64,000 nucleotides of DNA, taken from Paraspadella gotoi. Taxonomy: Eukaryota > Animalia > Chaetognatha. The translations under genes were made by a program, and so were the position numbers. The stretch lies in assembly GCA_051294375.1 (NCBI GenBank), contig CM119265.1:5863730-5927729 (forward strand), in the 5' to 3' direction. The notes under the pieces were generated by a model that worked only from the letters and a program-made list of their open reading frames with translations, made no database searches and was not told the origin of the DNA. This document shows positions 1 through 64,000 of the stretch, one piece after another. Within the stretch, counting starts at the first letter, position 1, and each line of letters starts with the position of its first letter.

Positions 1-1463
1 AAAGTTGACGATATGTCTTCTTTCTTTCTTTCTTTTTTCTTTCTCTCTCGACTTTTTTTCTTTTTTCTCAAACGTCAGCGGCGGAGTCTTCGCTTCAATT
101 CCGTTGATGCCAGAATCACTCGTCCAAGAGAGGAATGAGGGGGGAGGGTGTGAAAGAGGAAAGATGGAGAAAGGGGGGTGAGAGGGAGAGGGGAGGAAAA
201 GAGAAAGTATGGAAAAAATGGGAGGAGGGAGAGAGGAATGTGGGTGGAGGGGTGAGAAGAAGAAAGAAAGAGAGGAAAAAGAGGAGAAAGAGTGGATAGA
301 GAAAGGAAAAAGGAAAGGGGAAAGAAAGTGGATGGAAAAAAAAAGAAGGAAAGGGAGGAAAATCAAAGAGGGGATAATCGGTGATAGGAAAAAGAAGGGA
401 AGGAGGAAAGAGGTAGAAGCAAAGAGATTAGAGNNNNNNNNNNNNNNNNNNNNNNNNNNNNNNNNNNNNNNNNNNNNNNNNNNNNNNNNNNNNNNNNNNN
501 NNNNNNNNNNNNNNNNNNNNNNNNNNNNNNNNNNNNNNNNNNNNNNNNNNNNNNNNNNNNNNNNNNNNNNNNNNNNNNNNNNNNNNNNNNNNNGAGAGAG
601 AAACCCCCTTTTCACACAAAAAATTTAAATTTTGACAGGGAAATTGAAAACCGCAATTTTTAACCGTCGTTTTGAAGAAAGGGGGAAAAAAACGGCCATT
701 TTTCCCCTACAGAAATCCAAAACTTTTTTTTCTCTTATTTTCTCTAAAAGTTTTTTTACTAAATCGTTATTTTTCGTCTCTCTTGTGTTCACACTCTCTC
801 TTTGGTTGTTTCTTTGAACTTTTGACTCCATCTTTTTATCATATCTTTAAAGTTTTTTTTTTCTGGAGATTATTTCCTTCGCGAGTTTTTTTCCTCTGTA
901 TTTTCTTGTTTCAGTTATTTAACTGTTTATTGTACGTATGTACGTACCAAAAGAAAATGGTATACACGACTTTTTTTTATTTCTTGCCGCTTAACATCTT
1001 CCTAAATCGTTAACGTTTAACACACGCGTCTCCACCCTCAGAGGGCGCGGCTGTTTTCAAGGGCAGCCATCTTGGTTTCATATCTTCGTCTTCTATCTCG
1101 CGAATTTCGTCGACTTTTTCCCCGCTGTCTTTATCTTAAAGTCTTTGTTATTAAATTATTTATTATATTCTTACCATATTATATTCATATAATACTGTTA
1201 TATTATTATTATTTTAGTATTATATTATATTATATATAATATTATATATACATTATTTCAGTAAGGCTGTCTTAATGCGGAGGCAAAGAAGGTGACTGGA
1301 TATAGAATAAAGGCCGCCCGCGGACGGCCTAACCCCCCTAAGATTAAAAGCATTTAAGCATCCCTGTCTGAGTTATAAATTAAAACTTTTTGTCACTAAA
1401 ATTATATAGTATGTGTAAATATTTTTTTTTTAATTATAAAAGTGTCACTCAATGTTAGCTCAT

Positions 1464-1513
<50 letters not shown>

Positions 1514-1624
1514 TCTCTCTCTTCTCTGCCTCTCTCCGTCTCTCATCTCTTCTCTCCCTCTCTCTCTCTCTCTCTTCTCTCTCGTCTCTCTCTCTCTCTC
1601 TTCTCTCTTTCTCTCTCATCTCTT

Positions 1625-1844
1625 CCGAAAACGCCTCACCTTCTTCCGCGGCTCGAGCGTCGATGTCGTCGTCAGCGTCGAAACCGGAAGTCGCGATCAA
1701 AGGTTAACGCCGCATTTACGACGCTACTTAAAACGTAGTTACGACGACGGCGACGACGACGGCGATGACAACGACGGAGACGATAACGATGGCGTCGAAG
1801 AGGAGGACATCGACAATACCGCCGACAAAGACGAGGACCCTCGA
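1625..1844 (+). CDS. Possible acidic exon (..LRRYLKRSYDDGDDDGDD..EEEDIDNTADKDEDPR)
   Basis: Open frame after a (CT)n tract, ending at GTAAGT (1845). It is largely (GAC)n-derived and has no clear acceptor AG. Confidence 0.25.
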
Positions 1845-3552
1845 GTAAGTTAACGCTGAGGACGACAATGACAGCGACGAACCGACAAGAAAGATGACGG
1901 AGATCACAATGACATAATGGTCTTTCACAGATCCGCCATCACAATTGTCAGTTTAATGCGGGACGTAAATGATAAAGACGACCAAAATGACCGGAGGGGT
2001 TTGCTAAAGATGACAATGATGGAGATGAAGAAGTTACAAGATAAAAAAAAAGTCGAATATTTATTTATATTTGTTTATTCATGAGAAAAACAAATATATA
2101 ATTTCTCATTTATAATTTCAAACCGTTAAACGCCGATGAAAGCTTAATTGAACTAAAAGGCAAAAAATGTCTGTTTTATTGTCAAATAGAAATCGTTGTA
2201 AATATTCAAACTTTGCCAATCTCTAATTTCTAAGCTGTACTGAATTATAGAGGAGACCTTTTCCAGGATTTTGATGGATAAATAATTGGAGTATATCTAA
2301 GACAATTTCAGTTTAATGACAACTACAGAGACGACAATGATGACGATGCTGTGGTCGACGACGACGACAACGACGACGCTTCCATCGACTCTTCGGGTCT
2401 CAAGTTCCAACGAATGAAAATGAATCGAGAAACGTGGATTCGTTTCTTCGCCTAACGACTCGAGGAACCGCAGTCTTCTCTTTCATGAAAATGAAAAAAA
2501 NNNNNNNNNNNNNNNNNNNNNNNNNAGAGAGAGATGAAAGACAAAAAGTAAGGAACAGAAAGGAGAGAAAGGGAGGAGGAGGAAAAGAAGAGAAAAGAAA
2601 AGAAACATTGGGAAAAAGGAAAGAAAAAAGTCAGAAAGGGAGGGATAGAAAAGAAAACATTGGAGAAAGGAAAGAAAAAAAGTCAGAAAAAAATGGAAAC
2701 CCGATCAGCCGGAGTAAAGGGCAAAGCAAAGAAAAACTTTGGAGCGAAGGCGAAACAAAACCAAAAAAAAAAAAAAACCCGAATACAATGGAAACAATAT
2801 TGAAGAGAAAAAAAAGGGATTGCGCGCCGATAATATATTGCGAATCTAAGCGAGAGAACAAAAGTTACTTTAAAATTTTCGTATTTTGAAAAGAGAAACA
2901 AGTTTGACGACAAGCTAATACCCACACTGATACAGATTCTTTAAACGAGTCGAATAAAATAAAAATTCGGGGTTTTTTTTTTAGAGGGAGAGAAGAGAGT
3001 GAGTTTTCTTCATCGAGAATGTACAAAAATTTTCTTAGTATAGATTTTTTTTTCTTCCTTTTTTAAAAATTTTCTTTACAAGTTTCTTTCCTGGTTTCAG
3101 AGTCTAGCGCTTCGAGCAATTTTTTTTTCTGTCGCCACAACGTTATCAATATCATTCTTTATAAAGATTTTTTCCAAAGCCCCGCCTTTCGGGTTTTAAA
3201 ATAATATGATATGTATATTTGTTGCTTTCTTTTCGTTGTGTTTTTGGGCAATTTATCAAAACCACAATTATTTGTTTACAGTAAGTTTGAGGACACCGAT
3301 AAAAAAAAATATTTTTGATAAAATTACGAATTATACTATACAATTTATTTTTCTAGGAGATTTCCTTGATAGAAAATAAATCAAATATTTTAATACGAAA
3401 ATGCACTGCGGGTTTTGTAAACTTATAGTTGGTTTAATGAACATTGTACTTTATACATTCAATGATATCGTAATTTCAATCTCGTATTTTAGTTTCACTT
3501 TCCAATTTTCACAATCGAAAATCTCGCCGCTGAGCCTCAGGCGACCTCAACC

Positions 3553-3733
3553 ACTTTCCGCTCGGTATACTTCATGGCAGAGGGCGTTGGCCAATGCCGC
3601 TTGAAGCCAAGGAGCCGCGATGCGGCGTTGGCGGCCGCCGACGTCAGCGCCATCGAGTTGAATCACGTCCGCTCGTCCTTGAGAGATGGCACCGCAGGAG
3701 GTGGGGATGGCGCCGGGGGTAAAGGTCGCGCGC
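3553..3733 (-). CDS. Frameshifted duplicate copy of the 12653-12826 exon
   Basis: Reverse complement with indels; ORF 3547..3864 shows TPGAIPTSCGAI. Confidence 0.55.
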
Positions 3734-4614
3734 CTGGGAAGGGTAAGGGATGAGAAGTGCGGCAATTTCGGTTCAAGGACAGCATAGGCCGCCATTACAA
3801 TACTTAACGAATCACATTGCCGTTTGGTAATGACGATTTTAAGTAACAAAAGGGCTCGTTTCATTACTTACATTACATTCGCATTGTAATGTAAAGTACA
3901 TTATATCAAGGCAAAGTCAGGATGCCAGAAGCTTCCTAGATGAAATATTGATATTCCTATATTGGTACGCAATTTCATTAAATAACATTACTTTACATCA
4001 CATTCTATTGTATAGGCATTATATTAAGTGGGCAAAGTTAGGAAGCCCAGATAGCCTAATTGAATAAATGTCGCATATTTCCTTTAAAGTTATATGGCGT
4101 TTAAATTAAATTTAATCAATATTTTAAATTGTGAATTAGCCGGCGAAGTCGCGATCCCGCTGTTGGGAGCACGGATTGGAGGCGGCGGGGCTGCGGGACA
4201 ATAGGTGAAAGTCCGCGAATTTCTCGCGAACGCTGGAATTTGAGGGGGGGGGGGTGAAAAAAGGGTTCGTGAAATAAATCGGGATTTCTAAGAAAGTCAT
4301 CTAAGTTGATTATTGAATATCAATCATGTCATTAATGGTGAATGATTGAGCTGAGTGATTAAAACCATTGCGATAAACTTGTAAAAGGTCATCTACTTGT
4401 AAAAACGTTTTTGATTTTATCAATAAATTTGCGTCCGAAATTGAATTTTAGGAATGCCCGACTCTGGTGACTTAATTCTCTCTGTTCAAAGTTGAAAAAA
4501 TATCTAATTGAAAAGCAAACTGGATGCGGGTGATCACATAGACATCCGGTAATGTTTATTTTCTCTCTCTCTCTCTCTCTCTCTGCTCTCTCTCGGTCTC
4601 CTCATCTCTTTCTC

Positions 4615-4666
<52 letters not shown>

Positions 4667-4892
4667 ATTGATTCGAGTGTTTTCCTCAGTATACGGCTCG
4701 CGATAAATCAAACCGAAAAACACAGCGCGACGTTGACAAGGCGACGGGAAAACAAAACAAAACTCGCAAAAAAGATGTTACCAAAAAACGGCAAAAAAAA
4801 ATGTAAGTCTCGTCCTCTGCAGATCGGGGATTTTGTAAAAAGCAGGGCCGGAGACAATGAACGTCACATAAAGCTTATAGACAGCTGTGTGT

Positions 4893-4963
<71 letters not shown>

Positions 4964-4971
4964 CGAGAGAG

Positions 4972-5172
4972 AATGAATGAAATGAATGAATGAAATGAAT
5001 GATGAATGAATTTACAGATTAGCATCATGGGCCAACAGCTCCGCGGCTATACGACCTTTTAATTATCGGTACAAAGGTTAGTAAAATTAGATGTACTAAG
5101 ATAATTAAGTAATCGGTAGCCGAAAACTGATTTTAGAAAGTTTAGAATTCCATAACTTAAAAGAGAAAAAAT
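4972..5172 (-). mobile_element. ~200-bp insert with a (CATT)n-like tail; possible 5'-truncated non-LTR retroelement or SINE end
   Basis: Interrupts a (GA)n tract; the same tract at 11320-11415, 18213-18297 and 22536-22620 has no insert. It begins with (AATG)n on the + strand. Confidence 0.45.
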
Positions 5173-7719
5173 AGAGAGAGAGAGAGAGAGAGCAGAGAGA
5201 GAGAGAGAGAGAGAGAGAAGAGAGAGAGAGCAGAGAGAGAGAGAGAAGGAGAGACGATGAGAGAGCAGAGAGACGAGAAGAGCATGAAGAGAGGCGCTGG
5301 GTGCAGTAGCGACGGCGAGCCTTCAGTAAAATTCCGCCTTCTTAATGATCCAGTTATCACCGTCCTTCGTTTGAAGTCACCAATGATTACAATTCATAAT
5401 CCTGCTTGTCTCATTCGTCTTCGTCGTCGCTCTTCGTCGTCGTCTGTTCGTCTGTTCCTAGATTCCATTTCAGTTTTCGGGCCATTTTTTAATGATCGCG
5501 TCTTGGACTGCTCTTGCTGTTTTCTTCTTTTCTACTGCATAAATAAATTACAAAATGACACACTGCAAAAAAAAAAAAAAAAAAAAACACATCACCAACA
5601 CATGTTCATCCACAGATTACTAGCCTGTGAGTGCCAAGTATTTGTTTATTAAATGAATAAATATTAATAATTTTTGTAGTTGGCTTGCTTCAACTGCGTG
5701 GAGTGGAGACAGAAAAACATTAAAAAAAGAAAAGAAATGCGTAAACCGACAACGCCCATCATGACGAAAACGACTCCACGTCGATTTTGGCAAAGGATGG
5801 GGAAAGGCTGCCGCATGGATTCATATGCCATAAAACGCAACGAGACGACGACGATGATGACTAAGAAAGCCGACGACGACCGCCGCCGCTAGGAATGGGA
5901 ACCGACCGAAACGGGGAAAGTTCGAAAATAGATAAAAAGTTGCTTAGTTGGTGCCAAGACACGTTGACGTGGCGACGACGCCCGCTGCAGACTCCGACGC
6001 GTCGGTCCGTCATCTCAAACTCATGCATTCGCCACTTCCGTCTTTCAGAACTCCGCTCGCGACTTAAAAAACTAGGGTCGCTGTTGTGGCGCAAGGAAAC
6101 CGGAGCCGGGGATAACTTTGGGCAGTGGGATGCGAAGCTGACGGTAAGATGGTGGTGGAGGGGATATTGTTGATTAGAGATACCGGCATATTTAAAAACT
6201 AATGTATTAACAACAAGAACGGTGAATTCCAATGTGTTGCGCCGCAGTGGACTTTATTTTCATGTGTATGACATACATAGTAAAACTTTTTTAGCCCTTG
6301 TATGTTATTGACATGTACTGCCGCATGAAATTTTGTCTATTTTTTATTTTTTAGTTTTAGGCATTTCCTGGAAGGCCGTGCTTACGCAGGTCACGTTAGA
6401 TTTTAGGTAGGGTTTATCTGTCCTTAACAAGCATGAACAACCCAACTATAGGCGCAAATTATTACTACCCTTTTAGACGTAAGTGGTGACACGGACGCGA
6501 AGCGGACAGGACGATACCGACGAGCGGACAGACCGAACCGAAAAGTGACTTAGAAGAGTTGTCATGAGGCTGCAGTTACGCGGCGGGCGCACTAAGAAAG
6601 CTCAAATATGATAATAAATGATGTAAGTACAAATTTCAAAAGCAAACAGCTCTGCATGTCTTCGCTGCCGCAGTAGACCGTCCAACTATGGCAAACAGTT
6701 TCAAACGTTTAATCGCTTTGTCTTCGGCATAGAAGCTCATCCATTTTCCTGCCTCGAGTCGAATCTTCAGATGAAAAGAATACACCGCGAGATAGAAGGC
6801 TTTGTTTTATTGTTTTCTTGAATAATATATTTTGGTGTGCTATAAACGTCGGAAATAAAACACTGCGAAAAGATTCATCGTAGTAGGCCTTGGCCGGCCG
6901 AAAACAAAGAAAATCCGGTCCGGCAACGGTTTTCGTGCGCGGTGTTTGGCCGGACGGATTAAGCAAATTGGTGCTTCACGAAGTTTCTGCCGCCGGGTTT
7001 GGCGCGGCAGTTTGGCCCACCCGGGTTTAGGCCGGGCGTTCGGCCGTGTTCGTAAACGTCCCTTATAAAGGAATCTGGGCGAGAAATCAGTCAACGTCGC
7101 GAAATAAATTCAGCGAAGAAGATTCTCGTTAATGTCTAATTACGAATCCTCGTGGTAGAAAATTCTTTTATGGTTAGTAAATCTCGCGTTTCCGTGATTT
7201 AATCTTTGTTTCCCTTTCCCTTCATGGCTTTCTCTCCCTCATAAATAGATCTCTTTTGGCGTTTAAAGAATTTCTGCCTTATCTTGCTCGTCCATATTCG
7301 GTCTTTTCGCTTCTCTCTCTGCTTGCCTCTCCGCTCGCGTCCGCTGCTCGCTTTATTTCCTTTGCCTCCCTCCTCGCGCTCTCGCTTTTAAAAGCATCTT
7401 ACCGACAACAATCGAGATTAGAATTTTTTTAACGTGCGACCATGAATTTTCATCAGGTAACATTTTCCCCTCTCTCTCGTGCTCAGTCTCCCTCTCCGTC
7501 TCTGCTCTCTCTCTCTCTCTCTCTCTCCTCTCTCTCGTCGTCTCTCTCGTCTTCTTTTGGAGAGGGACGGAGGGAGAGAGAGAGAGAAGCGAGAAAGACC
7601 CGAATATGGAGAGAAAGATAAGAGGAAATTAAAGCAAAAGAGATCTATTTATGAGGGAGAGAAGATGAAGGGAAAGGGAAACAAAGATTATAATCAGGAA
7701 ACCGAGATTTAAAATAGGT

Positions 7720-8940
7720 AGAGAGATGGCTCTCGTCTTCTCTCTCTTGCTCTGTCATCTCTCATCTCGCCTCGGTCATCATTGCCGCTCTCCTCTCCTC
7801 TCTCTCCTCTCTCTCTACTCTACTTTCCTCTCTTCTCTTTCTGCTCTCTCTCCTCTCTCTCTGACCTCTCAATAACTCATACATACATCATATACTACAA
7901 TCTCACGAAACCCTCAGAACAGACGGCTTCTTCGCGGGGCTCGAGCGAATCTGATGTCGTCGTCAGCAGTCGAAACCGGAGTGCGTACAAGAGATATAAC
8001 GAGACGCAATTACAAGACAGATCTACTGTAACGATAGATTATGCGACTGGCGAGACGACGGCGATGACACGCAGGGACGGTAGCGATACGAGGAGAGGAT
8101 CGACAATACCGGCCGACAAAGACCGAGGCACCCATCGAGTAATAAGCTAAACCAGCTCGAGGAGACAATGCACAGCCGACGAAACCGACAAGAAAGAATG
8201 ACGGAGATGCACAATGACATAATCGGTGCTGTTCACATGATGACCAGCTCCTCTCGATCGATTTTAATGCGCCGCCGCACCGTCAAATTGATAAAGACCG
8301 TTACCAAAATGGACCGCGAGGGCGCTTTGCTAAAGATAGACACTGATCGGAGATGAAAGAAAGTTCATTAGATAAAAAAAGTCGAAATATTATTTATCAT
8401 TTGTACTTTACTTCATAGAGACACAAAGCAAATATCATAATTTCTCAATCTTGTAATAACTTATCAAACCGTTAAACCAGCGCGATGAAGGCTTTAATGG
8501 AACTACCACAAACGGCAAAAAAATATAGATCTGTTTTTAATCTGTCAACTAGAATTCAGTTGTAAAAAATTCAATAAACTTTGCCAATACTCTAATTTCT
8601 AAAGCTCGTACTCGATTCATACGAGGAGACCGCTTTTCGCAGGATTTGATCGGATAAAATACAATTGGAGTAATATCCATAAGACAAATTTCACGCTGTA
8701 GAATTGGACAAGCCTTAGGTCAGAGCGACGCACACATGTCATAGACGATGCTGTGGGTCGACGACGGACGACCACCCCGACCGACCGCCTCTACCCACTC
8801 GACCTCTTCGCGTCCTCCAGTTCCCACAACGATGAAATGAATCGAGACAGATGGATTCGTTTTACTTCGCCATAACCGAACTCGCACGGAAGGACCGGCA
8901 GTCCCTTCTCTTCATACGAAAAATGAAAAAAAAGTAAGCA
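7720..8940 (+). repeat. Insertion-rich direct duplicate of ~1460-2500
   Basis: Shared gtcgtcgtcagc..gtcgaaaccgga, gacaagaaaga and gataaaaaaagtcgaa anchors; longer than the original because of single-base insertions. Confidence 0.93.
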
Positions 8941-10634
8941 AGAGAAGCCAGAGAAGAAGAGAGAGCAGAGAGAGAGGAGAGAGTAGAGAGCGAGAGAGAG
9001 AGAGAGAGACCCCCGAGAGAGAGAGGGAGCGCCCCCACATGTACTCTGCCTCCGCAAATTCCATGGCCATCCCCCGAGTTAAAAAAAAACTTCTAATTCG
9101 ATTGTTTTGTCGAAAGATGGTTTAAACGAGCGGCAGGACGGGAGCAGCGCTCCGAGCGAAGTGAGGAATAAGGGAGGGACGGAGGGGAGACGAGAGAGAG
9201 TAGCGAGCAAGAGCGAATGATGGAGAGAAGATAAGAGGAAATTAAGCAAAAGAGAATCCATACTTTCCCTCACGCGGAGCGAGATGAAGGGAAAAGGGCA
9301 AACAAAGATTATATTATCACGGAAACCGCGAGATTATAACTACATAAAAGAATTTGTCTCACCAACGAGGATTCGATAATTAAGACATTAACGAGAATTC
9401 TTTTCGCATTTATTTCGCGACGTTGATGCATTTCCTCGCGGCCCAGATTCCTTTCAAAGGAGACGTTTACGAAAGCACGGCCGAAACGCCCGGCCTAAAC
9501 CGGGTGGCGCCAAACGCCGCGCCAAAACCCGCGGGCAGAACACTTCGTAGACAACCAATTTGTTAATCCCGGTCGCGGCCAAAACGCCACCGGAAAACTT
9601 GCCGGACACGGATTTTCTTTTGTTTTCGGCCGGCAAGGCCTACTACGACTGAATGTTTTCGCAGTGGCTGTTTTATTTCCGAGGTTTATAAAGACAGCCA
9701 AAATATATTATTCAAAAAACAATAAAGAACAATCAGCCCTTCTATGCTCGCCGCGTTTATTCTTTTCATAGAAAGATTCGACGTCGAGCAGGAAGAATGG
9801 ATGAGTTTATGGCTCGAAGACACAAGCGGAGTTAATAACGTTTGAAATGGTTGATAAGGTTGAGCGGGTCTACGCGCGCAGCGAAGAATGGCAGAGGTTT
9901 GCTTTGAAATTTGTACTTAAATCATTTATTATCATATTTGACGCTTGTTATTGAGTGCGCAGCGCGAGTGCAGCCTCGGCTGAACATACTCTGTATAGTC
10001 GCACATTTCTCGGTTCGGTTCTTCGTCTGGGATCATCGTCCTGTGCCGTCGGTCAGTGTCCCCACTTAACGTTAAAAGGCGCTATAATAATTCTGCCTAT
10101 TAGTTGGTGCTTTTCATCGCTTGTAAGACAGACTATAAACTCCCTACCTAAAAATCTAACGTGACTTGCTGAAGCACGGCGTCTTCCAGGACAATTGCCT
10201 AAAACTAAAAGGAATAAAAAGACAAAAATTTCGATGGGCCAGTACAATGTCAATAAATAACAAGCGGCTAAAAAAGATTTTCTAGTGTCTATCATGACCA
10301 TTACGAGAAATATAAGTCCACTGAGCGCGCAACGCACGAATTGCGCAATTCACCGTTTCTTGTTGCTTATTAAGTACAATAGTTTTTAATTATGCGGCTA
10401 TCTACTTAATATACAATATCCCTCCGAACGCACCCATCACTTAAATTATTGCCGTATTCGACATCACACTTCCCGCCAATCCCACGCTGCCCTCACAAGC
10501 GTTATCCCCGGTCGGCTTTTCCTTGNNNNNNNNNNNNNNNNNNNNNNNNNCGGTTTTCCTTCGCCACAACAGCGACCCCTAGTTTTTAAGTCCGAGCGGA
10601 GTTTCGAAAGAGGAAGTGCGATGATGAGTTTGAG

Positions 10635-10845
10635 ATGACGACGACGGCGTCGGAGTCTGCAGCGGCGTCGTCGCCGTCAACGTCTTGGCACCAACTCGCA
10701 ACTTTTTATCTATTTTCGAACTTTCCCCGTTTCGGTCGGTTCCATTCCAGCGCGGGTCGTCGTCGCTTTCGTAGTCATCATCGTCGTCGTTGTCGTTTTA
10801 TGCATAATCATCGCAGCCTTTCCCCATCCTTTGCCAAAATCGACG
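10635..10845 (+). CDS. Possible upstream exon with a hydrophobic signal/anchor segment (..AVVVAFVVIIVVVVVLCIIIAAFP..)
   Basis: Hydrophobic frame ending at GTGAGT (10845-10850), on the same strand and 1.8 kb upstream of the 12653 exon. It is partly (GTC)n repeat, so it may be spurious. Confidence 0.3.
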
Positions 10846-12652
10846 TGAGTCGTTTTCGTCACGATGGCGTTTCGTTACTATTTCTTTTCTTTTTTTAATG
10901 TTTTCTTGTCACTCCACCATTCCACCGGTATGAACAAGCAACTTAAAAATTATTTAATATTTATTCATTTAATAAACAAAGCTATTGGACACTGGACAGG
11001 CTAAGTTAATTTGTTTTGGGAACTCGTGGTGTTTTTTTGTTGTTTTTTTCTTTTGAGTGTGTCGTTTGTAATTTTTTTATCAGTAGAAAAGAAGAAAACA
11101 GAAGAGCAGTCCGAAGACGATCTTAAAAAATGGCGCCGAAACTGAACATGGAATCTGAAAGGAATCAGGGACGACGACGAAGAGCGACGACGAAGACGAA
11201 TGAGAAAAGAGGATTATTGGAATTGTAACTCATTGGTGACTTCAAACGAAATGACTGGATATGAAGATTCTATTGAGAAGGCGGATTTACTGAAACGCTC
11301 GCCGTCCTACTCACCAGCGGCATCTCTCTCTCTCTATCCATCTCTCTCTCTCTCTCTGCTCTCTCTCCTCTCTCTCTCATCTCCTCTCTCTCTCTCTCTC
11401 TGCTCTCTCTCTCTCACACACACCACAGCTGTCCTTTAAGGCTTTATGCGGTCATTGTCTCCGGCTGCTTTTTACATCCGGCGATCTCGGGAGCGAGACT
11501 TACATTTTTTTCCTTTTTTTGGTCAAATCTTTTTGCCTGCGAGTTTTGTTTATTGTTTTCGCCGTCGCGCTGCTGTCAAACGTCGCGGCTGTTGTTTTTC
11601 TGGTTTGATTTATCGCGCAAGCCGTATACCTTGATGCGAGAACACTTTACTACAAATAGTGAGAGAGAAACGAAGAACGAGGAAAAGGAAAAAAGACATA
11701 GCATTAAGGGATAGTAAGACTGAGACAGCTACACGATAGAAGAGAGAAGAAGAGAGAGACTGACCTAAACCTGATGAGAGAAGATGAGAGACGACGAGAG
11801 AAGAGAGAGAAAATAAAACATTACCGGTATGTTCTATTTGGTGATCACCGCGCATCCAGTTTGATTCAATTAGCGATATTTTGTTCAACTTTACAGAACA
11901 GATGGAATTAAGTCACCAGAGTCGGATCCAAAAATCATTTCGGACGCAAATTTATGATAAAATCCAAAACGTTTTTAAAGTAGATGACCTTTTTACAAGT
12001 TTATCGCAAGTGGTTTAATCACTCACTCAATCATTCATCATTAATGAATGATTGATAATTCAATCATCAATTAATGAACTTTCTTTTTAGAAATCCCGAT
12101 TTATTCACGACCCCTTTTTTCACCCCCCCCCCTCAAATTCAGCGTTCGGAGAAATTCGCGACTTTCACCTATTGTCCCGCAGCCCCGCCGCCTCCAATCC
12201 GGTGTCCAACAGGGATCGCGACTTCGGGTAATTCACAATTTAAAATATTGAATTAAAATTTAATTTAAAAGTAATATAACTTAAAGAAATATGCGTCATT
12301 TATTCAATTAGCTATCTGGCTTCCTAACTTTGCACTAATATAATGCTATACAATAGAATGTGATGTAAAGTAATGTTATTTTTAAAATTGAAATTGGTAC
12401 CAATATAGGAATATCTATCATTTATTAGGTAAGCTTTCTGGCATCCTGACTTTGCCTTGATATAATGTACTTTACATTACAATGGAATGTAATGTTAAGT
12501 AATGTAAACGAGCCCTTTTGTACTTAAATCGTCTTAGCCCTGTTATAATGCACTTAACGTACATTACAACGGAATGTGATTGTAAGTATTGTAATGGGGC
12601 CCTATTGTCCTTGAACCGAAATGCCGACTTTCTCATCCCTTACCCTCTCCAG

Positions 12653-12826
12653 GCGCGGACCTTACCCCCGGCGCCATCCCCACCTCCTGCGGTGCCATCT
12701 TTCTCAAGGACGACGACGTGATCAACTCGATGGCGCTGACGTCGGCGCCGCCCAACGCCGAGTCGCGGCTCCTTGGCTTCAAGCGGATGGCCAACGCCCT
12801 CTGCATGAAGGATACCGAGGGAAAGG
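12653..12826 (+). CDS. Internal coding exon (174 nt, phase 1-1) of an unknown protein: ADLTPGAIPTSCGAIFLKDDDVINSMALTSAPPNAESRLLGFKRMANALCMKDTEGK
   Basis: Polypyrimidine acceptor tctcatcccttaccctctccAG at 12651-52 and donor GTGAGT at 12827. The frame is open with C/G-ending codons, and the exon is a GC-rich island in AT-rich flanks. This frame is absent from the ORF track. Confidence 0.75.
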
Positions 12827-13892
12827 GTGAGTCCGCCTGAGGCTGCAGCGCGAGATTTCGATTGTGAAATTGGAAAGTGAAATCTAAAATACGAGGATTG
12901 AAATTACGATATCATGAATGTATAAAGTACAATGTTCATTAAACCAACTATAAGTTAAAAACCCGAGTGATTTCGTATTAAAATATGATTTTATTCTATC
13001 AAGGAAATCTCCTAGAAAAATAAATTGTTAGTATTACATTCGTATTTATCAAAAATATTTTTTTATTTATGTTGTCCTCAACTATGTAAACAAAATAATT
13101 GTTTTTGATAAATTGCCCAAAACACAACGAAAAGAAAGCAACAAATATACTATATCATATTATTTAAAACCCGAAGGCGGGCTTTGGAAAATCTTTATAA
13201 AGATATTGATATTGATAACGTTGTGGCTGGACAAGAAAAAAAAATTGCTCGAAGGTAGAATCTGAAACAGGAAAGAAACTTGTAAAGAAAATTTTTAAAA
13301 AAGGAGAAAAAAAAATCTATACTAAGAAAAGTTTTGTACATTTTTCTCGATGAAGAAAACTCACTCTCTTTCTCTCCCTCTAAAAAAAAAACCCCGAATT
13401 TTTATTTTTATTCGACTCGTAAGAATTGTATCAGTGTTGGTATTAGCTTTGTCGTCAAACTTGTTTCTCTTTTCAAATACGAAAATTTTAAACGGTAACT
13501 TTGTTCTCTCGTTAGATTCGCAATATATTTATCGGGCGAATCCCTTTTTTTTTCTTCAATATTGTTTTTCCATTGTATTCGGGGTTTTTTTTTTTTTGGT
13601 TTTGTTTCGCTTCGCTCCAAAGTTTTTCTTTGCTTTGCTTTACTCGGCTTGATCGGGTTTCCATTTTTTTCTGACTTTTTTTCTTTCCTTTTCCAATGTT
13701 TTCTTTTCTTTTCTCTTCTTTTCCTCCTCCTCCCTTTTCTCTCCTTTCTGTTCTTTACTTTTGTCTTCTTCTATTTCCTTCTCAAATTGCCCCCTTTAAA
13801 ATTTATTCACTTCGTCGCCTTCACGCGGTGTAGTGTTACAGCTCCTCAGTGGCGACAGGGGCTTTGCGAGTTCCGCTCATAATTTCTGGCAA

Positions 13893-13928
<36 letters not shown>

Positions 13929-13995
13929 NNNNNNNNNNNNNNNNNNNNNNNNNAGAGAGAGATAAAAAACGGGCGACAGAGAGAGAGAAGAGAGA

Positions 13996-14044
<49 letters not shown>

Positions 14045-14139
14045 AGAGAGAGAAGAGAGAGAGAGAGAGACAGATCGAGTGAAAAGCTATAGACCCCGAA
14101 TAAAATGGATTCGGTTTCCCTCCATGTATTCCGCCTCTC

Positions 14140-14564
14140 GAGAGAATTTTTATCCAATCAACTGACTCTCGCGACGACGAGCACGAACGAAGGCGAAATC
14201 GTGGAAGTCCGGCAAAGAGGAAGATAAATGCGAGAGAAGTTGCGACGCAGACTTATACGTTTGAAAGGATTGCGATGCCGGTGCAAAGTGTATTAAACGT
14301 GAATCATGAAGACATCCCAAATACGTACAGCAGTAGTTCAGTCAAGGAAATTGATAAAAAGGTAGCCGTAGGAATTCGGCGCGCTCGTTGCATACAGTGT
14401 ATCGTGGTCAATCTCTTGAAACGCCTTCGTCGAAACCGACGCGAAGTAGCCGACAAAAAGAGTTCCCTTTGGCCGACGCGAAGATGACCACGTTGTCGGT
14501 AAAAACTCCCACTCAAAAGATTGGAGATCTCCCCACGCGACCGAGAACGAGGAGCTGTCATTAA
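14140..14564 (-). CDS. Duplicate copy of the 27537 exon
   Basis: Reverse complement; ORF 14304..14768 shows the fragments EISNLLSG, LTTIHC and YVFGM. Confidence 0.5.
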
Positions 14565-14896
14565 CTGCGGCATAACGAACCGAGATGGCCGGAGAATAAT
14601 ACTCGGGATATGATTTCGACGCTCCTGCTTTGGGGAATTCGAAGAAACAAATCTCTGAGGAAGATCTTGGCTGGTTTTGGACATTAGTGCAACAGAAATG
14701 TTTTTTTTTATAAAAAAAGGAAACAGAAATTCAAGTGTAACAAATATGCTGAAATTATTTAATTTCATTCAATAAACGAGGATATGTGGACTAAAATCCA
14801 CACCGTTCATGCAGGCGGCCAATTGGTGGCCGGACAGGCAAGTCATTCGCCTCCGCCAACCCTACAGGTCCGGGGTTCTTAGCCCTGTGGTCGCCT

Positions 14897-14975
14897 AGGC
14901 AGTTGAGAGGGACGGGCGCTTAAACCCCGCCTGTAACGCGGTGTTACAGCCTGATCCGAAGCTCAGGGACTGCTT
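14897..14975 (+). ncRNA. Candidate twister ribozyme, circularly permuted type P5
   Basis: Order: AGGCAGTT (P5 5') - gag - AGG (P2') - GA - CGG - gcgct (reduced P1) - TAA - (a)CCC - C - GC - CTGTAAC gcggt GTTACAG (P3) - CCTGA TCCGAAGC TCAGG (P4 with U-NNN-AAGC loop) - GACTGCTT (P5 3'). Loop CCG is complementary to the CGG after the conserved GA (T1), and GC/GC can form T2. P2 has one mismatch and P1 is minimal. Confidence 0.72.
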
Positions 14976-15547
14976 ATATATGAACGGTTCTGTCACTAAA
15001 CCATAACAATTTTCAACTGTTTCTTTTGAGAGATAGTCTTGCCCCTTGAAATTGAACGAATTAAGGTCGGCAAGTCTTTCCGTCCCGTCTTACAAAGATG
15101 AATAACTGACCTTTCAAATCAAAAATATCGGCACTAATAGTTTACTAACTCGCACTTAACTTTAGTCATCAATTAAATAATTATTATATTAGTCTAGATC
15201 GTTTCATTAAATTTTGACACAAGTACTGGAAATCAACGAAGGTATATGAAGAATTAAACCTTGGTTTACGTTTATATTCGCATTAAAATTCATTTAAATT
15301 CAAAAACCCTCGAATGAAACGAATATATTTCAAATTATATAAAGATTTAATAAAATAATAAATTATAAATTTTTAATAAAATTATTAAAACTAAACGAGA
15401 AGCACCGGAGAACGAAACGTACAGTACGTGCGATTTGTAACGATCGGCCGTACGGTCGATGCAAATGCGGGGTTTCCGATCGAAGAATTTGAGACGCGAA
15501 ATCGAAAACATTTCGTGTTCGACGTTTTGACCTCATGAGAGTTGAGA

Positions 15548-15855
15548 AGAGACGTGGGAGAGGAAGACGTTTGGGAACGGGAGACGTTTGGGAGAGGAAG
15601 ACGTTGGAGAGGGAGACGTTGGAAGAGGGAGACGTTGGGAGTAGGAAGACATTGGGAGAGGGAAGACGTTGGGAAGGGGAGGCATTGAGAATTGAGAGGG
15701 AGACGTTGGAGAGAGGGGACGATTATTGGGAGAAGGGGAGACAGCTTGGAAGAGGTGACGTTGGGAGAGGGAAGATATTGGGAGAGGAGACGTTGGGGAA
15801 GAGGTAAACATTAGGATAGGGAAGACGTTGGGAGAGGAGACGTCGGGGAGGGAGA
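15548..15855. repeat. Degenerate 16-18-bp minisatellite (GGGAGAGGGAGACGTT)n
   Basis: Recurring GACGTTGGGAGAG; reverse copies at 26270-26582 and 21965-22030. Confidence 0.85.
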
Positions 15856-16160
15856 GAGAGAGGAACGTGGAGATGAAAAATGAAGGAGGATGACGGGAAG
15901 AGAAATAAAAAAGACATATTGACGTCAAACAAAAGATGAAAAAAAATTGAATGAGAAGAAAAAAAGGAAGGAAATCTCATCGTCGTTTTGTCGTCGTCGC
16001 CAAGAAAAAATTTGCATATGAAAAAAAACCTCTCGGATAAAACGTAAGAAAAGAAGATCTTCAATTCTGCCTCGAAAAACATTAAAAAATAGCAATATTC
16101 CATTAAAAAAATCAAAGTCCCCAGAAAAAAAAATAGGATGACGTTCGCTTTCTTCTCTCT

Positions 16161-16225
<65 letters not shown>

Positions 16226-17029
16226 CTCTCTCTCTCTCTCTCTCGCCCTCTCTCTCTTGTTTCGTCGTTCGTGTCGACGAAGGTCTTTTTGTTTTTCTTC
16301 TTTTTTTCTTCATTTATAGAGTTTGCAGGCGACGTCACTCGGAATTTGTTTAACTCAATCGCCGTCATTAGCTGGCCGGTTTTGAAATGGCGTTGCCGTA
16401 TCGTTTGCTCGGTCCACATCTGTAAAACTTGAGTCATAAAATTTAATTCTCAGAAACGGCCTTCAATGTTTTATAATATTTTCAACAATGTCAACAAATA
16501 TCTCATAAAAATAATATACAACGTAGCTTTCATTATCCATATTAATTTTTGCTTGCCGTGACCGTCCATCCCTGTTAGCTACCTCCTCCTCCTCCTCCTC
16601 ACTCCTTCTCGGTAGTGTGAACGAATGACTCGTCAATACAAACGCAAAAAAAAAAAAGTCAAGAAAACTTTTTTTTTCGTAATTGAAAAGAAAAAAAAAA
16701 GCGTTTTCGAACGTTACAAACGAAAACGCGACGAACGACGAACGACGACGACGATAACAACGAAGCCCCACGATACACTAACGCGGCAACCAACGATCAT
16801 CACGACGCAACGACCACGACCAACGACCAAAAGGCAAAAAACTAAACGAACCATCAAACGACATAACAAGGAAACAACGGAAGGGACACAAAAAACCTGG
16901 GTCGCAATCGCCAGTTTTGAAACCAAACAAATCATAGCGACACCACAAAAACGAGGAAAAGAAAAAGTAAAAAAAAACTGGGACGACGCTGGGGAATGAT
17001 GATTTCTTTTTTTTTAGGAAAGAGAGATT

Positions 17030-17705
17030 TTTTTTTTCACTTTTTTTCCTCGTTTTGTGTCGCTATGATTTGTTTGGGTTCAAACTGGCGATTGGACCCA
17101 GTTTTTGTGTCCCTTCCCGTTGTTTCCTTGTTTATGTCGTTATGGTCGTTAGTTTTCTTTGCCGTCTGTTGGTCGATTGGTCGGTTGGTCGTTGCGTCGT
17201 GGTTCGTTGGTTTCGCCCGCGTTAAGTTGTTATCGTCGGGGCGGCCATTGTTGTTATCGTCGTCGTCGTTCGTCGTCGTCGGTTTTCGTTGTAAGTTCGA
17301 AAACGTATTTTTTTTTTCTTTTCATTACGAAAAAAAAAAGTTTTCTTGACTTTTTTTTTTTTGCGTTTGTATTGACGAGTCATTCGTTTCACACTACGAG
17401 AAGGAGGAGGAGGAGGAGGAGGAGTAGTAACAGGAGGACGGTCACGCAAGCAAAAATTACAATGATAATGAAAGTAACGTGTATATTATTTTTTATGATG
17501 ATATTTGTTGACATTGTTGAAAATTATAAAGACATGAAGGCCGTTTCTGGAATTAAATTTTATGACTCAAGTTTTACGAGTGACCGAGGCAACGATACGC
17601 AACGCCATCAAAACCGCAGCAATGACGGCGATTGAGTTAAACAAATTCCGAGTGACGTCGCCTGCAAATCATAAATGAGAAAAAAAGAAGAAAAACAAAA
17701 GACCT
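17030..17705 (+). repeat. Fold-back copy of 16280-16975
   Basis: Reverse complement immediately adjacent to its template; also matches 20835-21525 and 25165-25845. Confidence 0.93.
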
Positions 17706-18213
17706 TTCATCATTCGTCGTCGTTGTCGTCTAGGCATAATCATCCAGCCCTTTCCCATCCTTTGCCAAAATCGACGGTGGTCGTTCGTCATGATGGCCGT
17801 CGTTACCATCTTCTTTTTTAGGACCGCGATGAACAAGCAACAGAAAAATTATTCAATATTTTATTCATTTTAATAAACAAATCTATTGGATACCTGGACA
17901 GGCTATGTTAATTTGTTGGGGAACTTCGGGTGTTTTTTTTTTTTTTTTTTTGAGGTGTGTTCATTTTGAAATTTTTATCAGTAGAAAAGAAGAAAACAGA
18001 AGAGCAGTCCAAGACGATCTTATAAAATGGCGCCGAAACTGAACATGGAATCTGAAAGGAATCAGGGACGACGACGAAGACGACGACGAAAGACGAATGA
18101 GAAAGAGGATTATTGCGAATTGTAATCATTGGTGACTTCAAACGAAATGACTGATAGAAGATTCATTGAGAAGGCGGATTTACCTGAAACGCTCGCCGTC
18201 CTACTCACACGCA

Positions 18214-18303
<90 letters not shown>

Positions 18304-19444
18304 CCACAGCTGTCCTTTAAGGCTTTATGCGGTTCATTGTCTCCGGCTGCTTTTTACATCCGCCGATCTCGGAGAGACGAGACTTACATTTTTTCCTTTT
18401 TTTGGGTCAAATCTTTTTTTGCGAGTTTGTTTTTGTTTTCGGCGCGTCGCGCTTGTCAACGTCGCGCTGTGTTTTTCGGTTTGATTATCGGAAGCCGTAT
18501 ACCTTGAGGAAAACACTTCGAATCAGATAGCATAGATAGAGATGAGAGCAGAGAGAGAGAGAGAGAGAAGAACGATGAGAGAGAGGAGACGACTGAGAGA
18601 AGAGAGAGAAAATAAACATTACCGGATGTTCTATTGTGATCACCGGATCCAGTTTGTTCAATTAGATAATTTTTTCAACTTTAAGAACAGATGGAATTAA
18701 GTCCACCAGAGTTCGGATCCTAAAATCATTTCGGACGCAAATTTATGATTAAAATTCCAAAACGTTTGCTAAGTTAGATGACCTTTACAGTTTATCGCAA
18801 GTGGTTTAATCACTCACTCAATCATTTATCATTAATTGAAATTGATGATAATTCAATCATCAATTAATGAACTTTCCTTTTAGAAATCCCGATTTATGTC
18901 ACGACCCCTTTTTTCACCCCCCCCCTTCAAATTCAGCCGTTCGGAGAAATTTTCGCGGCACTTTCACCTATTGTCCCGCCAGCCCCCGCCGCCTCCAATC
19001 CGGTGCTCCAACAGCGATCGCGACTTCGGGTAATTCACAATTAAAAATGAATTATAATTTAATTTAAAGTAATATAACTTTAAAGAAGAAAATATCGCGA
19101 CATTTATCAATTAGCTATCTTGGCTTTTCCTAACTTTGCCACTAATATAATGCTTATACAATAGAATGTGATGTAAAGTATTGTTATTTAATTGAAATTG
19201 GTTACCAATATAGAGAAGTTATCAATTATTACATTAGGTAAGCTTTCTGGCATTTCCTGACTTTGCCTGATTATAATGTACTTTACATTACAATTCGGGA
19301 ATGTAATGTTAAGTAATGTAAAACGAGCCCTTTTGCTACTTAAAATCGTCATTTACAAACGGAATGTGATTGTAAGGTATTGTAATGGGGCCCTATTGTC
19401 TTTGAACGAAATGCCCGACTTTCTCATCCCTTAACCCTCTCCAG

Positions 19445-19631
19445 GCGCGGACCTTACCCCCGGCCGCCATCCCCACCTCCTGCGGGTGCCATCTTTCTCA
19501 TGACGACGGACGTGATCAACTCCGTGATGGCGCTGACCGTCGGGACGACCCAACGCCGAGTCGCGGCTCCTTTGCTTCAAGCGGCGTATGCCAACCGCCG
19601 CTCTGCATTGAAGGGATACCCGAGGGAAAAG
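19445..19631 (+). CDS. Frameshifted duplicate copy of the 12653-12826 exon
   Basis: Same acceptor and GTGAGT donor; ORF 19500 shows DVINS/MALT. Confidence 0.55.
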
Positions 19632-20750
19632 GTGAGTCGCCTGAGGCTGCAAGCGCGAGATTTCGATTGTGAAATTTGGAAAGTGAAATCTAAAATTAAC
19701 GAGGATTGAAATTAACGATTATTCTGAATGTATTAAAGTACAATGGATCATTAAACCAACTATAAGTTAAAAACCGAGTTGATTTCGTATCTAAAATATG
19801 TGATTTTATTCTTCAAGGAAAATCTCCTAGAAAAATAATTGGTTCATGTATTACATTTCGTATTTTATCAAAAATATTTTTTTATTTATGTTGTCCTCAC
19901 TCCGATCTAAACAAAAAATTGTTTGTTGACAATTGCCCAAAACACAAACGAAAAGAAAGGCAACAAAGTTATACTATATCATATTATTTTTTAAAACCGA
20001 AGGCGGGGCTTTGGAAAATCTTTATAAACGATTATTGATATTTGATAACGTTTGTTGCTGGACAAGAAAAAAAAAATGCCTCGAGCGTAGAATCTGAAAC
20101 AGGAAAGGAAACTTGTAAAAAATTTTTATTAAAATGGAGGAAAAAAAAATCTATACTTAAGAAAAGTTTTGTTTACGATTTTTTCGCATGAGAAAGAACA
20201 CTCTCTTTCTCTCCCTCTAAAAAAAAAACCCCGAATATTTTATTTTTATTCGACTTCGTAAAGAATTGTATCAGTGTTAGTTATTAGCTTTGTACGTCAA
20301 ACTTCTTTCTCTTTCAAATACTAAAATTTTTAAACGGTAACCTTTTGTTCTTCTTCGTTAGATTCGCAATATATTTTATCGGGCGAATCCCTTTTTTTTT
20401 TCTTCAATATTGTTTTTCCATTGTATTCGGGGGTTTTTTTTTTTTGGGTTTGTTTCGCTTCGCTCCAAAGTTTTCTTGCTTTGCTTTACTCGGCTTGATC
20501 GGGTTTCCATTTTTTTCTGCACTTTTTTTTCTTTCCTTTTTCCAATGTTTTCTTTTCTCTTCTCTTTTTTCCTCCTCCTCCCTTTCTCTCCTTTCTGTTT
20601 CTTACTTTGTCTTCTTTCTTTCCTTCTCAAAATTGCCCCTTAAAATTTATTCACTTCGTCGCCTTCACGCGCTGTAGTGTTACAGCCTCCTCAAGTGGCG
20701 ACAGGGGGTTTGCGAGGGTTCCCGGTTTCATAATTTCTGGCAATATCTCT

Positions 20751-20786
<36 letters not shown>

Positions 20787-21579
20787 CTCTCTTTCCTAAA
20801 AAAAAAAGAAATCATCATTCGCCCAGCGTTCGTCCCAGTTTTTTTTTTTTCACTTTTTTCCTCGTTTTTGTGTTCGCTATGATTTGTTTGGTTTCAAACA
20901 CTGGCGATTTGCGACCCCAGTTTTTGTGTCCCTTCCCGTTGTTTCCTTGTTTATGTCGTTGATGGTTCGTTAGTTTTCTTGTCTGTTGGTCGATGGTCGT
21001 TGGTCGTTGGTCGTATGGTTCGTTGGTCTTCGCCGCGTTCAAGTTGTTACGTCGCTTGATCGTCGTCGTCGTCGTCGTTTCGCCGTTTTCGTTTGTAAGT
21101 TCGAAACGTTTTTTTTTTCTTTTCAATTACGAAAAAAAAAGTTTTCTTTGACTTTTTTTTTTTGCGTTTTAATTGACGAGTCATTCGTTCACACTACCGA
21201 GAAGGAGGAGGAGGAGGAGGAGGAGTAGCTAACAGGGATGGACGGTCACGGCAAGCAAAAATTAATATGGGATAATGAAAGCTACGTGTATATATTTTTT
21301 ATGAGATATTTGTTGACATTGTTGAAAATTATTAAAACCATTGGAAGGCCGTTTCTGGAATTAAATTTTATGACTCAAGTTTACAGAGTGGACCGAGCAA
21401 CGATACGCAACGCCATTCAAAAACGCAGCTAATGACGGCGATTGAGTTAAACAAATTCCGACGTGACGTCGCCTGCAATACTCTATAAATGAAGAAAGAA
21501 AAGAAGAAAAAACAAAAGACCTTCGTCGACACGAACGACGACAAACAAGAGAGGAGAGAGGGAGAGAGAGATGAGAGAG

Positions 21580-21638
<59 letters not shown>

Positions 21639-22536
21639 AGAGAGAGAGAGAGACCGAGAAGCGNNNNNNNNNNNNNNNNNNNNNNNNNACGTCATCCTAT
21701 TTTTTTTTCTGGGACTTTGATTTTTTTAATGGAATATTCTATTTTTTAATGTTTTTCGAGGAGATTGAAGATTCTTCTTTTCTTACGTTTTATCGAGAGG
21801 TTTTTTTTCATATGCAAATTTTTTCTTGGCGACGACGACAACGACGATGAGATTTTCCTTCTTTTTTCTTTCTCATTCAATTTTTTTTTCATCTTTTGTT
21901 TGACGTCAATATGTTTTTTTTTTCTCTTCCCGTCATCCTCCTCATTTTCATCTCCACTTCCTCTCTCTCCCTCCCCGACGTCTCCCTCTCCCAACGTCTC
22001 CCTATCCTAATGTTTACCTCTCCCAACGTTCATCATTCGTCGTCGTTGTCGTCTAGGCATAATCATCCAGCCCTTTCCCATCCTTTGCCAAAATCGACGG
22101 TGGTCGTTCGTCATGATGGCCGTCGTTACCATCTTCTTTTTTAGGACCGCGATGAACAAGCAACAGAAAAATTATTCAATATTTTATTCATTTTAATAAA
22201 CAAATCTATTGGATACCTGGACAGGCTATGTTAATTTGTTGGGGAACTTCGGGTGTTTTTTTTTTTTTTTTTTTGAGGTGTGTTCATTTTGAAATTTTTA
22301 TCAGTAGAAAAGAAGAAAACAGAAGAGCAGTCCAAGACGATCTTATAAAATGGCGCCGAAACTGAACATGGAATCTGAAAGGAATCAGGGACGACGACGA
22401 AGACGACGACGAAAGACGAATGAGAAAGAGGATTATTGCGAATTGTAATCATTGGTGACTTCAAACGAAATGACTGATAGAAGATTCATTGAGAAGGCGG
22501 ATTTACCTGAAACGCTCGCCGTCCTACTCACACGCA

Positions 22537-22626
<90 letters not shown>

Positions 22627-23767
22627 CCACAGCTGTCCTTTAAGGCTTTATGCGGTTCATTGTCTCCGGCTGCTTTTTACATCCGCCGATCTCGGAGAGA
22701 CGAGACTTACATTTTTTCCTTTTTTTGGGTCAAATCTTTTTTTGCGAGTTTGTTTTTGTTTTCGGCGCGTCGCGCTTGTCAACGTCGCGCTGTGTTTTTC
22801 GGTTTGATTATCGGAAGCCGTATACCTTGAGGAAAACACTTCGAATCAGATAGCATAGATAGAGATGAGAGCAGAGAGAGAGAGAGAGAGAAGAACGATG
22901 AGAGAGAGGAGACGACTGAGAGAAGAGAGAGAAAATAAACATTACCGGATGTTCTATTGTGATCACCGGATCCAGTTTGTTCAATTAGATAATTTTTTCA
23001 ACTTTAAGAACAGATGGAATTAAGTCCACCAGAGTTCGGATCCTAAAATCATTTCGGACGCAAATTTATGATTAAAATTCCAAAACGTTTGCTAAGTTAG
23101 ATGACCTTTACAGTTTATCGCAAGTGGTTTAATCACTCACTCAATCATTTATCATTAATTGAAATTGATGATAATTCAATCATCAATTAATGAACTTTCC
23201 TTTTAGAAATCCCGATTTATGTCACGACCCCTTTTTTCACCCCCCCCCTTCAAATTCAGCCGTTCGGAGAAATTTTCGCGGCACTTTCACCTATTGTCCC
23301 GCCAGCCCCCGCCGCCTCCAATCCGGTGCTCCAACAGCGATCGCGACTTCGGGTAATTCACAATTAAAAATGAATTATAATTTAATTTAAAGTAATATAA
23401 CTTTAAAGAAGAAAATATCGCGACATTTATCAATTAGCTATCTTGGCTTTTCCTAACTTTGCCACTAATATAATGCTTATACAATAGAATGTGATGTAAA
23501 GTATTGTTATTTAATTGAAATTGGTTACCAATATAGAGAAGTTATCAATTATTACATTAGGTAAGCTTTCTGGCATTTCCTGACTTTGCCTGATTATAAT
23601 GTACTTTACATTACAATTCGGGAATGTAATGTTAAGTAATGTAAAACGAGCCCTTTTGCTACTTAAAATCGTCATTTACAAACGGAATGTGATTGTAAGG
23701 TATTGTAATGGGGCCCTATTGTCTTTGAACGAAATGCCCGACTTTCTCATCCCTTAACCCTCTCCAG

Positions 23768-23952
23768 GCGCGGACCTTACCCCCGGCCGCCATCCCCACC
23801 TCCTGCGGGTGCCATCTTTCTCATGACGACGGACGTGATCAACTCCGTGATGGCGCTGACCGTCGGGACGACCCAACGCCGAGTCGCGGCTCCTTTGCTT
23901 CAAGCGGCGTATGCCAACCGCCGCTCTGCATGAAGGGATACCGAGGGAAAGG
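23768..23952 (+). CDS. Frameshifted duplicate copy of the 12653-12826 exon, collinear with the downstream exon at 27537
   Basis: Identical to the 19445 copy up to 23931. Confidence 0.55.
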
Positions 23953-25931
23953 GTTGAGTTCGCTTGAGGCTGCAAGCGCGGAGATTTTCGATTGGCTGAA
24001 ATTTGGAAAGTGAAATCTAAAATACGAGGATTGAAATTAACGAGTTATCATGAATGTATTAAAGTACAATGGTCATTAAACCAACTATAAGTTAAAAACC
24101 CGAGTGATTTCGTATTAAAATATGTGATTTTATTCTTCAAGGAAATCTCCTATGAAAAATATATTGGTTATGTATTACATTTCGTTATTTTATCAAAAAT
24201 ATTTTTTTATTTATTTAGTCCTCACTATGCTAAACAAAAAATTGTTTGGTTGACAATTGCCCAGAAACACAACGAAAAGGAAAGCAACAAACTTATACTA
24301 TATCATATTATTTTAAAACCCGAAGGCGGGCTTTGGAAAATCTTTATAAAGATATTGATATTTGGATAACGTTTGTTGCTGGACGAAGAAAAAAAAAATG
24401 CCTCGAAGCGTAGAATCTGAAACAGGAAAGAAACTTGTAAAAAATTTTTATTAAAAAGGAGGAAAAAAAATCTATACTTAAGCCAAAAGTTTTGTTACAT
24501 TTTTTTCGCATGAAAAAATCACTCTCTTTCTCTCCCTCTAAAAAAAAAACCCCGAATTTTTATTTTTATTCGACTTCGTAAGAATTGTATCAGTGTTAGT
24601 ATTAGCTTTGTCACGTCAAACTTTTTCTCTTTCAAAATACTAAAATTTTTTAAACGGTAACTTTTGTTCTCTCGTTAGATTCGCAATATATTTATCGGGC
24701 GAATCCCTTTTTTTTTTCTTCAATATTGTTTTTTCCATTGTATTTCGGGGTGTGTTTTTTTTTTGGGTTTGTTTCGCTTCGCTCCAAAGTTTTCTTGCTT
24801 TGGCTTTACTCGGCTTGATCGGCGTTTCCATTTTTTTCTGACTTTTTTTCTTTCCTTTTTCCATATGTTTTCTTTTCTCTTTCTTTTTTCCTCCTCCTCC
24901 CTTTCTCTCCTTTCTGTCTTCTTACTTTGTCTTTTTCATTTCCTTCTCAAATTGCCCCTTTAAAATTTATTCACTTCGTCGGCCTTCACGCTGCTTGTAG
25001 TGTTACAGCTCCTCAAGCTGCGACAGGGGCCTTTGCGAGGGTTCCGCGGTTTTCCATAATTTCTGGCAATATCTTCTCTCTCCTCTCTCTCTCTCTCTCT
25101 CTCTTCTCCTCTCTCTCTTTCCTAAAAAAAAAAGAAATCATCATTCGCCCAGCGTTCGTCCCAGTTTTTTTTTTTTCACTTTTTCCTCGTTTTGTGTGTC
25201 GCTATGATTTGTTTGGTTCAAAACTGGCGATTTGGGACCCAGTTTTTGCTGTCCCTTCCCGTTGTTGCCTTGTTATGTCGTTTATGGTCGTTAGTTTTCT
25301 TCTCTGCGGTCGATGGTCGGTGGTCGTGGTCGTGAGTCGTTGGTGTTCGCGCTTTCAGTTGTATGTGGGGGCCTTGTTCGTCGTCGTCGTTCGTCGTTCG
25401 TCGCGTTTTCGTTGTAAGTTCGAAACGCTATTTTTTTTTTCTTTTCATTACGAAAAAAAAAGTTTTCTTGACTTTTTTTTTTTCGTTTTGATTGACGAGT
25501 CATTCGTTCACACTACGAGAAGGAGGAGGAGGAGGAGAGGAGTAGCTAACAGGGAGGACTGGTCACGGCAAAGCAAAAATTACATATGATAATGAAAGCT
25601 ACGTTGTATATTTTTTTATGATGATATTTGTTGACATTGTGTGAAAATTATAAAGACATTGCAAGGCCGTTTCTGAGAATTAAATTTTATGACTCAAGTT
25701 TACGATGTGACCGAGGCAAACGATACGCAACGCCATTCAAACAACGCCAGCTAATGACGGCGTTGAGTTAAACAAATCCGAGTTGACGTCGCCTGCAATA
25801 CTCTATAAATTGAAGAAAGAAAAGAAGAAAAACAAAAGACCTTCGTCGACACGAACGACGAACAAGATGAGAGAGGGGAGAGAGAGAGAGAGAGAGGATG
25901 AGAGAGAGATAGAGAGAGAGAGAGCAGAGAT

Positions 25932-25962
<31 letters not shown>

Positions 25963-27123
25963 TGAGAGAGAGAGAAGCGAAACGTCATCCTATTTTTTTT
26001 TCTGGTGACTTTGATTTTTTTAAACTGGAATATTCTAATTTTTAATGTTTTTCCGAGGCATGATTTGAAGATCTTTCTTTTCTTACGTTTTATCGAGAGG
26101 TTTTTTTTCATATGCAAATTTTTCTTGGCGACGACGACAACGACGATGAGATTTTCCTTCTCTTTTATATCTTCTCATTCAATTTTTTTTCATCTTTTGT
26201 TTGGACGTCAATATGTTTTTTTTTCTCTTCCCGTCATCCTTCCTTCATTTTCATCCTCCACTTCCTCCTCTCTCCCTCCCCGACGTCTCCCTCCCCAAGA
26301 CGTCTCCCTATCCTAATTTTACCTCTTCCCCAACGTCTCCCGTTCCCAATATCTCCCTCTCCCAACGTCACCTCTTCCAAGCGTCTCCCTTCTCCCAATT
26401 TCAACGCCTTCATCTCACCTCATCCCAAACGCGTCTTCCCTCTCCCAATGTCATCACGTCTCCCTCTTCCCACGTTCTCCCTCCCAATGTCTTCCNNNNN
26501 NNNNNNNNNNNNNNNNNNNNTCTCCCAACGTCTCCCTCTCCCAACGTCTCCCTCTCCCAAAGTCTTCCTCTCCCACGTCTCTTCTCACTCTCATGAGTCA
26601 AAACGTCGAACACGAAATGTTTTCCGATTCGCGTCTCAAATTCTTCGATCGGAAACCCCGCATTTGCATCGACGACGGCCGACGTACAAATCGCACGTAC
26701 TGTACGTTCGTTCTCCGGTCTTCTCTTTAGTTTTAATAATTTATTAAAAATTTATAATTTATTATTTATTATAATCTTTTATAATTTGAAATATATTCGT
26801 TTATTCTGAGGGTTTTTTGAATTTAAATGAATTTTAATGCGAATAAAACGTAAACCAAGTTAATTCTCATTATACCTCGTGATTTCCAGTACTTTGTTCA
26901 AAATTTAATGAAACGATCTAGATAATATAATAATATTTAATTGAGATAAAGTAAGTGCGAGTTAGTAAACTATTAGTGCGATATTTTTGATTGAAGGTCA
27001 GTTATCATCTTGTAAGACGGACGGAAGACTTAGCCGACCTTAATTCGTTCAATTTCAAGGGGCAAGATATCTCAAAAGAAACAGTGAAAATTGTTATGTG
27101 TTAGTGACAGAACCGTTCAATAT

Positions 27124-27200
27124 AAGCAGTCCCTGAGCTTCGGATCAGGCTGTAACACCGCGTTACAGGGGGGTTAAGCGCCCCGTCCCTCTCAACTGCT
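27124..27200 (-). ncRNA. Second assembled copy of the twister candidate
   Basis: Reverse complement of 14897-14975. It keeps GGGACGG, TTAACCCC, P3, the TCCGAAGC loop and P5, but lacks the G of the T2 GC (probable read deletion). Confidence 0.65.
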
Positions 27201-27536
27201 AGGCGACCACAGGGCTAGAACCCCGGACCTTAGGGTTGGGAGGCGAATGACTTGCTTCCGGCACCAATGGCCGCTGATGAACGGTTGGTGGATTTTAGTC
27301 CACCATCTCTCGTTTATTGAATGAATAAATAATTTCGATATTTGTTGCACTTGAATTTCTGTTTCCTTTTTATAAAAAAAAAACATTTGTTGCACTAATG
27401 TCCAAAACCAGCCAAGACTTCTCCAAGATTTGTTCTTCGAATCCCCAAGAGGAGCGTCGAAATCATATCCGAGTATCCGCTCGGAAGATTCGCTAAACAC
27501 TGATTTATTTCGGCCATCTCGGTTCGTTATGCGCAG

Positions 27537-27950
27537 TTAATGAAGCTCCTCGTTCTCGCGTCGGCGGTGGAGATCTCCATCTTTTTGAGTGGGAGTTTTT
27601 ACCGACAAGTGGTCATCTCGCGTCGGCAAAGGGAACTCTTTTGTCGGCTACTTCGCGTCGGTTTCGACGAAGGCGTTCAAGAATTGACCACCGATACATG
27701 TAATGCAACGAGCCGCGCCTGAATTTCCTCGGCTACCTTTTTATTCAATTTCCTGATGAACTACGTGTACGTATTTGGGATGTTCTTCATGATTTCACGT
27801 TAATACACTTGCACCGGCATCGCAATCCTTCAAACGTATAAGTCTGCGTCGGCAACTTCTCTCGCATTTATTCCTTTGCCGACTTCCGACGATTTCGCCT
27901 TCGTTCGTGCGTCGGCGAGAGTCAGTTGATGGAAAAATTCTCTCGAGAGG
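27537..27950 (+). CDS. Probable next or terminal exon; consensus (V)NDSSSFSVAWEISNLLSGVFTDNVVIFASAKGNSFVGYFASVSTKAFQELTTIHCNATSAPNSYGYLFINFLMNYVYVFGMFFMI...
   Basis: gcAG acceptor at 27535-36. The phase-1 start (TT) completes the G left by the upstream exon to give GTT (Val). The frame was rebuilt by reconciling indels with the copy at 14564-14140(-). The 3' end is uncertain. Confidence 0.55.
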
Positions 27951-28035
27951 CGGAATACATGGAGGGAAACCGAATCCATTTTATTCGGGGATTATAGTCG
28001 AACGGAATAAACGTCTCTCTCTCTCTCTTTCTCTT

Positions 28036-28119
<84 letters not shown>

Positions 28120-28726
28120 CCGTTTTTTGTGCGCATCTCTGGCTCGTGATAACCTTTATTTTTTTTTGTGTTTTTATTTTGGCGACACGAAAAGAGACAA
28201 TCCAAATGGAATTTATGGTAACGAAAACAACGATTCTATGGAAAAATATTTCATGATATTTGAAAAGGTGCTTTTCAATGGAACCAACCATATATTTGGA
28301 GAATACAATTTTTTTCTTCAATACTACTAATTGACTTATTCGATGTTGCCTTTTCTTTTGTCAAGTGTAATAAAGATGGCGACTCGAAACTTAAATTTTT
28401 TTTTTGTTCGATCAAACGAGGGCGCTGCGTGAGAATTTCCGGAAAAAAAAGGGCGGATGGCCGGATGGAAATCGGTTGTGGGTGACTCGTAACTCTTCTC
28501 ACTTTCTCCTCGTAACTGTTCACAACCTCACAACCTCACACCCGAAACTTTTTTTTTCTCTCGAAACCCAAGCCTCTTTTTCTTTCCCCTCGTTTTCTTT
28601 TTTTCCAATTTTTTTGATTTTTTTTTTTTTTTTGCGGTTCTCTTTTTCTTCTATGTCGTTGGTTATTGTCTCCCTCTTTTACTTTCTCTCTTTGTCTTTC
28701 TCTCTAGTTCTTAATATATATCTACA

Positions 28727-28813
<87 letters not shown>

Positions 28814-28830
28814 TTATTTATCTATCTATC
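28727..28830. repeat. (TATC)n tetranucleotide microsatellite
   Basis: Near-perfect run of ~25 units. Confidence 0.95.
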
Positions 28831-28998
28831 TTTCGATCTATTCAGTGATATATGTAATTAGTATTTACTATCTAGATGCATCTTGCTCAATTAAGTCCAT
28901 ACTATCACTTTATTTACTCTTTCAAACCTTCCCCTATTTGCTCGCCTTCTTCTCCTTACCCTCTCTTCCCTTCAGCTACCCAGATGTTTAGAATCGGA

Positions 28999-29053
<55 letters not shown>

Positions 29054-29223
29054 CGAGAGAGAGAGAGAGAGAGAGAGTTGACCTTGGATTTTCTTGGAAT
29101 TATTCCATATCTTAATCCCGGAATCGACGTGGGAGTCAAGGCCCGGCCTTTCTCCAAATATGGGAACCCACAAAAAAAAAGACCTCCCAGACCCCCGAAA
29201 AAAAGAGAGAGAAGAGAGAGAGA

Positions 29224-29276
<53 letters not shown>

Positions 29277-29939
29277 TGAGTTTGAAATCAGTTTCGCATG
29301 TTTGTTCTTTTTCTTCCTCATTTTCTTCCTCTCCCTTTGCTGCGGAATTTTTTCCTCTGTTGGGTCGTAAAGTTTGGCAAAAGTGTATCGTCGTGTCTCT
29401 CTGCAACAAATAAGACTGACAAGGACGACAACGATGACAACGACGACGAAAATGACGAACAAACAGCTCATCGACGAAGACTGCAAACGAACCGAAGACG
29501 TTGAAGATTTTAAATATCACAACGAAGCTTTAAAAATATGAGAATTCAGTAATCAGTATACGGGATATAATGAGACGACGACAACGACAATGACAAAAAC
29601 ATCACTCGTCTAACTTAACAAAAATTAAACTTAAAAACCGCGTGCTTTTGTTCGCGATCCTCCGCAACTAACCCCCGAGGCTTTAATTTTTTGTACAAAA
29701 TTTGTTTCTCCTTTTTGTTAAATTTTTCTCCTACTTTTTTTCCCCGCGCTTTCCTTCCCTTTTCGTCTTCTTTTTTTATTTTTCTCATTTTATTTGATTA
29801 ATTGGAATTCTTTTTCCCAAACTCCCTTTTGCCGTTGCAATCCAAGGAGAGAGGGAGGAGGGAAAATGTTCGACAACAATTTTGTGAACGAAACAAATGT
29901 GAGAAGCTAAAAAAAGTTATGCTATATAAAAGAGAAGAG

Positions 29940-32900
29940 ATCATACCAGGCCTCGCTATCCGCACACTGAATCGCACTACACACTCGAAGTGCCAAATTA
30001 GTAATCTGTGGACAGCAGAAAATTTTCGATACAGCCTCGCTATCCACACCGTAACCACTACACCTCCTGAAGGCCATTTAGTAATGGTGGACAGGCAGAA
30101 AATTTCATACAGCCTCGCTACCTTCACACCTGTAACGCAACATTACACCCCATCTGAATGCATAGGTAAGTGGACAGCAGAACAATTTCATACAGCCTCC
30201 GCTACCACATCCGTTAACCACTACACTCTGAAGCCATAGTGAAGTGTGGACAGCAAGAAAATTTCATAGCAGCCTTTCGCTACCCACCTGTACTCACTAC
30301 ACTCTGAAGCCATGTAAGGTGGACAGCAGAAAATTTTGCATACAGCCTTCGGCTACCACGCTCACCTGTTAACCCACTACATCTGGAGCCATAGTAAGGG
30401 TGGACAGCAAAAATATTTAATATGCAGCCGTCGCTATACCCACTCTGTAACCACTATCCCTCTGAAGCCATAGTAGGAGGTGGACAGCAGAAATTTCATA
30501 CAGCCGCTCGTCTACCCACCACTGTAACCAAGCTACAGGCTCTGAAGCCATAGTAAGGTGGAATGGAGCAGAAATATTTCATACAGCCTCGCTACCGCCA
30601 CCTGTAACCACTACGCTCTGAGCCATAGTAAGGGTGAATTCAGCAGAGAAAATTTCATTATCAGCCTCGCACCTTCCCGTGTAACCACTACATCTCTGAA
30701 AGCCATAGGTAAAAGGTGGTACAGCAGAAAATTTCATACAGCCTCGCTACGCACCTGTAACCACTACAACTCTGAATGCCATAGTAGAGGTGGTGACATG
30801 CAAGAAAATTTCATACAGCCTCGCCTAACCCGCACCGTGTACTCACTACACTCTGAGGAAGCAATAGGTAAGGTGGACAGCGAGAAAATTTCATACAGCC
30901 TCGCTACCCACCTGTAATCGCACTACACTCTGAAGCCATAGTAATGGTTGGAACAACCATGCAAGAAAAATTTCATACAGCCTCGCTACCGCACCTGTAT
31001 AGCCACTACAGCTCTGAGCCATAGTAAGGTGGACAGCAGAAAAATGTTCATACAGCCTCTGCTACCCACTTGTTTAAAACCACTTACATCTCCTGAAGTG
31101 TCCATAGTAAGGTGGAATCAGGCAGAATAATTTCAATACAGCTCGGCCTACCCATCCTGTGAACGCACTACACTCTGAAGGCCATAGTAAGGTGGACCAG
31201 CAGATAAATTCATACAGCCTGCGCTACCGCACGCTGTAACTCACTACACCTGAAGCCATAGGTAAGTGGAACAGCAGAAAATTTCATACCAGGGCCTCGG
31301 CTATTCCCACTGTAACCACTTACATCTCTGAAGCCATAAGTAAGGTGGAACAGCAGTAATAAATTTCATACAGTCTCTCGCTATCCGTCATCCCTGTAAT
31401 CGCACTACACTTCTGAAGGCCATAGTAAGTTGGATCAGTCAGAAAATTTCATACAGGCCCTCGCTATTCCGCATCAGCTGTAACCACTACAGTCTGAAGG
31501 ACCATAGTAAGGTTGGTAATCAGAGAAATAATTTCATAGCAGCCTCGCGTGATCGCTCACGCTGTTAAGCTCACTACATCTGCATGAAGTCCATAGTATA
31601 GGGTGGACAGCAGAAAATTCTCATACAGCGTCTATCTGCCTACCCCATCCTGTTAAGCCCACTACATGTCTTCCTGAAGCCCATGAGTGAAGGTGGACGA
31701 GCGAGAAAATTTCATAAACAGGGCTCGGCTACCGCCTGGCACGCTTGTAATCGCACTACAGCTGCAGGGGGGGAAGCCATAGTAAGGTGGACAGGCAGAA
31801 AATTTCATACTAGCGCTTCGCTACCGCTGGCACGCTGTAAAGCCACTAACTCTGAGCCCCATGATGTAAGGTTGGACAGCAGAAAATTTCATACAGCCTT
31901 GCGGCTAGCTCACGTCTGTAACCTACTACAACTCCTGAAGCCATAGTAAGGTGGCACAGGCAGAAAAAGTTTCATAACAGCCTGTCAGCTTACCTCACCT
32001 GTAAACCACTAGCATCTGCTGAATATTGCCATTAAGTAAGGTGACAGCAGAAAATTTCATAACCAGCCGTCGCTACCGCACGGGCTGTAATCCACTACAT
32101 CTCTGAAGAGGCCAAGTAGAGGTGGAGCCAGTCAGAAAATTTCATACAGCTCTCGCTACGTCACCTGTAACCACTACACTCTTGAAGCCATGTAGTAAGG
32201 GTGGACAGCCAGAAGAATTTCATACAGCCTCGCTACCCCACCTGTAACCACTTACATTGCTCGTGATAGGGCCTATAGTAGAGGTGGGACAGCAGAAAAT
32301 TTCATTATCAGCCTCGCTATTCCTCACTCCCTGGTAACTCACTACTATTCTCTGTAAGCCATAGTAAAGTGTGGATCAGCGGATGAAAATTTTCATACAG
32401 CCTCGCTTACCTTCACGCTGTAACCACTACACTGCTGAAGGCCATAGTAAGTTGTGTGGAGCAGTGCAGTAAGAATTTCATACTGCCGTCGCTATCCCAT
32501 CTCTGTAATGTCGCACTACAAGATCTGCTGAAGCCAGTAGGTAAGGTGACAGCAGTAAAATTTTCATAAACTAGCCTGCTACCTCAAACCCCCTCTGTAA
32601 CCACTACAACTCGTGAAGCCATGAGTAAGGTGGACAGTAGAATATAATTTCGATAGCAGCCTGGCTACCTCACCATGTAAACCACTACACTCTCTGAAGT
32701 CCATAGTAAAGGTGGACAGCAGAAAATTTCATACAGCCTCGGCTTACCCACCTGTAACCGACTACACTCTGGAAGCCATAAGTAAGGTGGAGCAGCAAGA
32801 AAATTTTCATACACGCGCTCGCTACCGGCCCCCCTGTAACCACTACATCTCTGAAGCCATAGTAAGTGTGGTGAGCAGCAGAAATTTCATACAGCCTCGC

Positions 32901-33182
32901 TACCACCTGTAACGCACTGACACTCGAAAAGCTCATAGTAAGTGGACTAGCAGAAAATTTCATACAGCCCGCTACCCCACTCTCGTAAACCACTACCTCT
33001 GAAGCCATTTAGTAAAAGGTGACAGCAGAAAATTTCATACAGCCTCTGCTACCCACCTGTAACCATACACTCTGAAGCCCATAGTAAAGGTGGCAGCGAA
33101 GAAAAATTTCATAGCAAGCCTCGCTACCACTCTGTAACCACTACATTGCTCTGAAAGCCATTAGTAAGGTTGGACAGCAGAA
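29940..33182. repeat. Tandem satellite, ~40 copies of a ~70-bp unit CAGAAAATTTCATACAGCCTCGCTACCCACCTGTAACCACTACACTCTGAAGCCATAGTAAGGTGGACAG
   Basis: Head-to-tail units counted via CATACAGCC-like anchors. The observed period is ~80 bp because of scattered insertions. There are no unique spacers. Confidence 0.95.
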
Positions 33183-36100
33183 TTCCGCGCTATTGTGCTA
33201 ATTGCATTAAGGCCACCAGCCGCACCCAACCGTCCCAATAATTTGTTTTTGAATTTTATCTATTAGCAAACTAGCTTATCCTTGGAACTTTTGTTTGATG
33301 AAAAGTAATTGCCAGTATAACCACTTCATTTTTTGCTTGAAGTATCTTCAATTCTTTTTATATGGTTGTTAATTGTTAGAAAATGCAATATTCTAAGATT
33401 TTATTATTATTTTCATGGTCTCTATATACGATGTTAAGTTTTCCACTAAGCATTTTTTTTATTCTTTCATTTCTTAAAAATATAATACTACAATATCTGC
33501 CAAATTAGAGTTATACGAATACTCAAAAGGTTTTTTAAATAATGCAAAAATGACAGTCAGAGTAAAAATTGTTATTTACAAACGTTTAAAAATTATTTAA
33601 GAAAGGATAATTACATAAAAAAATTTATGAAACATGAGTACTGTGAGAAAGGCAGGGATTTTTTATTATTAAGCTGGTTTAACTAAAAAAGTATAATGTA
33701 ATTTCTCGTCGAATTTCGTTGTTTTGGTAAGTTTTTTAGTTACATACGTTTTTTTCTTATTTAAAAACAAACGGTTAAATTGAAACAAAAATAACGGACA
33801 TTGTTTTCGTCTCTGATGAGAGCCCATTTGCAGCGCGAAAAATATGTTTTGGTAAAAATAGTTTTTTTTCACCAGAATTGAAGAAAGTGAGAGATGAGTA
33901 GAGAGAGAACGAGATGAGAGGGACAGAGATAAATGGTTTTTAACAAATGTAATTTAGAAAATGGTCAGTGAGAGAAGAGTGGATAGAAGAAATGAAATTA
34001 GGTCAAATTGTTGGAGATACACTTAACTTTGTCTCAACTATCATCTGTTCCTTGTTCTCAATTTTGCTTTGTTGGGTTACCTTATCTTTGTTCTTCTCCT
34101 TTCTCTCCTCTCTCTCTTCTCTCTCTATCGAGGCCTACCGGCGAAATGCCGTTCAGTCTAGCGTATTGATCGGGTGAGATTCTTTGTGGAGGTAGTCGCG
34201 TCAATTCTGTCCGTCGGCGCGTCACGCAATTTTTATATAAAAACATACTAATGCTTTTAATAGGTTTTGGGCTGGAACTTATCCGTTTTTTTTTTTAATA
34301 AAAATCTAATTAATCAAAATTTACATGAAGTTTATAAACTGGTGCGAATCATTATGTAAAGTTTAAGAAATTTTGTAGATGATGGTCTTCTCTCTTGAAA
34401 TCAGCTCTTGAAATTTTTCATTATTTATCCATTTTTGGATTCTAAGTATTTTTTGTTGTAATTTTCTCACTTTCATAATGATTTTCTGAATAGTGCAAAT
34501 GGAATGATTATATGTTTACTTTCTATTTATAAATTTTCCATTATTTATGTATTGTTTATTTGATTCATTGAGTCAATTGAAGTGACTATGGCTATCGCAT
34601 TTCAATGTTAATGACTTATCATCTTATCATGAATGATTATTTCATTCATCATTCAGTGAATTTTACTATCATTTTGCATCAATCCATTTGGTTATTTATC
34701 ACATCAATTCATTTTTGGTTTAATCTATAAAATTTTCGATTCATTTTGTGTTATCATCGGTCTGGATCAATTTATTGGTTTATCATTTCGATTCAAATAT
34801 TCGGTTATCTTTCGGCATCAATCATTTTGGTTATCATCCCATGCGAAGGTTCCTTTGGGTTATCATGGCTGTAGTACCAATTATTTGTTGTTTATCAATT
34901 TTGAATGGGGAGGGTTTCTCGGAGTCCTATGTCTTTTAAGAGTTTTGTTTCTCTGCTTTCGCGTCTCTCTCTCGGTCTTTTTTTTCTCTCTCGGTTCGTG
35001 CTCTTTCTTTGCTCTTATTATGATTAGGTTGGGCTCGAAAGGAGTTTTTACTCTGGGGCAGAGGGGCGTTGAGGAAGTTAGCGGGATCTCTCTCTTGCTT
35101 TCTGCGTTTTGGTGTTTCTCTCGTCTTCTTGCTCTCTTCTTTCTCTTTTTGTTGTGGCTCTCTGGCTTTCGGGGCTTTCTGGTTCTTGTTGTTGCTCGGG
35201 GTGCTTTTTTTTTTTTGTTTTTTTTTCTTTTGGGTATAGGTGGCTTTTTTCTCTGTTGGGGGGTTTGTGTCTCTTTTTGGTTTTTGGGGGGTTTTTGCGT
35301 GGTTTATGTTTTTTTTTGTTCTTTTTTTTCTCTTTCTTTTTCTCTGTCTTTCGCTCTTTCTCGTGCTCTTTCTCGTCTTATTTTTATGGTGGTCAATTTA
35401 ATAGCGTTAGCAGGTTTGGCTTTTGTGTCTGATAGTTAGTCTTGCCATCTCTTATTCTCTCTCTCTTTTTCTCTCTCTCTTTTCGAGTCGTCTTTTTTTG
35501 GTTTTCTCTTCTTTTTTGTGTCTTCTGTTGTTTTTTTTTTCTTTGCCCTTTTCTCTCTCGTCTTTTTCTTTTTTGGTTCTTTTCGTCTTTTTTCTCTTTT
35601 GTTTTGTGTGTGGGTGTGTGCTGTGGCTGTGGGGTCGGTTCGTTGCTGGTGGTTGTGGGTGCTTGTGTTTTGTTGTTGCCTTTTATCTTGTTTTTGTGTC
35701 CGTTTTCTTGTTTAGTTTTTTTTTTTGCGGGGTTGGGTGTGCTTTCGCGTCGCGTCTGTCTCTTGCTTGTGAGTATGTTTCAGAGAACGTAGGCGATGCT
35801 GTGTGTGTCTTTTCTGATTTTTTTGTGGTTGGGTTAGTTATCTTTCGGGTACGCATGCTGCTTATTTCTCTCTTCTCTCTCTTTCTCTTCTCATCTCTAT
35901 CCTCTTCTTTCTCTCTCTTTTCTTTTTCTCTCTCTCCTCTTTTTCTCTCTCTGCCTCTTTTCGTCGCCTTCCGCAACTTCTTAGTTAATTTATATAGAAA
36001 ATAAAAATTTCGGATTTACATAAACTAGTCTACTTGCAGTCAGGATTCTTTCCTTAAAATCGAAAAACTCGCAAAAAATCTCGCAACAGGGGTTATGTCT

Positions 36101-36841
36101 AGACCACCACCCCACCATTGAATGCCTTTTGAAGTTAAATTTCGATGAATGCCCTAAATATTCTCCGACAGACTTAAAGCTGAACTTAAGGAAAATCCTG
36201 GAGGCTTATTTCATCAATCACTTGCAACTATTGCCACTGTATTGGCAACTTCATTCTAGCAAATATAATAAATAAATAGTCAACAGAAACCTTAGCGAAA
36301 AGAGCTTTGATTTGATATTAAAAATATATAGTTTTTTAATAAAAATATTGTTTTTATTTCTGTGACTGTGATAATAAATGTTTGTGGTAACCAAACAGCA
36401 ATCAAAAAATTCAATTTTGCATCGCAAAGACGGCGGGCATGAAAAATAATAATTCCCGTACTAAAACAAAAAAACGTAAATTAACGCTTTGAGGATAGTA
36501 AATTAGGCAAAGGAGATTTAAAGACAATGATATTTGTCCAAAAAAATCATATAGAAATTGCTAAAGTATCGACATGACTTTTTCCACGGTGTGGATTAGC
36601 ACTGGGTGCCCCCCACCAAAAAAAAAAGAAAAAAGAAACGTTATAACGTCGTCGACTTTTGTTCATCTTAGTTTTTTTTTTTTTTTTTCTTCTTATTCCC
36701 TTCCATCGTTTTCGTCTATCGCGGCCGAACCTCTATGCGGAAGCGTAACTAACTTCGTCGGCGAAAACGAGAGAAGAAAAAAGACGATCGTGAAATTTCC
36801 AAAACAAAAGACACGGACGACGATTAAAAAATCACCGCCAG

Positions 36842-36894
<53 letters not shown>

Positions 36895-37095
36895 GCAAAT
36901 TGTGGGGAAAGGAGAAATAGAGAAATGGTCGTGAAGGAGCGGAGGTGGGAGTATGAGAGAGAAGAGATAAAGAAAATAGAGATAGGGGAGAGAGAATAAA
37001 GTGAAGGGAGAGGAGAGAGGGGAGAGATGAGCGAAAGCCAGAAATTTCTATCCAGTCGACAGAGGTGCGTTTGAGGCGGGAAAAGTCGTCTCAGT

Positions 37096-37150
<55 letters not shown>

Positions 37151-38162
37151 GTCATCTCTCTCTCTCTCTCTCTACTCTCCTCCTTATTCGACTTGTGCAC
37201 ANNNNNNNNNNNNNNNNNNNNNNNNNCTCCGTTCATCGACTTTGGCACCAACCTCCCGGATTTTCCTTTTTTTGGCAAGAAAAAACAAATATGTTGGCAA
37301 ATAGAGGCGCCTGGAGTCGCGACGGTGGCCGAGTAGGAGGGTGAGGCCGTCTAGCGAGAGACCGAATTGCAGGGGGAGGTATTCTCACGGCGGCCATGGC
37401 GGAGAGTAAGGCTGTCTCGTATTGGATAAGTCAGAATGTGAGGATTTATCCTGGTGGCCAAATAAATTTTAATTGTATCCTTGTACCATTGAGTCATTGC
37501 GTAGAAATTGGTGAATACTGAAAAAAAAAAAAACATCATTTTAAATATGCGTAAATGAAAATATATATTATATCCAATTAATAAACCAATTAAAGTGAGA
37601 AAGTTAAGCCAAGTGAGAAGGTGACCCGAGAGTGAGATGTCTTGAGATGGCCGAATCACTGTTTGCTGACGAAGATAAGAAGGATAGGACTCAGAAAGGG
37701 CGATTGTCAGGAGTCCAGGGTGAGAAAGAGACAAAATCCCACCCGATGATAAGTACGACTCACATAGAATCTGGCAGAGACAAATCTGGCGCCGGCCACT
37801 GGCGACCGAGGGCGAGACGAAAAAAAAGAACCTGGAATTTTTGACTGGGGAGAGAAGAGAGGAAGAAAGAGGGAGAGAAGTGGTGAATTTAAAAGAAGGA
37901 GAAATTGAAAGAAAGGAGAGAGGAGGGAAAAAAAGAAAGCGAAAGAAAAAAGAAAAGAATTTCCAAAAATGAAATGCTTATGAACATTGAACATTGTTCA
38001 ATGAACAATCAAAGGTCATGACGAGTGAAGCAAAAGGGGACAGCGCAGAAATTGTCATTGCCCGGAGATTTAAAGGAGCGAGCCTGAGATAGGCAAACAA
38101 CCTGTCGCCATAGCGACGGCGATCTACGATGCACTGCTTTACGAACGACGACTTCATTCTCT

Positions 38163-38220
38163 GTGACGATGACGACGACGACGATGACGACGACGACGAC
38201 GACGACGAAGACGACGACGA
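38163..38220. repeat. (GAC)n microsatellite, one of many (also 39236-39281, 41214-41250, 56655-56682)
   Basis: Direct reading. Confidence 0.9.
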
Positions 38221-38944
38221 GAAGGACGATCACAAGATTGATGAGTCAACTGACGGATCGGCCATCGGATCTTCATCAGTTTTGTAGCAAAACGACGAAG
38301 ACGACGACGAAAAAAAAGCGTTTCCGTAATTTATAGTATTTTAATTTTCGTTGCTGTTTTTTATTACTTTTTCTTCCTTATTTTTATTTTTCTGACTTTG
38401 ATTCGGTCTTTACAATATATTACCAAAATGTTGAATTATTTTATTATGTTCGCATTCATTTTTTCTCTTTTTTTTCCTTCCCAAATATTTTTTATTCGTC
38501 TAGGGTTTTAGAGATAAGGGTCATCCGGGTTCATAGTTATCCTGCATCCGGCAGGGGGTTTAGATACAAGGATAGACTAACCAAAACACAGCAGGGACGA
38601 ACTTGAGAAAGAAGGTCTGAGGACCGTTTTCCGTCAAATCCTAAACTATCAATTGAGTCTCCAGCTCAATTCGACAGCCAAATAGAAACTTTCTACCTTT
38701 ATGCACAATCTGTCAAGTGCAATAGCACCCATCCAAATTCCATCCCGCCCACCCAGTCCCATCCAACCCTTCGGTCCTTCTCAACTTGAAACAGGAAACG
38801 CTAACAGCCAAAGAACTTCAATCACTGCCTCTGCTTTGGCACCAGGGCTACGAAAAAGGAGAAAAAACCCCCGGCGAATTTCGTATAATGTAACCCATAA
38901 AAACATTCTTTGTCTCTCTTTCTTTCTTTCTTTATTTCTTTCTT

Positions 38945-38948
<4 letters not shown>

Positions 38949-39028
<80 letters not shown>
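38949..39028. repeat. (CT)n microsatellite, representative of dozens of (CT)/(GA) tracts
   Basis: Direct reading; these tracts explain the SLSL/RERE ORFs. Confidence 0.95.
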
Positions 39029-39032
<4 letters not shown>

Positions 39033-39423
39033 CACTTCCCTCTCTTTCTTTTATCTACTTTGTCTCACTTTCGCTTCCTCTCGCTCTCTCTCGTTCCTGT
39101 CTCTGTCTCCTTCTCCTCTCTCACTGAAGAGGGACGAGCAATCAATTTCGTTTTCTTTTGACTTCGGTGACGTTAACTTTGGTAAACGAAAAGTTTTTTT
39201 TTTTATTATTATTATTCCGTTGCTGGTGAATCCTCTGTCGTTGTCGTCGTTGTCGTCGTTGTCGTCGTTGTCGTCGTCGTCAAAACTGTTGTAGTCGCCA
39301 CTCTAACTAAAACGGTTTTGGAATATAATTGTATGAAAACTATAATTATAATTATTAAACTAAAACTATCGAAATTGCCAAAATAAACCTTGGAAAAACA
39401 TTTTGAAAAATACTGCATTTTCA

Positions 39424-39874
39424 NNNNNNNNNNNNNNNNNNNNNNNNNNNNNNNNNNNNNNNNNNNNNNNNNNNNNNNNNNNNNNNNNNNNNNNNNNNNN
39501 NNNNNNNNNNNNNNNNNNNNNNNNNNNNNNNNNNNNNNNNNNNNNNNNNNNNNNNNNNNNNNNNNNNNNNNNNNNNNNNNNNNNNNNNNNNNNNNNNNNN
39601 NNNNNNNNNNNNNNNNNNNNNNNNNNNNNNNNNNNNNNNNNNNNNNNNNNNNNNNNNNNNNNNNNNNNNNNNNNNNNNNNNNNNNNNNNNNNNNNNNNNN
39701 NNNNNNNNNNNNNNNNNNNNNNNNNNNNNNNNNNNNNNNNNNNNNNNNNNNNNNNNNNNNNNNNNNNNNNNNNNNNNNNNNNNNNNNNNNNNNNNNNNNN
39801 NNNNNNNNNNNNNNNNNNNNNNNNNNNNNNNNNNNNNNNNNNNNNNNNNNNNNNNNNNNNNNNNNNNNNNNNNN
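39424..39874. other. Largest assembly gap (451 N); other sized gaps at 434-593, ~58969-59163, ~60837-61065, ~62172-62332, ~63035-63182, ~63442-63622
   Basis: N runs. Confidence 0.99.
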
Positions 39875-41214
39875 AAATATTGTTCCAACAAAACCGATGA
39901 GGTATAAAAACTTCACGGAGGTAATAGCGCGTGAATCCTGCTCTCAATTCAGTTCGAAGGGACCTTACCTTCAAAGAGTTAAGTCTCAGTCCCAACTCGA
40001 AACGATCAGCAGTATCATTTAAATTGCACATTGCATAATGCAAATGTCGCAGATCGATTCGCAGTTTCGCCAGTTAAAAATGTTTTAATATAAATTTTCA
40101 TCTCATAAATTTATTGTTAGATTAATTAATCATCGATCCAAATTTTTATAAAATTCAACTCGTTGTAATTGTAGTTTAGATGTTTTTGTTTGTAAAAAAC
40201 CATCGAATTCGCTGTTTTTGTTTTTTTAACAAATTTAAGCTTTATTTTATTCACTTCCTAAATTTTATTCTTTATGCGACATGAAAAACAAAAAAAATGA
40301 GAACAAAGAATCAAACAGAAAAATTAAAGAAAATAGAAAAAGCTCCAAGAAATGATGCGAAAAAAATGAAGGAAAAACTAGAAAATGACATCCGGAAATG
40401 AATGAAAACTCGAAAAGACGAATGAGTAGTAAGAAAAAATCCAAATGCGAAAAGAGAAAAAAGTGCATAAATAAAAAAAAAAATAGGAAAAGAGGAAAAG
40501 CGGAAAATAGAGGAAGAAAACAAGTTTGAAAAAAACGAAAATAAAAATAATGAAATACAAGATATAAAAAACGCCAACTAAAAAAAATCGTGGAAAAGCG
40601 ACGAAGGAACGATGACAGAAAAATTCTAAAGAGATTTCAAATATCTAGATCAAACACATATCGGACGAAACGAGCCATGCGCTGCAAATAAAACAGAGAG
40701 AGAGAGAGAGAGACGAGACGAGAGAGAGAGAGAGGAGAGAGAAGGAGAGAGAGATGAGCACGATGACGAGAGAGAGAGAGCCAGAGATGAAATATATTCC
40801 AAAACAAGTAAATTTTTTTTTAACTTTTAACGGCATCCTATATATTTTTTTTTTTATTGGCGTTTCGAATTCGACTAAAGAGACTTCGTTTTTGTCGTTG
40901 ATCATGAAATCTGAGAGCGACGCGGAATAAATTATCCTTTTATACAAAGAAAAAAGAAAAAGTTGGCAAATTCCCTAACTCAGTTATCAACGGAGGTGCA
41001 GGGGGCGGAGATCCGAGGAACCAAAAACCGCCCCAATCTTTTTTTTTTTTGCCATAACCGGAGACTAATTCGGGCAAGATGAATCAAAAGTTGAATTGTG
41101 AGCCAAAGAGGTCGTCAATGCTAAATATCTTTTAGTTTCGATGAGCGAAAACTGAATGGAGAATGCGAAAGAAAACTGCCTTATTTCTCCATTTAAATTC
41201 TGGCATTGGTAATA

Positions 41215-41252
<38 letters not shown>

Positions 41253-43080
41253 GGGAAACCAGCCCCAGAATAAATTTCGGGAACTGATTGGAAATCTTTT
41301 TTATTCAAATTAATCCATTAGTAATTGGAGAAAGAATAAATGACATCCGGATCGTCGTGGTCGTCGTCGTCGTGGAAAAGAGGAGAAGATGGCGTTCCAA
41401 GATGGCGGACGGTCGAAAGCAGATGGTAGATGGCGTTCGGCTCATATGCCAAAAGCTTTTACCACTTTGTTGAATCACCGAATTTTTCCTCCACATTTGG
41501 TCTCACGTTATTTCGCAGTTTAACCCTTTTCCTTTTTTTTAAAAAAAGAAATAAAATCTTTCTATTTTTGAAAAAAAAAAAACTCGTTCAATGGTGAAAG
41601 TTTTAGATTTTTTTTTCTTCCTTTTTTCTCCCACAACAGATTTGATTTGTACGAGTATCGAATGATGTCTCGGGAGATTTTCTTTCGGGAATTTGACGGA
41701 CGTTAGAAATTTGGGAGGGAGGAAAAAGGAAAGTGAAAAAGGAAGGAGAGAAAGAAAATTGGAAGGGGTAGGAAAGAATAGGGACGATTTAGTTTAGAAT
41801 AAGTTGATGGAGAAGAATAAATGGAAATTTCGAATTTATTTATAACACAACAAAAATAGAACAAATAATCTTTCGGCTCCGATCTGAAATCGCGAGAAAA
41901 AGGGAAATGATAGGAAGTGGAAAAAATATTAAAAATATTAAAAAGAAGAATTAGAAGGAAAATCGAAAAAAAATAAAAAATAAAAAGAGAAAAGGAAAAG
42001 CGAAGAATAGAAAAAATAAAGAAAAGAGAAAATTGGAGGAACGATTCATAAAATAGATCCGCGCCATCATATTTCCGACCATAATGGGAAGTCGGTAAAG
42101 AAGGAGAAGAGAGGGAGGGAGAGAAGTTAAAAGTCTCGGTAGCACAAGTTTTGTGGTATTAGAAAGGAAAAAGAGGTGGAGTAGTGCTAATTGGAATAAA
42201 GTAAATATTAAGTAAATTTTAAACATGCTCCGAGCAAAAAAAAAACTTTAACGTTAAAGACCAAAATTCATTTTTAAATTAGACTATAAAGAATGATTGT
42301 AAAAGAAATTAAAGAGAAAAGCGAGAATATGACTAAAGATTAGCGAGATGAAAGAAGCTCGTGAAAGAATCTTGACACAATAGGAAGAGGAAGAGAATAA
42401 TCATCGATTTCCTAAGTGGTTATGAAGAGAGAAAGACGGCACAAGAGGAGAGTGGCAGAGCTTGTGGCAGAGCTTATGGCAGAAAAAACGTTGGAGATAA
42501 AAAATGAAGTTATACTTCAACATTTTGTGTATAAATTTAGATTATGTGAATTCATTTAGGTTTATATCTCTTTGAAGTCTATAACATTTCTCACTTTCTG
42601 AATATGAACCATCCAATATTCATAAAATATTCATTTTATGTCACCGAAAAATAATTTGGAGCTATGTTATAACTCGGTAAAGTTGAGCAGATTGGTAAAA
42701 TATTACATTGGCTTTGAAAATTTTATGTTAAATGTTAATGTAGAAACAATATTTAGTGCTGTTACTGACTCTCGACTCCATCAAAGACAAAAGCGTTGGA
42801 AGAAAGACCTAAGAAGGTTGAATAGTCGCAAGCGGCTGTGACAATTTGAATTAGAAAATGGAACAGGGTGGCGCCGTCGATGGCATCGATTCGCGCAGAG
42901 CAAAAGGCGCCGAGCTCTTTGAGTTACGANNNNNNNNNNNNNNNNNNNNNNNNNGTCGCCCCGGACGTCTCGGATCCGCCGCACACCAACTTAAGATCCA
43001 CGAACCGTCCGCTCGAAGCTCATAAACCGCTTAATGACTTTTTCCTTCGCTTTCTCCGTATCTCTCTATCTCCAAACGTC

Positions 43081-43154
<74 letters not shown>

Positions 43155-44027
43155 CTCCAATTCTCCGGAACTTACACAGCCACTACCAGCACACAACAAC
43201 ATGCCCACCAACGACACCAAAAGCGGGACGCGTGTGATGTGAAGAATTATGTTTTAATTATGAGAATATAGTGAACTCGTGCCTGACCGACCTGGTTAAA
43301 AAGAAATAGATCGAGGATGGGAAAAGCGCGCTATGGTACAAAGTTCATTTCAAGACGAGTGAGAGCGGCGAGACGTGGACAACTGCCCCGTGAGATTTGA
43401 ATGAAAAAGTCCACCCCACTGAACCAAGTAAGTGATTGTTTATATAATATATTAACACCACATCATCGAGCTGATACTCTTCAAATGCCTCATCTCAGCA
43501 TCAGGTCTCAGTCTCAGTGATCTACCTCTCCTTATCATACGATCTTAGAACTGGACTATTCTTCTTTGCCAGCTTAGCATATCCTGTCATCCAACTTTAT
43601 CCTACCATACCATTCGCGTACTCTTACATAACTCATATGCAAATAACAAATGTCCGTGCTCTCTCATACTTCTCAAGTCTCAATACTCATCTTCTTTTCG
43701 CTGACACTTTGACAAAAAGAAATGGCACGCCTTAGGTCCATTATCGTTTTTCTCTTCGTGTCCCTAACGTATACGTCTCCCGTCGTCGTTCATAAATCCG
43801 TCAATTTGCTCATTTCTCTGTCGTAGTCGCTTCACCATTGTTATTGTCGTTCAATGGTTTTCCAGAGCGGCGTCGCCTTTCGGTCGGACTCGCGGCACTC
43901 TGTCGCTGCAACAAACAGGCGCGATGCAATCGTCCTCTCTCCCTCTCTCTTCTCTCTGCGTCTCCTCTCTCTCATCTCTCTCTCTTCTCTTCTCTCTCTC
44001 TCTCATCTCTCTCTCTCTCTCTCTCCC

Positions 44028-44079
<52 letters not shown>

Positions 44080-45159
44080 TTTTTTTTTCTTCGATCTCTT
44101 CTCCGGAGGATTCAATCTTTTCCTCTGGCCTCGGTCAGCAGAAGAGGCTGCAGGAGACCCGTTTGAGCTGTCGCCACTTAAGATTTCCCGGGAAATTACG
44201 ACATTATGAACCCGAACCCGAAAACCGACGAAATAGATACGTCGGACGACGGCATAGACGACGACGCTTGAAGAAGGACATTTGTTAAACGCAGACCAAT
44301 TAAGGGTCAGCACTCACTTGTTCGTTCAGATTGACGCTCGACCTCGTACTGGACGCGTCAACGACCGACCGACGGTGACTTGTGTTCCGACTGACCGGAA
44401 CACTTTACTACGCTGACGATTCATCCGAAGGTAAAAATGTAACATCAAAGAGACGGCAACCTATAACCCAAGGTATATGATAACGAGCACCGTCCCTAAT
44501 TCTCATTGATCTCACCCGTTAGCCTAATTAAAACACAAAGCTCTACTCCTCCTAACGATAATACAGTTCCTCTAAAACAATAATTGTAGCTCACATATGG
44601 ACCCAGCCCGATCCCGTTTCAAGTACTTGTAACCCTAACACTATACCCTGATTTAACAAACCCGAAAGGTCTCCTCATCACAAGTGAAACAAGACTAACT
44701 CTTCTCTTCTCGACACATGACAACAACAACGACGACGACGAAGACGCCCAACGTTCGACCCCTCGCCTTCTCGCTCAGCTGATCATTTCGTCTTCCCTTT
44801 TGTCTTTTTCTCTCTTTTTCTTCCCTCAAGATGTCCCGCAACTTAGAAAGATTCGAACCCTGGTGCCGTATTTGTGAGGTCTGCTCGGATTTGGTTCCGC
44901 TCTCTCTACTTCTCTCCCTGCAAGATGCTCTGAACTGTTTTGCACTTTCTTTTCCCGAAATTTATACATTAACTATAACAATCATTCATATTCCACTTTC
45001 TCCAGCTGGGGTGCTCGACTGTCACTAGCGATTGGGTCATCTCTCCCTGCATCCCGATATCCTTTTAATGGACATTAATCTACGCTCTCTGTCCGATTGT
45101 CCAGAGTCCAAGACAATCTCCCTCCCGCATATCTCCCCTCTTTTTGGTGGTGGTGGTGT

Positions 45160-45587
45160 ACTGTGGAAGTGGACGAAGAAGGAGAAGAAGGAGAAAGGGA
45201 AGGAGATAAAGAAGAAGGAGAAAGGGAAGGAGATAAAGAAGATAAAGAAAAAGGAGGAGCAGAAGACAACGAATGCCTCCGGCGCCATCTTGAATCGATT
45301 TGTTCCCATCTGCATACTTACGAAAAAAAGCGTGGTGGGGCCGCTCGTGGTGGTAGCGGCGGCGGACGAAACGTTTGTGAAATCAGGGAATATAAATAGA
45401 AAAGAATTAAAGAAAGATAGTGATGTTCTTTTGTTTTTTATGAAGTCACATTTCGTAACGATCGTTGACGCAGCATTTATGATCTTTTTCTTCGTTCTGG
45501 GAATGTTGGGAAAATTGTGAAAAAAGATTAATTCCACGGCTAAAATGCCGTGAAAGTAAGAACTGACTGAATGATATCGCATTCCCA
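45160..45587 (-). CDS. Possible coding segment within the longest gap-free ORF (45037..45831)
   Basis: Non-repetitive core KKKIINAASTIVTKCDFIKNKRTSLSFFNSFLFIFPDFTNVSSAAATTTSGPTTLFF; both ORF ends are purine/pyrimidine low complexity. Copy at 53770-54210(+). Confidence 0.25.
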
Positions 45588-46435
45588 TTTTTTTTTTCCT
45601 CTGCTGAAACAAAGAACAAAAGAAAACGAGAGAAAAAGAATGGAATCGAAGGGAAAACAATAAAATCACGTCTCCTCCCAATTTTCCAGCCTCGATTTTT
45701 TTTTTTTTCTTCTCAACCCTCCGCCCAACGTCTCCTTCCCTCCTTTTCCCCAACTTTTCCCTCCTCCTCCCCACCCCTACCTCGCCCTCCACCCTAGCTC
45801 TCCCCCTTTCCCTTCCCCGGGCCTCTCCCACCCTCTTTTTCTCGCGAAAATGGGTAAACCTATTAACGCGTTTTTTCGAAGGTCGGATTCAAATTTTCGG
45901 ATGCAAATTTTCGGATGCAAATTTTCGAAGGTCGGATGCAAATTCGCTTTGTGCCGAGTTTATGAAATTGGTACAACCAATATAAAAATTATCCATTCAT
46001 TTAATAAATAAGCCATCTTGCCCCTGACTTTGGACAGGCTTTGGTGGTTTAAGGAATCCATCATCTTATATGATAATGACATAGCAGGTCCCTGCAAGAT
46101 TTCATTCAAACTCTCTCACAGTCCTGTTTATTCATTCCAGAGTTTGTTTTCTTTATTTTTTTTTTTTTTTTTTTTTTAAGGCGCGACTTTTTGTGAGAAG
46201 GAAAATCGGGAAGTAATCGATGTCAACTCTGGGATTACGGTTAATTACGTTTGACTGCGATGAATTTGGACATTGCTATGTTCACCTTCGATTCGGCGCT
46301 ATGCAGAAACTTGATTTGGTCAGTCGTCAGTCTTCGTATCTTTGAACCCTCTAACTTTACCGAGGTTAATTCTTCATTTCGGAGGCGAATTCTCGTTACA
46401 ACTCCGTGTATTTTTCCGAGAAAAAAAAATTCTCT

Positions 46436-46473
<38 letters not shown>

Positions 46474-47134
46474 CATCTCCTCTCTCTCCCGCAAGGCAAA
46501 CGCGGGTGGCCAGCTTCGTTCGGCCGTTTTCCAGAAGGAAAGGTCGGCCGGGTTCGCTCACCCCTCCTTACTGCAGCCCTTTCTCACCACCGCTCACCGC
46601 GCTCCATCACGCGATTCCACCCGCTCCACCCGCGCAACGCCCACCACCGTCCTTCCTCTTAAATCTCCTCCCTAATCCTTTTTTCGTCGTCCCCATTGGT
46701 TCTCATGAGAAATTCTATGCTAACGTACATTAAGGTCTCCCTTTGGCGGTCGCTCGGTCGGTCGGTCGTCTGTCGGGCAGAGAATGGGGGGTTAAGGCTA
46801 CTCCGGCGTTTCGCTTCCGCCCTGCACGCTAAATCTTCTACGACCGCTAAGCCAGTCCCTATTTTCTCTCCCATCTCAGATTCCCGGATGGAGGATTCTT
46901 TCCCTTTTTTTTTTATTTGCTCGTAGTTTTGCCCAGAAGCTCCGCATGTGACGAATGACGATGCCATGAAATAATTTCAATGTTTCGCTTTGTAAGTAAT
47001 TGTACTTTTCAGTTTTCCACTTTTCCCGGGATTATATTTTTTTTTCAGTCTTTCTCTCATACGCCAACAATAACAATTGACAATTGACAATTTCTTATTA
47101 GTAGTTAGTATCTTAATACGATAGCAATACGATA

Positions 47135-47204
<70 letters not shown>

Positions 47205-49329
47205 TTTTCCTCCTCCTTCCTCTCTTCTCTCAAGGATTTTTACTTTTGACCCGGGATTCTTATTTTCCACGCAATCTCTGGCAACCGCTTCAACAGCAAG
47301 GACGACGTAGGCTACACGCGCGACAATGAGTAAAACAACAATAATGTTGTTCAGGATGACGCTTTGTAAAGAGAAAAGCTATTGTCAATGAAACCATCGA
47401 TCTCTGGAGGATGAAAATAGGGAAGATGAGAAGTGGAGCGGATCGATGAAAAGGAGCTGAAGAAACTGGAGCAATGGATCTCTGACTCGCTTGAAATTTA
47501 TATTGTAAGATGTAAGGAGAGGAAAGTAATAATGTCAACAACAAGGTCGGCTGAAATGGAATATTAGATTTGCAGATATATGCAGATATATATGCAGTCT
47601 ATACACAATTTGCAGATAATATCAATCAATTATTTGTTTCAGAGTCATGATTTTGGCAGAAGATTTAGTAGTTAATAGTTAATTCTGTCTTCCTCAGAGA
47701 CAGAAGTCTCTGAAGATCAGTGCTTATTTAAAAATAAATATTATGTTACTTCCAGAAATAATTTGTTTTTTCTTTTATATTATTGGCATGAAAAGACCAA
47801 ATCAAACTATTAACTAATAATATCAATCAATATCGACTAGTTTCTCAGTTGAAATTTTTTCTATAGCTTCCGTCAAAAAAAGCGAGATGTGCGCGTCTTA
47901 CCTGTTTGTTATCGATCAACCAAAGAGAAAACAAAAGAGAAAAGAGATCAATATAATCCTTTCAAATATTCTTACGCCCGAAAACAGCAATGCAGTTTCA
48001 TCCACGCGGATAGAGATTGCCAGAGTTCCTCTCTAAGTCGTAAAGACGTGACTCGGGACAACCGGCGTTCGAGGCCGCGAGAAGATGAACTCGCGAGGAT
48101 TTGACGAGTTGATTGGAAAGAGGAAAGGTGGGCCCTGTTGTTGTTGTTGTCGTCGATGTTTAAGGCGACAAAAGTTATTAAAATACGTCCTCTCAATACT
48201 GAAGCAATGCGACTTCGCTCGGCGGACGATCAAAGTAGAGAGAATCTTTTTTTTTTTTATGTTTGTTTTTCAATTTTTATTTTGGTTTTGCTGTTTTTTT
48301 TTTCTTTCAAATCATCTGAATTCAACTGAAATTTAATCATCATTAGCTCAATTTTATCTATCCCTCTTCCTTTTTCTATTATTCTCTCCCCTATTTCTTC
48401 ATTTTTCATTCCCCCCCTCCCTATTTTCTCTTATTCGTTTCGTTATTTCATTCTCTCTCTTCCCCCTTTTTCTGTTTTTACGATTCTCTTCATTCCTTCT
48501 CTTTTTCGTTTCCACTTTCCTTCTTGCGGATATGATTTCTTCTCCCCTCTCGTTTCTCTGCGCGCTACAACCTTTCTTCTTTCCACGTCAGTAAATCACC
48601 ATCGGATGTCGCTTTATCTCGGAGGAACACTATAACTCTCTCGCTCTCCCTCTTCCTCTCACTAAGTCTCACTACCTCCACTTACCCTCCACCCACTTCC
48701 TCAGTCCTCACCCTTCAGCCATATCCCTACTTATTTCACCCAGAACTCGGTCAGTCTCTAGAATGCCTCAGGTTCCCAAGGTCTTCTTTTACGATTCTTC
48801 CACGCGCGTCACTTTGCTTCGGGTTTCTCCTCTCGTTCTCGGCTCTTCGTTCTCTCCTCGTTCTCCCGCCCCGGTCGTCTCGACGGCCGTCTCTATTCAG
48901 CTTGCCGTGGCTGTGCTACTTAGAGGCCGAAGGCGGCGCGAGGAGGTTGGGTCCGGGTGATTATGGCGGGTTCGTGCGAACCGTGATNNNNNNNNNNNNN
49001 NNNNNNNNNNNNGAGTCATTTCGCACCATAACGCTTTCACGTCTCTCACGGATGAAAGAGAGAGAGAGAGGAGACGAGAGAGAGAGAGAGACGAGAGAGA
49101 GATGAGAGAGAGATGAGAAGAAGAGAGAGTGAGAGAAGAGAGAAGAATATCTCATTATTATCAAAAAGAGAAAAATTCCCAATAATAACATTTGGTTCGT
49201 GAGAAACAATTAATTTTTTTTTCATCGGAAATAGAAATTTACGTAAGACGATCGGCGGAATTTAATTCAATTAAATTTGAAAAGGTGGAGAGAGAGAGAG
49301 AGGGAGAGAGAGAGAGAGATGAGGAGAGA

Positions 49330-49375
<46 letters not shown>

Positions 49376-49479
49376 AGATAGAAATAAGATAGTGAGAATC
49401 TGTCAATAATTTTTTTAAAAAGCATCTTTTTTTCGCTTTCTCTTTTTTTGGTAAACCTTTTTTTTTAGTTTGTTTTTTC

Positions 49480-50206
49480 TATATTTTTATTTTGGTTTTG
49501 TGTTTTTTTTTTCTTTCAAATCATCTGAATTCAACTGAAATTTAATCATCATTAGCTCAATTTTATCTATTCGCTCTTCCTTTTTGCTATTATTCGTCGA
49601 GTCTCTGCGGCTATTTCTTCAATTTTCATGTCCCTCCGCCTCCCTATTCTCTCATTCGTTTTCGTATATTTCATTCTCTCTCTTGCCCCCTTTTCTGTTT
49701 TTACGATTCTCTTCATTCCTCTCTTTTATCGTGTTCACTGTTCCTCTTGCGATATGATTTCTTCTCCCCTCTCGTTTCTCTGCGCGCTACAACCGTTTCT
49801 TCTATTCCACGGCACGTAAATGCACCAATCGGTGTGCGCTTATCTCGGAGGAACACATATACTTCTCGTCGCTGCTCGTCGCCGTTTCTTCCTCCACTAA
49901 GTCTCACTTACCTCCACTACCTCCACCCACTTTCCTCAGTCCTCACCCTTCAGCCATTATCCCTACTTATTTCACCCAGAACTCGGTCAGTCTCTAGAAT
50001 GCCTCAGGTTCCCAAGGTCTTCTTTTACGATTCTTCCACGCGCGTCACTTTGCTTGGTTCTCCTCTCGTTCTCGCTCTCGTTCTCTCCTCGTTTCTCCCG
50101 CCCCGGTCGTCTCGACGGCGTCTCTATCAGCTTGCGCGTGGCGGCTCACTGAGGCCGAAGGCGCCGCGAGGAAGTTGGTCCGGGGATTGCGGTTCGCGAA
50201 CCGGAT
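49480..50206 (+). repeat. Direct duplicate of 48270-48987
   Basis: Both copies translate MPQVPKVFFYDSSTRVTLL. Confidence 0.93.
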
Positions 50207-50483
50207 GATCGTCCGCCGAGCGAATTCGCATTGCTTCAGTATTGAGAGGACGTATTTTATAACTTTGTCGCCTTAAACATCACGACAACAACACAACAGG
50301 GCCCACCTTTCTCTTTTCCAATCAACTCGTCAATCCTCGCGAGTTCATCTTCTCGCGCCTCGAACGCCGGTTGTCCCGAGTCAACGTCTTACCGACTAGT
50401 GAGAGGAACTCTGGCAATCTCTATCCCGTGGATGAAACTGCATTGCTGTTTTCGGGCGTAAGAATATTTGAAAGGATTATTTG
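49980..50483 (+). CDS. Possible exon of a secreted/surface protein: MPQVPKVFFYDSSTRVTLLGSPLVLALVLSSFL...SHCFSIERTYFNNFVALNITTTT.GPTFLFSNQLVNPREFIFSRLERRLSRV...
   Basis: Acceptor ttatttcacccAG precedes a GC-rich segment. The frame is recoverable with a few indel corrections using the copies at 48744-48987(+) and 48232-47950(-). No homology recognised. Confidence 0.35.
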
Positions 50484-53099
50484 ATCTCTTTTCTTCTTTT
50501 GTTCTCTTTGTTGATCGATAAACAAACAGGTAAACGCGCACATCTCGCTTTTTTTGACGGTAGCTATAGAAAAAATTTCAAACTGAGGAAACCAGTCGAT
50601 ATTGATTGATATTATTAGTTAATAGTTTGATTGTCTTTTCATTGCCAATAATATAAAAGAAAAAACAAATTATATTCTGGATAGTAAACTATAATATTTA
50701 TTTATAATAAGCACTGATCTTCAGAGACTTCTGTCTCTGAGGAAGACAGAATTAACTATTAACTAACTAAATCTTCTGCCAAAATCATGACTCTGAAACA
50801 AATATTGATTGATTATTATCTGCAAATTGTGTTATAGACTGCATATATATATAAGGCGTAGAAAATTCCTAAGTTTAACTTTAATTAAAATTCTAAAAGT
50901 GAGAACGAACAACATTTATACCTTATGAACATTTATGTATAAAAAAATTCATAATAAATTTACAATTTACGCCAGTAGGCCATATTTATACTTAGTACTA
51001 AACCAATAAATGTTAAAATTTCCAAAACAGTTTTTCTAAGATTTTTTTTGCAGATTTGATTCGTCATAAAAAGTTGATAAAGAGAAATATAACTCTTTTT
51101 TGAAAAATTCTTCATTAAGTGGGTCAAAAATAGTAAGCATATTAAACTTGAAATTTTACTTTATATATTAAATATAGAGATTTTTTTAATTTTTAACTAC
51201 TTAATGAAAGAATTTTTTAAAAAAAATAAATATATTTTCTTTTATCAACTTTTTGACGCAGGAATTCAAATCTGCAATCAAAATTAAAAAAAGCCTATTT
51301 TGAAATTTTCGATTTACTATAAGGGATAGACTATTATAAAATATAGCCCTACTGCGAAAATTAAACATAAATTAATTTTTTAAAAATTAGTTCACTGATG
51401 GTATGGTTTCATAATGACTTTTTAGATTTTGTATGTAACTTTCACTCGCCTAATATTATATCTGCATATATCTGGCAAATCTAATATTCCATTTCAGCCG
51501 ACCTTGTGTTGACATATTACTTTCCTCTCCTTACATCTTTACAATGATGAAATTTCAAGGCGAGGGTCAAGAATCCATGCTCCAGTCTTCGTTCAGCTCT
51601 TTTCATCGATCCGCTTCCATTCCTCATCTTTCCCTATTTTCAGTCCCCAGACGGATGCGATGTTTTCATTGAACAATAGCTTTTCTCTTTACAAAGCGTC
51701 ATCGGACACTGAACAACTATTATTGTTGTTTACTCATTGTCGCGCGCTGTAGCCTACCGTGTCCCGTGCTGTTGAAGCGGCTTGCAGAGATCTGAGCGGG
51801 TGAAATAAGAATCCCGGGGCTCAAAAAAGTGTAAAATCCTGAGAGTAAGGCAGTACGGTACTTGAGAGAAGGAAGAGAGATGAATATCATAAGAGAAGCA
51901 AAGAAGAGAGATGATGAGCATGAGATGAAGGAAAGAAGACTAATTACGCGAGAGACATCGACAGAGAAGAAAAGAGGACTCCGGAGGAGAGAGAGAGAGA
52001 GAGTAGGAGCAGCAAAGGAATATTCGTATTGCTATCGTATTAAGTAACTAGACACTAATAAGAAATGTCAATTTGTCAATTGTTATTGTTTGCGTTATGG
52101 AGAAAGACTGAAAAAAAAAAAAAAATTATCGATTCCCGGGAAAAGTGGAAAACTGGAACAAGTACATATTACTTACAAAAGCGAAAAACATCGAAATTAT
52201 TTTCATGCATCGTCATCGTTCACGATGCGGAGCTTCTGGGCAAAAACTACGAAAAAAAAAAAAAGGGGAAAGAATTCGCCTCATCCGGGAATCGGACGAT
52301 GGGGGAGAATAGGGGGTTAGCTGGTGTAGAAGATTTAGCGGTAGGGCGGAAGCGAAACGCCGGAAAGTAGCCTTAACCCCCATTCTCTGCCCGACAGGAC
52401 CGACCGCGACCGACGAACGACCGCCAAACGGAGACCTTAATGGTTACGTTAGCATAAATTCTCATGAGAACCAATTGGACGACGATAAAAAAAGGTTAGG
52501 GAGGAGTTTAAGAGGAAAAAGGGGAGGGCGCGTTCGGCTGTGGAGGCGGTTGGCGCGGGTGGAGCTGTGGTGGAATCGCGGCGATGGAGCGCGGGGGACG
52601 GTGGGAGAAAGGCTGAGTTAAGGGGGGTGAGCGAACCCTGGCCGACCTTGCCTTCTGCGAAAAGGCCGGAACGAAGCTGGCCCACCCGCGTTTGCCTGCG
52701 AGAGAGAGAGAGAGAGGAGAGAGACGAGAGAGAGAGAGACGAGAGAGATGAGAGAGAGAGAATTTTTTTCTCTACGGAGAAAAAATATACACGGCGAGGG
52801 TCTGATCGCCGAGAAGTTTTTTGTTTTCTTAACGAGACATCGCCTCCCGAAATTGAAGAAAATTAACCTCGTGGTAGTTAAGCCTAGAGCGTAGAGTTCA
52901 AAGATCGGAAGACTGACCCGACCTTGACCAATATCAAGTTTCTGCGATAGTAGCCGCCCGGAATTCGAGATGGTTGAACCATAGCAATCATGCTCCAATT
53001 CATCGCAGTCAACGTATTAACCGTAATCCCAAGTGACATCGATATTACTTCCCGATTTCCTTCTTCACCCCAAAAAGTCTCGGTCGCCTTAAAAATAAA

Positions 53100-53184
<85 letters not shown>

Positions 53185-54210
53185 AAAAAATTAAAGGAAA
53201 ACAAAACTCTTGGGAACTATCGTGAATAAGCAGGACTGTGAGAGAGTCTCTCTTGAATGAAATCTTGCAGGGACTGCTATGTCATTACATATAGCAATGT
53301 GATGGATTCCTTAAACCACCAAAGCCTGTCCAAAGTCAGACAGTGTGGCAAGAATAGCTTATTTATTAAATGAATGGATAATTTTTATATTGGTTGTACC
53401 AATCTTCATAAACTCGGCACCACAACCTGCGAATTATGCATTCCGCACCTTCTGAATAAAAAAAACATACTCCGCGTAATTAGGTTTACCCATTTTCGCG
53501 AGGAAAAGCGGGGACGGGGGGAGAGGCCCGGGGAAGGGAAGGGTGAGCGGAGAGTAGGGGTGGGCGAGGACGGTTAAGGTGGGGGTAGGAGGAGGTCGAA
53601 AACAGTTGGCGGGAAAGGAGGGAAGGAGACGTTGCGGAGGTTAGAAGAAAAAAAATCGAGGCTGGAAAATTGGGAGGAGACGTGATTTTATTGCGTTTCC
53701 TTCGATTCCATTTCTTTTCTCTCGTTTTTCTTTTTGTTCTTTGTTTCAGCAGGGACGAGAAAAAAAAAAAATGGAATGCGATATCATTTCAGTCAGTCTT
53801 ACTTTCACGCATTTTAGCCGTGGAATATTAATCTTTTTTTCACCATTTTCCCAACATTCCCAGCAACGAAGAAAAAAGATCATAAATGCTGCGTCAACGA
53901 TCGTTACGAAATGTGACTTCATAAAAAACAATCAAGAACATTCACTATCTTTCTTAATTCTTTTCTATATATTCCCTGATTTTCACAAACGTTTTCTTCC
54001 GCCCGCCGCTACCACACGAGCGCGCCCACCACGCTTTTTTCGTAAGTATGCAGATGGGGAACAAATCTGATTCAGATTGGCCGCCGGAGCATTCGTTGTT
54101 CTTCTGCTCCTTCCTTTTTCTTATCTTCTTTATCTATCCTTTCCATTCTCCTTCTTCTTTCTATGTCCTTCCCTTCTCCTTCTTTCGTCCTTCTTCGTCC
54201 ACTTCCACAG
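50207..54210 (-). repeat. Inverted duplicate of 45160-48232, plus the MITE
   Basis: Collinear reverse-complement matches; e.g. 48190 ctctcaatactgaagcaatgcga / 50226 tcgcattgcttcagtattgagag. Confidence 0.95.
50854..51451. mobile_element. AT-rich fold-back MITE with long imperfect TIRs, inserted in a TA run
   Basis: Ends are AGGCG..CGCCT. Internal inverted matches: gcagatttga..aaaagttgataaa..ttcattaagt (51050-51120) vs acttaatgaa..tttatcaacttttt..tcaaatctgc (51198-51275), and cagtagg (50973) vs cctactg (51348). Absent from the other copy of the locus (47580-47600). Confidence 0.75.
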
Positions 54211-54316
54211 TCGCCTCCGGACGTCGGAACATCCCCGAACCAATAAATCAAACCGTCGGAGCTAATGACTTTTTCCTTTCCCTCTTCTCTATCTCTCCTA
54301 TCTCCAACGGTTCTCT

Positions 54317-54409
<93 letters not shown>

Positions 54410-54769
54410 TTTTCTTCTCCAATTCGGAACTTACACACACACACACACCCCAACGACTCCAAACGGCAGTGCTGTGATTAAGATTATTTTTTTGGCATAT
54501 GACTCCCTGGAGCGCTATGCAATCTCTTGAAAAAAAAACCAAGAGGAGACTCTTCTACTTCTCCTCTCTCTCTCTCTTCTCTCTCTTCTCTCTCTCTCTC
54601 TTTCTCTCTCTCTCTTCTCTCTCTCTCTCTCTCTCTCTCTATCCTATCTTTTCTCTCTCTATACCTTCCAACAAGGCAGGCAGGGGTATGTGGGCGAAGA
54701 GAAAGGGGAATGTATAATACTCTTGCCAAGTTTTGTGAGTTGAATCGAGCGATGCTCGAGCTTGGTTTT

Positions 54770-54850
<81 letters not shown>

Positions 54851-54914
54851 GTGCCTTATGGAATCTTGTCGCGGGTTAAGATGGTCGCGGTCGTAACTCA
54901 AATGTAAGATGAAT

Positions 54915-57157
54915 GGTCCGTCGGGTCCGTAACTCAAAAGACTCGCGCCTTTTGCTCTGCGCGAAATCGATGCCATCGACGCGCCACCCTGTTCCATTTT
55001 CTAATTCAAATATTGTCACAGGCGCTTGCGACTAATTCACCTTCTTAGGTCTTTCTTCCAACGCTTTTGTCTTTTGATGGAAGTCGAGAGTCAAGTAACA
55101 GCACAATATGTTTCACATTAAACATTTAACATAAAATTTCAAAGCCAATTGTAATATTTTACCAATCTCTCAACTTTACGACGTTTATAACATAGCCTCC
55201 AAATTATTTTTCGTGACATAAAATATATTTTGAATATTGGCTGTTCATATTCAACAGAAAGTGAGAATATGTTATAGACTTCAAAGGAGATATAACCTAA
55301 ATGAATTCACATAATCTAAAATTTATACACAAAATGTTTGAAGTATAAACTCATTTTTTTATCTCCAACGTTTTTTTCTGCCATAAGCTCTGCACAAGCC
55401 TCTTTTGCCACTCTCCTCTTGTGCCTTCTTTCTCCTCATAACCACTTAGGAAATCGGATGATTATTCTCTTCCTCTTCCTATTGTGTTCAAGATTCTTTC
55501 ACGAGCTTCTTTTCATCTCGCTAATCTGTTAGTCATATTCTCGCTTTCTCTTTAATTTCTTTTACAATCATTTCTTATAGTATCAATTTAAAAATGAATT
55601 TTTGGTCTTTAACGTTAAAGTTTTTTTTATTTTTTGCTCGGAGCATGTTTTAAAATTACTCTTAATATTTACTTATTTCCAATTAGCACTACTCCACCTC
55701 TTTTTTCCTTTCTAAACCACAAAACTTGTGCTACCGAGACTTTTAACTTCTCTCCCTCCCTCTCTTCTCCTTCTTTACCGACTCCCATTATCAGCGTCGG
55801 AAAATATGATGGCCGCGATCTATTTTATGAATCGTTCCTCCAATTTTCTCTTTTTCTTTATTTTTCTATCTTCGCTTTTCCTTTTCTCTTTTTATTTTTA
55901 TTTTTTTTTCGATTTTCCTTCTAATTCTTCTTTTTAATATTTTTAATATTTTTTCCCAATTTCCTATCATTCCCTTTTTCTCGCGATTTCAGATCGGAGG
56001 CCGAAAGATTATTTGTTCTATTTTTGTTGTGTTATAAATAAATTTCGAAAATTTCCATTTTAATCTTTCTCCATCAAACTTATTCAAAACTAAATCGTCC
56101 CTATTCTTTCCTACCCCTTCCAAATTTTTCTTTCTCTCTTCCTTTTTCACTTTCCTTTTTCCTCCCTCCCAAATTTCTAAGTCCGTCAAATTCCCCGAAA
56201 GAAAATCTTCCCGAGACACATTCGATACTCGTTACAAATCAAATCTGTCTGTGGGAGAAAAAAGGAAGAAAAAAGAAAAATCTTAAAACTTTCACCATTG
56301 AACGAGTTTTTTTTTTTTCAATAAATAGAAAGATTTTATTTCTTTTTTTTAAAAAAAAAGGAAAAAGGGTTAAACGCGAAATAACTTGAGACCAAATGTG
56401 GATGAAAAATTCCGGTGATTCAACAAAGTGGTAAAGCTTTTGCGGCATATGAGCCGAACGCCATCTACCATCTGCTTTCGACCGTCCGCCTCTTGGAACC
56501 CATTCTTCTCTCTTTTCACCATGGACGACGACGACCACGACGATCGATCTGTCATATTTAATTCTTTTCTTCCAATTACTAATGGATTAATTTGAATAAA
56601 AAAAGATTTCAATCAGTTCCCAAATTTAATTCTGCGGGCTGGTTTCCCCCTCGTGTCGTCGTCGTCGTCGTCGTCGTCGTCGTTATTACCAATGCCAGAA
56701 TTTAAATGCGAGAAATAAGGCAGTTTTCTTCGCATTCTCCATTCGAGTTTTCGCTCATCGAAACTAAAAGATATTTAGCATTGACGACCTTTTGGCTCAC
56801 AATTCAACTTTTGATTTCATCTTGCCCGATTAGTCTCCGGTTATGGCAAAAAAAAAAAGATTGGGCGGTTTTTGGTTCCCGGGATCTCCGCCCCTGCACC
56901 TCCGTTGAATAACTTTGAGTTAGGAATTTGCCAACTTTTCTTTTTTCTTTGCTAATAAAAGGAATTTTATTTCCGCGTCGCTCTCAAGTTTCATGATCAA
57001 CGACAAAAACGAAGTCTCTTTTAGTCGAATTCGAACCCAACAAAAAAAATATATAGGATCCGTTTAAATGTTAAAAAAAACTTTACTTGTTTGGAATATT
57101 TTTCTCTCTCTCTCTCTCTCTCTCTTTCCTTCTTCTTTTTTTTTCTTCCTTTTTTTT

Positions 57158-57232
<75 letters not shown>

Positions 57233-58040
57233 TGCACTGCTCGTTCTCTATGTTTTGATCTATATTTGAAATCTCTTTAGAATTTTTCTGTCATCGTTCC
57301 TCGTCGCTTTTCCACGATTTTTTTTAGTTTGGCGTTTTTCTTATTTATCTTGTATTTCATTATTTTATTTTCGTTTTTCAAACTTGTTTTCTCCTCTTAT
57401 TTTCCCGCTTTTCCTCTTTTCCATTTTGTTTATTATGCACTTTTTTTCTCTTTTTCGCATTTGGATTTTTTCTTACTACTCATTCGTCCTTTTCGAGTTT
57501 TCATGTCATCAAAGCGATGTCTTCTATTTTCCTTCATTTTTTCGCATCATTTCTGAGCTTTTTCTTATTTTCTTTAATTTTTTTCTGTTTTGATTCTTTG
57601 TTCTTTCATTTTTTTTGTTTTTCATGCGCATAAAGAATAAAATTTAGGAAAAGTGAATAAAATAAGAAAGCTTTTAATTTGTTAAAAAAACAAAACAGCG
57701 AATTCGATGGTTTTTTACAAACAAAAACATCTAAACTACAATTACAACAGTTTGAATTTTTATAAAAATTTGGATCGATGATTAAATCTAACAATAAATT
57801 TATGAGATGAAATTTTATATTAAAACATTTTTAACTGTGCGAAACTGCGAATCGATCTGCGACATTTGCATTATGCAATGCTGCATTTAAATGATTACTG
57901 CTGATGTTTTCGAGTTGCGGACTGAGACTTAACTCTTTGAAGGTAAGGTCCCTTCGAAATGAATTGAGAGCAGAGTGATTCACGGCTATTACCTCGTTTG
58001 AAGTTTTTATAACCTCATCGGTTTTGTTGGAACCAATATT
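54915..58040 (-). repeat. Inverted duplicate of 39875-42929
   Basis: e.g. 39875 aaatattgttccaacaaaaccgatgagg / 58013 cctcatcggttttgttggaaccaatattt. Confidence 0.95.
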
Positions 58041-58046
58041 TCCCCT

Positions 58047-58114
<68 letters not shown>

Positions 58115-58354
58115 CTTCTCTCTCTCTTTCTTCTCTCATCTCTCTTCTCTTATCTCCTCTTTCCTCTGTCTCTCTCCGCCGTAATATCTCGTTTCTCGCT
58201 AGAACGATTTAACTACGTTATTTACACCTCCTTTCCTTCGTAATTCATTTTTTATTCTTCTCGTTTTTTCTCTCTTTCTTCCTTTTCTGACAGGTCGGGA
58301 TTTTCTTCTCTCTCTCTTCTCTCTCTCTGCGTGCTCTCTCTCTCTCTCTCTCTC

Positions 58355-58407
<53 letters not shown>

Positions 58408-60261
58408 CTCTCGGCCAAGGCAATGCTTGAAAAGAATTTTTCATTTTATTATTTTTTTTGTCATATTTTAATGCACATTTAACATTTAACCAGACCTATT
58501 TGTTAACGGTGGTTTTTTTTTTGGAGCCTGGGCTGAAAAGCAGTATTTTTTCAAAATGTTTTTGTCCAAGGTGTCCAACCCCATTAACCTCGCTGATCTC
58601 CTCAGCCGCTCCCTCTGTACTCGGAGGCGGCGCTCGCTGTACGCGCTTCTCTCTTCCGTGTCTCCGATTATAAATGAGTTGTAATTTTTTGTTAAATACA
58701 ATATAAATTATAAACTAGTTTTCATTATATTTTTTTGGGGGGTTTCTTTTTCTTATGTATTTGCTACTTGATCCCTTTTTCTTTCTTTATTTTCTCTTTC
58801 TTTAAACTTTCCTTGCCTTTGTTTTTTTTTGTTATTTTATACCGGCAACTTCCCTGACATGGCTTAAATATCTTTTTATGGTTTCGCATTACTTATTCCC
58901 TGCTCTTCAAAGTGTTTTCTTTATTCCTCCCTCATAATCAATCAATTACGCGTTAATCGCTTTTTTTTNNNNNNNNNNNNNNNNNNNNNNNNNNNNNNNN
59001 NNNNNNNNNNNNNNNNNNNNNNNNNNNNNNNNNNNNNNNNNNNNNNNNNNNNNNNNNNNNNNNNNNNNNNNNNNNNNNNNNNNNNNNNNNNNNNNNNNNN
59101 NNNNNNNNNNNNNNNNNNNNNNNNNNNNNNNNNNNNNNNNNNNNNNNNNNNNNNNNNNNNNNNTTTTTTCTCTCTCTCTCTCTCTCACCCTTTTTATTTT
59201 TCTTTAGAATAAAAAATAAAAGTTGATAGTTTTTTTTTTCTTTTTTTAATGGAAATGGATTTTCTTTAGCGATTCTTCTTTCTTTTCCGCCTCGTTTCAG
59301 GTCACAAGGACGAATGGGTGGTTGTAAAATCAGTTTCTCTTTTTTAAAAAAAAGAAATTTTTACTCATTTCTCGTTTCCTTTTTTGACTTTTCTTTTTCT
59401 TTCTTCCTTATTTTCTCTCATCCATCCATTTCGATTTTCATTCTTTCTCCTCTGCTATTTTTCTTCTCCTTTGTTTTTTCTGGGTTTTTTTTTTCATGAA
59501 AAGTGGACAGCCAGTCCCTTCTGTTTCCAGCTGCCGTTGGCTTGCATATTTTCTTAGCCTGTCACCGCCTGTCTCCCGTCTCCTTCTTAGCCTGACACCG
59601 CCTGTCGCCCGTCTCCTTCTCTCTTCAAGTCAACGTCTCTTTCTTGCTCATTTCTTTTAGCTCTCAATTCTCTATCATCTTCGCGCGTTTCAGCTCACCT
59701 TTCCTTGACTTTCCTTTCTATTATTCCCTTCCTTTATTTTCCTTCCATTTCTTTCCGATCTCCCAACTTTCCTCTTTCACGATAAACCGACCGCAACAGC
59801 AGGTTTAATTTTCGATATCTTTCGCTCTTAGAAAATGTTAGATAAAAACTGACGATTTTCGAATCCTTTTGTACTAACATTTTTTCTTCATCTTTATATT
59901 CCCTTTTGTCTTTTTATTCTCCTTTTTTTTACGCCAAATTTTTTTCTATCAGTTTTTATGAATCATCCCGTTACCATAAGCTTTATCCGTCTGCGGTAAT
60001 AATTTATCCAAAATAAAATGCTAACTGCAGGCAATTTGCAATCAGATTATTAAAATCAATTTAACAATATTAGCTTTAAAAATGACGTCATAAAAAATAT
60101 CGTAAGTTAATAGTTTCCCTATACCATGACACGTCTTTCTTTTTCTTCTTGTCTTATTCTTTCTCCCAATGAAGTAAATAACTTTCTCCACTCCTTCCTC
60201 GCATCCTATGTTGTCGACCTACACTCGTGTCGTCAACCACTCAGCTTCCGAATTGAGATTA

Positions 60262-60318
<57 letters not shown>

Positions 60319-61914
60319 CCGTCGTCTCGAGATTAGACGCTTCTACGAGGTAATAAAGCCATAAAGTTATAAACTTTGAGAGTCTCCTCGTAGACGAAGG
60401 AAAAGGATTCAAAAATGGAGGAGATTTCCAAACGGAAGGCGGGGAGGGAAAAACGGAAAGAATTTGGAAAAGAAGATGAAAGATATAACTATGTTTTTAA
60501 AAGAAACAAATTACGGTCTAAAATGTAGAAAATTGAAACAAAGAGTGAGAATTGACTCTTGTTACTAATTGTTCTGTTTCGTTGTTTTGTTATTTTTACG
60601 TAGAAATAGGATATTTTTATTCCATGCAGTAAACACTATTAGATATGACTATCCATGACTATTTATGACTATTAATTACTAGACAATGCGACACAGTCGA
60701 CATTTAGAATATAAATCATCTAAATATGAAAAAAATTCTAAATATATTTATTCGTTAAACGTTGCCAAGTGCCAAGATTAAAAGACGAGATTTAGATCGC
60801 ATCGTAATACCCTGTGACAGACTTTGATTTTGGCTGNNNNNNNNNNNNNNNNNNNNNNNNNNNNNNNNNNNNNNNNNNNNNNNNNNNNNNNNNNNNNNNN
60901 NNNNNNNNNNNNNNNNNNNNNNNNNNNNNNNNNNNNNNNNNNNNNNNNNNNNNNNNNNNNNNNNNNNNNNNNNNNNNNNNNNNNNNNNNNNNNNNNNNNN
61001 NNNNNNNNNNNNNNNNNNNNNNNNNNNNNNNNNNNNNNNNNNNNNNNNNNNNNNNNNNNNNNNNNAAAAAAAAAAAAGATTTATTATCTGATGTCACATA
61101 AAATGGCTCATGAAACATTGAACGTGAAAACAAACGTGAACACAAACGTGAACACAACAACAAAACTGAACGACAAATATAAAAATTATCATTTCAAATT
61201 TCAAATTTTGTCAAATGCGCTGATGAAGGTTTGCACTGATAAACCGAAACATTCAATGAATTCAACGTTGTATAAAGAAAACAAAAACTTTATCTACTAA
61301 TTTCGAAAACAACGAAACGAAAGTAATTTATCCAATCAAAAATTAACCTTTATTTCAATAAATAATCTCTCTTGCCTCCTGACTTGTGACAGGTTATATC
61401 AGTTTGTATTTTTTGTGGCACGGAATTTTTTTGCCTCGGTACCAATCTGGAACAATTTTATTCTGGTTTTTTTTTTCTCGCAAGATATCTGAATGGCTCC
61501 ATGTCACTGGCTTGACATGCATGGGGCTCAAAATCCGTTCAGAAAAATGTCATTCGGACTCGATGTATACATACCAATTTCGCCTTACTTGTTCCGAGAA
61601 CATAAAATTAGTATATAAAACCAAAATAAAATTATCCAATTAATATTGATTCCAATTTAATATAGATCAATTCAATATCAGTGTGACTGTCTGGTGAAAA
61701 ACAATGGATCCTCCTTGAGTCATTTGTAAATGAAACGTTTTGTCCTTCACATTCGTTCACCATCTTTCACTTACCCCCATCCTCATATTCACCATCGCCT
61801 GTGATTCTCTTTTAGGTGCCTGCCTCCTTTAAATCCTCTTCCCCAGTAAAGCCGCATATCCAAACATAATTGGCTACGAGAATAACAAGACTTCATTTCC
61901 GTTCAAACGAGACT

Positions 61915-61946
<32 letters not shown>

Positions 61947-61997
61947 AGATATTCAATCCCCTCCGTGGATATAAAAAAATTAATATCGTTTAATAAC

Positions 61998-62043
<46 letters not shown>

Positions 62044-62136
62044 CTTTCTTTCTTCCTGTTTTTCCTTTTTCTTTGATTAAGTTTCTGCGGTGCGAAGCCG
62101 AGCAGGAGGTAAGAGAAGTTGACGTCTATATATTGA

Positions 62137-62171
<35 letters not shown>

Positions 62172-63182
62172 NNNNNNNNNNNNNNNNNNNNNNNNNNNNN
62201 NNNNNNNNNNNNNNNNNNNNNNNNNNNNNNNNNNNNNNNNNNNNNNNNNNNNNNNNNNNNNNNNNNNNNNNNNNNNNNNNNNNNNNNNNNNNNNNNNNNN
62301 NNNNNNNNNNNNNNNNNNNNNNNNNNNNNNNNAACAAATAAAAACAGAGGAAACCGAGTTTGAATTAGTTTTCGAGAAAATTGTTTTCCGACATTTGAAG
62401 GACAAATTAAAAAGGCAATGGAGATATCAGAAAATGTTGGGCTCACAAAGAGCAGTTCATTCGAGTGACAATGATATCTGATTTATTGATATGCGTTGAT
62501 TCATCTTTCTAAGATATTTAAAATATTTATAAAAGCTGATACAAATATTATAACATGTTTTAAAAGTTTTAATAACTGATTTTTTTTTAATTAAATAATG
62601 TACTAAAAATTGAAAAAGATATGATTTCTCTCATTGTGGTATAATCCTTTCTTTTCGTTGTGTAATAATTAGAAGAGTTTGAAATGAATTTTCAACAACG
62701 ATTTTATTTTAATAAAAAACGGACATGTTTCGGCTTAACTACAAGCCTTCTCTCATTAATTTAATAAATTAAAATAATTTTTAAACATAAGACTTTAATT
62801 TATAATATGATTTATTTTTTTCAGACTATATTCTAAATCACGTTGTACTTAACTTGGTAAACTAATCTTACAGCTAAGCCACCGCATCGTTGATTAACAG
62901 AGAATTAGCTGGCATCTAGGGAATGACACCTTTAGAATTTATGATTTGTCTTTTATTACTTTTATTCTTGATTGAAATATAAAACGGAATTCATAAAATA
63001 AGAAATCAAACGAATTCAATCACTTTGAAATGAANNNNNNNNNNNNNNNNNNNNNNNNNNNNNNNNNNNNNNNNNNNNNNNNNNNNNNNNNNNNNNNNNN
63101 NNNNNNNNNNNNNNNNNNNNNNNNNNNNNNNNNNNNNNNNNNNNNNNNNNNNNNNNNNNNNNNNNNNNNNNNNNNNNNNNNN

Positions 63183-63441
63183 GAAGTCGATGATTGGCTG
63201 AACGCGACCATGTCAACGATCGGCGATTGGCTGCGCTCGATTTTCTCTCTCCCATCGACGTCACGAATTGACGTCACGAATCAGCGTCACGGACGCGCGA
63301 CGAATGTTTAGATAAGCGAAAAATCGCGGCGACACTTGAACGTTGGCGAAGCGTAACGCGGCGAGGGTTTGCGCGTCACGTTTACGTCACGATGACGTCA
63401 ATATCGCGTGGCGTCAATTGAATCCGACGGCAAAGTCACGA
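63183..63441. promoter_or_regulatory. CpG-rich promoter-like island with CRE and CCAAT motifs
   Basis: TGACGTCA at 63269 and 63393, at least five further CGTCA half-sites, and two GATTGGCT (reverse CCAAT) motifs near 63192 and 63224. Confidence 0.45.
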
Positions 63442-64000
63442 NNNNNNNNNNNNNNNNNNNNNNNNNNNNNNNNNNNNNNNNNNNNNNNNNNNNNNNNNNN
63501 NNNNNNNNNNNNNNNNNNNNNNNNNNNNNNNNNNNNNNNNNNNNNNNNNNNNNNNNNNNNNNNNNNNNNNNNNNNNNNNNNNNNNNNNNNNNNNNNNNNN
63601 NNNNNNNNNNNNNNNNNNNNNNTTTCCTTTCCTTTTCTCTCTGTCCCTTGCTCCAGCAGCTATTCTCATCTTTCCTTCTTCTTTATCTTTTTTTTTTCTC
63701 TCTTCTATTGGTCATCCCATCGTTGCCTCTTTTATCTTCACACAGCTGTACGTATCTCGGGTCTTTGCCGTCGCGTCTTTCTCAGTCGGTCTGTCCGATA
63801 GTCCGCCCATCTTGCTTTTTCATATTAATTAGTCCGACGGGCGTTTTATAAGTTAGCTAAAAAAAACGTTTCTGGTCCCAATAATTTACGGTAGTCCTCT
63901 ATGGAATTGGTTCGACCATTAAAATCGCCTCACCCGATAGTCTCTCCATCTCTATCTCTTACTTTCATAACTCACCCTTTCCATCCCGCGCCTTCATTCT

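What the first reader, a model, noticed from the sequence alone, without database searches (positions are those of the whole stretch)
14765..14985. ~210-bp GC-rich chain of hairpins carrying the twister: possible small ribozyme-bearing mobile element
Seen: upstream of the twister lie consecutive stems GTGGACT-aa-AATCCAC, GGCCA-attgg-TGGCC and AGGCAAG-tca-TTCGCCT. There is also an alternative long helix (CGGGGTT..GCCCTGT pairing with ACGGGC..AACCCCG) that would sequester the cleavage strand. All this sits in an otherwise AT-rich intron with no ORF. Inference: a non-autonomous retrozyme- or SINE-like element, with a competing fold that could switch the ribozyme off. Described retrozymes typically use hammerheads, so a twister-based one would be notable.
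Basis: partly seen in the sequence, partly recalled or inferred. Interest (0 to 1): 0.7.

Follow-up and report, generated by a model that had tools for sequence, protein, structure and literature searches.

The report
Permuted twister-like ribozyme, mobility not shown
An 81-base stretch of non-coding DNA likely encodes a rearranged version of the self-cutting "twister" RNA, closest to the twisters carried by jumping genes of blood flukes, but nothing in this window shows that the stretch itself jumps or that a competing fold switches it off.

Summary

Rfam finds no twister or other ribozyme, even at E<=10. Checked by hand against the published twister descriptor, 14896-14976 (+) reads as blocks C-A-B, the type-P5 order:
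- It has N-A-A, GC, GA, U and AAGC, both pseudoknots (T1 3/3, T2 2/2), P2 at 3 of 4 pairs, and stems P3, P4 and P5.
- P1 is missing; a 6-nt cap stands in its place.
- An A-U pair replaces the near-invariant G-C pair.

At 33 of 39 aligned positions it matches the Schistosoma twisters that head Perere-3 retrotransposons. Each of its three core deviations kept relative activity of about 0.85 when tested in rice Osa-1-4.

The "sequestering" helix exists in the sequence but is no better than chance: 428 of 1000 shuffles pair at least as well.

The only other copy (27123-27201, minus strand) lies inside a 3.2-kb inverted segmental duplication. Similarity runs through both flanks. There is no tandem array, target-site duplication, tail or RT gene.

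Verdict: probably a new permuted variant of a known ribozyme. Cleavage is untested. The mobile-element and switch readings are unsupported. Genome-wide copy number and expression could not be checked.

The parts
14786..14801 (+). Small hairpin GUGGA-CUAAAA-UCCAC (5 bp) at the 5' edge of the GC-rich stretch
   Evidence: Sequence; present in the minimum-free-energy fold; identical in copy B.
14813..14896 (+). Upstream structured domain. A 9-bp long-range stem (14813-14821 with 14888-14896) encloses a long imperfect arm and a T-arm-like hairpin (CGGGG-UUCUUAG-CCCUG, 14871-14887). It is tRNA-shaped only loosely.
   Evidence: Pair probability is 0.57-1.0 for the long stem and 0.92-0.96 for the hairpin; both are in the MFE fold. 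The best Rfam hit is the tRNA-like mascRNA-menRNA model at 14.9 bits, E 4.1, far below its gathering score of 42.5. ARAGORN finds 0 tRNAs. A-box and B-box matches are at chance frequency.
14896..14976 (+). Twister-like core in block order C-A-B (type P5), closed by P5 (UAGGCAGU 14896-14903 with ACUGCUUA 14969-14976, 8 bp)
   Evidence: It is the only hit in the window to the relaxed descriptor. P5 pair probability is 0.83-1.0. The descriptor comes from the Eckert et al. 2023 supplement.
14907..14915 (+). Block C: the 3' strand of P2 (GAGG, 14907-14910), the conserved GA (14911-14912), and the T1 strand CGG (14913-14915)
   Evidence: CGG is complementary to CCG in loop L4 (3 of 3 Watson-Crick pairs).
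14916..14921 (+). Six-nt cap GCGCUU in the place of stem P1; no P1 helix is possible
   Evidence: Sequence. The published descriptor requires a 4-bp P1.
14922..14930 (+). Block A: N-A-A = AAA (predicted cut between A14922 and A14923), the 5' strand of P2 (CCCC, 14925-14928, with a C14927.A14908 mismatch), and the L2 dinucleotide GC (14929-14930, T2 strand)
   Evidence: Published S. mansoni twisters also carry AAA at this site (PMC8501958 Table 1).
14931..14949 (+). P3 hairpin CUGUAAC-GCGGU-GUUACAG (7 bp)
   Evidence: Sequence. At 6 of 7 positions on each strand it matches the base of P3 in S. mansoni twisters; exact CUGUAAC and GUUACAG variants occur there too.
14950..14967 (+). Block B: P4 (CCUG with CAGG) and loop L4. 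In L4, A14954-U14963 replaces the near-invariant G-C pair; then U14955, T1 strand CCG (14956-14958) and AAGC (14959-14962, whose GC forms T2).
   Evidence: This stretch is 100% identical in copy B.
27123..27201 (-). Copy B of the twister-like core. P3, P4, L4 and the 3' strand of P5 are identical to copy A. It has UAA at the cut site and a 6-nt cap, but lacks the G of the L2 'GC' (the Osa G13 equivalent) and one G of P5.
   Evidence: It fails the descriptor at the 'RC' position (one search returned copy A only).
13964..17027 (.). The 3.2-kb segment that carries the feature. It is duplicated in inverted orientation at 25112-28128 (86.7% identity by blastn).
   Evidence: Global alignment gives 81.5% identical columns, with 323 substitutions and 260 indel columns.

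Best explanation
The stretch 14896-14976 on the plus strand is most likely a circularly permuted (type-P5 order) relative of the twister self-cleaving ribozyme, predicted to cut its own transcript between A14922 and A14923.

Shown by the sequence:
- Block order C-A-B.
- The conserved N-A-A, GC, GA, U and AAGC.
- Complementary strands for both pseudoknots.
- A P2 helix with one C.A mismatch.
- P3 and P4 hairpins and an 8-bp closing stem P5.
- P1 is absent; a 6-nt cap stands in its place.

Inferred:
- The RNA would fold into the twister double pseudoknot.
- It would cleave to give a 2',3'-cyclic phosphate on the upstream piece (which carries the hairpin domain 14786-14896) and a 5'-OH on the downstream piece.
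- It descends from the retrotransposon-associated twister lineage known from Schistosoma.

The upstream hairpins are a neighbouring structured domain with no demonstrated link to the ribozyme. The locus is one arm of a 3.2-kb inverted duplication, not a demonstrable mobile element.
For: 1. Descriptor match. The published twister descriptor is NAA..RC..GA..GU...AAGY.C with stems P1, P2, P4 and a 3-bp pseudoknot; type P5 equals block order CAB (Eckert et al. 2023 supplement, PMC10085705). I relaxed it to need no P1, a P2 of at least 3 of 4 pairs, and any pair in place of G-C. It then hits once in the 64-kb window on both strands, at 14907-14966.

2. Background rate. Random windows of the same composition give 0.137 hits each; 11% of 300 hold at least one. 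Requiring also a P5 of at least 8 bp (probability 0.013) and a filled or short P3 gap (probability 0.20) gives about 4e-4 per window.

3. Natural control. 29 metagenome loci (74,534 bases) all hold the identical 18-nt P4/L4 hairpin by chance. None of the 29 has blocks C and A.

4. Likeness to Schistosoma twisters. Against Sma-1-146 in Table 1 of PMC8501958, 33 of 39 aligned positions are identical by my own count. Among 17 positions fixed neither by the consensus nor by pairing, 14 are identical. The P3 base is CUGUAAC/GUUACAG here and CUGUAGC/GUUACUG there.

5. Essential positions. The four positions of Osa-1-4 that tolerate no substitution (G13, G30, A46, G48; PMC5113685) are all kept in copy A.

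6. The three deviations, each tested singly in Osa-1-4 (my reading of the supplementary activity matrix):
- G23A with C32U, relative activity 0.85.
- G42A, the same C.A mismatch in P2, 0.84.
- C27G with G47C, the same flipped T1 pair, 0.86.

7. P1 is reported dispensable for cleavage in vitro (PMC5408937 passages).

8. Conservation. Between the two copies, 14880-14999 has 1 substitution in 120 nt and 14838-15027 has 3 in 190 nt. Both are the lowest values in the 3.2-kb unit, where the next lowest are 3 and 6, and about 10% of positions are substituted overall.
Against: - Rfam 15 reports no twister-P1, -P3, -P5, twister-sister or other ribozyme family at E<=10 on 551 or 106 bases around the site, nor anything at the gathering score in the window.
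- P1, counted among the three essential stems in the consensus definition, is absent. The S. mansoni paper calls cleavage without P1 inefficient.
- The near-invariant G-C pair of L4 is A-U, and P2 has a mismatch at its conserved C-G pair. The three deviations were never tested together.
- The nearest-neighbour model prefers a rod-like fold of the 81 nt (-32.1 kcal/mol) over the nested twister helices (-21.2). P3 and P4 have pair probability 0.01. Pseudoknots are not scored in this model.
- I relaxed the descriptor after seeing the candidate, so the chance estimate is post hoc. Across a scan of very many windows, some such matches are expected.
- There are only two copies and no compensatory change, so there is no covariation support.
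- Copy B lacks the G13 equivalent.
- No expression data are available.
Confidence: 0.45

Rival explanations
1. It is a decayed, catalytically dead relic of a twister, for example left over from a retrotransposon 5' end or from a tandem pair of type-P1 units. It persists as neutral sequence inside a duplicated segment.
For: P1 is lost. There is a C.A mismatch at the conserved C-G pair of P2, and A-U replaces the near-invariant G-C. Copy B lacks the essential G13 equivalent. Rfam is silent. The thermodynamic fold prefers a different structure. No RT or endonuclease domain lies downstream: none of 33 ORFs reaches a Pfam cut-off.
Against: All four mutation-intolerant positions are kept in copy A, and each deviation is tolerated singly in Osa-1-4. 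An 8-bp P5 closes the permuted order exactly where a type-P5 ribozyme needs it; the chance of such a stem is about 0.013. The stretch has the lowest substitution density in the 3.2-kb duplicate.
Confidence: 0.25
2. The twister resemblance is coincidental. The stretch is some other GC-rich structured sequence, such as a rod-like hairpin RNA, a degenerate tRNA-like or SINE-head relic, or a patch homogenised by GC-biased gene conversion.
For: No Rfam ribozyme hit. The MFE is a rod at -32.1 kcal/mol with z -2.3. The region also draws as a four-arm cloverleaf at -25.6 kcal/mol, better than the nested twister helices. The relaxed core descriptor alone hits 11% of random windows. The P4/L4 18-mer occurs by chance in 29 metagenome contigs.
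Against: The combined features are expected about 4e-4 times per window. None of 29 natural carriers of the same hairpin has the other blocks. The 14 of 17 identity to Schistosoma twisters at positions free of consensus and pairing constraints is hard to get by chance. tRNA tests fail: ARAGORN finds 0, no tRNA model matches at E<=10, and box motifs are at chance frequency.
Confidence: 0.2
3. One reading: the whole ~210 bp is a non-autonomous, retrozyme- or SINE-like mobile element carrying a twister, with an upstream strand that can sequester the cleavage site and switch the ribozyme off.
For: Ribozyme-bearing SINE-like elements (a Pol III promoter followed by a hammerhead in Schistosoma) and retrozymes exist (PMC6765202 passages). 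Twister variants serve Perere-3 retrotransposition (PMC8501958), and this core resembles them. A loosely tRNA-shaped domain sits directly upstream. The 13-bp alternative helix is in the sequence.
Against: There are two copies in 64 kb, both inside a 3.2-kb inverted duplication with similarity running through both flanks, so there are no element boundaries. There is no tandem array, flanking direct repeat, poly(A) or simple-repeat tail, or LTR. A-box and B-box matches are no more frequent than in shuffles for the B box, and 2-mismatch matches are common throughout for the A box. In C-A-B order the cut separates block C from blocks A-B, so a cleaved linear RNA would not carry a whole ribozyme; this is unlike Perere-3. 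The helix is not better than shuffles (428 of 1000) and has pair probability 0.0.
Confidence: 0.1

Closest known systems
[quoted passage not shown] 2021, PMC8501958; I saw the abstract, passages, Table 1 and supplement searches)
   Same: The core matches closely. Theirs reads AAA | CNCC | GC | CUGUA(G/A)C...GUUAC(U/A)G | CC(U)G | (G/A)UCC(C/G)AAGC | (C/U)C(A)GG. 33 of 39 aligned positions are identical to Sma-1-146. Both carry three A's at the cut site and a P3 stem at the same place.
   Different: Theirs are type P1 (blocks A-B-C), with P1 formed partly by the target-site duplication and an APE/RT ORF downstream. Here the order is C-A-B with a P5 closing stem, no P1, A-U in place of G-C in L4, a flipped T1 pair, no RT or APE domain within 4.5 kb downstream, and no target-site duplication.
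Type-P5 twister ribozymes (Rfam RF02684 by recall; class defined by Roth et al. 2014, described in PMC5408937 and PMC10085705)
   Same: Same circular permutation, with the ends in P5 and block order CAB. Same set of conserved nucleotides and the two pseudoknots.
   Different: Canonical members have a P1 hairpin between block C and block A and pass the Rfam model. This one has a 6-nt cap and gives no Rfam match at E<=10.
Engineered 'mini-twister' lacking P1 (Kosutic et al. 2015, seen only as summarised in PMC5408937)
   Same: A twister core without P1, reported to cleave at close to the wild-type rate.
   Different: That is a laboratory two-strand construct with a free single nucleotide 5' of the cut. 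Here the nucleotide 5' of the cut is tethered to the T1 strand through a short loop, in a natural sequence of untested activity.
Ribozyme-bearing non-autonomous retroelements: plant and metazoan retrozymes, and Schistosoma Sm-alpha SINE-like elements with hammerheads (PMC6765202 passages; PMC4918200 abstract only)
   Same: A small self-cleaving ribozyme in non-coding, ORF-less sequence, with a structured and loosely tRNA-shaped domain upstream.
   Different: Those have defined ends, target-site duplications, LTRs or Pol III boxes, many copies or tandem arrays, and unit-length or circular RNAs. None of these was found or could be tested here.

Membership tests
Twister ribozyme (any permutation) | N-A-A at the cleavage site directly 5' of the 4-nt 5' strand of P2 | tested here: met
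   AAA at 14922-14924 is followed by CCCC at 14925-14928. N = A also occurs in published S. mansoni twisters.
Twister ribozyme (any permutation) | L2 dinucleotide RC pairing with the GY of L4 (pseudoknot T2) | tested here: met
   G14929 and C14930 pair with G14961 and C14962, 2 of 2 pairs, in copy A. Copy B lacks the G.
Twister ribozyme (any permutation) | GA followed by 3 nt complementary to 3 nt of L4 (pseudoknot T1) | tested here: met
   GA at 14911-14912, and CGG at 14913-14915 against CCG at 14956-14958, give 3 Watson-Crick pairs. The third pair is flipped relative to the consensus; the same flip kept relative activity 0.86 in Osa-1-4.
Twister ribozyme (any permutation) | L4 consensus G-U-NNN-A-A-G-Y-(N)-C, with its near-invariant G-C pair | tested here: not met
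   U and AAGC are present, but the G is A14954 and the C is U14963, giving an A-U pair. Among the seed rows I read, G-to-A appeared once and the C was never replaced. The Osa-1-4 double mutant G23A/C32U kept relative activity 0.85.
Twister ribozyme (any permutation) | P2 of four base pairs | tested here: inconclusive
   3 of 4 pairs form. C14927.A14908 falls at the conserved C-G pair. The equivalent single mutant G42A kept relative activity 0.84.
Twister ribozyme (any permutation) | P4 of at least three base pairs | tested here: met
   CCUG at 14950-14953 pairs with CAGG at 14964-14967, 4 bp.
Twister ribozyme (any permutation) | Stem P1 (4 bp in the published descriptor) next to the cleavage site | tested here: not met
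   Only 6 nt (GCGCUU) lie between the T1 strand and N, so no helix is possible. P1 is reported dispensable for catalysis in vitro but is phylogenetically conserved.
Twister ribozyme (any permutation) | Match to the Rfam covariance models | tested here: not met
   There are 0 matches at the gathering score in the window. No twister family appears at E<=10.
Twister ribozyme (any permutation) | Site-specific self-cleavage | not testable with these tools
   This needs in vitro transcription or RNA end mapping. No sequencing runs were listed.
Twister ribozyme (any permutation) | Covariation supporting the helices and pseudoknots | tested here: inconclusive
   Only two copies are available. Inside the core they differ by single-base indels and show no compensatory pair. 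No relatives were found in metagenome contigs: 29 loci, all chance matches.
Twister/Perere-3-type non-LTR retrotransposon | Ribozyme at the 5' end of an element encoding APE/RT, flanked by target-site duplications | tested here: not met
   None of 33 plus-strand ORFs of at least 35 aa in 14977-19500, and none of 68 ORFs of at least 75 aa across the window, reaches a Pfam cut-off. There is no flanking direct repeat beyond short AT-rich chance matches.
Retrozyme | Two LTR-like direct repeats each holding a ribozyme, PBS and PPT, target-site duplications, circular RNA | tested here: not met
   There is one ribozyme-like core per copy and no direct repeat of it. The second copy is inverted and 12 kb away, inside a larger duplication. 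Circular RNA is not testable here.
tRNA-derived SINE | Internal Pol III A and B boxes, a 3' tail, target-site duplications, many dispersed copies | tested here: inconclusive
   The box-like motifs at 14816 and 14874 need 2 mismatches each. At that stringency the window has 181 A-box and 74 B-box matches, against 128 and 143 in shuffles. ARAGORN finds 0 tRNAs. There is no A-rich or simple-repeat tail after 14976. Genome-wide copy number is not testable because no genome is held.

The most novel reading that the evidence does not exclude
This is a natural twister that has dispensed with stem P1, capped instead by a six-base loop, and works in the permuted type-P5 order. It is fused behind a tRNA-shaped leader, and the pair forms a twister-based SINE- or retrozyme-like element related to the ribozymes of fluke retrotransposons.
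Probability: 0.08. Interest if true: 0.75.

Novelty: new variant of a known kind. Interest (0 to 1): 0.45.

Why it matters
If the core cleaves, it would be a natural counterpart of the engineered P1-less 'mini-twister', and a permuted member of the animal twister lineage whose one proposed biological role so far is retrotransposon processing. That would widen what homology searches should accept as a twister, since Rfam misses this one. It would also offer a case for asking how permuted forms arise, for example from tandem type-P1 units. If it does not cleave, it is a relic marking past retroelement activity. In neither case does the present evidence support a new kind of mobile element or a riboswitch-like off-state.

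Tried and rejected
- **Whole-genome search:** no genome is held for this window.
- **Sequencing runs:** none was listed, and no RNA holder was listed. Expression, RNA ends and circular junctions are therefore untested.
- **Earlier findings:** nothing by place or by sequence.
- **Metagenome scan:** I scanned with the 18-nt P4/L4 stretch and got 29 loci. All are chance matches of 18-26 nt, mostly in what looks like coding sequence. They served as a natural control.
- **The register I tried first:** GAGGG as L1, the CGGG/CCCG hairpin as P1, and UGUAA as the cut site. I rejected it because the P2 strands would then be CGCG and UUGA, which do not pair, and UGUAAC is the 5' strand of a 7-bp hairpin.
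- **Type-P1 order:** 0 hits on either strand. A downstream GGAG-GACGG at 17433-17441 lies in a GGA-rich low-complexity stretch 2.5 kb away and was dismissed.
- **tRNA or Pol III head:** ARAGORN finds 0 tRNAs, no tRNA model matches at E<=10, and box motifs are at chance frequency.
- **Coding potential of the flank:** ORF 14341-14730 (minus strand) gave one hit among 1.84 billion representatives. The hit is a 1076-aa translation of a ~65-residue tandem repeat. Each stretch scores only about 25 bits (pairwise E 0.001), and the overall E-value is inflated by 15 repeats, so I judged it spurious. Its cluster carries no name.
- **Exon-like piece 12655-12828:** no homologues among longer proteins.
- **Rfam at E<=10 on 14050-14800 and E<=5 on 12450-12950:** nothing relevant.
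- **Supplement of PMC8501958:** no listed twister variant contains this core's L4 or block C motifs. Only the P3 motifs occur there.
- **Roth et al. 2014:** not held. What I say of it comes from reviews.
Full report
**1. What is at the coordinates**

- The stretch 14786-14976 is a GC-rich island in AT-rich surroundings. GC is 0.58 at 14800-14999, against 0.335 at 14600-14799 and 0.21 at 15200-15399.
  - GUGGA/UCCAC, 5 bp, at 14786-14801.
  - GGCCA/UGGCC at 14817-14831.
  - An imperfect AGGCAAG/UUCGCCU at 14836-14852.
- Folding prefers a 9-bp long-range stem (14813-14821 with 14888-14896) that encloses a T-arm-like hairpin (14871-14887). Pair probabilities are 0.57-1.0 and 0.92-0.96.
- Stability exceeds shuffled sequence only modestly: z about -2 on either strand, with 6 and 7 of 200 shuffles folding as well; z is -1.9 and -2.3 for the two halves.

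**2. Is there a twister? Library searches**

- Rfam 15 finds nothing at the gathering score in the 64-kb window.
- It finds no ribozyme family at E<=10 in 14600-15150 or 14885-14990.
- The best weak hit is the tRNA-like mascRNA-menRNA model at 14815-14894: 14.9 bits, E 4.1, against a gathering score of 42.5.
- ARAGORN finds no tRNA in the window.

**3. Is there a twister? Descriptor check by hand**

I took the published twister descriptor from the supplement of Eckert et al. 2023 (PMC10085705).

- Conserved nucleotides: NAA, RC, GA, GU, AAGY, C.
- Stems: P1 (4 bp), P2 (4 bp), P4 (3 bp), and a 3-bp pseudoknot.
- Blocks: A (P1-5', NAA, P2-5', RC), B (P4 and L4) and C (P2-3', GA, T1 strand, P1-3').
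- Type P5 corresponds to block order CAB.

The plus strand reads in that order:

| Element | Sequence | Coordinates |
|---|---|---|
| P5, 3' strand | UAGGCAGU | 14896-14903 |
| Linker | UGA | 14904-14906 |
| P2, 3' strand | GAGG | 14907-14910 |
| Conserved GA | GA | 14911-14912 |
| T1 strand | CGG | 14913-14915 |
| Cap in place of P1 | GCGCUU | 14916-14921 |
| N-A-A | AAA | 14922-14924 |
| P2, 5' strand | CCCC | 14925-14928 |
| L2, T2 strand | GC | 14929-14930 |
| P3 hairpin | CUGUAAC-GCGGU-GUUACAG | 14931-14949 |
| P4 | CCUG / CAGG | 14950-14953 / 14964-14967 |
| L4 | A-U-CCG-AAGC-U | 14954-14963 |
| P5, 5' strand | ACUGCUUA | 14969-14976 |

How it scores against the descriptor:
- T1 is CCG with CGG, 3 of 3 pairs.
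- T2 is GC with GC, 2 of 2 pairs.
- P2 forms 3 of 4 pairs, with a C14927.A14908 mismatch.
- It departs from the descriptor in three further ways: no P1, an A-U pair where a near-invariant G-C is expected, and a flipped T1 pair.

The register I tried first (GAGGG as L1, UGUAA as the cut site) fails at P2.

**4. How likely is this by chance?**

- I relaxed the descriptor just enough to admit the candidate: no P1, P2 at least 3 of 4, any pair in place of G-C. It then hits once in the window, at 14907-14966.
- In type-P1 order it hits nowhere, although the window holds 19 block-B-like hairpins.
- Random windows of the same dinucleotide composition give 0.137 hits each; 11% of 300 have at least one. 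The core alone is therefore not significant.
- Requiring also an adjacent P5 of at least 8 bp (probability 0.013) and a P3 gap that is short or filled by a hairpin (probability 0.20) brings the expectation to about 4e-4 per window.
- As a natural control, 29 metagenome contigs carry the very same 18-nt P4/L4 hairpin by chance. None of the 29 has blocks C and A.
- These numbers are post hoc, because I relaxed the descriptor after seeing the candidate. Over a very large scan, some such matches will occur.

**5. Independent support: likeness to a known lineage**

- Table 1 of Liu et al. [quoted passage not shown]
- Against Sma-1-146 the candidate is identical at 33 of 39 aligned positions, with two one-base insertions and a shorter P3 tip. 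This is my own count.
- Among the 17 positions fixed neither by the consensus nor by pairing (P2-5', the base of P3-5', P4-5', and the T1 strand of L4), 14 are identical.
- Variants with exactly CUGUAAC and GUUACAG occur among the fluke sequences in that paper's supplement. This core's L4 and block C motifs do not occur there.
- This argues for common descent with the animal, retrotransposon-associated twisters rather than coincidence.

**6. Would such a variant cleave?**

- The mutational scan of rice Osa-1-4 (PMC5113685, whole text) found only G13, G30, A46 and G48 intolerant of every substitution. Copy A keeps all four equivalents.
- From the supplementary activity matrix I read the following relative activities:
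  - G23A with C32U, the same A-U pair: 0.85.
  - G42A, the same C.A mismatch in P2: 0.84.
  - C27G with G47C, the same flipped T1 pair: 0.86.
- My reading of the matrix rows was checked in two ways. The G23A diagonal value of 0.80 agrees with 0.65/0.821 from the paper's validation table. The compensatory C11U/G42A double mutant reads 0.93.
- These are 2-hour end-point values for one change at a time. The combination is untested.
- P1 is reported dispensable in vitro (PMC5408937), but Liu et al. call cleavage without P1 inefficient.
- The nearest-neighbour model prefers a rod-like fold (-32.1 kcal/mol) over the nested twister helices (-21.2) or a cloverleaf drawing (-25.6). P3 and P4 have pair probability 0.01. 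Pseudoknots are not scored in this model.

**7. The proposed off-switch**

- The 13-bp two-part helix is in the sequence: 14871-14877 with 14923-14929, and 14882-14888 with 14912-14917.
- The best duplex between the upstream 110 nt and the core strand is -23.8 kcal/mol. Shuffled upstream sequence gives -23.4 +/- 3.1, and 428 of 1000 shuffles are at least as good.
- The pair probability of the helix is 0.0. Enforcing it costs as much as enforcing the twister helices: both give -76.7 against an MFE of -86.2.
- It is an expected by-product of two G/C-run hairpins lying side by side.

**8. Mobile element?**

- A 401-bp query around the site finds one other copy, at 27006-27383 on the minus strand, 90% identical.
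- That copy is part of a 3.2-kb inverted duplication, 13964-17027 against 28128-25112, at 86.7% identity. The duplication sits within a tangle of nested duplications and scaffold gaps.
- Similarity continues through both flanks of the GC-rich stretch, so no element ends are visible.
- I found no tandem array, flanking direct repeat, tail or LTR.
- No protein family reaches its cut-off in 68 ORFs across the window or in 33 plus-strand ORFs downstream.
- Pol III box look-alikes are as common as in shuffled sequence.
- In C-A-B order the predicted cut separates block C from blocks A-B. A cleaved linear RNA would therefore not carry a whole ribozyme. This fits a Perere-3-like life cycle poorly.
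- Genome-wide copy number and RNA evidence could not be obtained.

**9. Conservation between the two copies**

- The 3.2-kb units differ by 323 substitutions and 260 indel columns.
- The stretch 14880-14999 has 1 substitution in 120 nt, and 14838-15027 has 3 in 190 nt. Both are the lowest values in the unit; the next lowest are 3 and 6.
- Within the core, P3, P4, L4 and the 3' strand of P5 are identical.
- The differences in the core are single-base indels. The one apparent substitution, at 14929, can equally be read as two deletions (my inference). Copy B has UAA at the cut site and a 6-nt cap, but lacks the G of the L2 'GC'.
- The very high ratio of indels to substitutions suggests sequencing errors, so the state of copy B is uncertain.
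- There are no compensatory changes, hence no covariation evidence.

**10. Verdict**

- Most likely this is a permuted, P1-less relative of the twister ribozyme from the lineage known in fluke retrotransposons. It is predicted, not shown, to cut between A14922 and A14923.
- A dead relic or a chance look-alike remain serious rivals.
- The 'mobile element' and 'switch' readings have no support in this window.
- It is best filed as a new variant of a known kind, of moderate interest, with a simple cleavage assay as the decisive test.

Noticed in passing
window 12653-12828 (+); paralogues near 19440-19620 and 23760-23940 (+) and 3550-3750 (-): A GC-rich, exon-like piece of about 58 codons (…PGAIPTSCGAIFLKDDDVINSMALTSAPPNAESRLLGFKRMANALCMKD…). 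It is bounded by ...ctctccag| and |gtgagt, and is repeated in each copy of the neighbouring 3-kb unit. It has no Pfam family and no homologue among longer proteins.
   Followed up: partly
window 2585-28128: A tangle of nested duplications. Unit 10775-13927 recurs at 17707-20780 and 22030-25104, and inverted at 2585-4968. Segment 17706-22029 is tandemly repeated at 22029-26336 (94% identity). There is a palindrome, 16280-17706 against itself. 25-N scaffold gaps lie at unit borders (13929-13953, 21664-21688, 26496-26520), so part of this layout may be an assembly artefact.
   Followed up: partly
window 30008-33182: A satellite array of about 39 copies of a ~76-bp unit, with about 72% matches and many indels.
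   Followed up: partly
window 13964-17027 versus 25112-28128: The two copies differ by almost as many single-base indel columns (260) as substitutions (323). This ratio is unusually high and points to sequencing or assembly errors in at least one copy.
   Followed up: no
window 14503-14688 (-): An ORF-like translation weakly resembles (31% identity over 62 residues, about 25 bits per stretch) a 1076-residue predicted protein that is itself the translation of a ~65-residue tandem repeat from an unnamed contig. I judged it spurious.
   Followed up: yes
window, many sites (for example 14006-14084, 16150-16260, 28014-28117): Very frequent (GA)n/(TC)n microsatellites throughout the window. They dominate self-comparisons and produce long low-complexity ORFs.
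   Followed up: no

What the first reader, a model, noticed from the sequence alone, without database searches (positions are those of the whole stretch)
14897..14975. Circularly permuted (type P5) twister ribozyme candidate with a compensatory pseudoknot pair
Seen: all twister landmarks are present in permuted order, namely the UAA cleavage motif, N-GC, a perfect 7-bp P3, a 5-bp P4 with loop U-CCG-AAGC, an upstream GA-CGG and an 8-bp closing P5. Known: in characterised twisters the three loop bases after the U pair with the three bases after the catalytic GA (CCC/GGG in rice Osa-1-4, CCU/AGG in env22), and here they are CCG/CGG. The TAACCCCGCCTGTAAC..GTTAC core also resembles twisters of animal non-LTR retrotransposons, which as I recall are mostly type P1. 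Inference: this is a self-cleaving RNA in an uncommon permutation with a nearly absent P1, antisense within an intron. The P2 mismatch may be a homopolymer read error or real decay.
Basis: partly seen in the sequence, partly recalled or inferred. Interest (0 to 1): 0.9.

Follow-up and report, generated by a model that had tools for sequence, protein, structure and literature searches.

The report
Twister-like ribozyme inside abundant short repeat
A 79-base stretch of a very abundant short repeat in a eukaryotic, probably animal, genome carries most sequence landmarks of the self-cutting twister ribozyme in rearranged order, so it is predicted, but not shown, to cut its own RNA, and the standard ribozyme models do not recognise it.

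Summary
The motif is in the sequence as described, at 14897-14975(+) and again at 27200-27124(-). The two copies lie in a 1.65 kb inverted duplication of an indel-ridden assembly, so they are not independent.

For a twister:
- The stretch UAA-P2-GC-P3-P4/L4 aligns base for base with genuine Schistosoma-type type-P1 twisters.
- The upstream GA-CGG, a partial P2 strand and the closing P5 occur together in 59 of 300,000 shuffles.
- Short-read contigs of one public DNA run confirm the core. They show it belongs to a very abundant repeat family (2,248 contigs laid).

Against a twister:
- No Rfam twister model reports a match, even when 6.7-bit matches are listed.
- P1 is replaced by a 5-6 nt self-complementary linker.
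- P2 is weak: 2-3 Watson-Crick pairs plus a C.A mismatch.
- The twister fold is not the minimum-energy fold of copy A.
- Relaxed ARAGORN can also draw the stretch as a tRNA-like cloverleaf.

A tRNA-like head lies directly upstream and a T4 run 38 nt downstream. The unit therefore looks like a SINE.

Verdict: a twister-derived module, a new variant of a known kind. Cleavage is untested. I put about 45% on the family being catalytically competent, and less on this copy.

The parts
14802..14811 (+). 5' strand of an outer helix that pairs with 14979-14988 and encloses the head plus the twister-like module
   Evidence: Minimum-energy folds of both copies. The two copies are one duplicated segment, so this is not independent support.
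14814..14896 (+). tRNA-like head: 7-bp acceptor-like stem GCGGCCA/UGGUCGC and a T-arm-like GGGGUUCUUAGCCC
   Evidence: The mascRNA-menRNA (tRNA-like) model scores 14.9 bits, E=2. ARAGORN finds nothing at default settings. At -ps80 it calls 14814-14896, against 25 of 1000 shuffles. The contig letters table 5c include a canonical-looking GGGGTTCGAGCCC.
14897..14904 (+). P5 5' strand (AGGCAGUU); AGCAGU in copy B and in the short-read consensus
   Evidence: loose-end consensus.
14905..14910 (+). L2 3' side (GA; 14905 is A in 52% of the contig depth laid there, 239 of 460) and P2 3' strand GAGG 14907-14910
   Evidence: table 3; compared with UAAA-gGcg of the Rfam P1 consensus.
14911..14915 (+). L1 3' side GACGG: G14911 is the predicted catalytic guanine, and CGG 14913-15 is the T1 strand
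   Evidence: The same position holds GAGGG in Schistosoma-type twisters and GAGCG in L122.
14916..14920 (+). Linker GCGCU in the place of the P1 hairpin. It reads GGCGCU in copy B and in the short-read consensus, which is self-complementary with G.U ends.
14921..14924 (+). L1 5' side UAA(A); predicted cleavage between U14921 and A14922
   Evidence: Position by analogy with UAA in the Rfam consensus and PMC8501958 section 17. Cleavage not tested.
14925..14930 (+). P2 5' strand CCCC (CCC in the short-read consensus) and L2 GC (T2 strand)
14931..14949 (+). P3 hairpin: 7 perfect pairs, loop GCGGU
   Evidence: It aligns with P3 of Schistosoma-type twisters. The family variants 14938 G>A and 14939 C>T fall in its loop, and both are CpG sites.
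14950..14967 (+). P4 hairpin: 5 pairs, with L4 UCCGAAGC 14955-62 (T1 strand CCG, T2 strand GC)
   Evidence: This is the most abundant part in run X1.
14968..14975 (+). P5 3' strand (GACUGCUU)
14976..15013 (+). Tail of the repeat unit, ending in TTTT 15010-13 (a Pol III terminator-like run)
   Evidence: Contig depth continues to the 14976-15021 bin and is 0 after it. A 577-nt contig (record 7) is laid only over 14924-15011, by the last 87 letters of the contig.
27124..27200 (-). Second copy of the twister-like module, inside the inverted duplicate 26521-28128

Best explanation
This is one copy (assembled twice) of a very abundant SINE-like repeat whose core descends from a twister ribozyme, and it is predicted, but not shown, to cleave its own RNA between U14921 and A14922.

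Shown:
- The unit reads tRNA-like head, then the 3' half of a twister (L2, P2 strand, GA, T1 strand), a 5-6 nt self-complementary linker where P1 should be, then the 5' half (UAA, P2 strand, GC, P3, P4 with L4). A P5 helix closes the module, and a short tail follows, ending in T4.
- The 5' half is homologous in sequence to Schistosoma-type retrotransposon twisters.

Inferred:
- The RNA folds as a type-P5 twister without P1. T1 (CCG/CGG) and T2 (GC/GC) would bring L4 onto the UAA/GA loop, so that G14911 and A14922 would do the chemistry.
- The linker GGCGCU pairs with itself. P1 would therefore form only between two units, in trans or between neighbours in a multimeric transcript. Cleavage would then trim such RNAs, as dimeric hammerheads are thought to do in Penelope-like elements.
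- This copy may itself be inactive.
For: (1) All landmarks are present at the stated positions.

(2) Window 14921-14968 aligns with L118, L120 and L121, with 28 invariant columns of 76. Rfam scores those loci as type-P1 twisters at 56.3, 48.9 and 70.8 bits. The layout matches the S. mansoni table UAA|CUCC|GC|P3|P4-L4|GUAAA|GGAG|GAGGG (PMC8501958 section 17).

(3) A 21-base pattern common to both was scanned across three collections. It found 4 places in the prokaryote genome collection, 3 of them these twisters. It found 1 place in the metagenome collection and 0 in viral contigs. The shared sequence is therefore not a common one.

(4) The upstream GACGG within 10 nt of UAA, at least 3 of 4 P2 pairs and a P5 of at least 6 bp occur together in 59 of 300,000 shuffles.

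(5) The T1 triplets are complementary here (CCG/CGG), in Schistosoma-type twisters (CCC/GGG) and in L122 (CGC/GCG).

(6) Independent short-read contigs reproduce the core. No variant reaching 10% of depth is listed at the T2 bases, at the first two T1 bases of L4, or in the P3 and P4 stems.

(7) P1 is dispensable for twister chemistry (PMC5408937, passage).

(8) The minimum-energy fold of copy B contains P3, P4 and P5.
Against: - No Rfam twister model reports a match. This holds on the whole window at gathering score, on 281 and 231 nt at E<=10, and on the 84 nt alone, where matches of 6.7 bits are listed.
- There is no P1 hairpin.
- P2 has 3 Watson-Crick pairs plus C.A in copy A. In copy B and in the short-read consensus it has only 2 plus C.A, or 3 in a register that pairs the presumed catalytic G.
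- Copy B lacks the L2 G.
- The nested twister fold of copy A is -19.9 kcal/mol against a minimum of -30.9 for another fold.
- Fold z-scores are modest: -1.8, -2.7 and -1.5.
- RNAcofold dimers pair through P3, not through the linker.
- ARAGORN -ps80 draws 14897-14976 as a cloverleaf in both copies, against 12 of 1000 shuffles. It does so for 0 of 5 real twisters.
- Conservation within a young repeat family does not show selection. All three variable core positions are CpG sites.
Confidence: 0.45

Rival explanations
1. Relic: the module descends from a twister by duplication and truncation of a type-P1 ribozyme, but it no longer cleaves. It persists as the conserved structural core of a SINE-like repeat, for example as a fold recognised by the partner's reverse transcriptase.
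For: The homology is the same as above. P1 is lost and P2 is reduced to 2-3 pairs with a mismatch. No covariance-model match is found. A competing fold is more stable in copy A. A CGGG/CCCG-type hairpin that ties up the T1 and P2 strands is predicted in copy B.
Against: The bases needed only for catalysis and tertiary contacts (UAA, GA, the T1 triplets, the T2 GC pairs, AAGC) are all kept. T1 is kept through a change on both sides relative to Schistosoma-type twisters. P1-less twisters cleave in vitro (PMC5408937).
Confidence: 0.3
2. Dimeric tRNA-derived SINE: 14897-14976 is a second degenerate tRNA-like unit. P5 is the acceptor stem, P4 the T arm, and CCGC/GCGG with loop CUGUAAC the anticodon arm. 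The likeness to twisters is coincidental.
For: ARAGORN -ps80 calls a cloverleaf 'tRNA-Tyr(gta)' in both copies, against 12 of 1000 shuffles, and in 0 of 5 real twisters. The unit abuts a first tRNA-like unit of equal size. The loop UCCGAAGC resembles a T loop (consensus recalled). The minimum-energy fold of copy A uses the CCGC/GCGG stem.
Against: - ARAGORN finds nothing at default settings and the Rfam tRNA model reports no match.
- This reading leaves the perfect 7-bp P3 complementarity unexplained.
- It also leaves unexplained the base-for-base match to Schistosoma-type twisters over about 48 nt.
- 86% of the contig depth has A at 14938, which breaks the loop-closing pair of the proposed anticodon stem.
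- The T loop would have 8 nt.
Confidence: 0.12
3. Chance resemblance or assembly artefact.
For: The assembly is noisy and the two copies are one duplicated segment.
Against: Short-read contigs of an independent run reproduce the core, with 2,248 contigs laid on the stretch. The shuffle test gives 59 of 300,000. The pattern is rare in the large collections.
Confidence: 0.03

Closest known systems
Type-P1 twister / T-variant ribozymes at the 5' end of Perere-3 (RTE-clade) non-LTR retrotransposons of Schistosoma mansoni (PMC8501958; abstract and sections 17 and 22 read); 'truncated' twisters at the 5' end of RTE elements (PMC7761336, passage read; cited there as in preparation)
   Same: The sequence is near-identical in UAA-P2-GC-P3-P4/L4. 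Both are carried by an abundant animal retroelement. In both, P1 is not encoded as a normal internal helix.
   Different: There the 3' half follows P4 (type P1), the flank or target-site duplication supplies the P1 5' strand, and the ribozyme sits at the 5' end of a protein-coding LINE. Here the 3' half lies upstream and P5 closes the fold. P1 is a 5-6 nt palindromic linker and T1 is CCG/CGG. The carrier is a non-coding unit of about 210 nt with a tRNA-like head.
Type-P5 twister ribozymes, Rfam RF02684 (examples L122 at 41.7 bits and L123 at 28.4 bits)
   Same: The order of elements is the same: P2 3' strand, GA plus T1, UAA, P2 5' strand, GC, P4/L4. A P5 helix closes the fold.
   Different: The Rfam model has an 8-bp P1 hairpin between GA-T1 and UAA, and a 4-bp P2. 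The candidate has neither, carries a 19-nt P3, and gets no reported score.
Twister-like fold without a normal P1 in the tails of Naiad-type Penelope-like elements
   Same: P5-type order, P1 replaced by self-complementary letters, no recognition by Rfam, and an abundant retroelement as carrier.
   Different: No Naiad ORF could be found next to this copy: 38 ORF translations gave no RT or endonuclease family, though indel noise limits that test. Here the neighbour is a tRNA-like head. No shared sequence with those windows was found.
Hammerhead ribozymes in SINE-like Sm-alpha repeats of schistosomes and the minimal, dimer-dependent hammerheads of Penelope-like elements (recalled; the PLE hammerheads are mentioned in passages of PMC8557442 and PMC7761336 that I read)
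   Same: A small self-cleaving motif inside a very abundant short retroelement. One helix is too short to form in cis, which suggests action in dimers or multimers.
   Different: A different ribozyme class. Those hammerheads were shown to cleave (recalled, not checked here); this motif has not been tested.

Membership tests
Twister ribozyme (Rfam clan CL00120: RF03160 P1, RF03154 P3, RF02684 P5) | Match to a family covariance model | tested here: not met
   0 matches at gathering score on the whole window. No twister match at E<=10 on 14800-15080, 27050-27280 or 14895-14978, although matches down to 6.7 bits were listed. Positive controls scored 70.8, 56.3, 48.9, 41.7 and 28.4 bits.
Twister ribozyme | U-A-A on the 5' side of loop L1 (cleavage between U and A) | tested here: met
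   U14921 A14922 A14923; U27176 A27175 A27174 in copy B; TTAA in the short-read consensus.
Twister ribozyme | G-A on the 3' side of L1, followed by three bases that pair with the three bases after U in L4 (pseudoknot T1) | tested here: met
   GACGG 14911-15 and CCG 14956-58. The same rule holds in L118-L121 (GAGGG with CCC) and L122 (GAGCG with CGC). 11% of contig depth has A at 14958; the partner side could not be read.
Twister ribozyme | G-C after P2 that pairs with the G-C ending L4 (..AAGC; pseudoknot T2) | tested here: met
   GC 14929-30 and GC 14961-62. No variant reaching 10% of depth is listed there. Copy B has C for the G, in a noisy assembly.
Twister ribozyme | P4 closed by an L4 loop of the form U-C-C-N-A-A-G-C | tested here: met
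   CCUGA-UCCGAAGC-UCAGG, against the consensus cCG-GUCCCAAGC-CCGg.
Twister ribozyme | P2 helix (4 bp in the Rfam models) between L1 and L2 | tested here: inconclusive
   Copy A: CCCC with GAGG gives 3 Watson-Crick pairs and one C.A. Short-read consensus and copy B: CCC, giving 2 pairs and C.A, or 3 pairs if the presumed catalytic G is paired.
Twister ribozyme | P1 helix next to the cleavage site | tested here: not met
   Only GCGCU or GGCGCU lies between GACGG and UAA. It cannot form a hairpin but can pair with itself. P1 is reported dispensable in vitro (PMC5408937).
Twister ribozyme | Site-specific self-cleavage | not testable with these tools
   No RNA run was listed, and contigs cannot show RNA ends.
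tRNA-derived SINE | tRNA-related head with internal Pol III promoter boxes | tested here: inconclusive
   ARAGORN finds none at default settings. At -ps80 it calls 14814-14896, against 25 of 1000 shuffles. The tRNA-like mascRNA model scores 14.9 bits, E=2. The B-box-like GGTTCTTAGCC was judged by eye against a recalled consensus.
tRNA-derived SINE | Short, non-coding, very many dispersed copies | tested here: met
   2,248 contigs of run X1 were laid. Summed depth is about 1.67 million at 14930-14975 against about 80 in the flank 14100-14700. Other copies sit in unrelated contigs of 577 and 6,838 nt. Depth is not a copy number.
tRNA-derived SINE | Target-site duplications and defined ends | not tested
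   The two window copies share their flanks. The ends were estimated only from contig depth (about 14800 and about 15011-15021) and from TTTT at 15010-13.
Naiad Penelope-like element tail | Adjacent Naiad ORF (GIY-YIG endonuclease plus reverse transcriptase) | tested here: inconclusive
   0 of 38 ORF translations between 2344 and 28988 hit an RT or endonuclease family in Pfam. About 12% indels would break such frames.

The most novel reading that the evidence does not exclude
The conserved core of a very abundant animal SINE is a permuted twister ribozyme that has given up its P1 hairpin for a palindrome. It becomes catalytically complete only when two units pair, in trans or as neighbours in one transcript. 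It would be the twister counterpart of the dimeric hammerheads of Penelope-like elements and Sm-alpha repeats. Cleaved, head-less RNAs would then explain why the core is more than 100 times more abundant than the tRNA-like head.
Probability: 0.25. Interest if true: 0.8.

Novelty: new variant of a known kind. Interest (0 to 1): 0.55.

Why it matters
Twisters are known in animals mainly as type-P1 ribozymes at the 5' end of RTE-type LINEs. If this motif cleaves, three things would follow:
- It would add a second architecture (P5-permuted, P1-less, possibly dimer-dependent) and a second kind of carrier (a short tRNA-headed repeat).
- It would give one SINE 'core domain' a concrete biochemical activity.
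- It would show that the curated covariance models miss a large group of animal ribozymes.

I found no paper that links twisters with SINEs or, in the titles and abstracts listed, with Penelope-like elements. Craig et al. 2021 does not contain the word twister.

Tried and rejected
- **Whole genome:** none is held for this window.
- **RNA evidence:** no RNA holder was listed for the stretch.
- **Right flank:** the part after 15022 has no contig cover, which I do not interpret.
- **Loose 15-base pattern in viral contigs:** 116 loci; 3 had GTAAC nearby and none was twister-like, so these are chance matches.
- **Strict pattern:**
  - Viral contigs gave 0 places.
  - The metagenome collection gave 1 place, L117, which has no UAA or P4 pairing and no twister match.
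  - The genome collection gave 4 places, 3 of them Schistosoma-type twisters and one a chance match (L119).
- **Further diverged copies in the window:** nhmmer and short-word blastn found only the two copies.
- **RNAcofold of two units:** it did not predict the linker duplex.
- **Earlier notes of this scan:** searches by place and by sequence returned nothing.
- **Type-P1 reading, with the 3' half downstream of P4:** rejected, because no P2 partner or GA-CGG is in register after 14967.
- **Covariance model of my own:** not built, because only two non-independent sequences of the family are available.

Full report
**What is there**

The window reads, from 14897 to 14975 on the + strand:
- AGGCAGU(U), the P5 5' strand;
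- GA;
- GAGG;
- GACGG;
- GCGCU;
- UAA(A);
- CCCC;
- GC;
- CUGUAAC-GCGGU-GUUACAG (P3, seven perfect pairs);
- CCUGA-UCCGAAGC-UCAGG (P4 and L4);
- (G)ACUGCUU, the P5 3' strand.

The three bases after U in L4 (CCG) complement the three after GA (CGG). The GC that ends L4 complements the GC after the C run.

A second copy lies at 27200-27124(-). Neither nhmmer nor short-word blastn finds further copies in the window.

**The two copies are not independent, and the assembly is noisy**

- The copies sit in a 1.65 kb inverted duplication, 13964-15610 against 28128-26521, at 89% identity.
- Each duplicate starts right after a 25-N gap.
- The window is full of similar tandem and palindromic duplications.
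- A 680-nt short-read contig of public run X1, laid on the unique flank 14087-14736, differs by 13 substitutions and 79 gaps. The window therefore carries about 12% indel errors.
- The copies differ from each other mostly by single-base indels.
- In 14897-14928 the three sources disagree:
  - Copy A has an extra G in P5, one G fewer in the linker, and an extra A and C after UAA.
  - Copy B has C in place of the L2 G.
  - The consensus of the 83 loose contig ends before 14926 (agreement 0.84) reads AGCAGU, then UAA, GAGG, GACGG, GGCGC, UUAA, followed by CCC-GCC of the aligned part.
- From 14926 to 14979 the two copies are identical. The contigs agree with them except at the three sites named below.

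**It belongs to a very abundant repeat family**

- 2,248 contigs of X1 were laid on 13964-15330.
- Summed contig depth along the stretch:

| Region | Summed depth |
|---|---|
| flank 14100-14700 | about 80 |
| 14792-14837 | 1,600 |
| 14838-14883 | 10,500 |
| 14884-14929 | 76,000 (nearly all of it from the last few bases) |
| 14930-14975 | 1.67 million |
| 14976-15021 | 262,000 |
| after 15022 | 0 |

- Depth is not a copy number, but the contrast is more than four orders of magnitude.
- Other copies sit in unrelated contigs. A 6,838-nt contig matches only 14910-14995. A 577-nt contig matches only 14924-15011.
- Only three core positions vary in 10% or more of depth: 14938 G>A (86%), 14939 C>T (40%) and 14958 G>A (11%).
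  - All three are CpG sites, so they tell of mutation rather than selection.
  - The first two fall in the P3 loop.
  - The third is the last T1 base.
- The depth upstream of 14926 is low. Either window errors clip the alignments there, or most copies differ or end there. I could not tell which.

**Context**

- Directly upstream, 14814-14896 has a 7-bp acceptor-like stem and a T-arm-like hairpin.
  - The tRNA-like mascRNA model gives 14.9 bits, E=2.
  - ARAGORN finds nothing at default settings. It calls the stretch at 80% thresholds, against 25 of 1000 dinucleotide shuffles.
- Downstream, the unit runs to a TTTT at 15010-13, where contig cover ends.
- A 9-10 bp outer helix (14802-11 with 14979-88) encloses head and module in both predicted folds.
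- This is the layout of a tRNA-headed SINE of about 210 nt.
- None of 38 ORF translations around it hit a reverse transcriptase or endonuclease family. The indel noise makes that weak evidence.

**Is it a twister? For**

- A pattern of 21 specified bases, shared by the window and the S. mansoni twister table of PMC8501958, was scanned across three collections.
  - The prokaryote genome collection gave four places. Three are short contaminant scaffolds that carry Schistosoma-type retrotransposon twisters.
  - The metagenome collection gave one place.
  - The viral contigs gave none.
- Rfam scores those three as type-P1 twisters at 70.8, 56.3 and 48.9 bits.
- Window 14921-14968 aligns with them base for base through UAA, P2, GC, both strands of P3, P4 and L4. 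28 of 76 columns are invariant.
- The upstream half resembles their 3' half (GU-AA, four purines, GA-GG), one base out of register.
- Given the downstream half, three features occur together in 59 of 300,000 shuffles: GACGG within 10 nt of UAA, at least 3 of 4 P2 pairs, and a P5 of at least 6 bp. The descriptor was written after the fact.
- T1 is complementary in all three kinds of sequence: CCC/GGG in Schistosoma-type twisters, CGC/GCG in L122 and CCG/CGG here.
- The review PMC5408937 states that P1 is dispensable for cleavage (passage).

**Is it a twister? Against**

- No Rfam twister model reports a match at any threshold I could set, even on the 84 nt alone, where 6.7-bit matches are listed.
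  - The P5 model contains an 8-bp P1 hairpin and a 4-bp P2, and the candidate has neither.
  - That explains the failure but does not excuse it.
- P2 is the weak point.
  - With the short-read consensus CCC, it has two G-C pairs and a C.A.
  - The alternative is three pairs in a register that buries the presumed catalytic G.
- The nested twister fold of copy A costs 11 kcal/mol more than the minimum-energy fold.
- In copy B the T1 and P2 strands can pair with each other.
- Relaxed ARAGORN draws 14897-14976 as a cloverleaf in both copies.
  - In that drawing P5 is the acceptor, P4 the T arm, and CCGC/GCGG the anticodon stem around CUGUAAC.
  - This happens in 12 of 1000 shuffles, and in 0 of 5 real twisters.
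  - That reading leaves the perfect P3 and the match to real twisters unexplained.
  - 86% of family depth has A at 14938, which breaks its loop-closing pair.

**How it would work (inferred)**

- The order of parts is what duplication and truncation of a type-P1 twister would give: the 3' half of one unit, the juxtaposed P1 strands, then the 5' half of the next unit.
- Juxtaposed P1 strands are by construction a palindrome, and the linker GGCGCU is one, with G.U ends.
- In a single unit P1 cannot form. The module could act as a P1-less twister.
- Alternatively, two units could form a domain-swapped pair with a shared 6-bp P1 and two active sites. The units could be two RNAs, or neighbours in a multimeric transcript.
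- Cleavage between U14921 and A14922 would separate the tRNA-like head from the core and tail.
- Reverse transcription of cleaved RNA would give head-less copies. That would fit the great excess of core over head, but other causes fit as well.
- Earlier, unchecked notes of this scan describe a similar P1-less, palindrome-armed twister-like fold in Naiad Penelope-like elements of bivalves.
  - They gave me the dimer idea.
  - I confirmed only that this linker is self-complementary.
  - No Naiad link was found here.

**Comparison and novelty**

- Known twisters in animal retroelements are type P1 and sit at the 5' end of RTE-clade LINEs (PMC8501958; PMC7761336, passage).
- Type P5 is an established permutation (RF02684).
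- What differs here is the combination: P5 order, no P1 hairpin, a P3 of Schistosoma type, and a short tRNA-headed carrier.
- Full-text searches for twister with SINE and retrotransposon (5 papers) found no description of this. Nor did a search for twister with self-cleaving, SINE and tRNA-derived (0 papers).
- A search for twister with Penelope-like gave 17 papers. I judged the 15 listed by title and abstract start only, and none describes this.
- I rate it a new variant of a known kind. The probabilities:
  - about 45% that the family's motif is a working ribozyme;
  - 30% that it is a dead relic;
  - 12% that it is a tRNA-derived look-alike.

**Papers: what I saw**

| Paper | What I read |
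|---|---|
| PMC8501958 | abstract, sections 17 and 22 |
| PMC5408937 | passages |
| PMC7761336 | passages |
| PMC8557442 | passages |
| bioRxiv 10.64898/2026.07.22.740005 | passages (the word twister occurs 0 times) |
| Roth et al. 2014 | not read; known through the review |
| Work on Sm-alpha hammerheads | not read; recalled |

Noticed in passing
window 10900-28200: The region is a patchwork of tandem and inverted duplications. 17706-22029 against 22029-26336 is 94% identical. 16280-17706 is a palindrome. 13964-15610 is inverted against 26521-28128. Several segments are bounded by 25-N gaps, and differences are mostly indels. Together with 79 gaps in 650 nt against a short-read contig, this looks like an unpolished long-read assembly with duplicated or folded-back segments, not real biology.
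   Followed up: partly
window 30008-33182: A satellite array of about 39 copies of a unit of about 76 nt (72% matches, 22% indels by TRF).
   Followed up: partly
window 15018-15080 (and 27084-27022 on the minus strand): A hairpin just after the repeat unit gives a weak match to the mir-278_2 model (18.8 bits, E=0.17, cut off by the end of the stretch searched). It lies in the duplicated segment, outside the part covered by family contigs.
   Followed up: no
L118, L120, L121 (short scaffolds of 668, 351 and 661 bases in assemblies titled Marinifilum breve JC075, Vibrio aquaticus BEI207 and Vibrio sinensis BEI233): Three bacterial genome assemblies each hold a short scaffold with a Schistosoma-type type-P1 twister (Rfam 56.3, 48.9 and 70.8 bits). 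Downstream of it the three share nearly identical sequence. These are most likely contaminating animal retrotransposon DNA.
   Followed up: partly
window 14802-14811 with 14979-14988: A 9-10 bp helix would close the tRNA-like head and the twister-like module into one domain. The short-read loose-end consensuses keep it with one mismatch.
   Followed up: partly
window 14926-14930: Family contig depth rises about 1000-fold within a few bases, 4-8 nt 3' of the predicted cleavage site. It could mean copies that start at the cleavage site. It could also be alignments clipped by window errors at 14924-25.
   Followed up: no
L117:112-144 (metagenome contig): The only metagenome place that fits the strict pattern. 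It has a P3-like hairpin and UCCGAAGC inside a 7-bp outer helix and is flanked by CCCACTACC-type repeats. It has no UAA, no P4 pairing and no Rfam twister match.
   Followed up: partly
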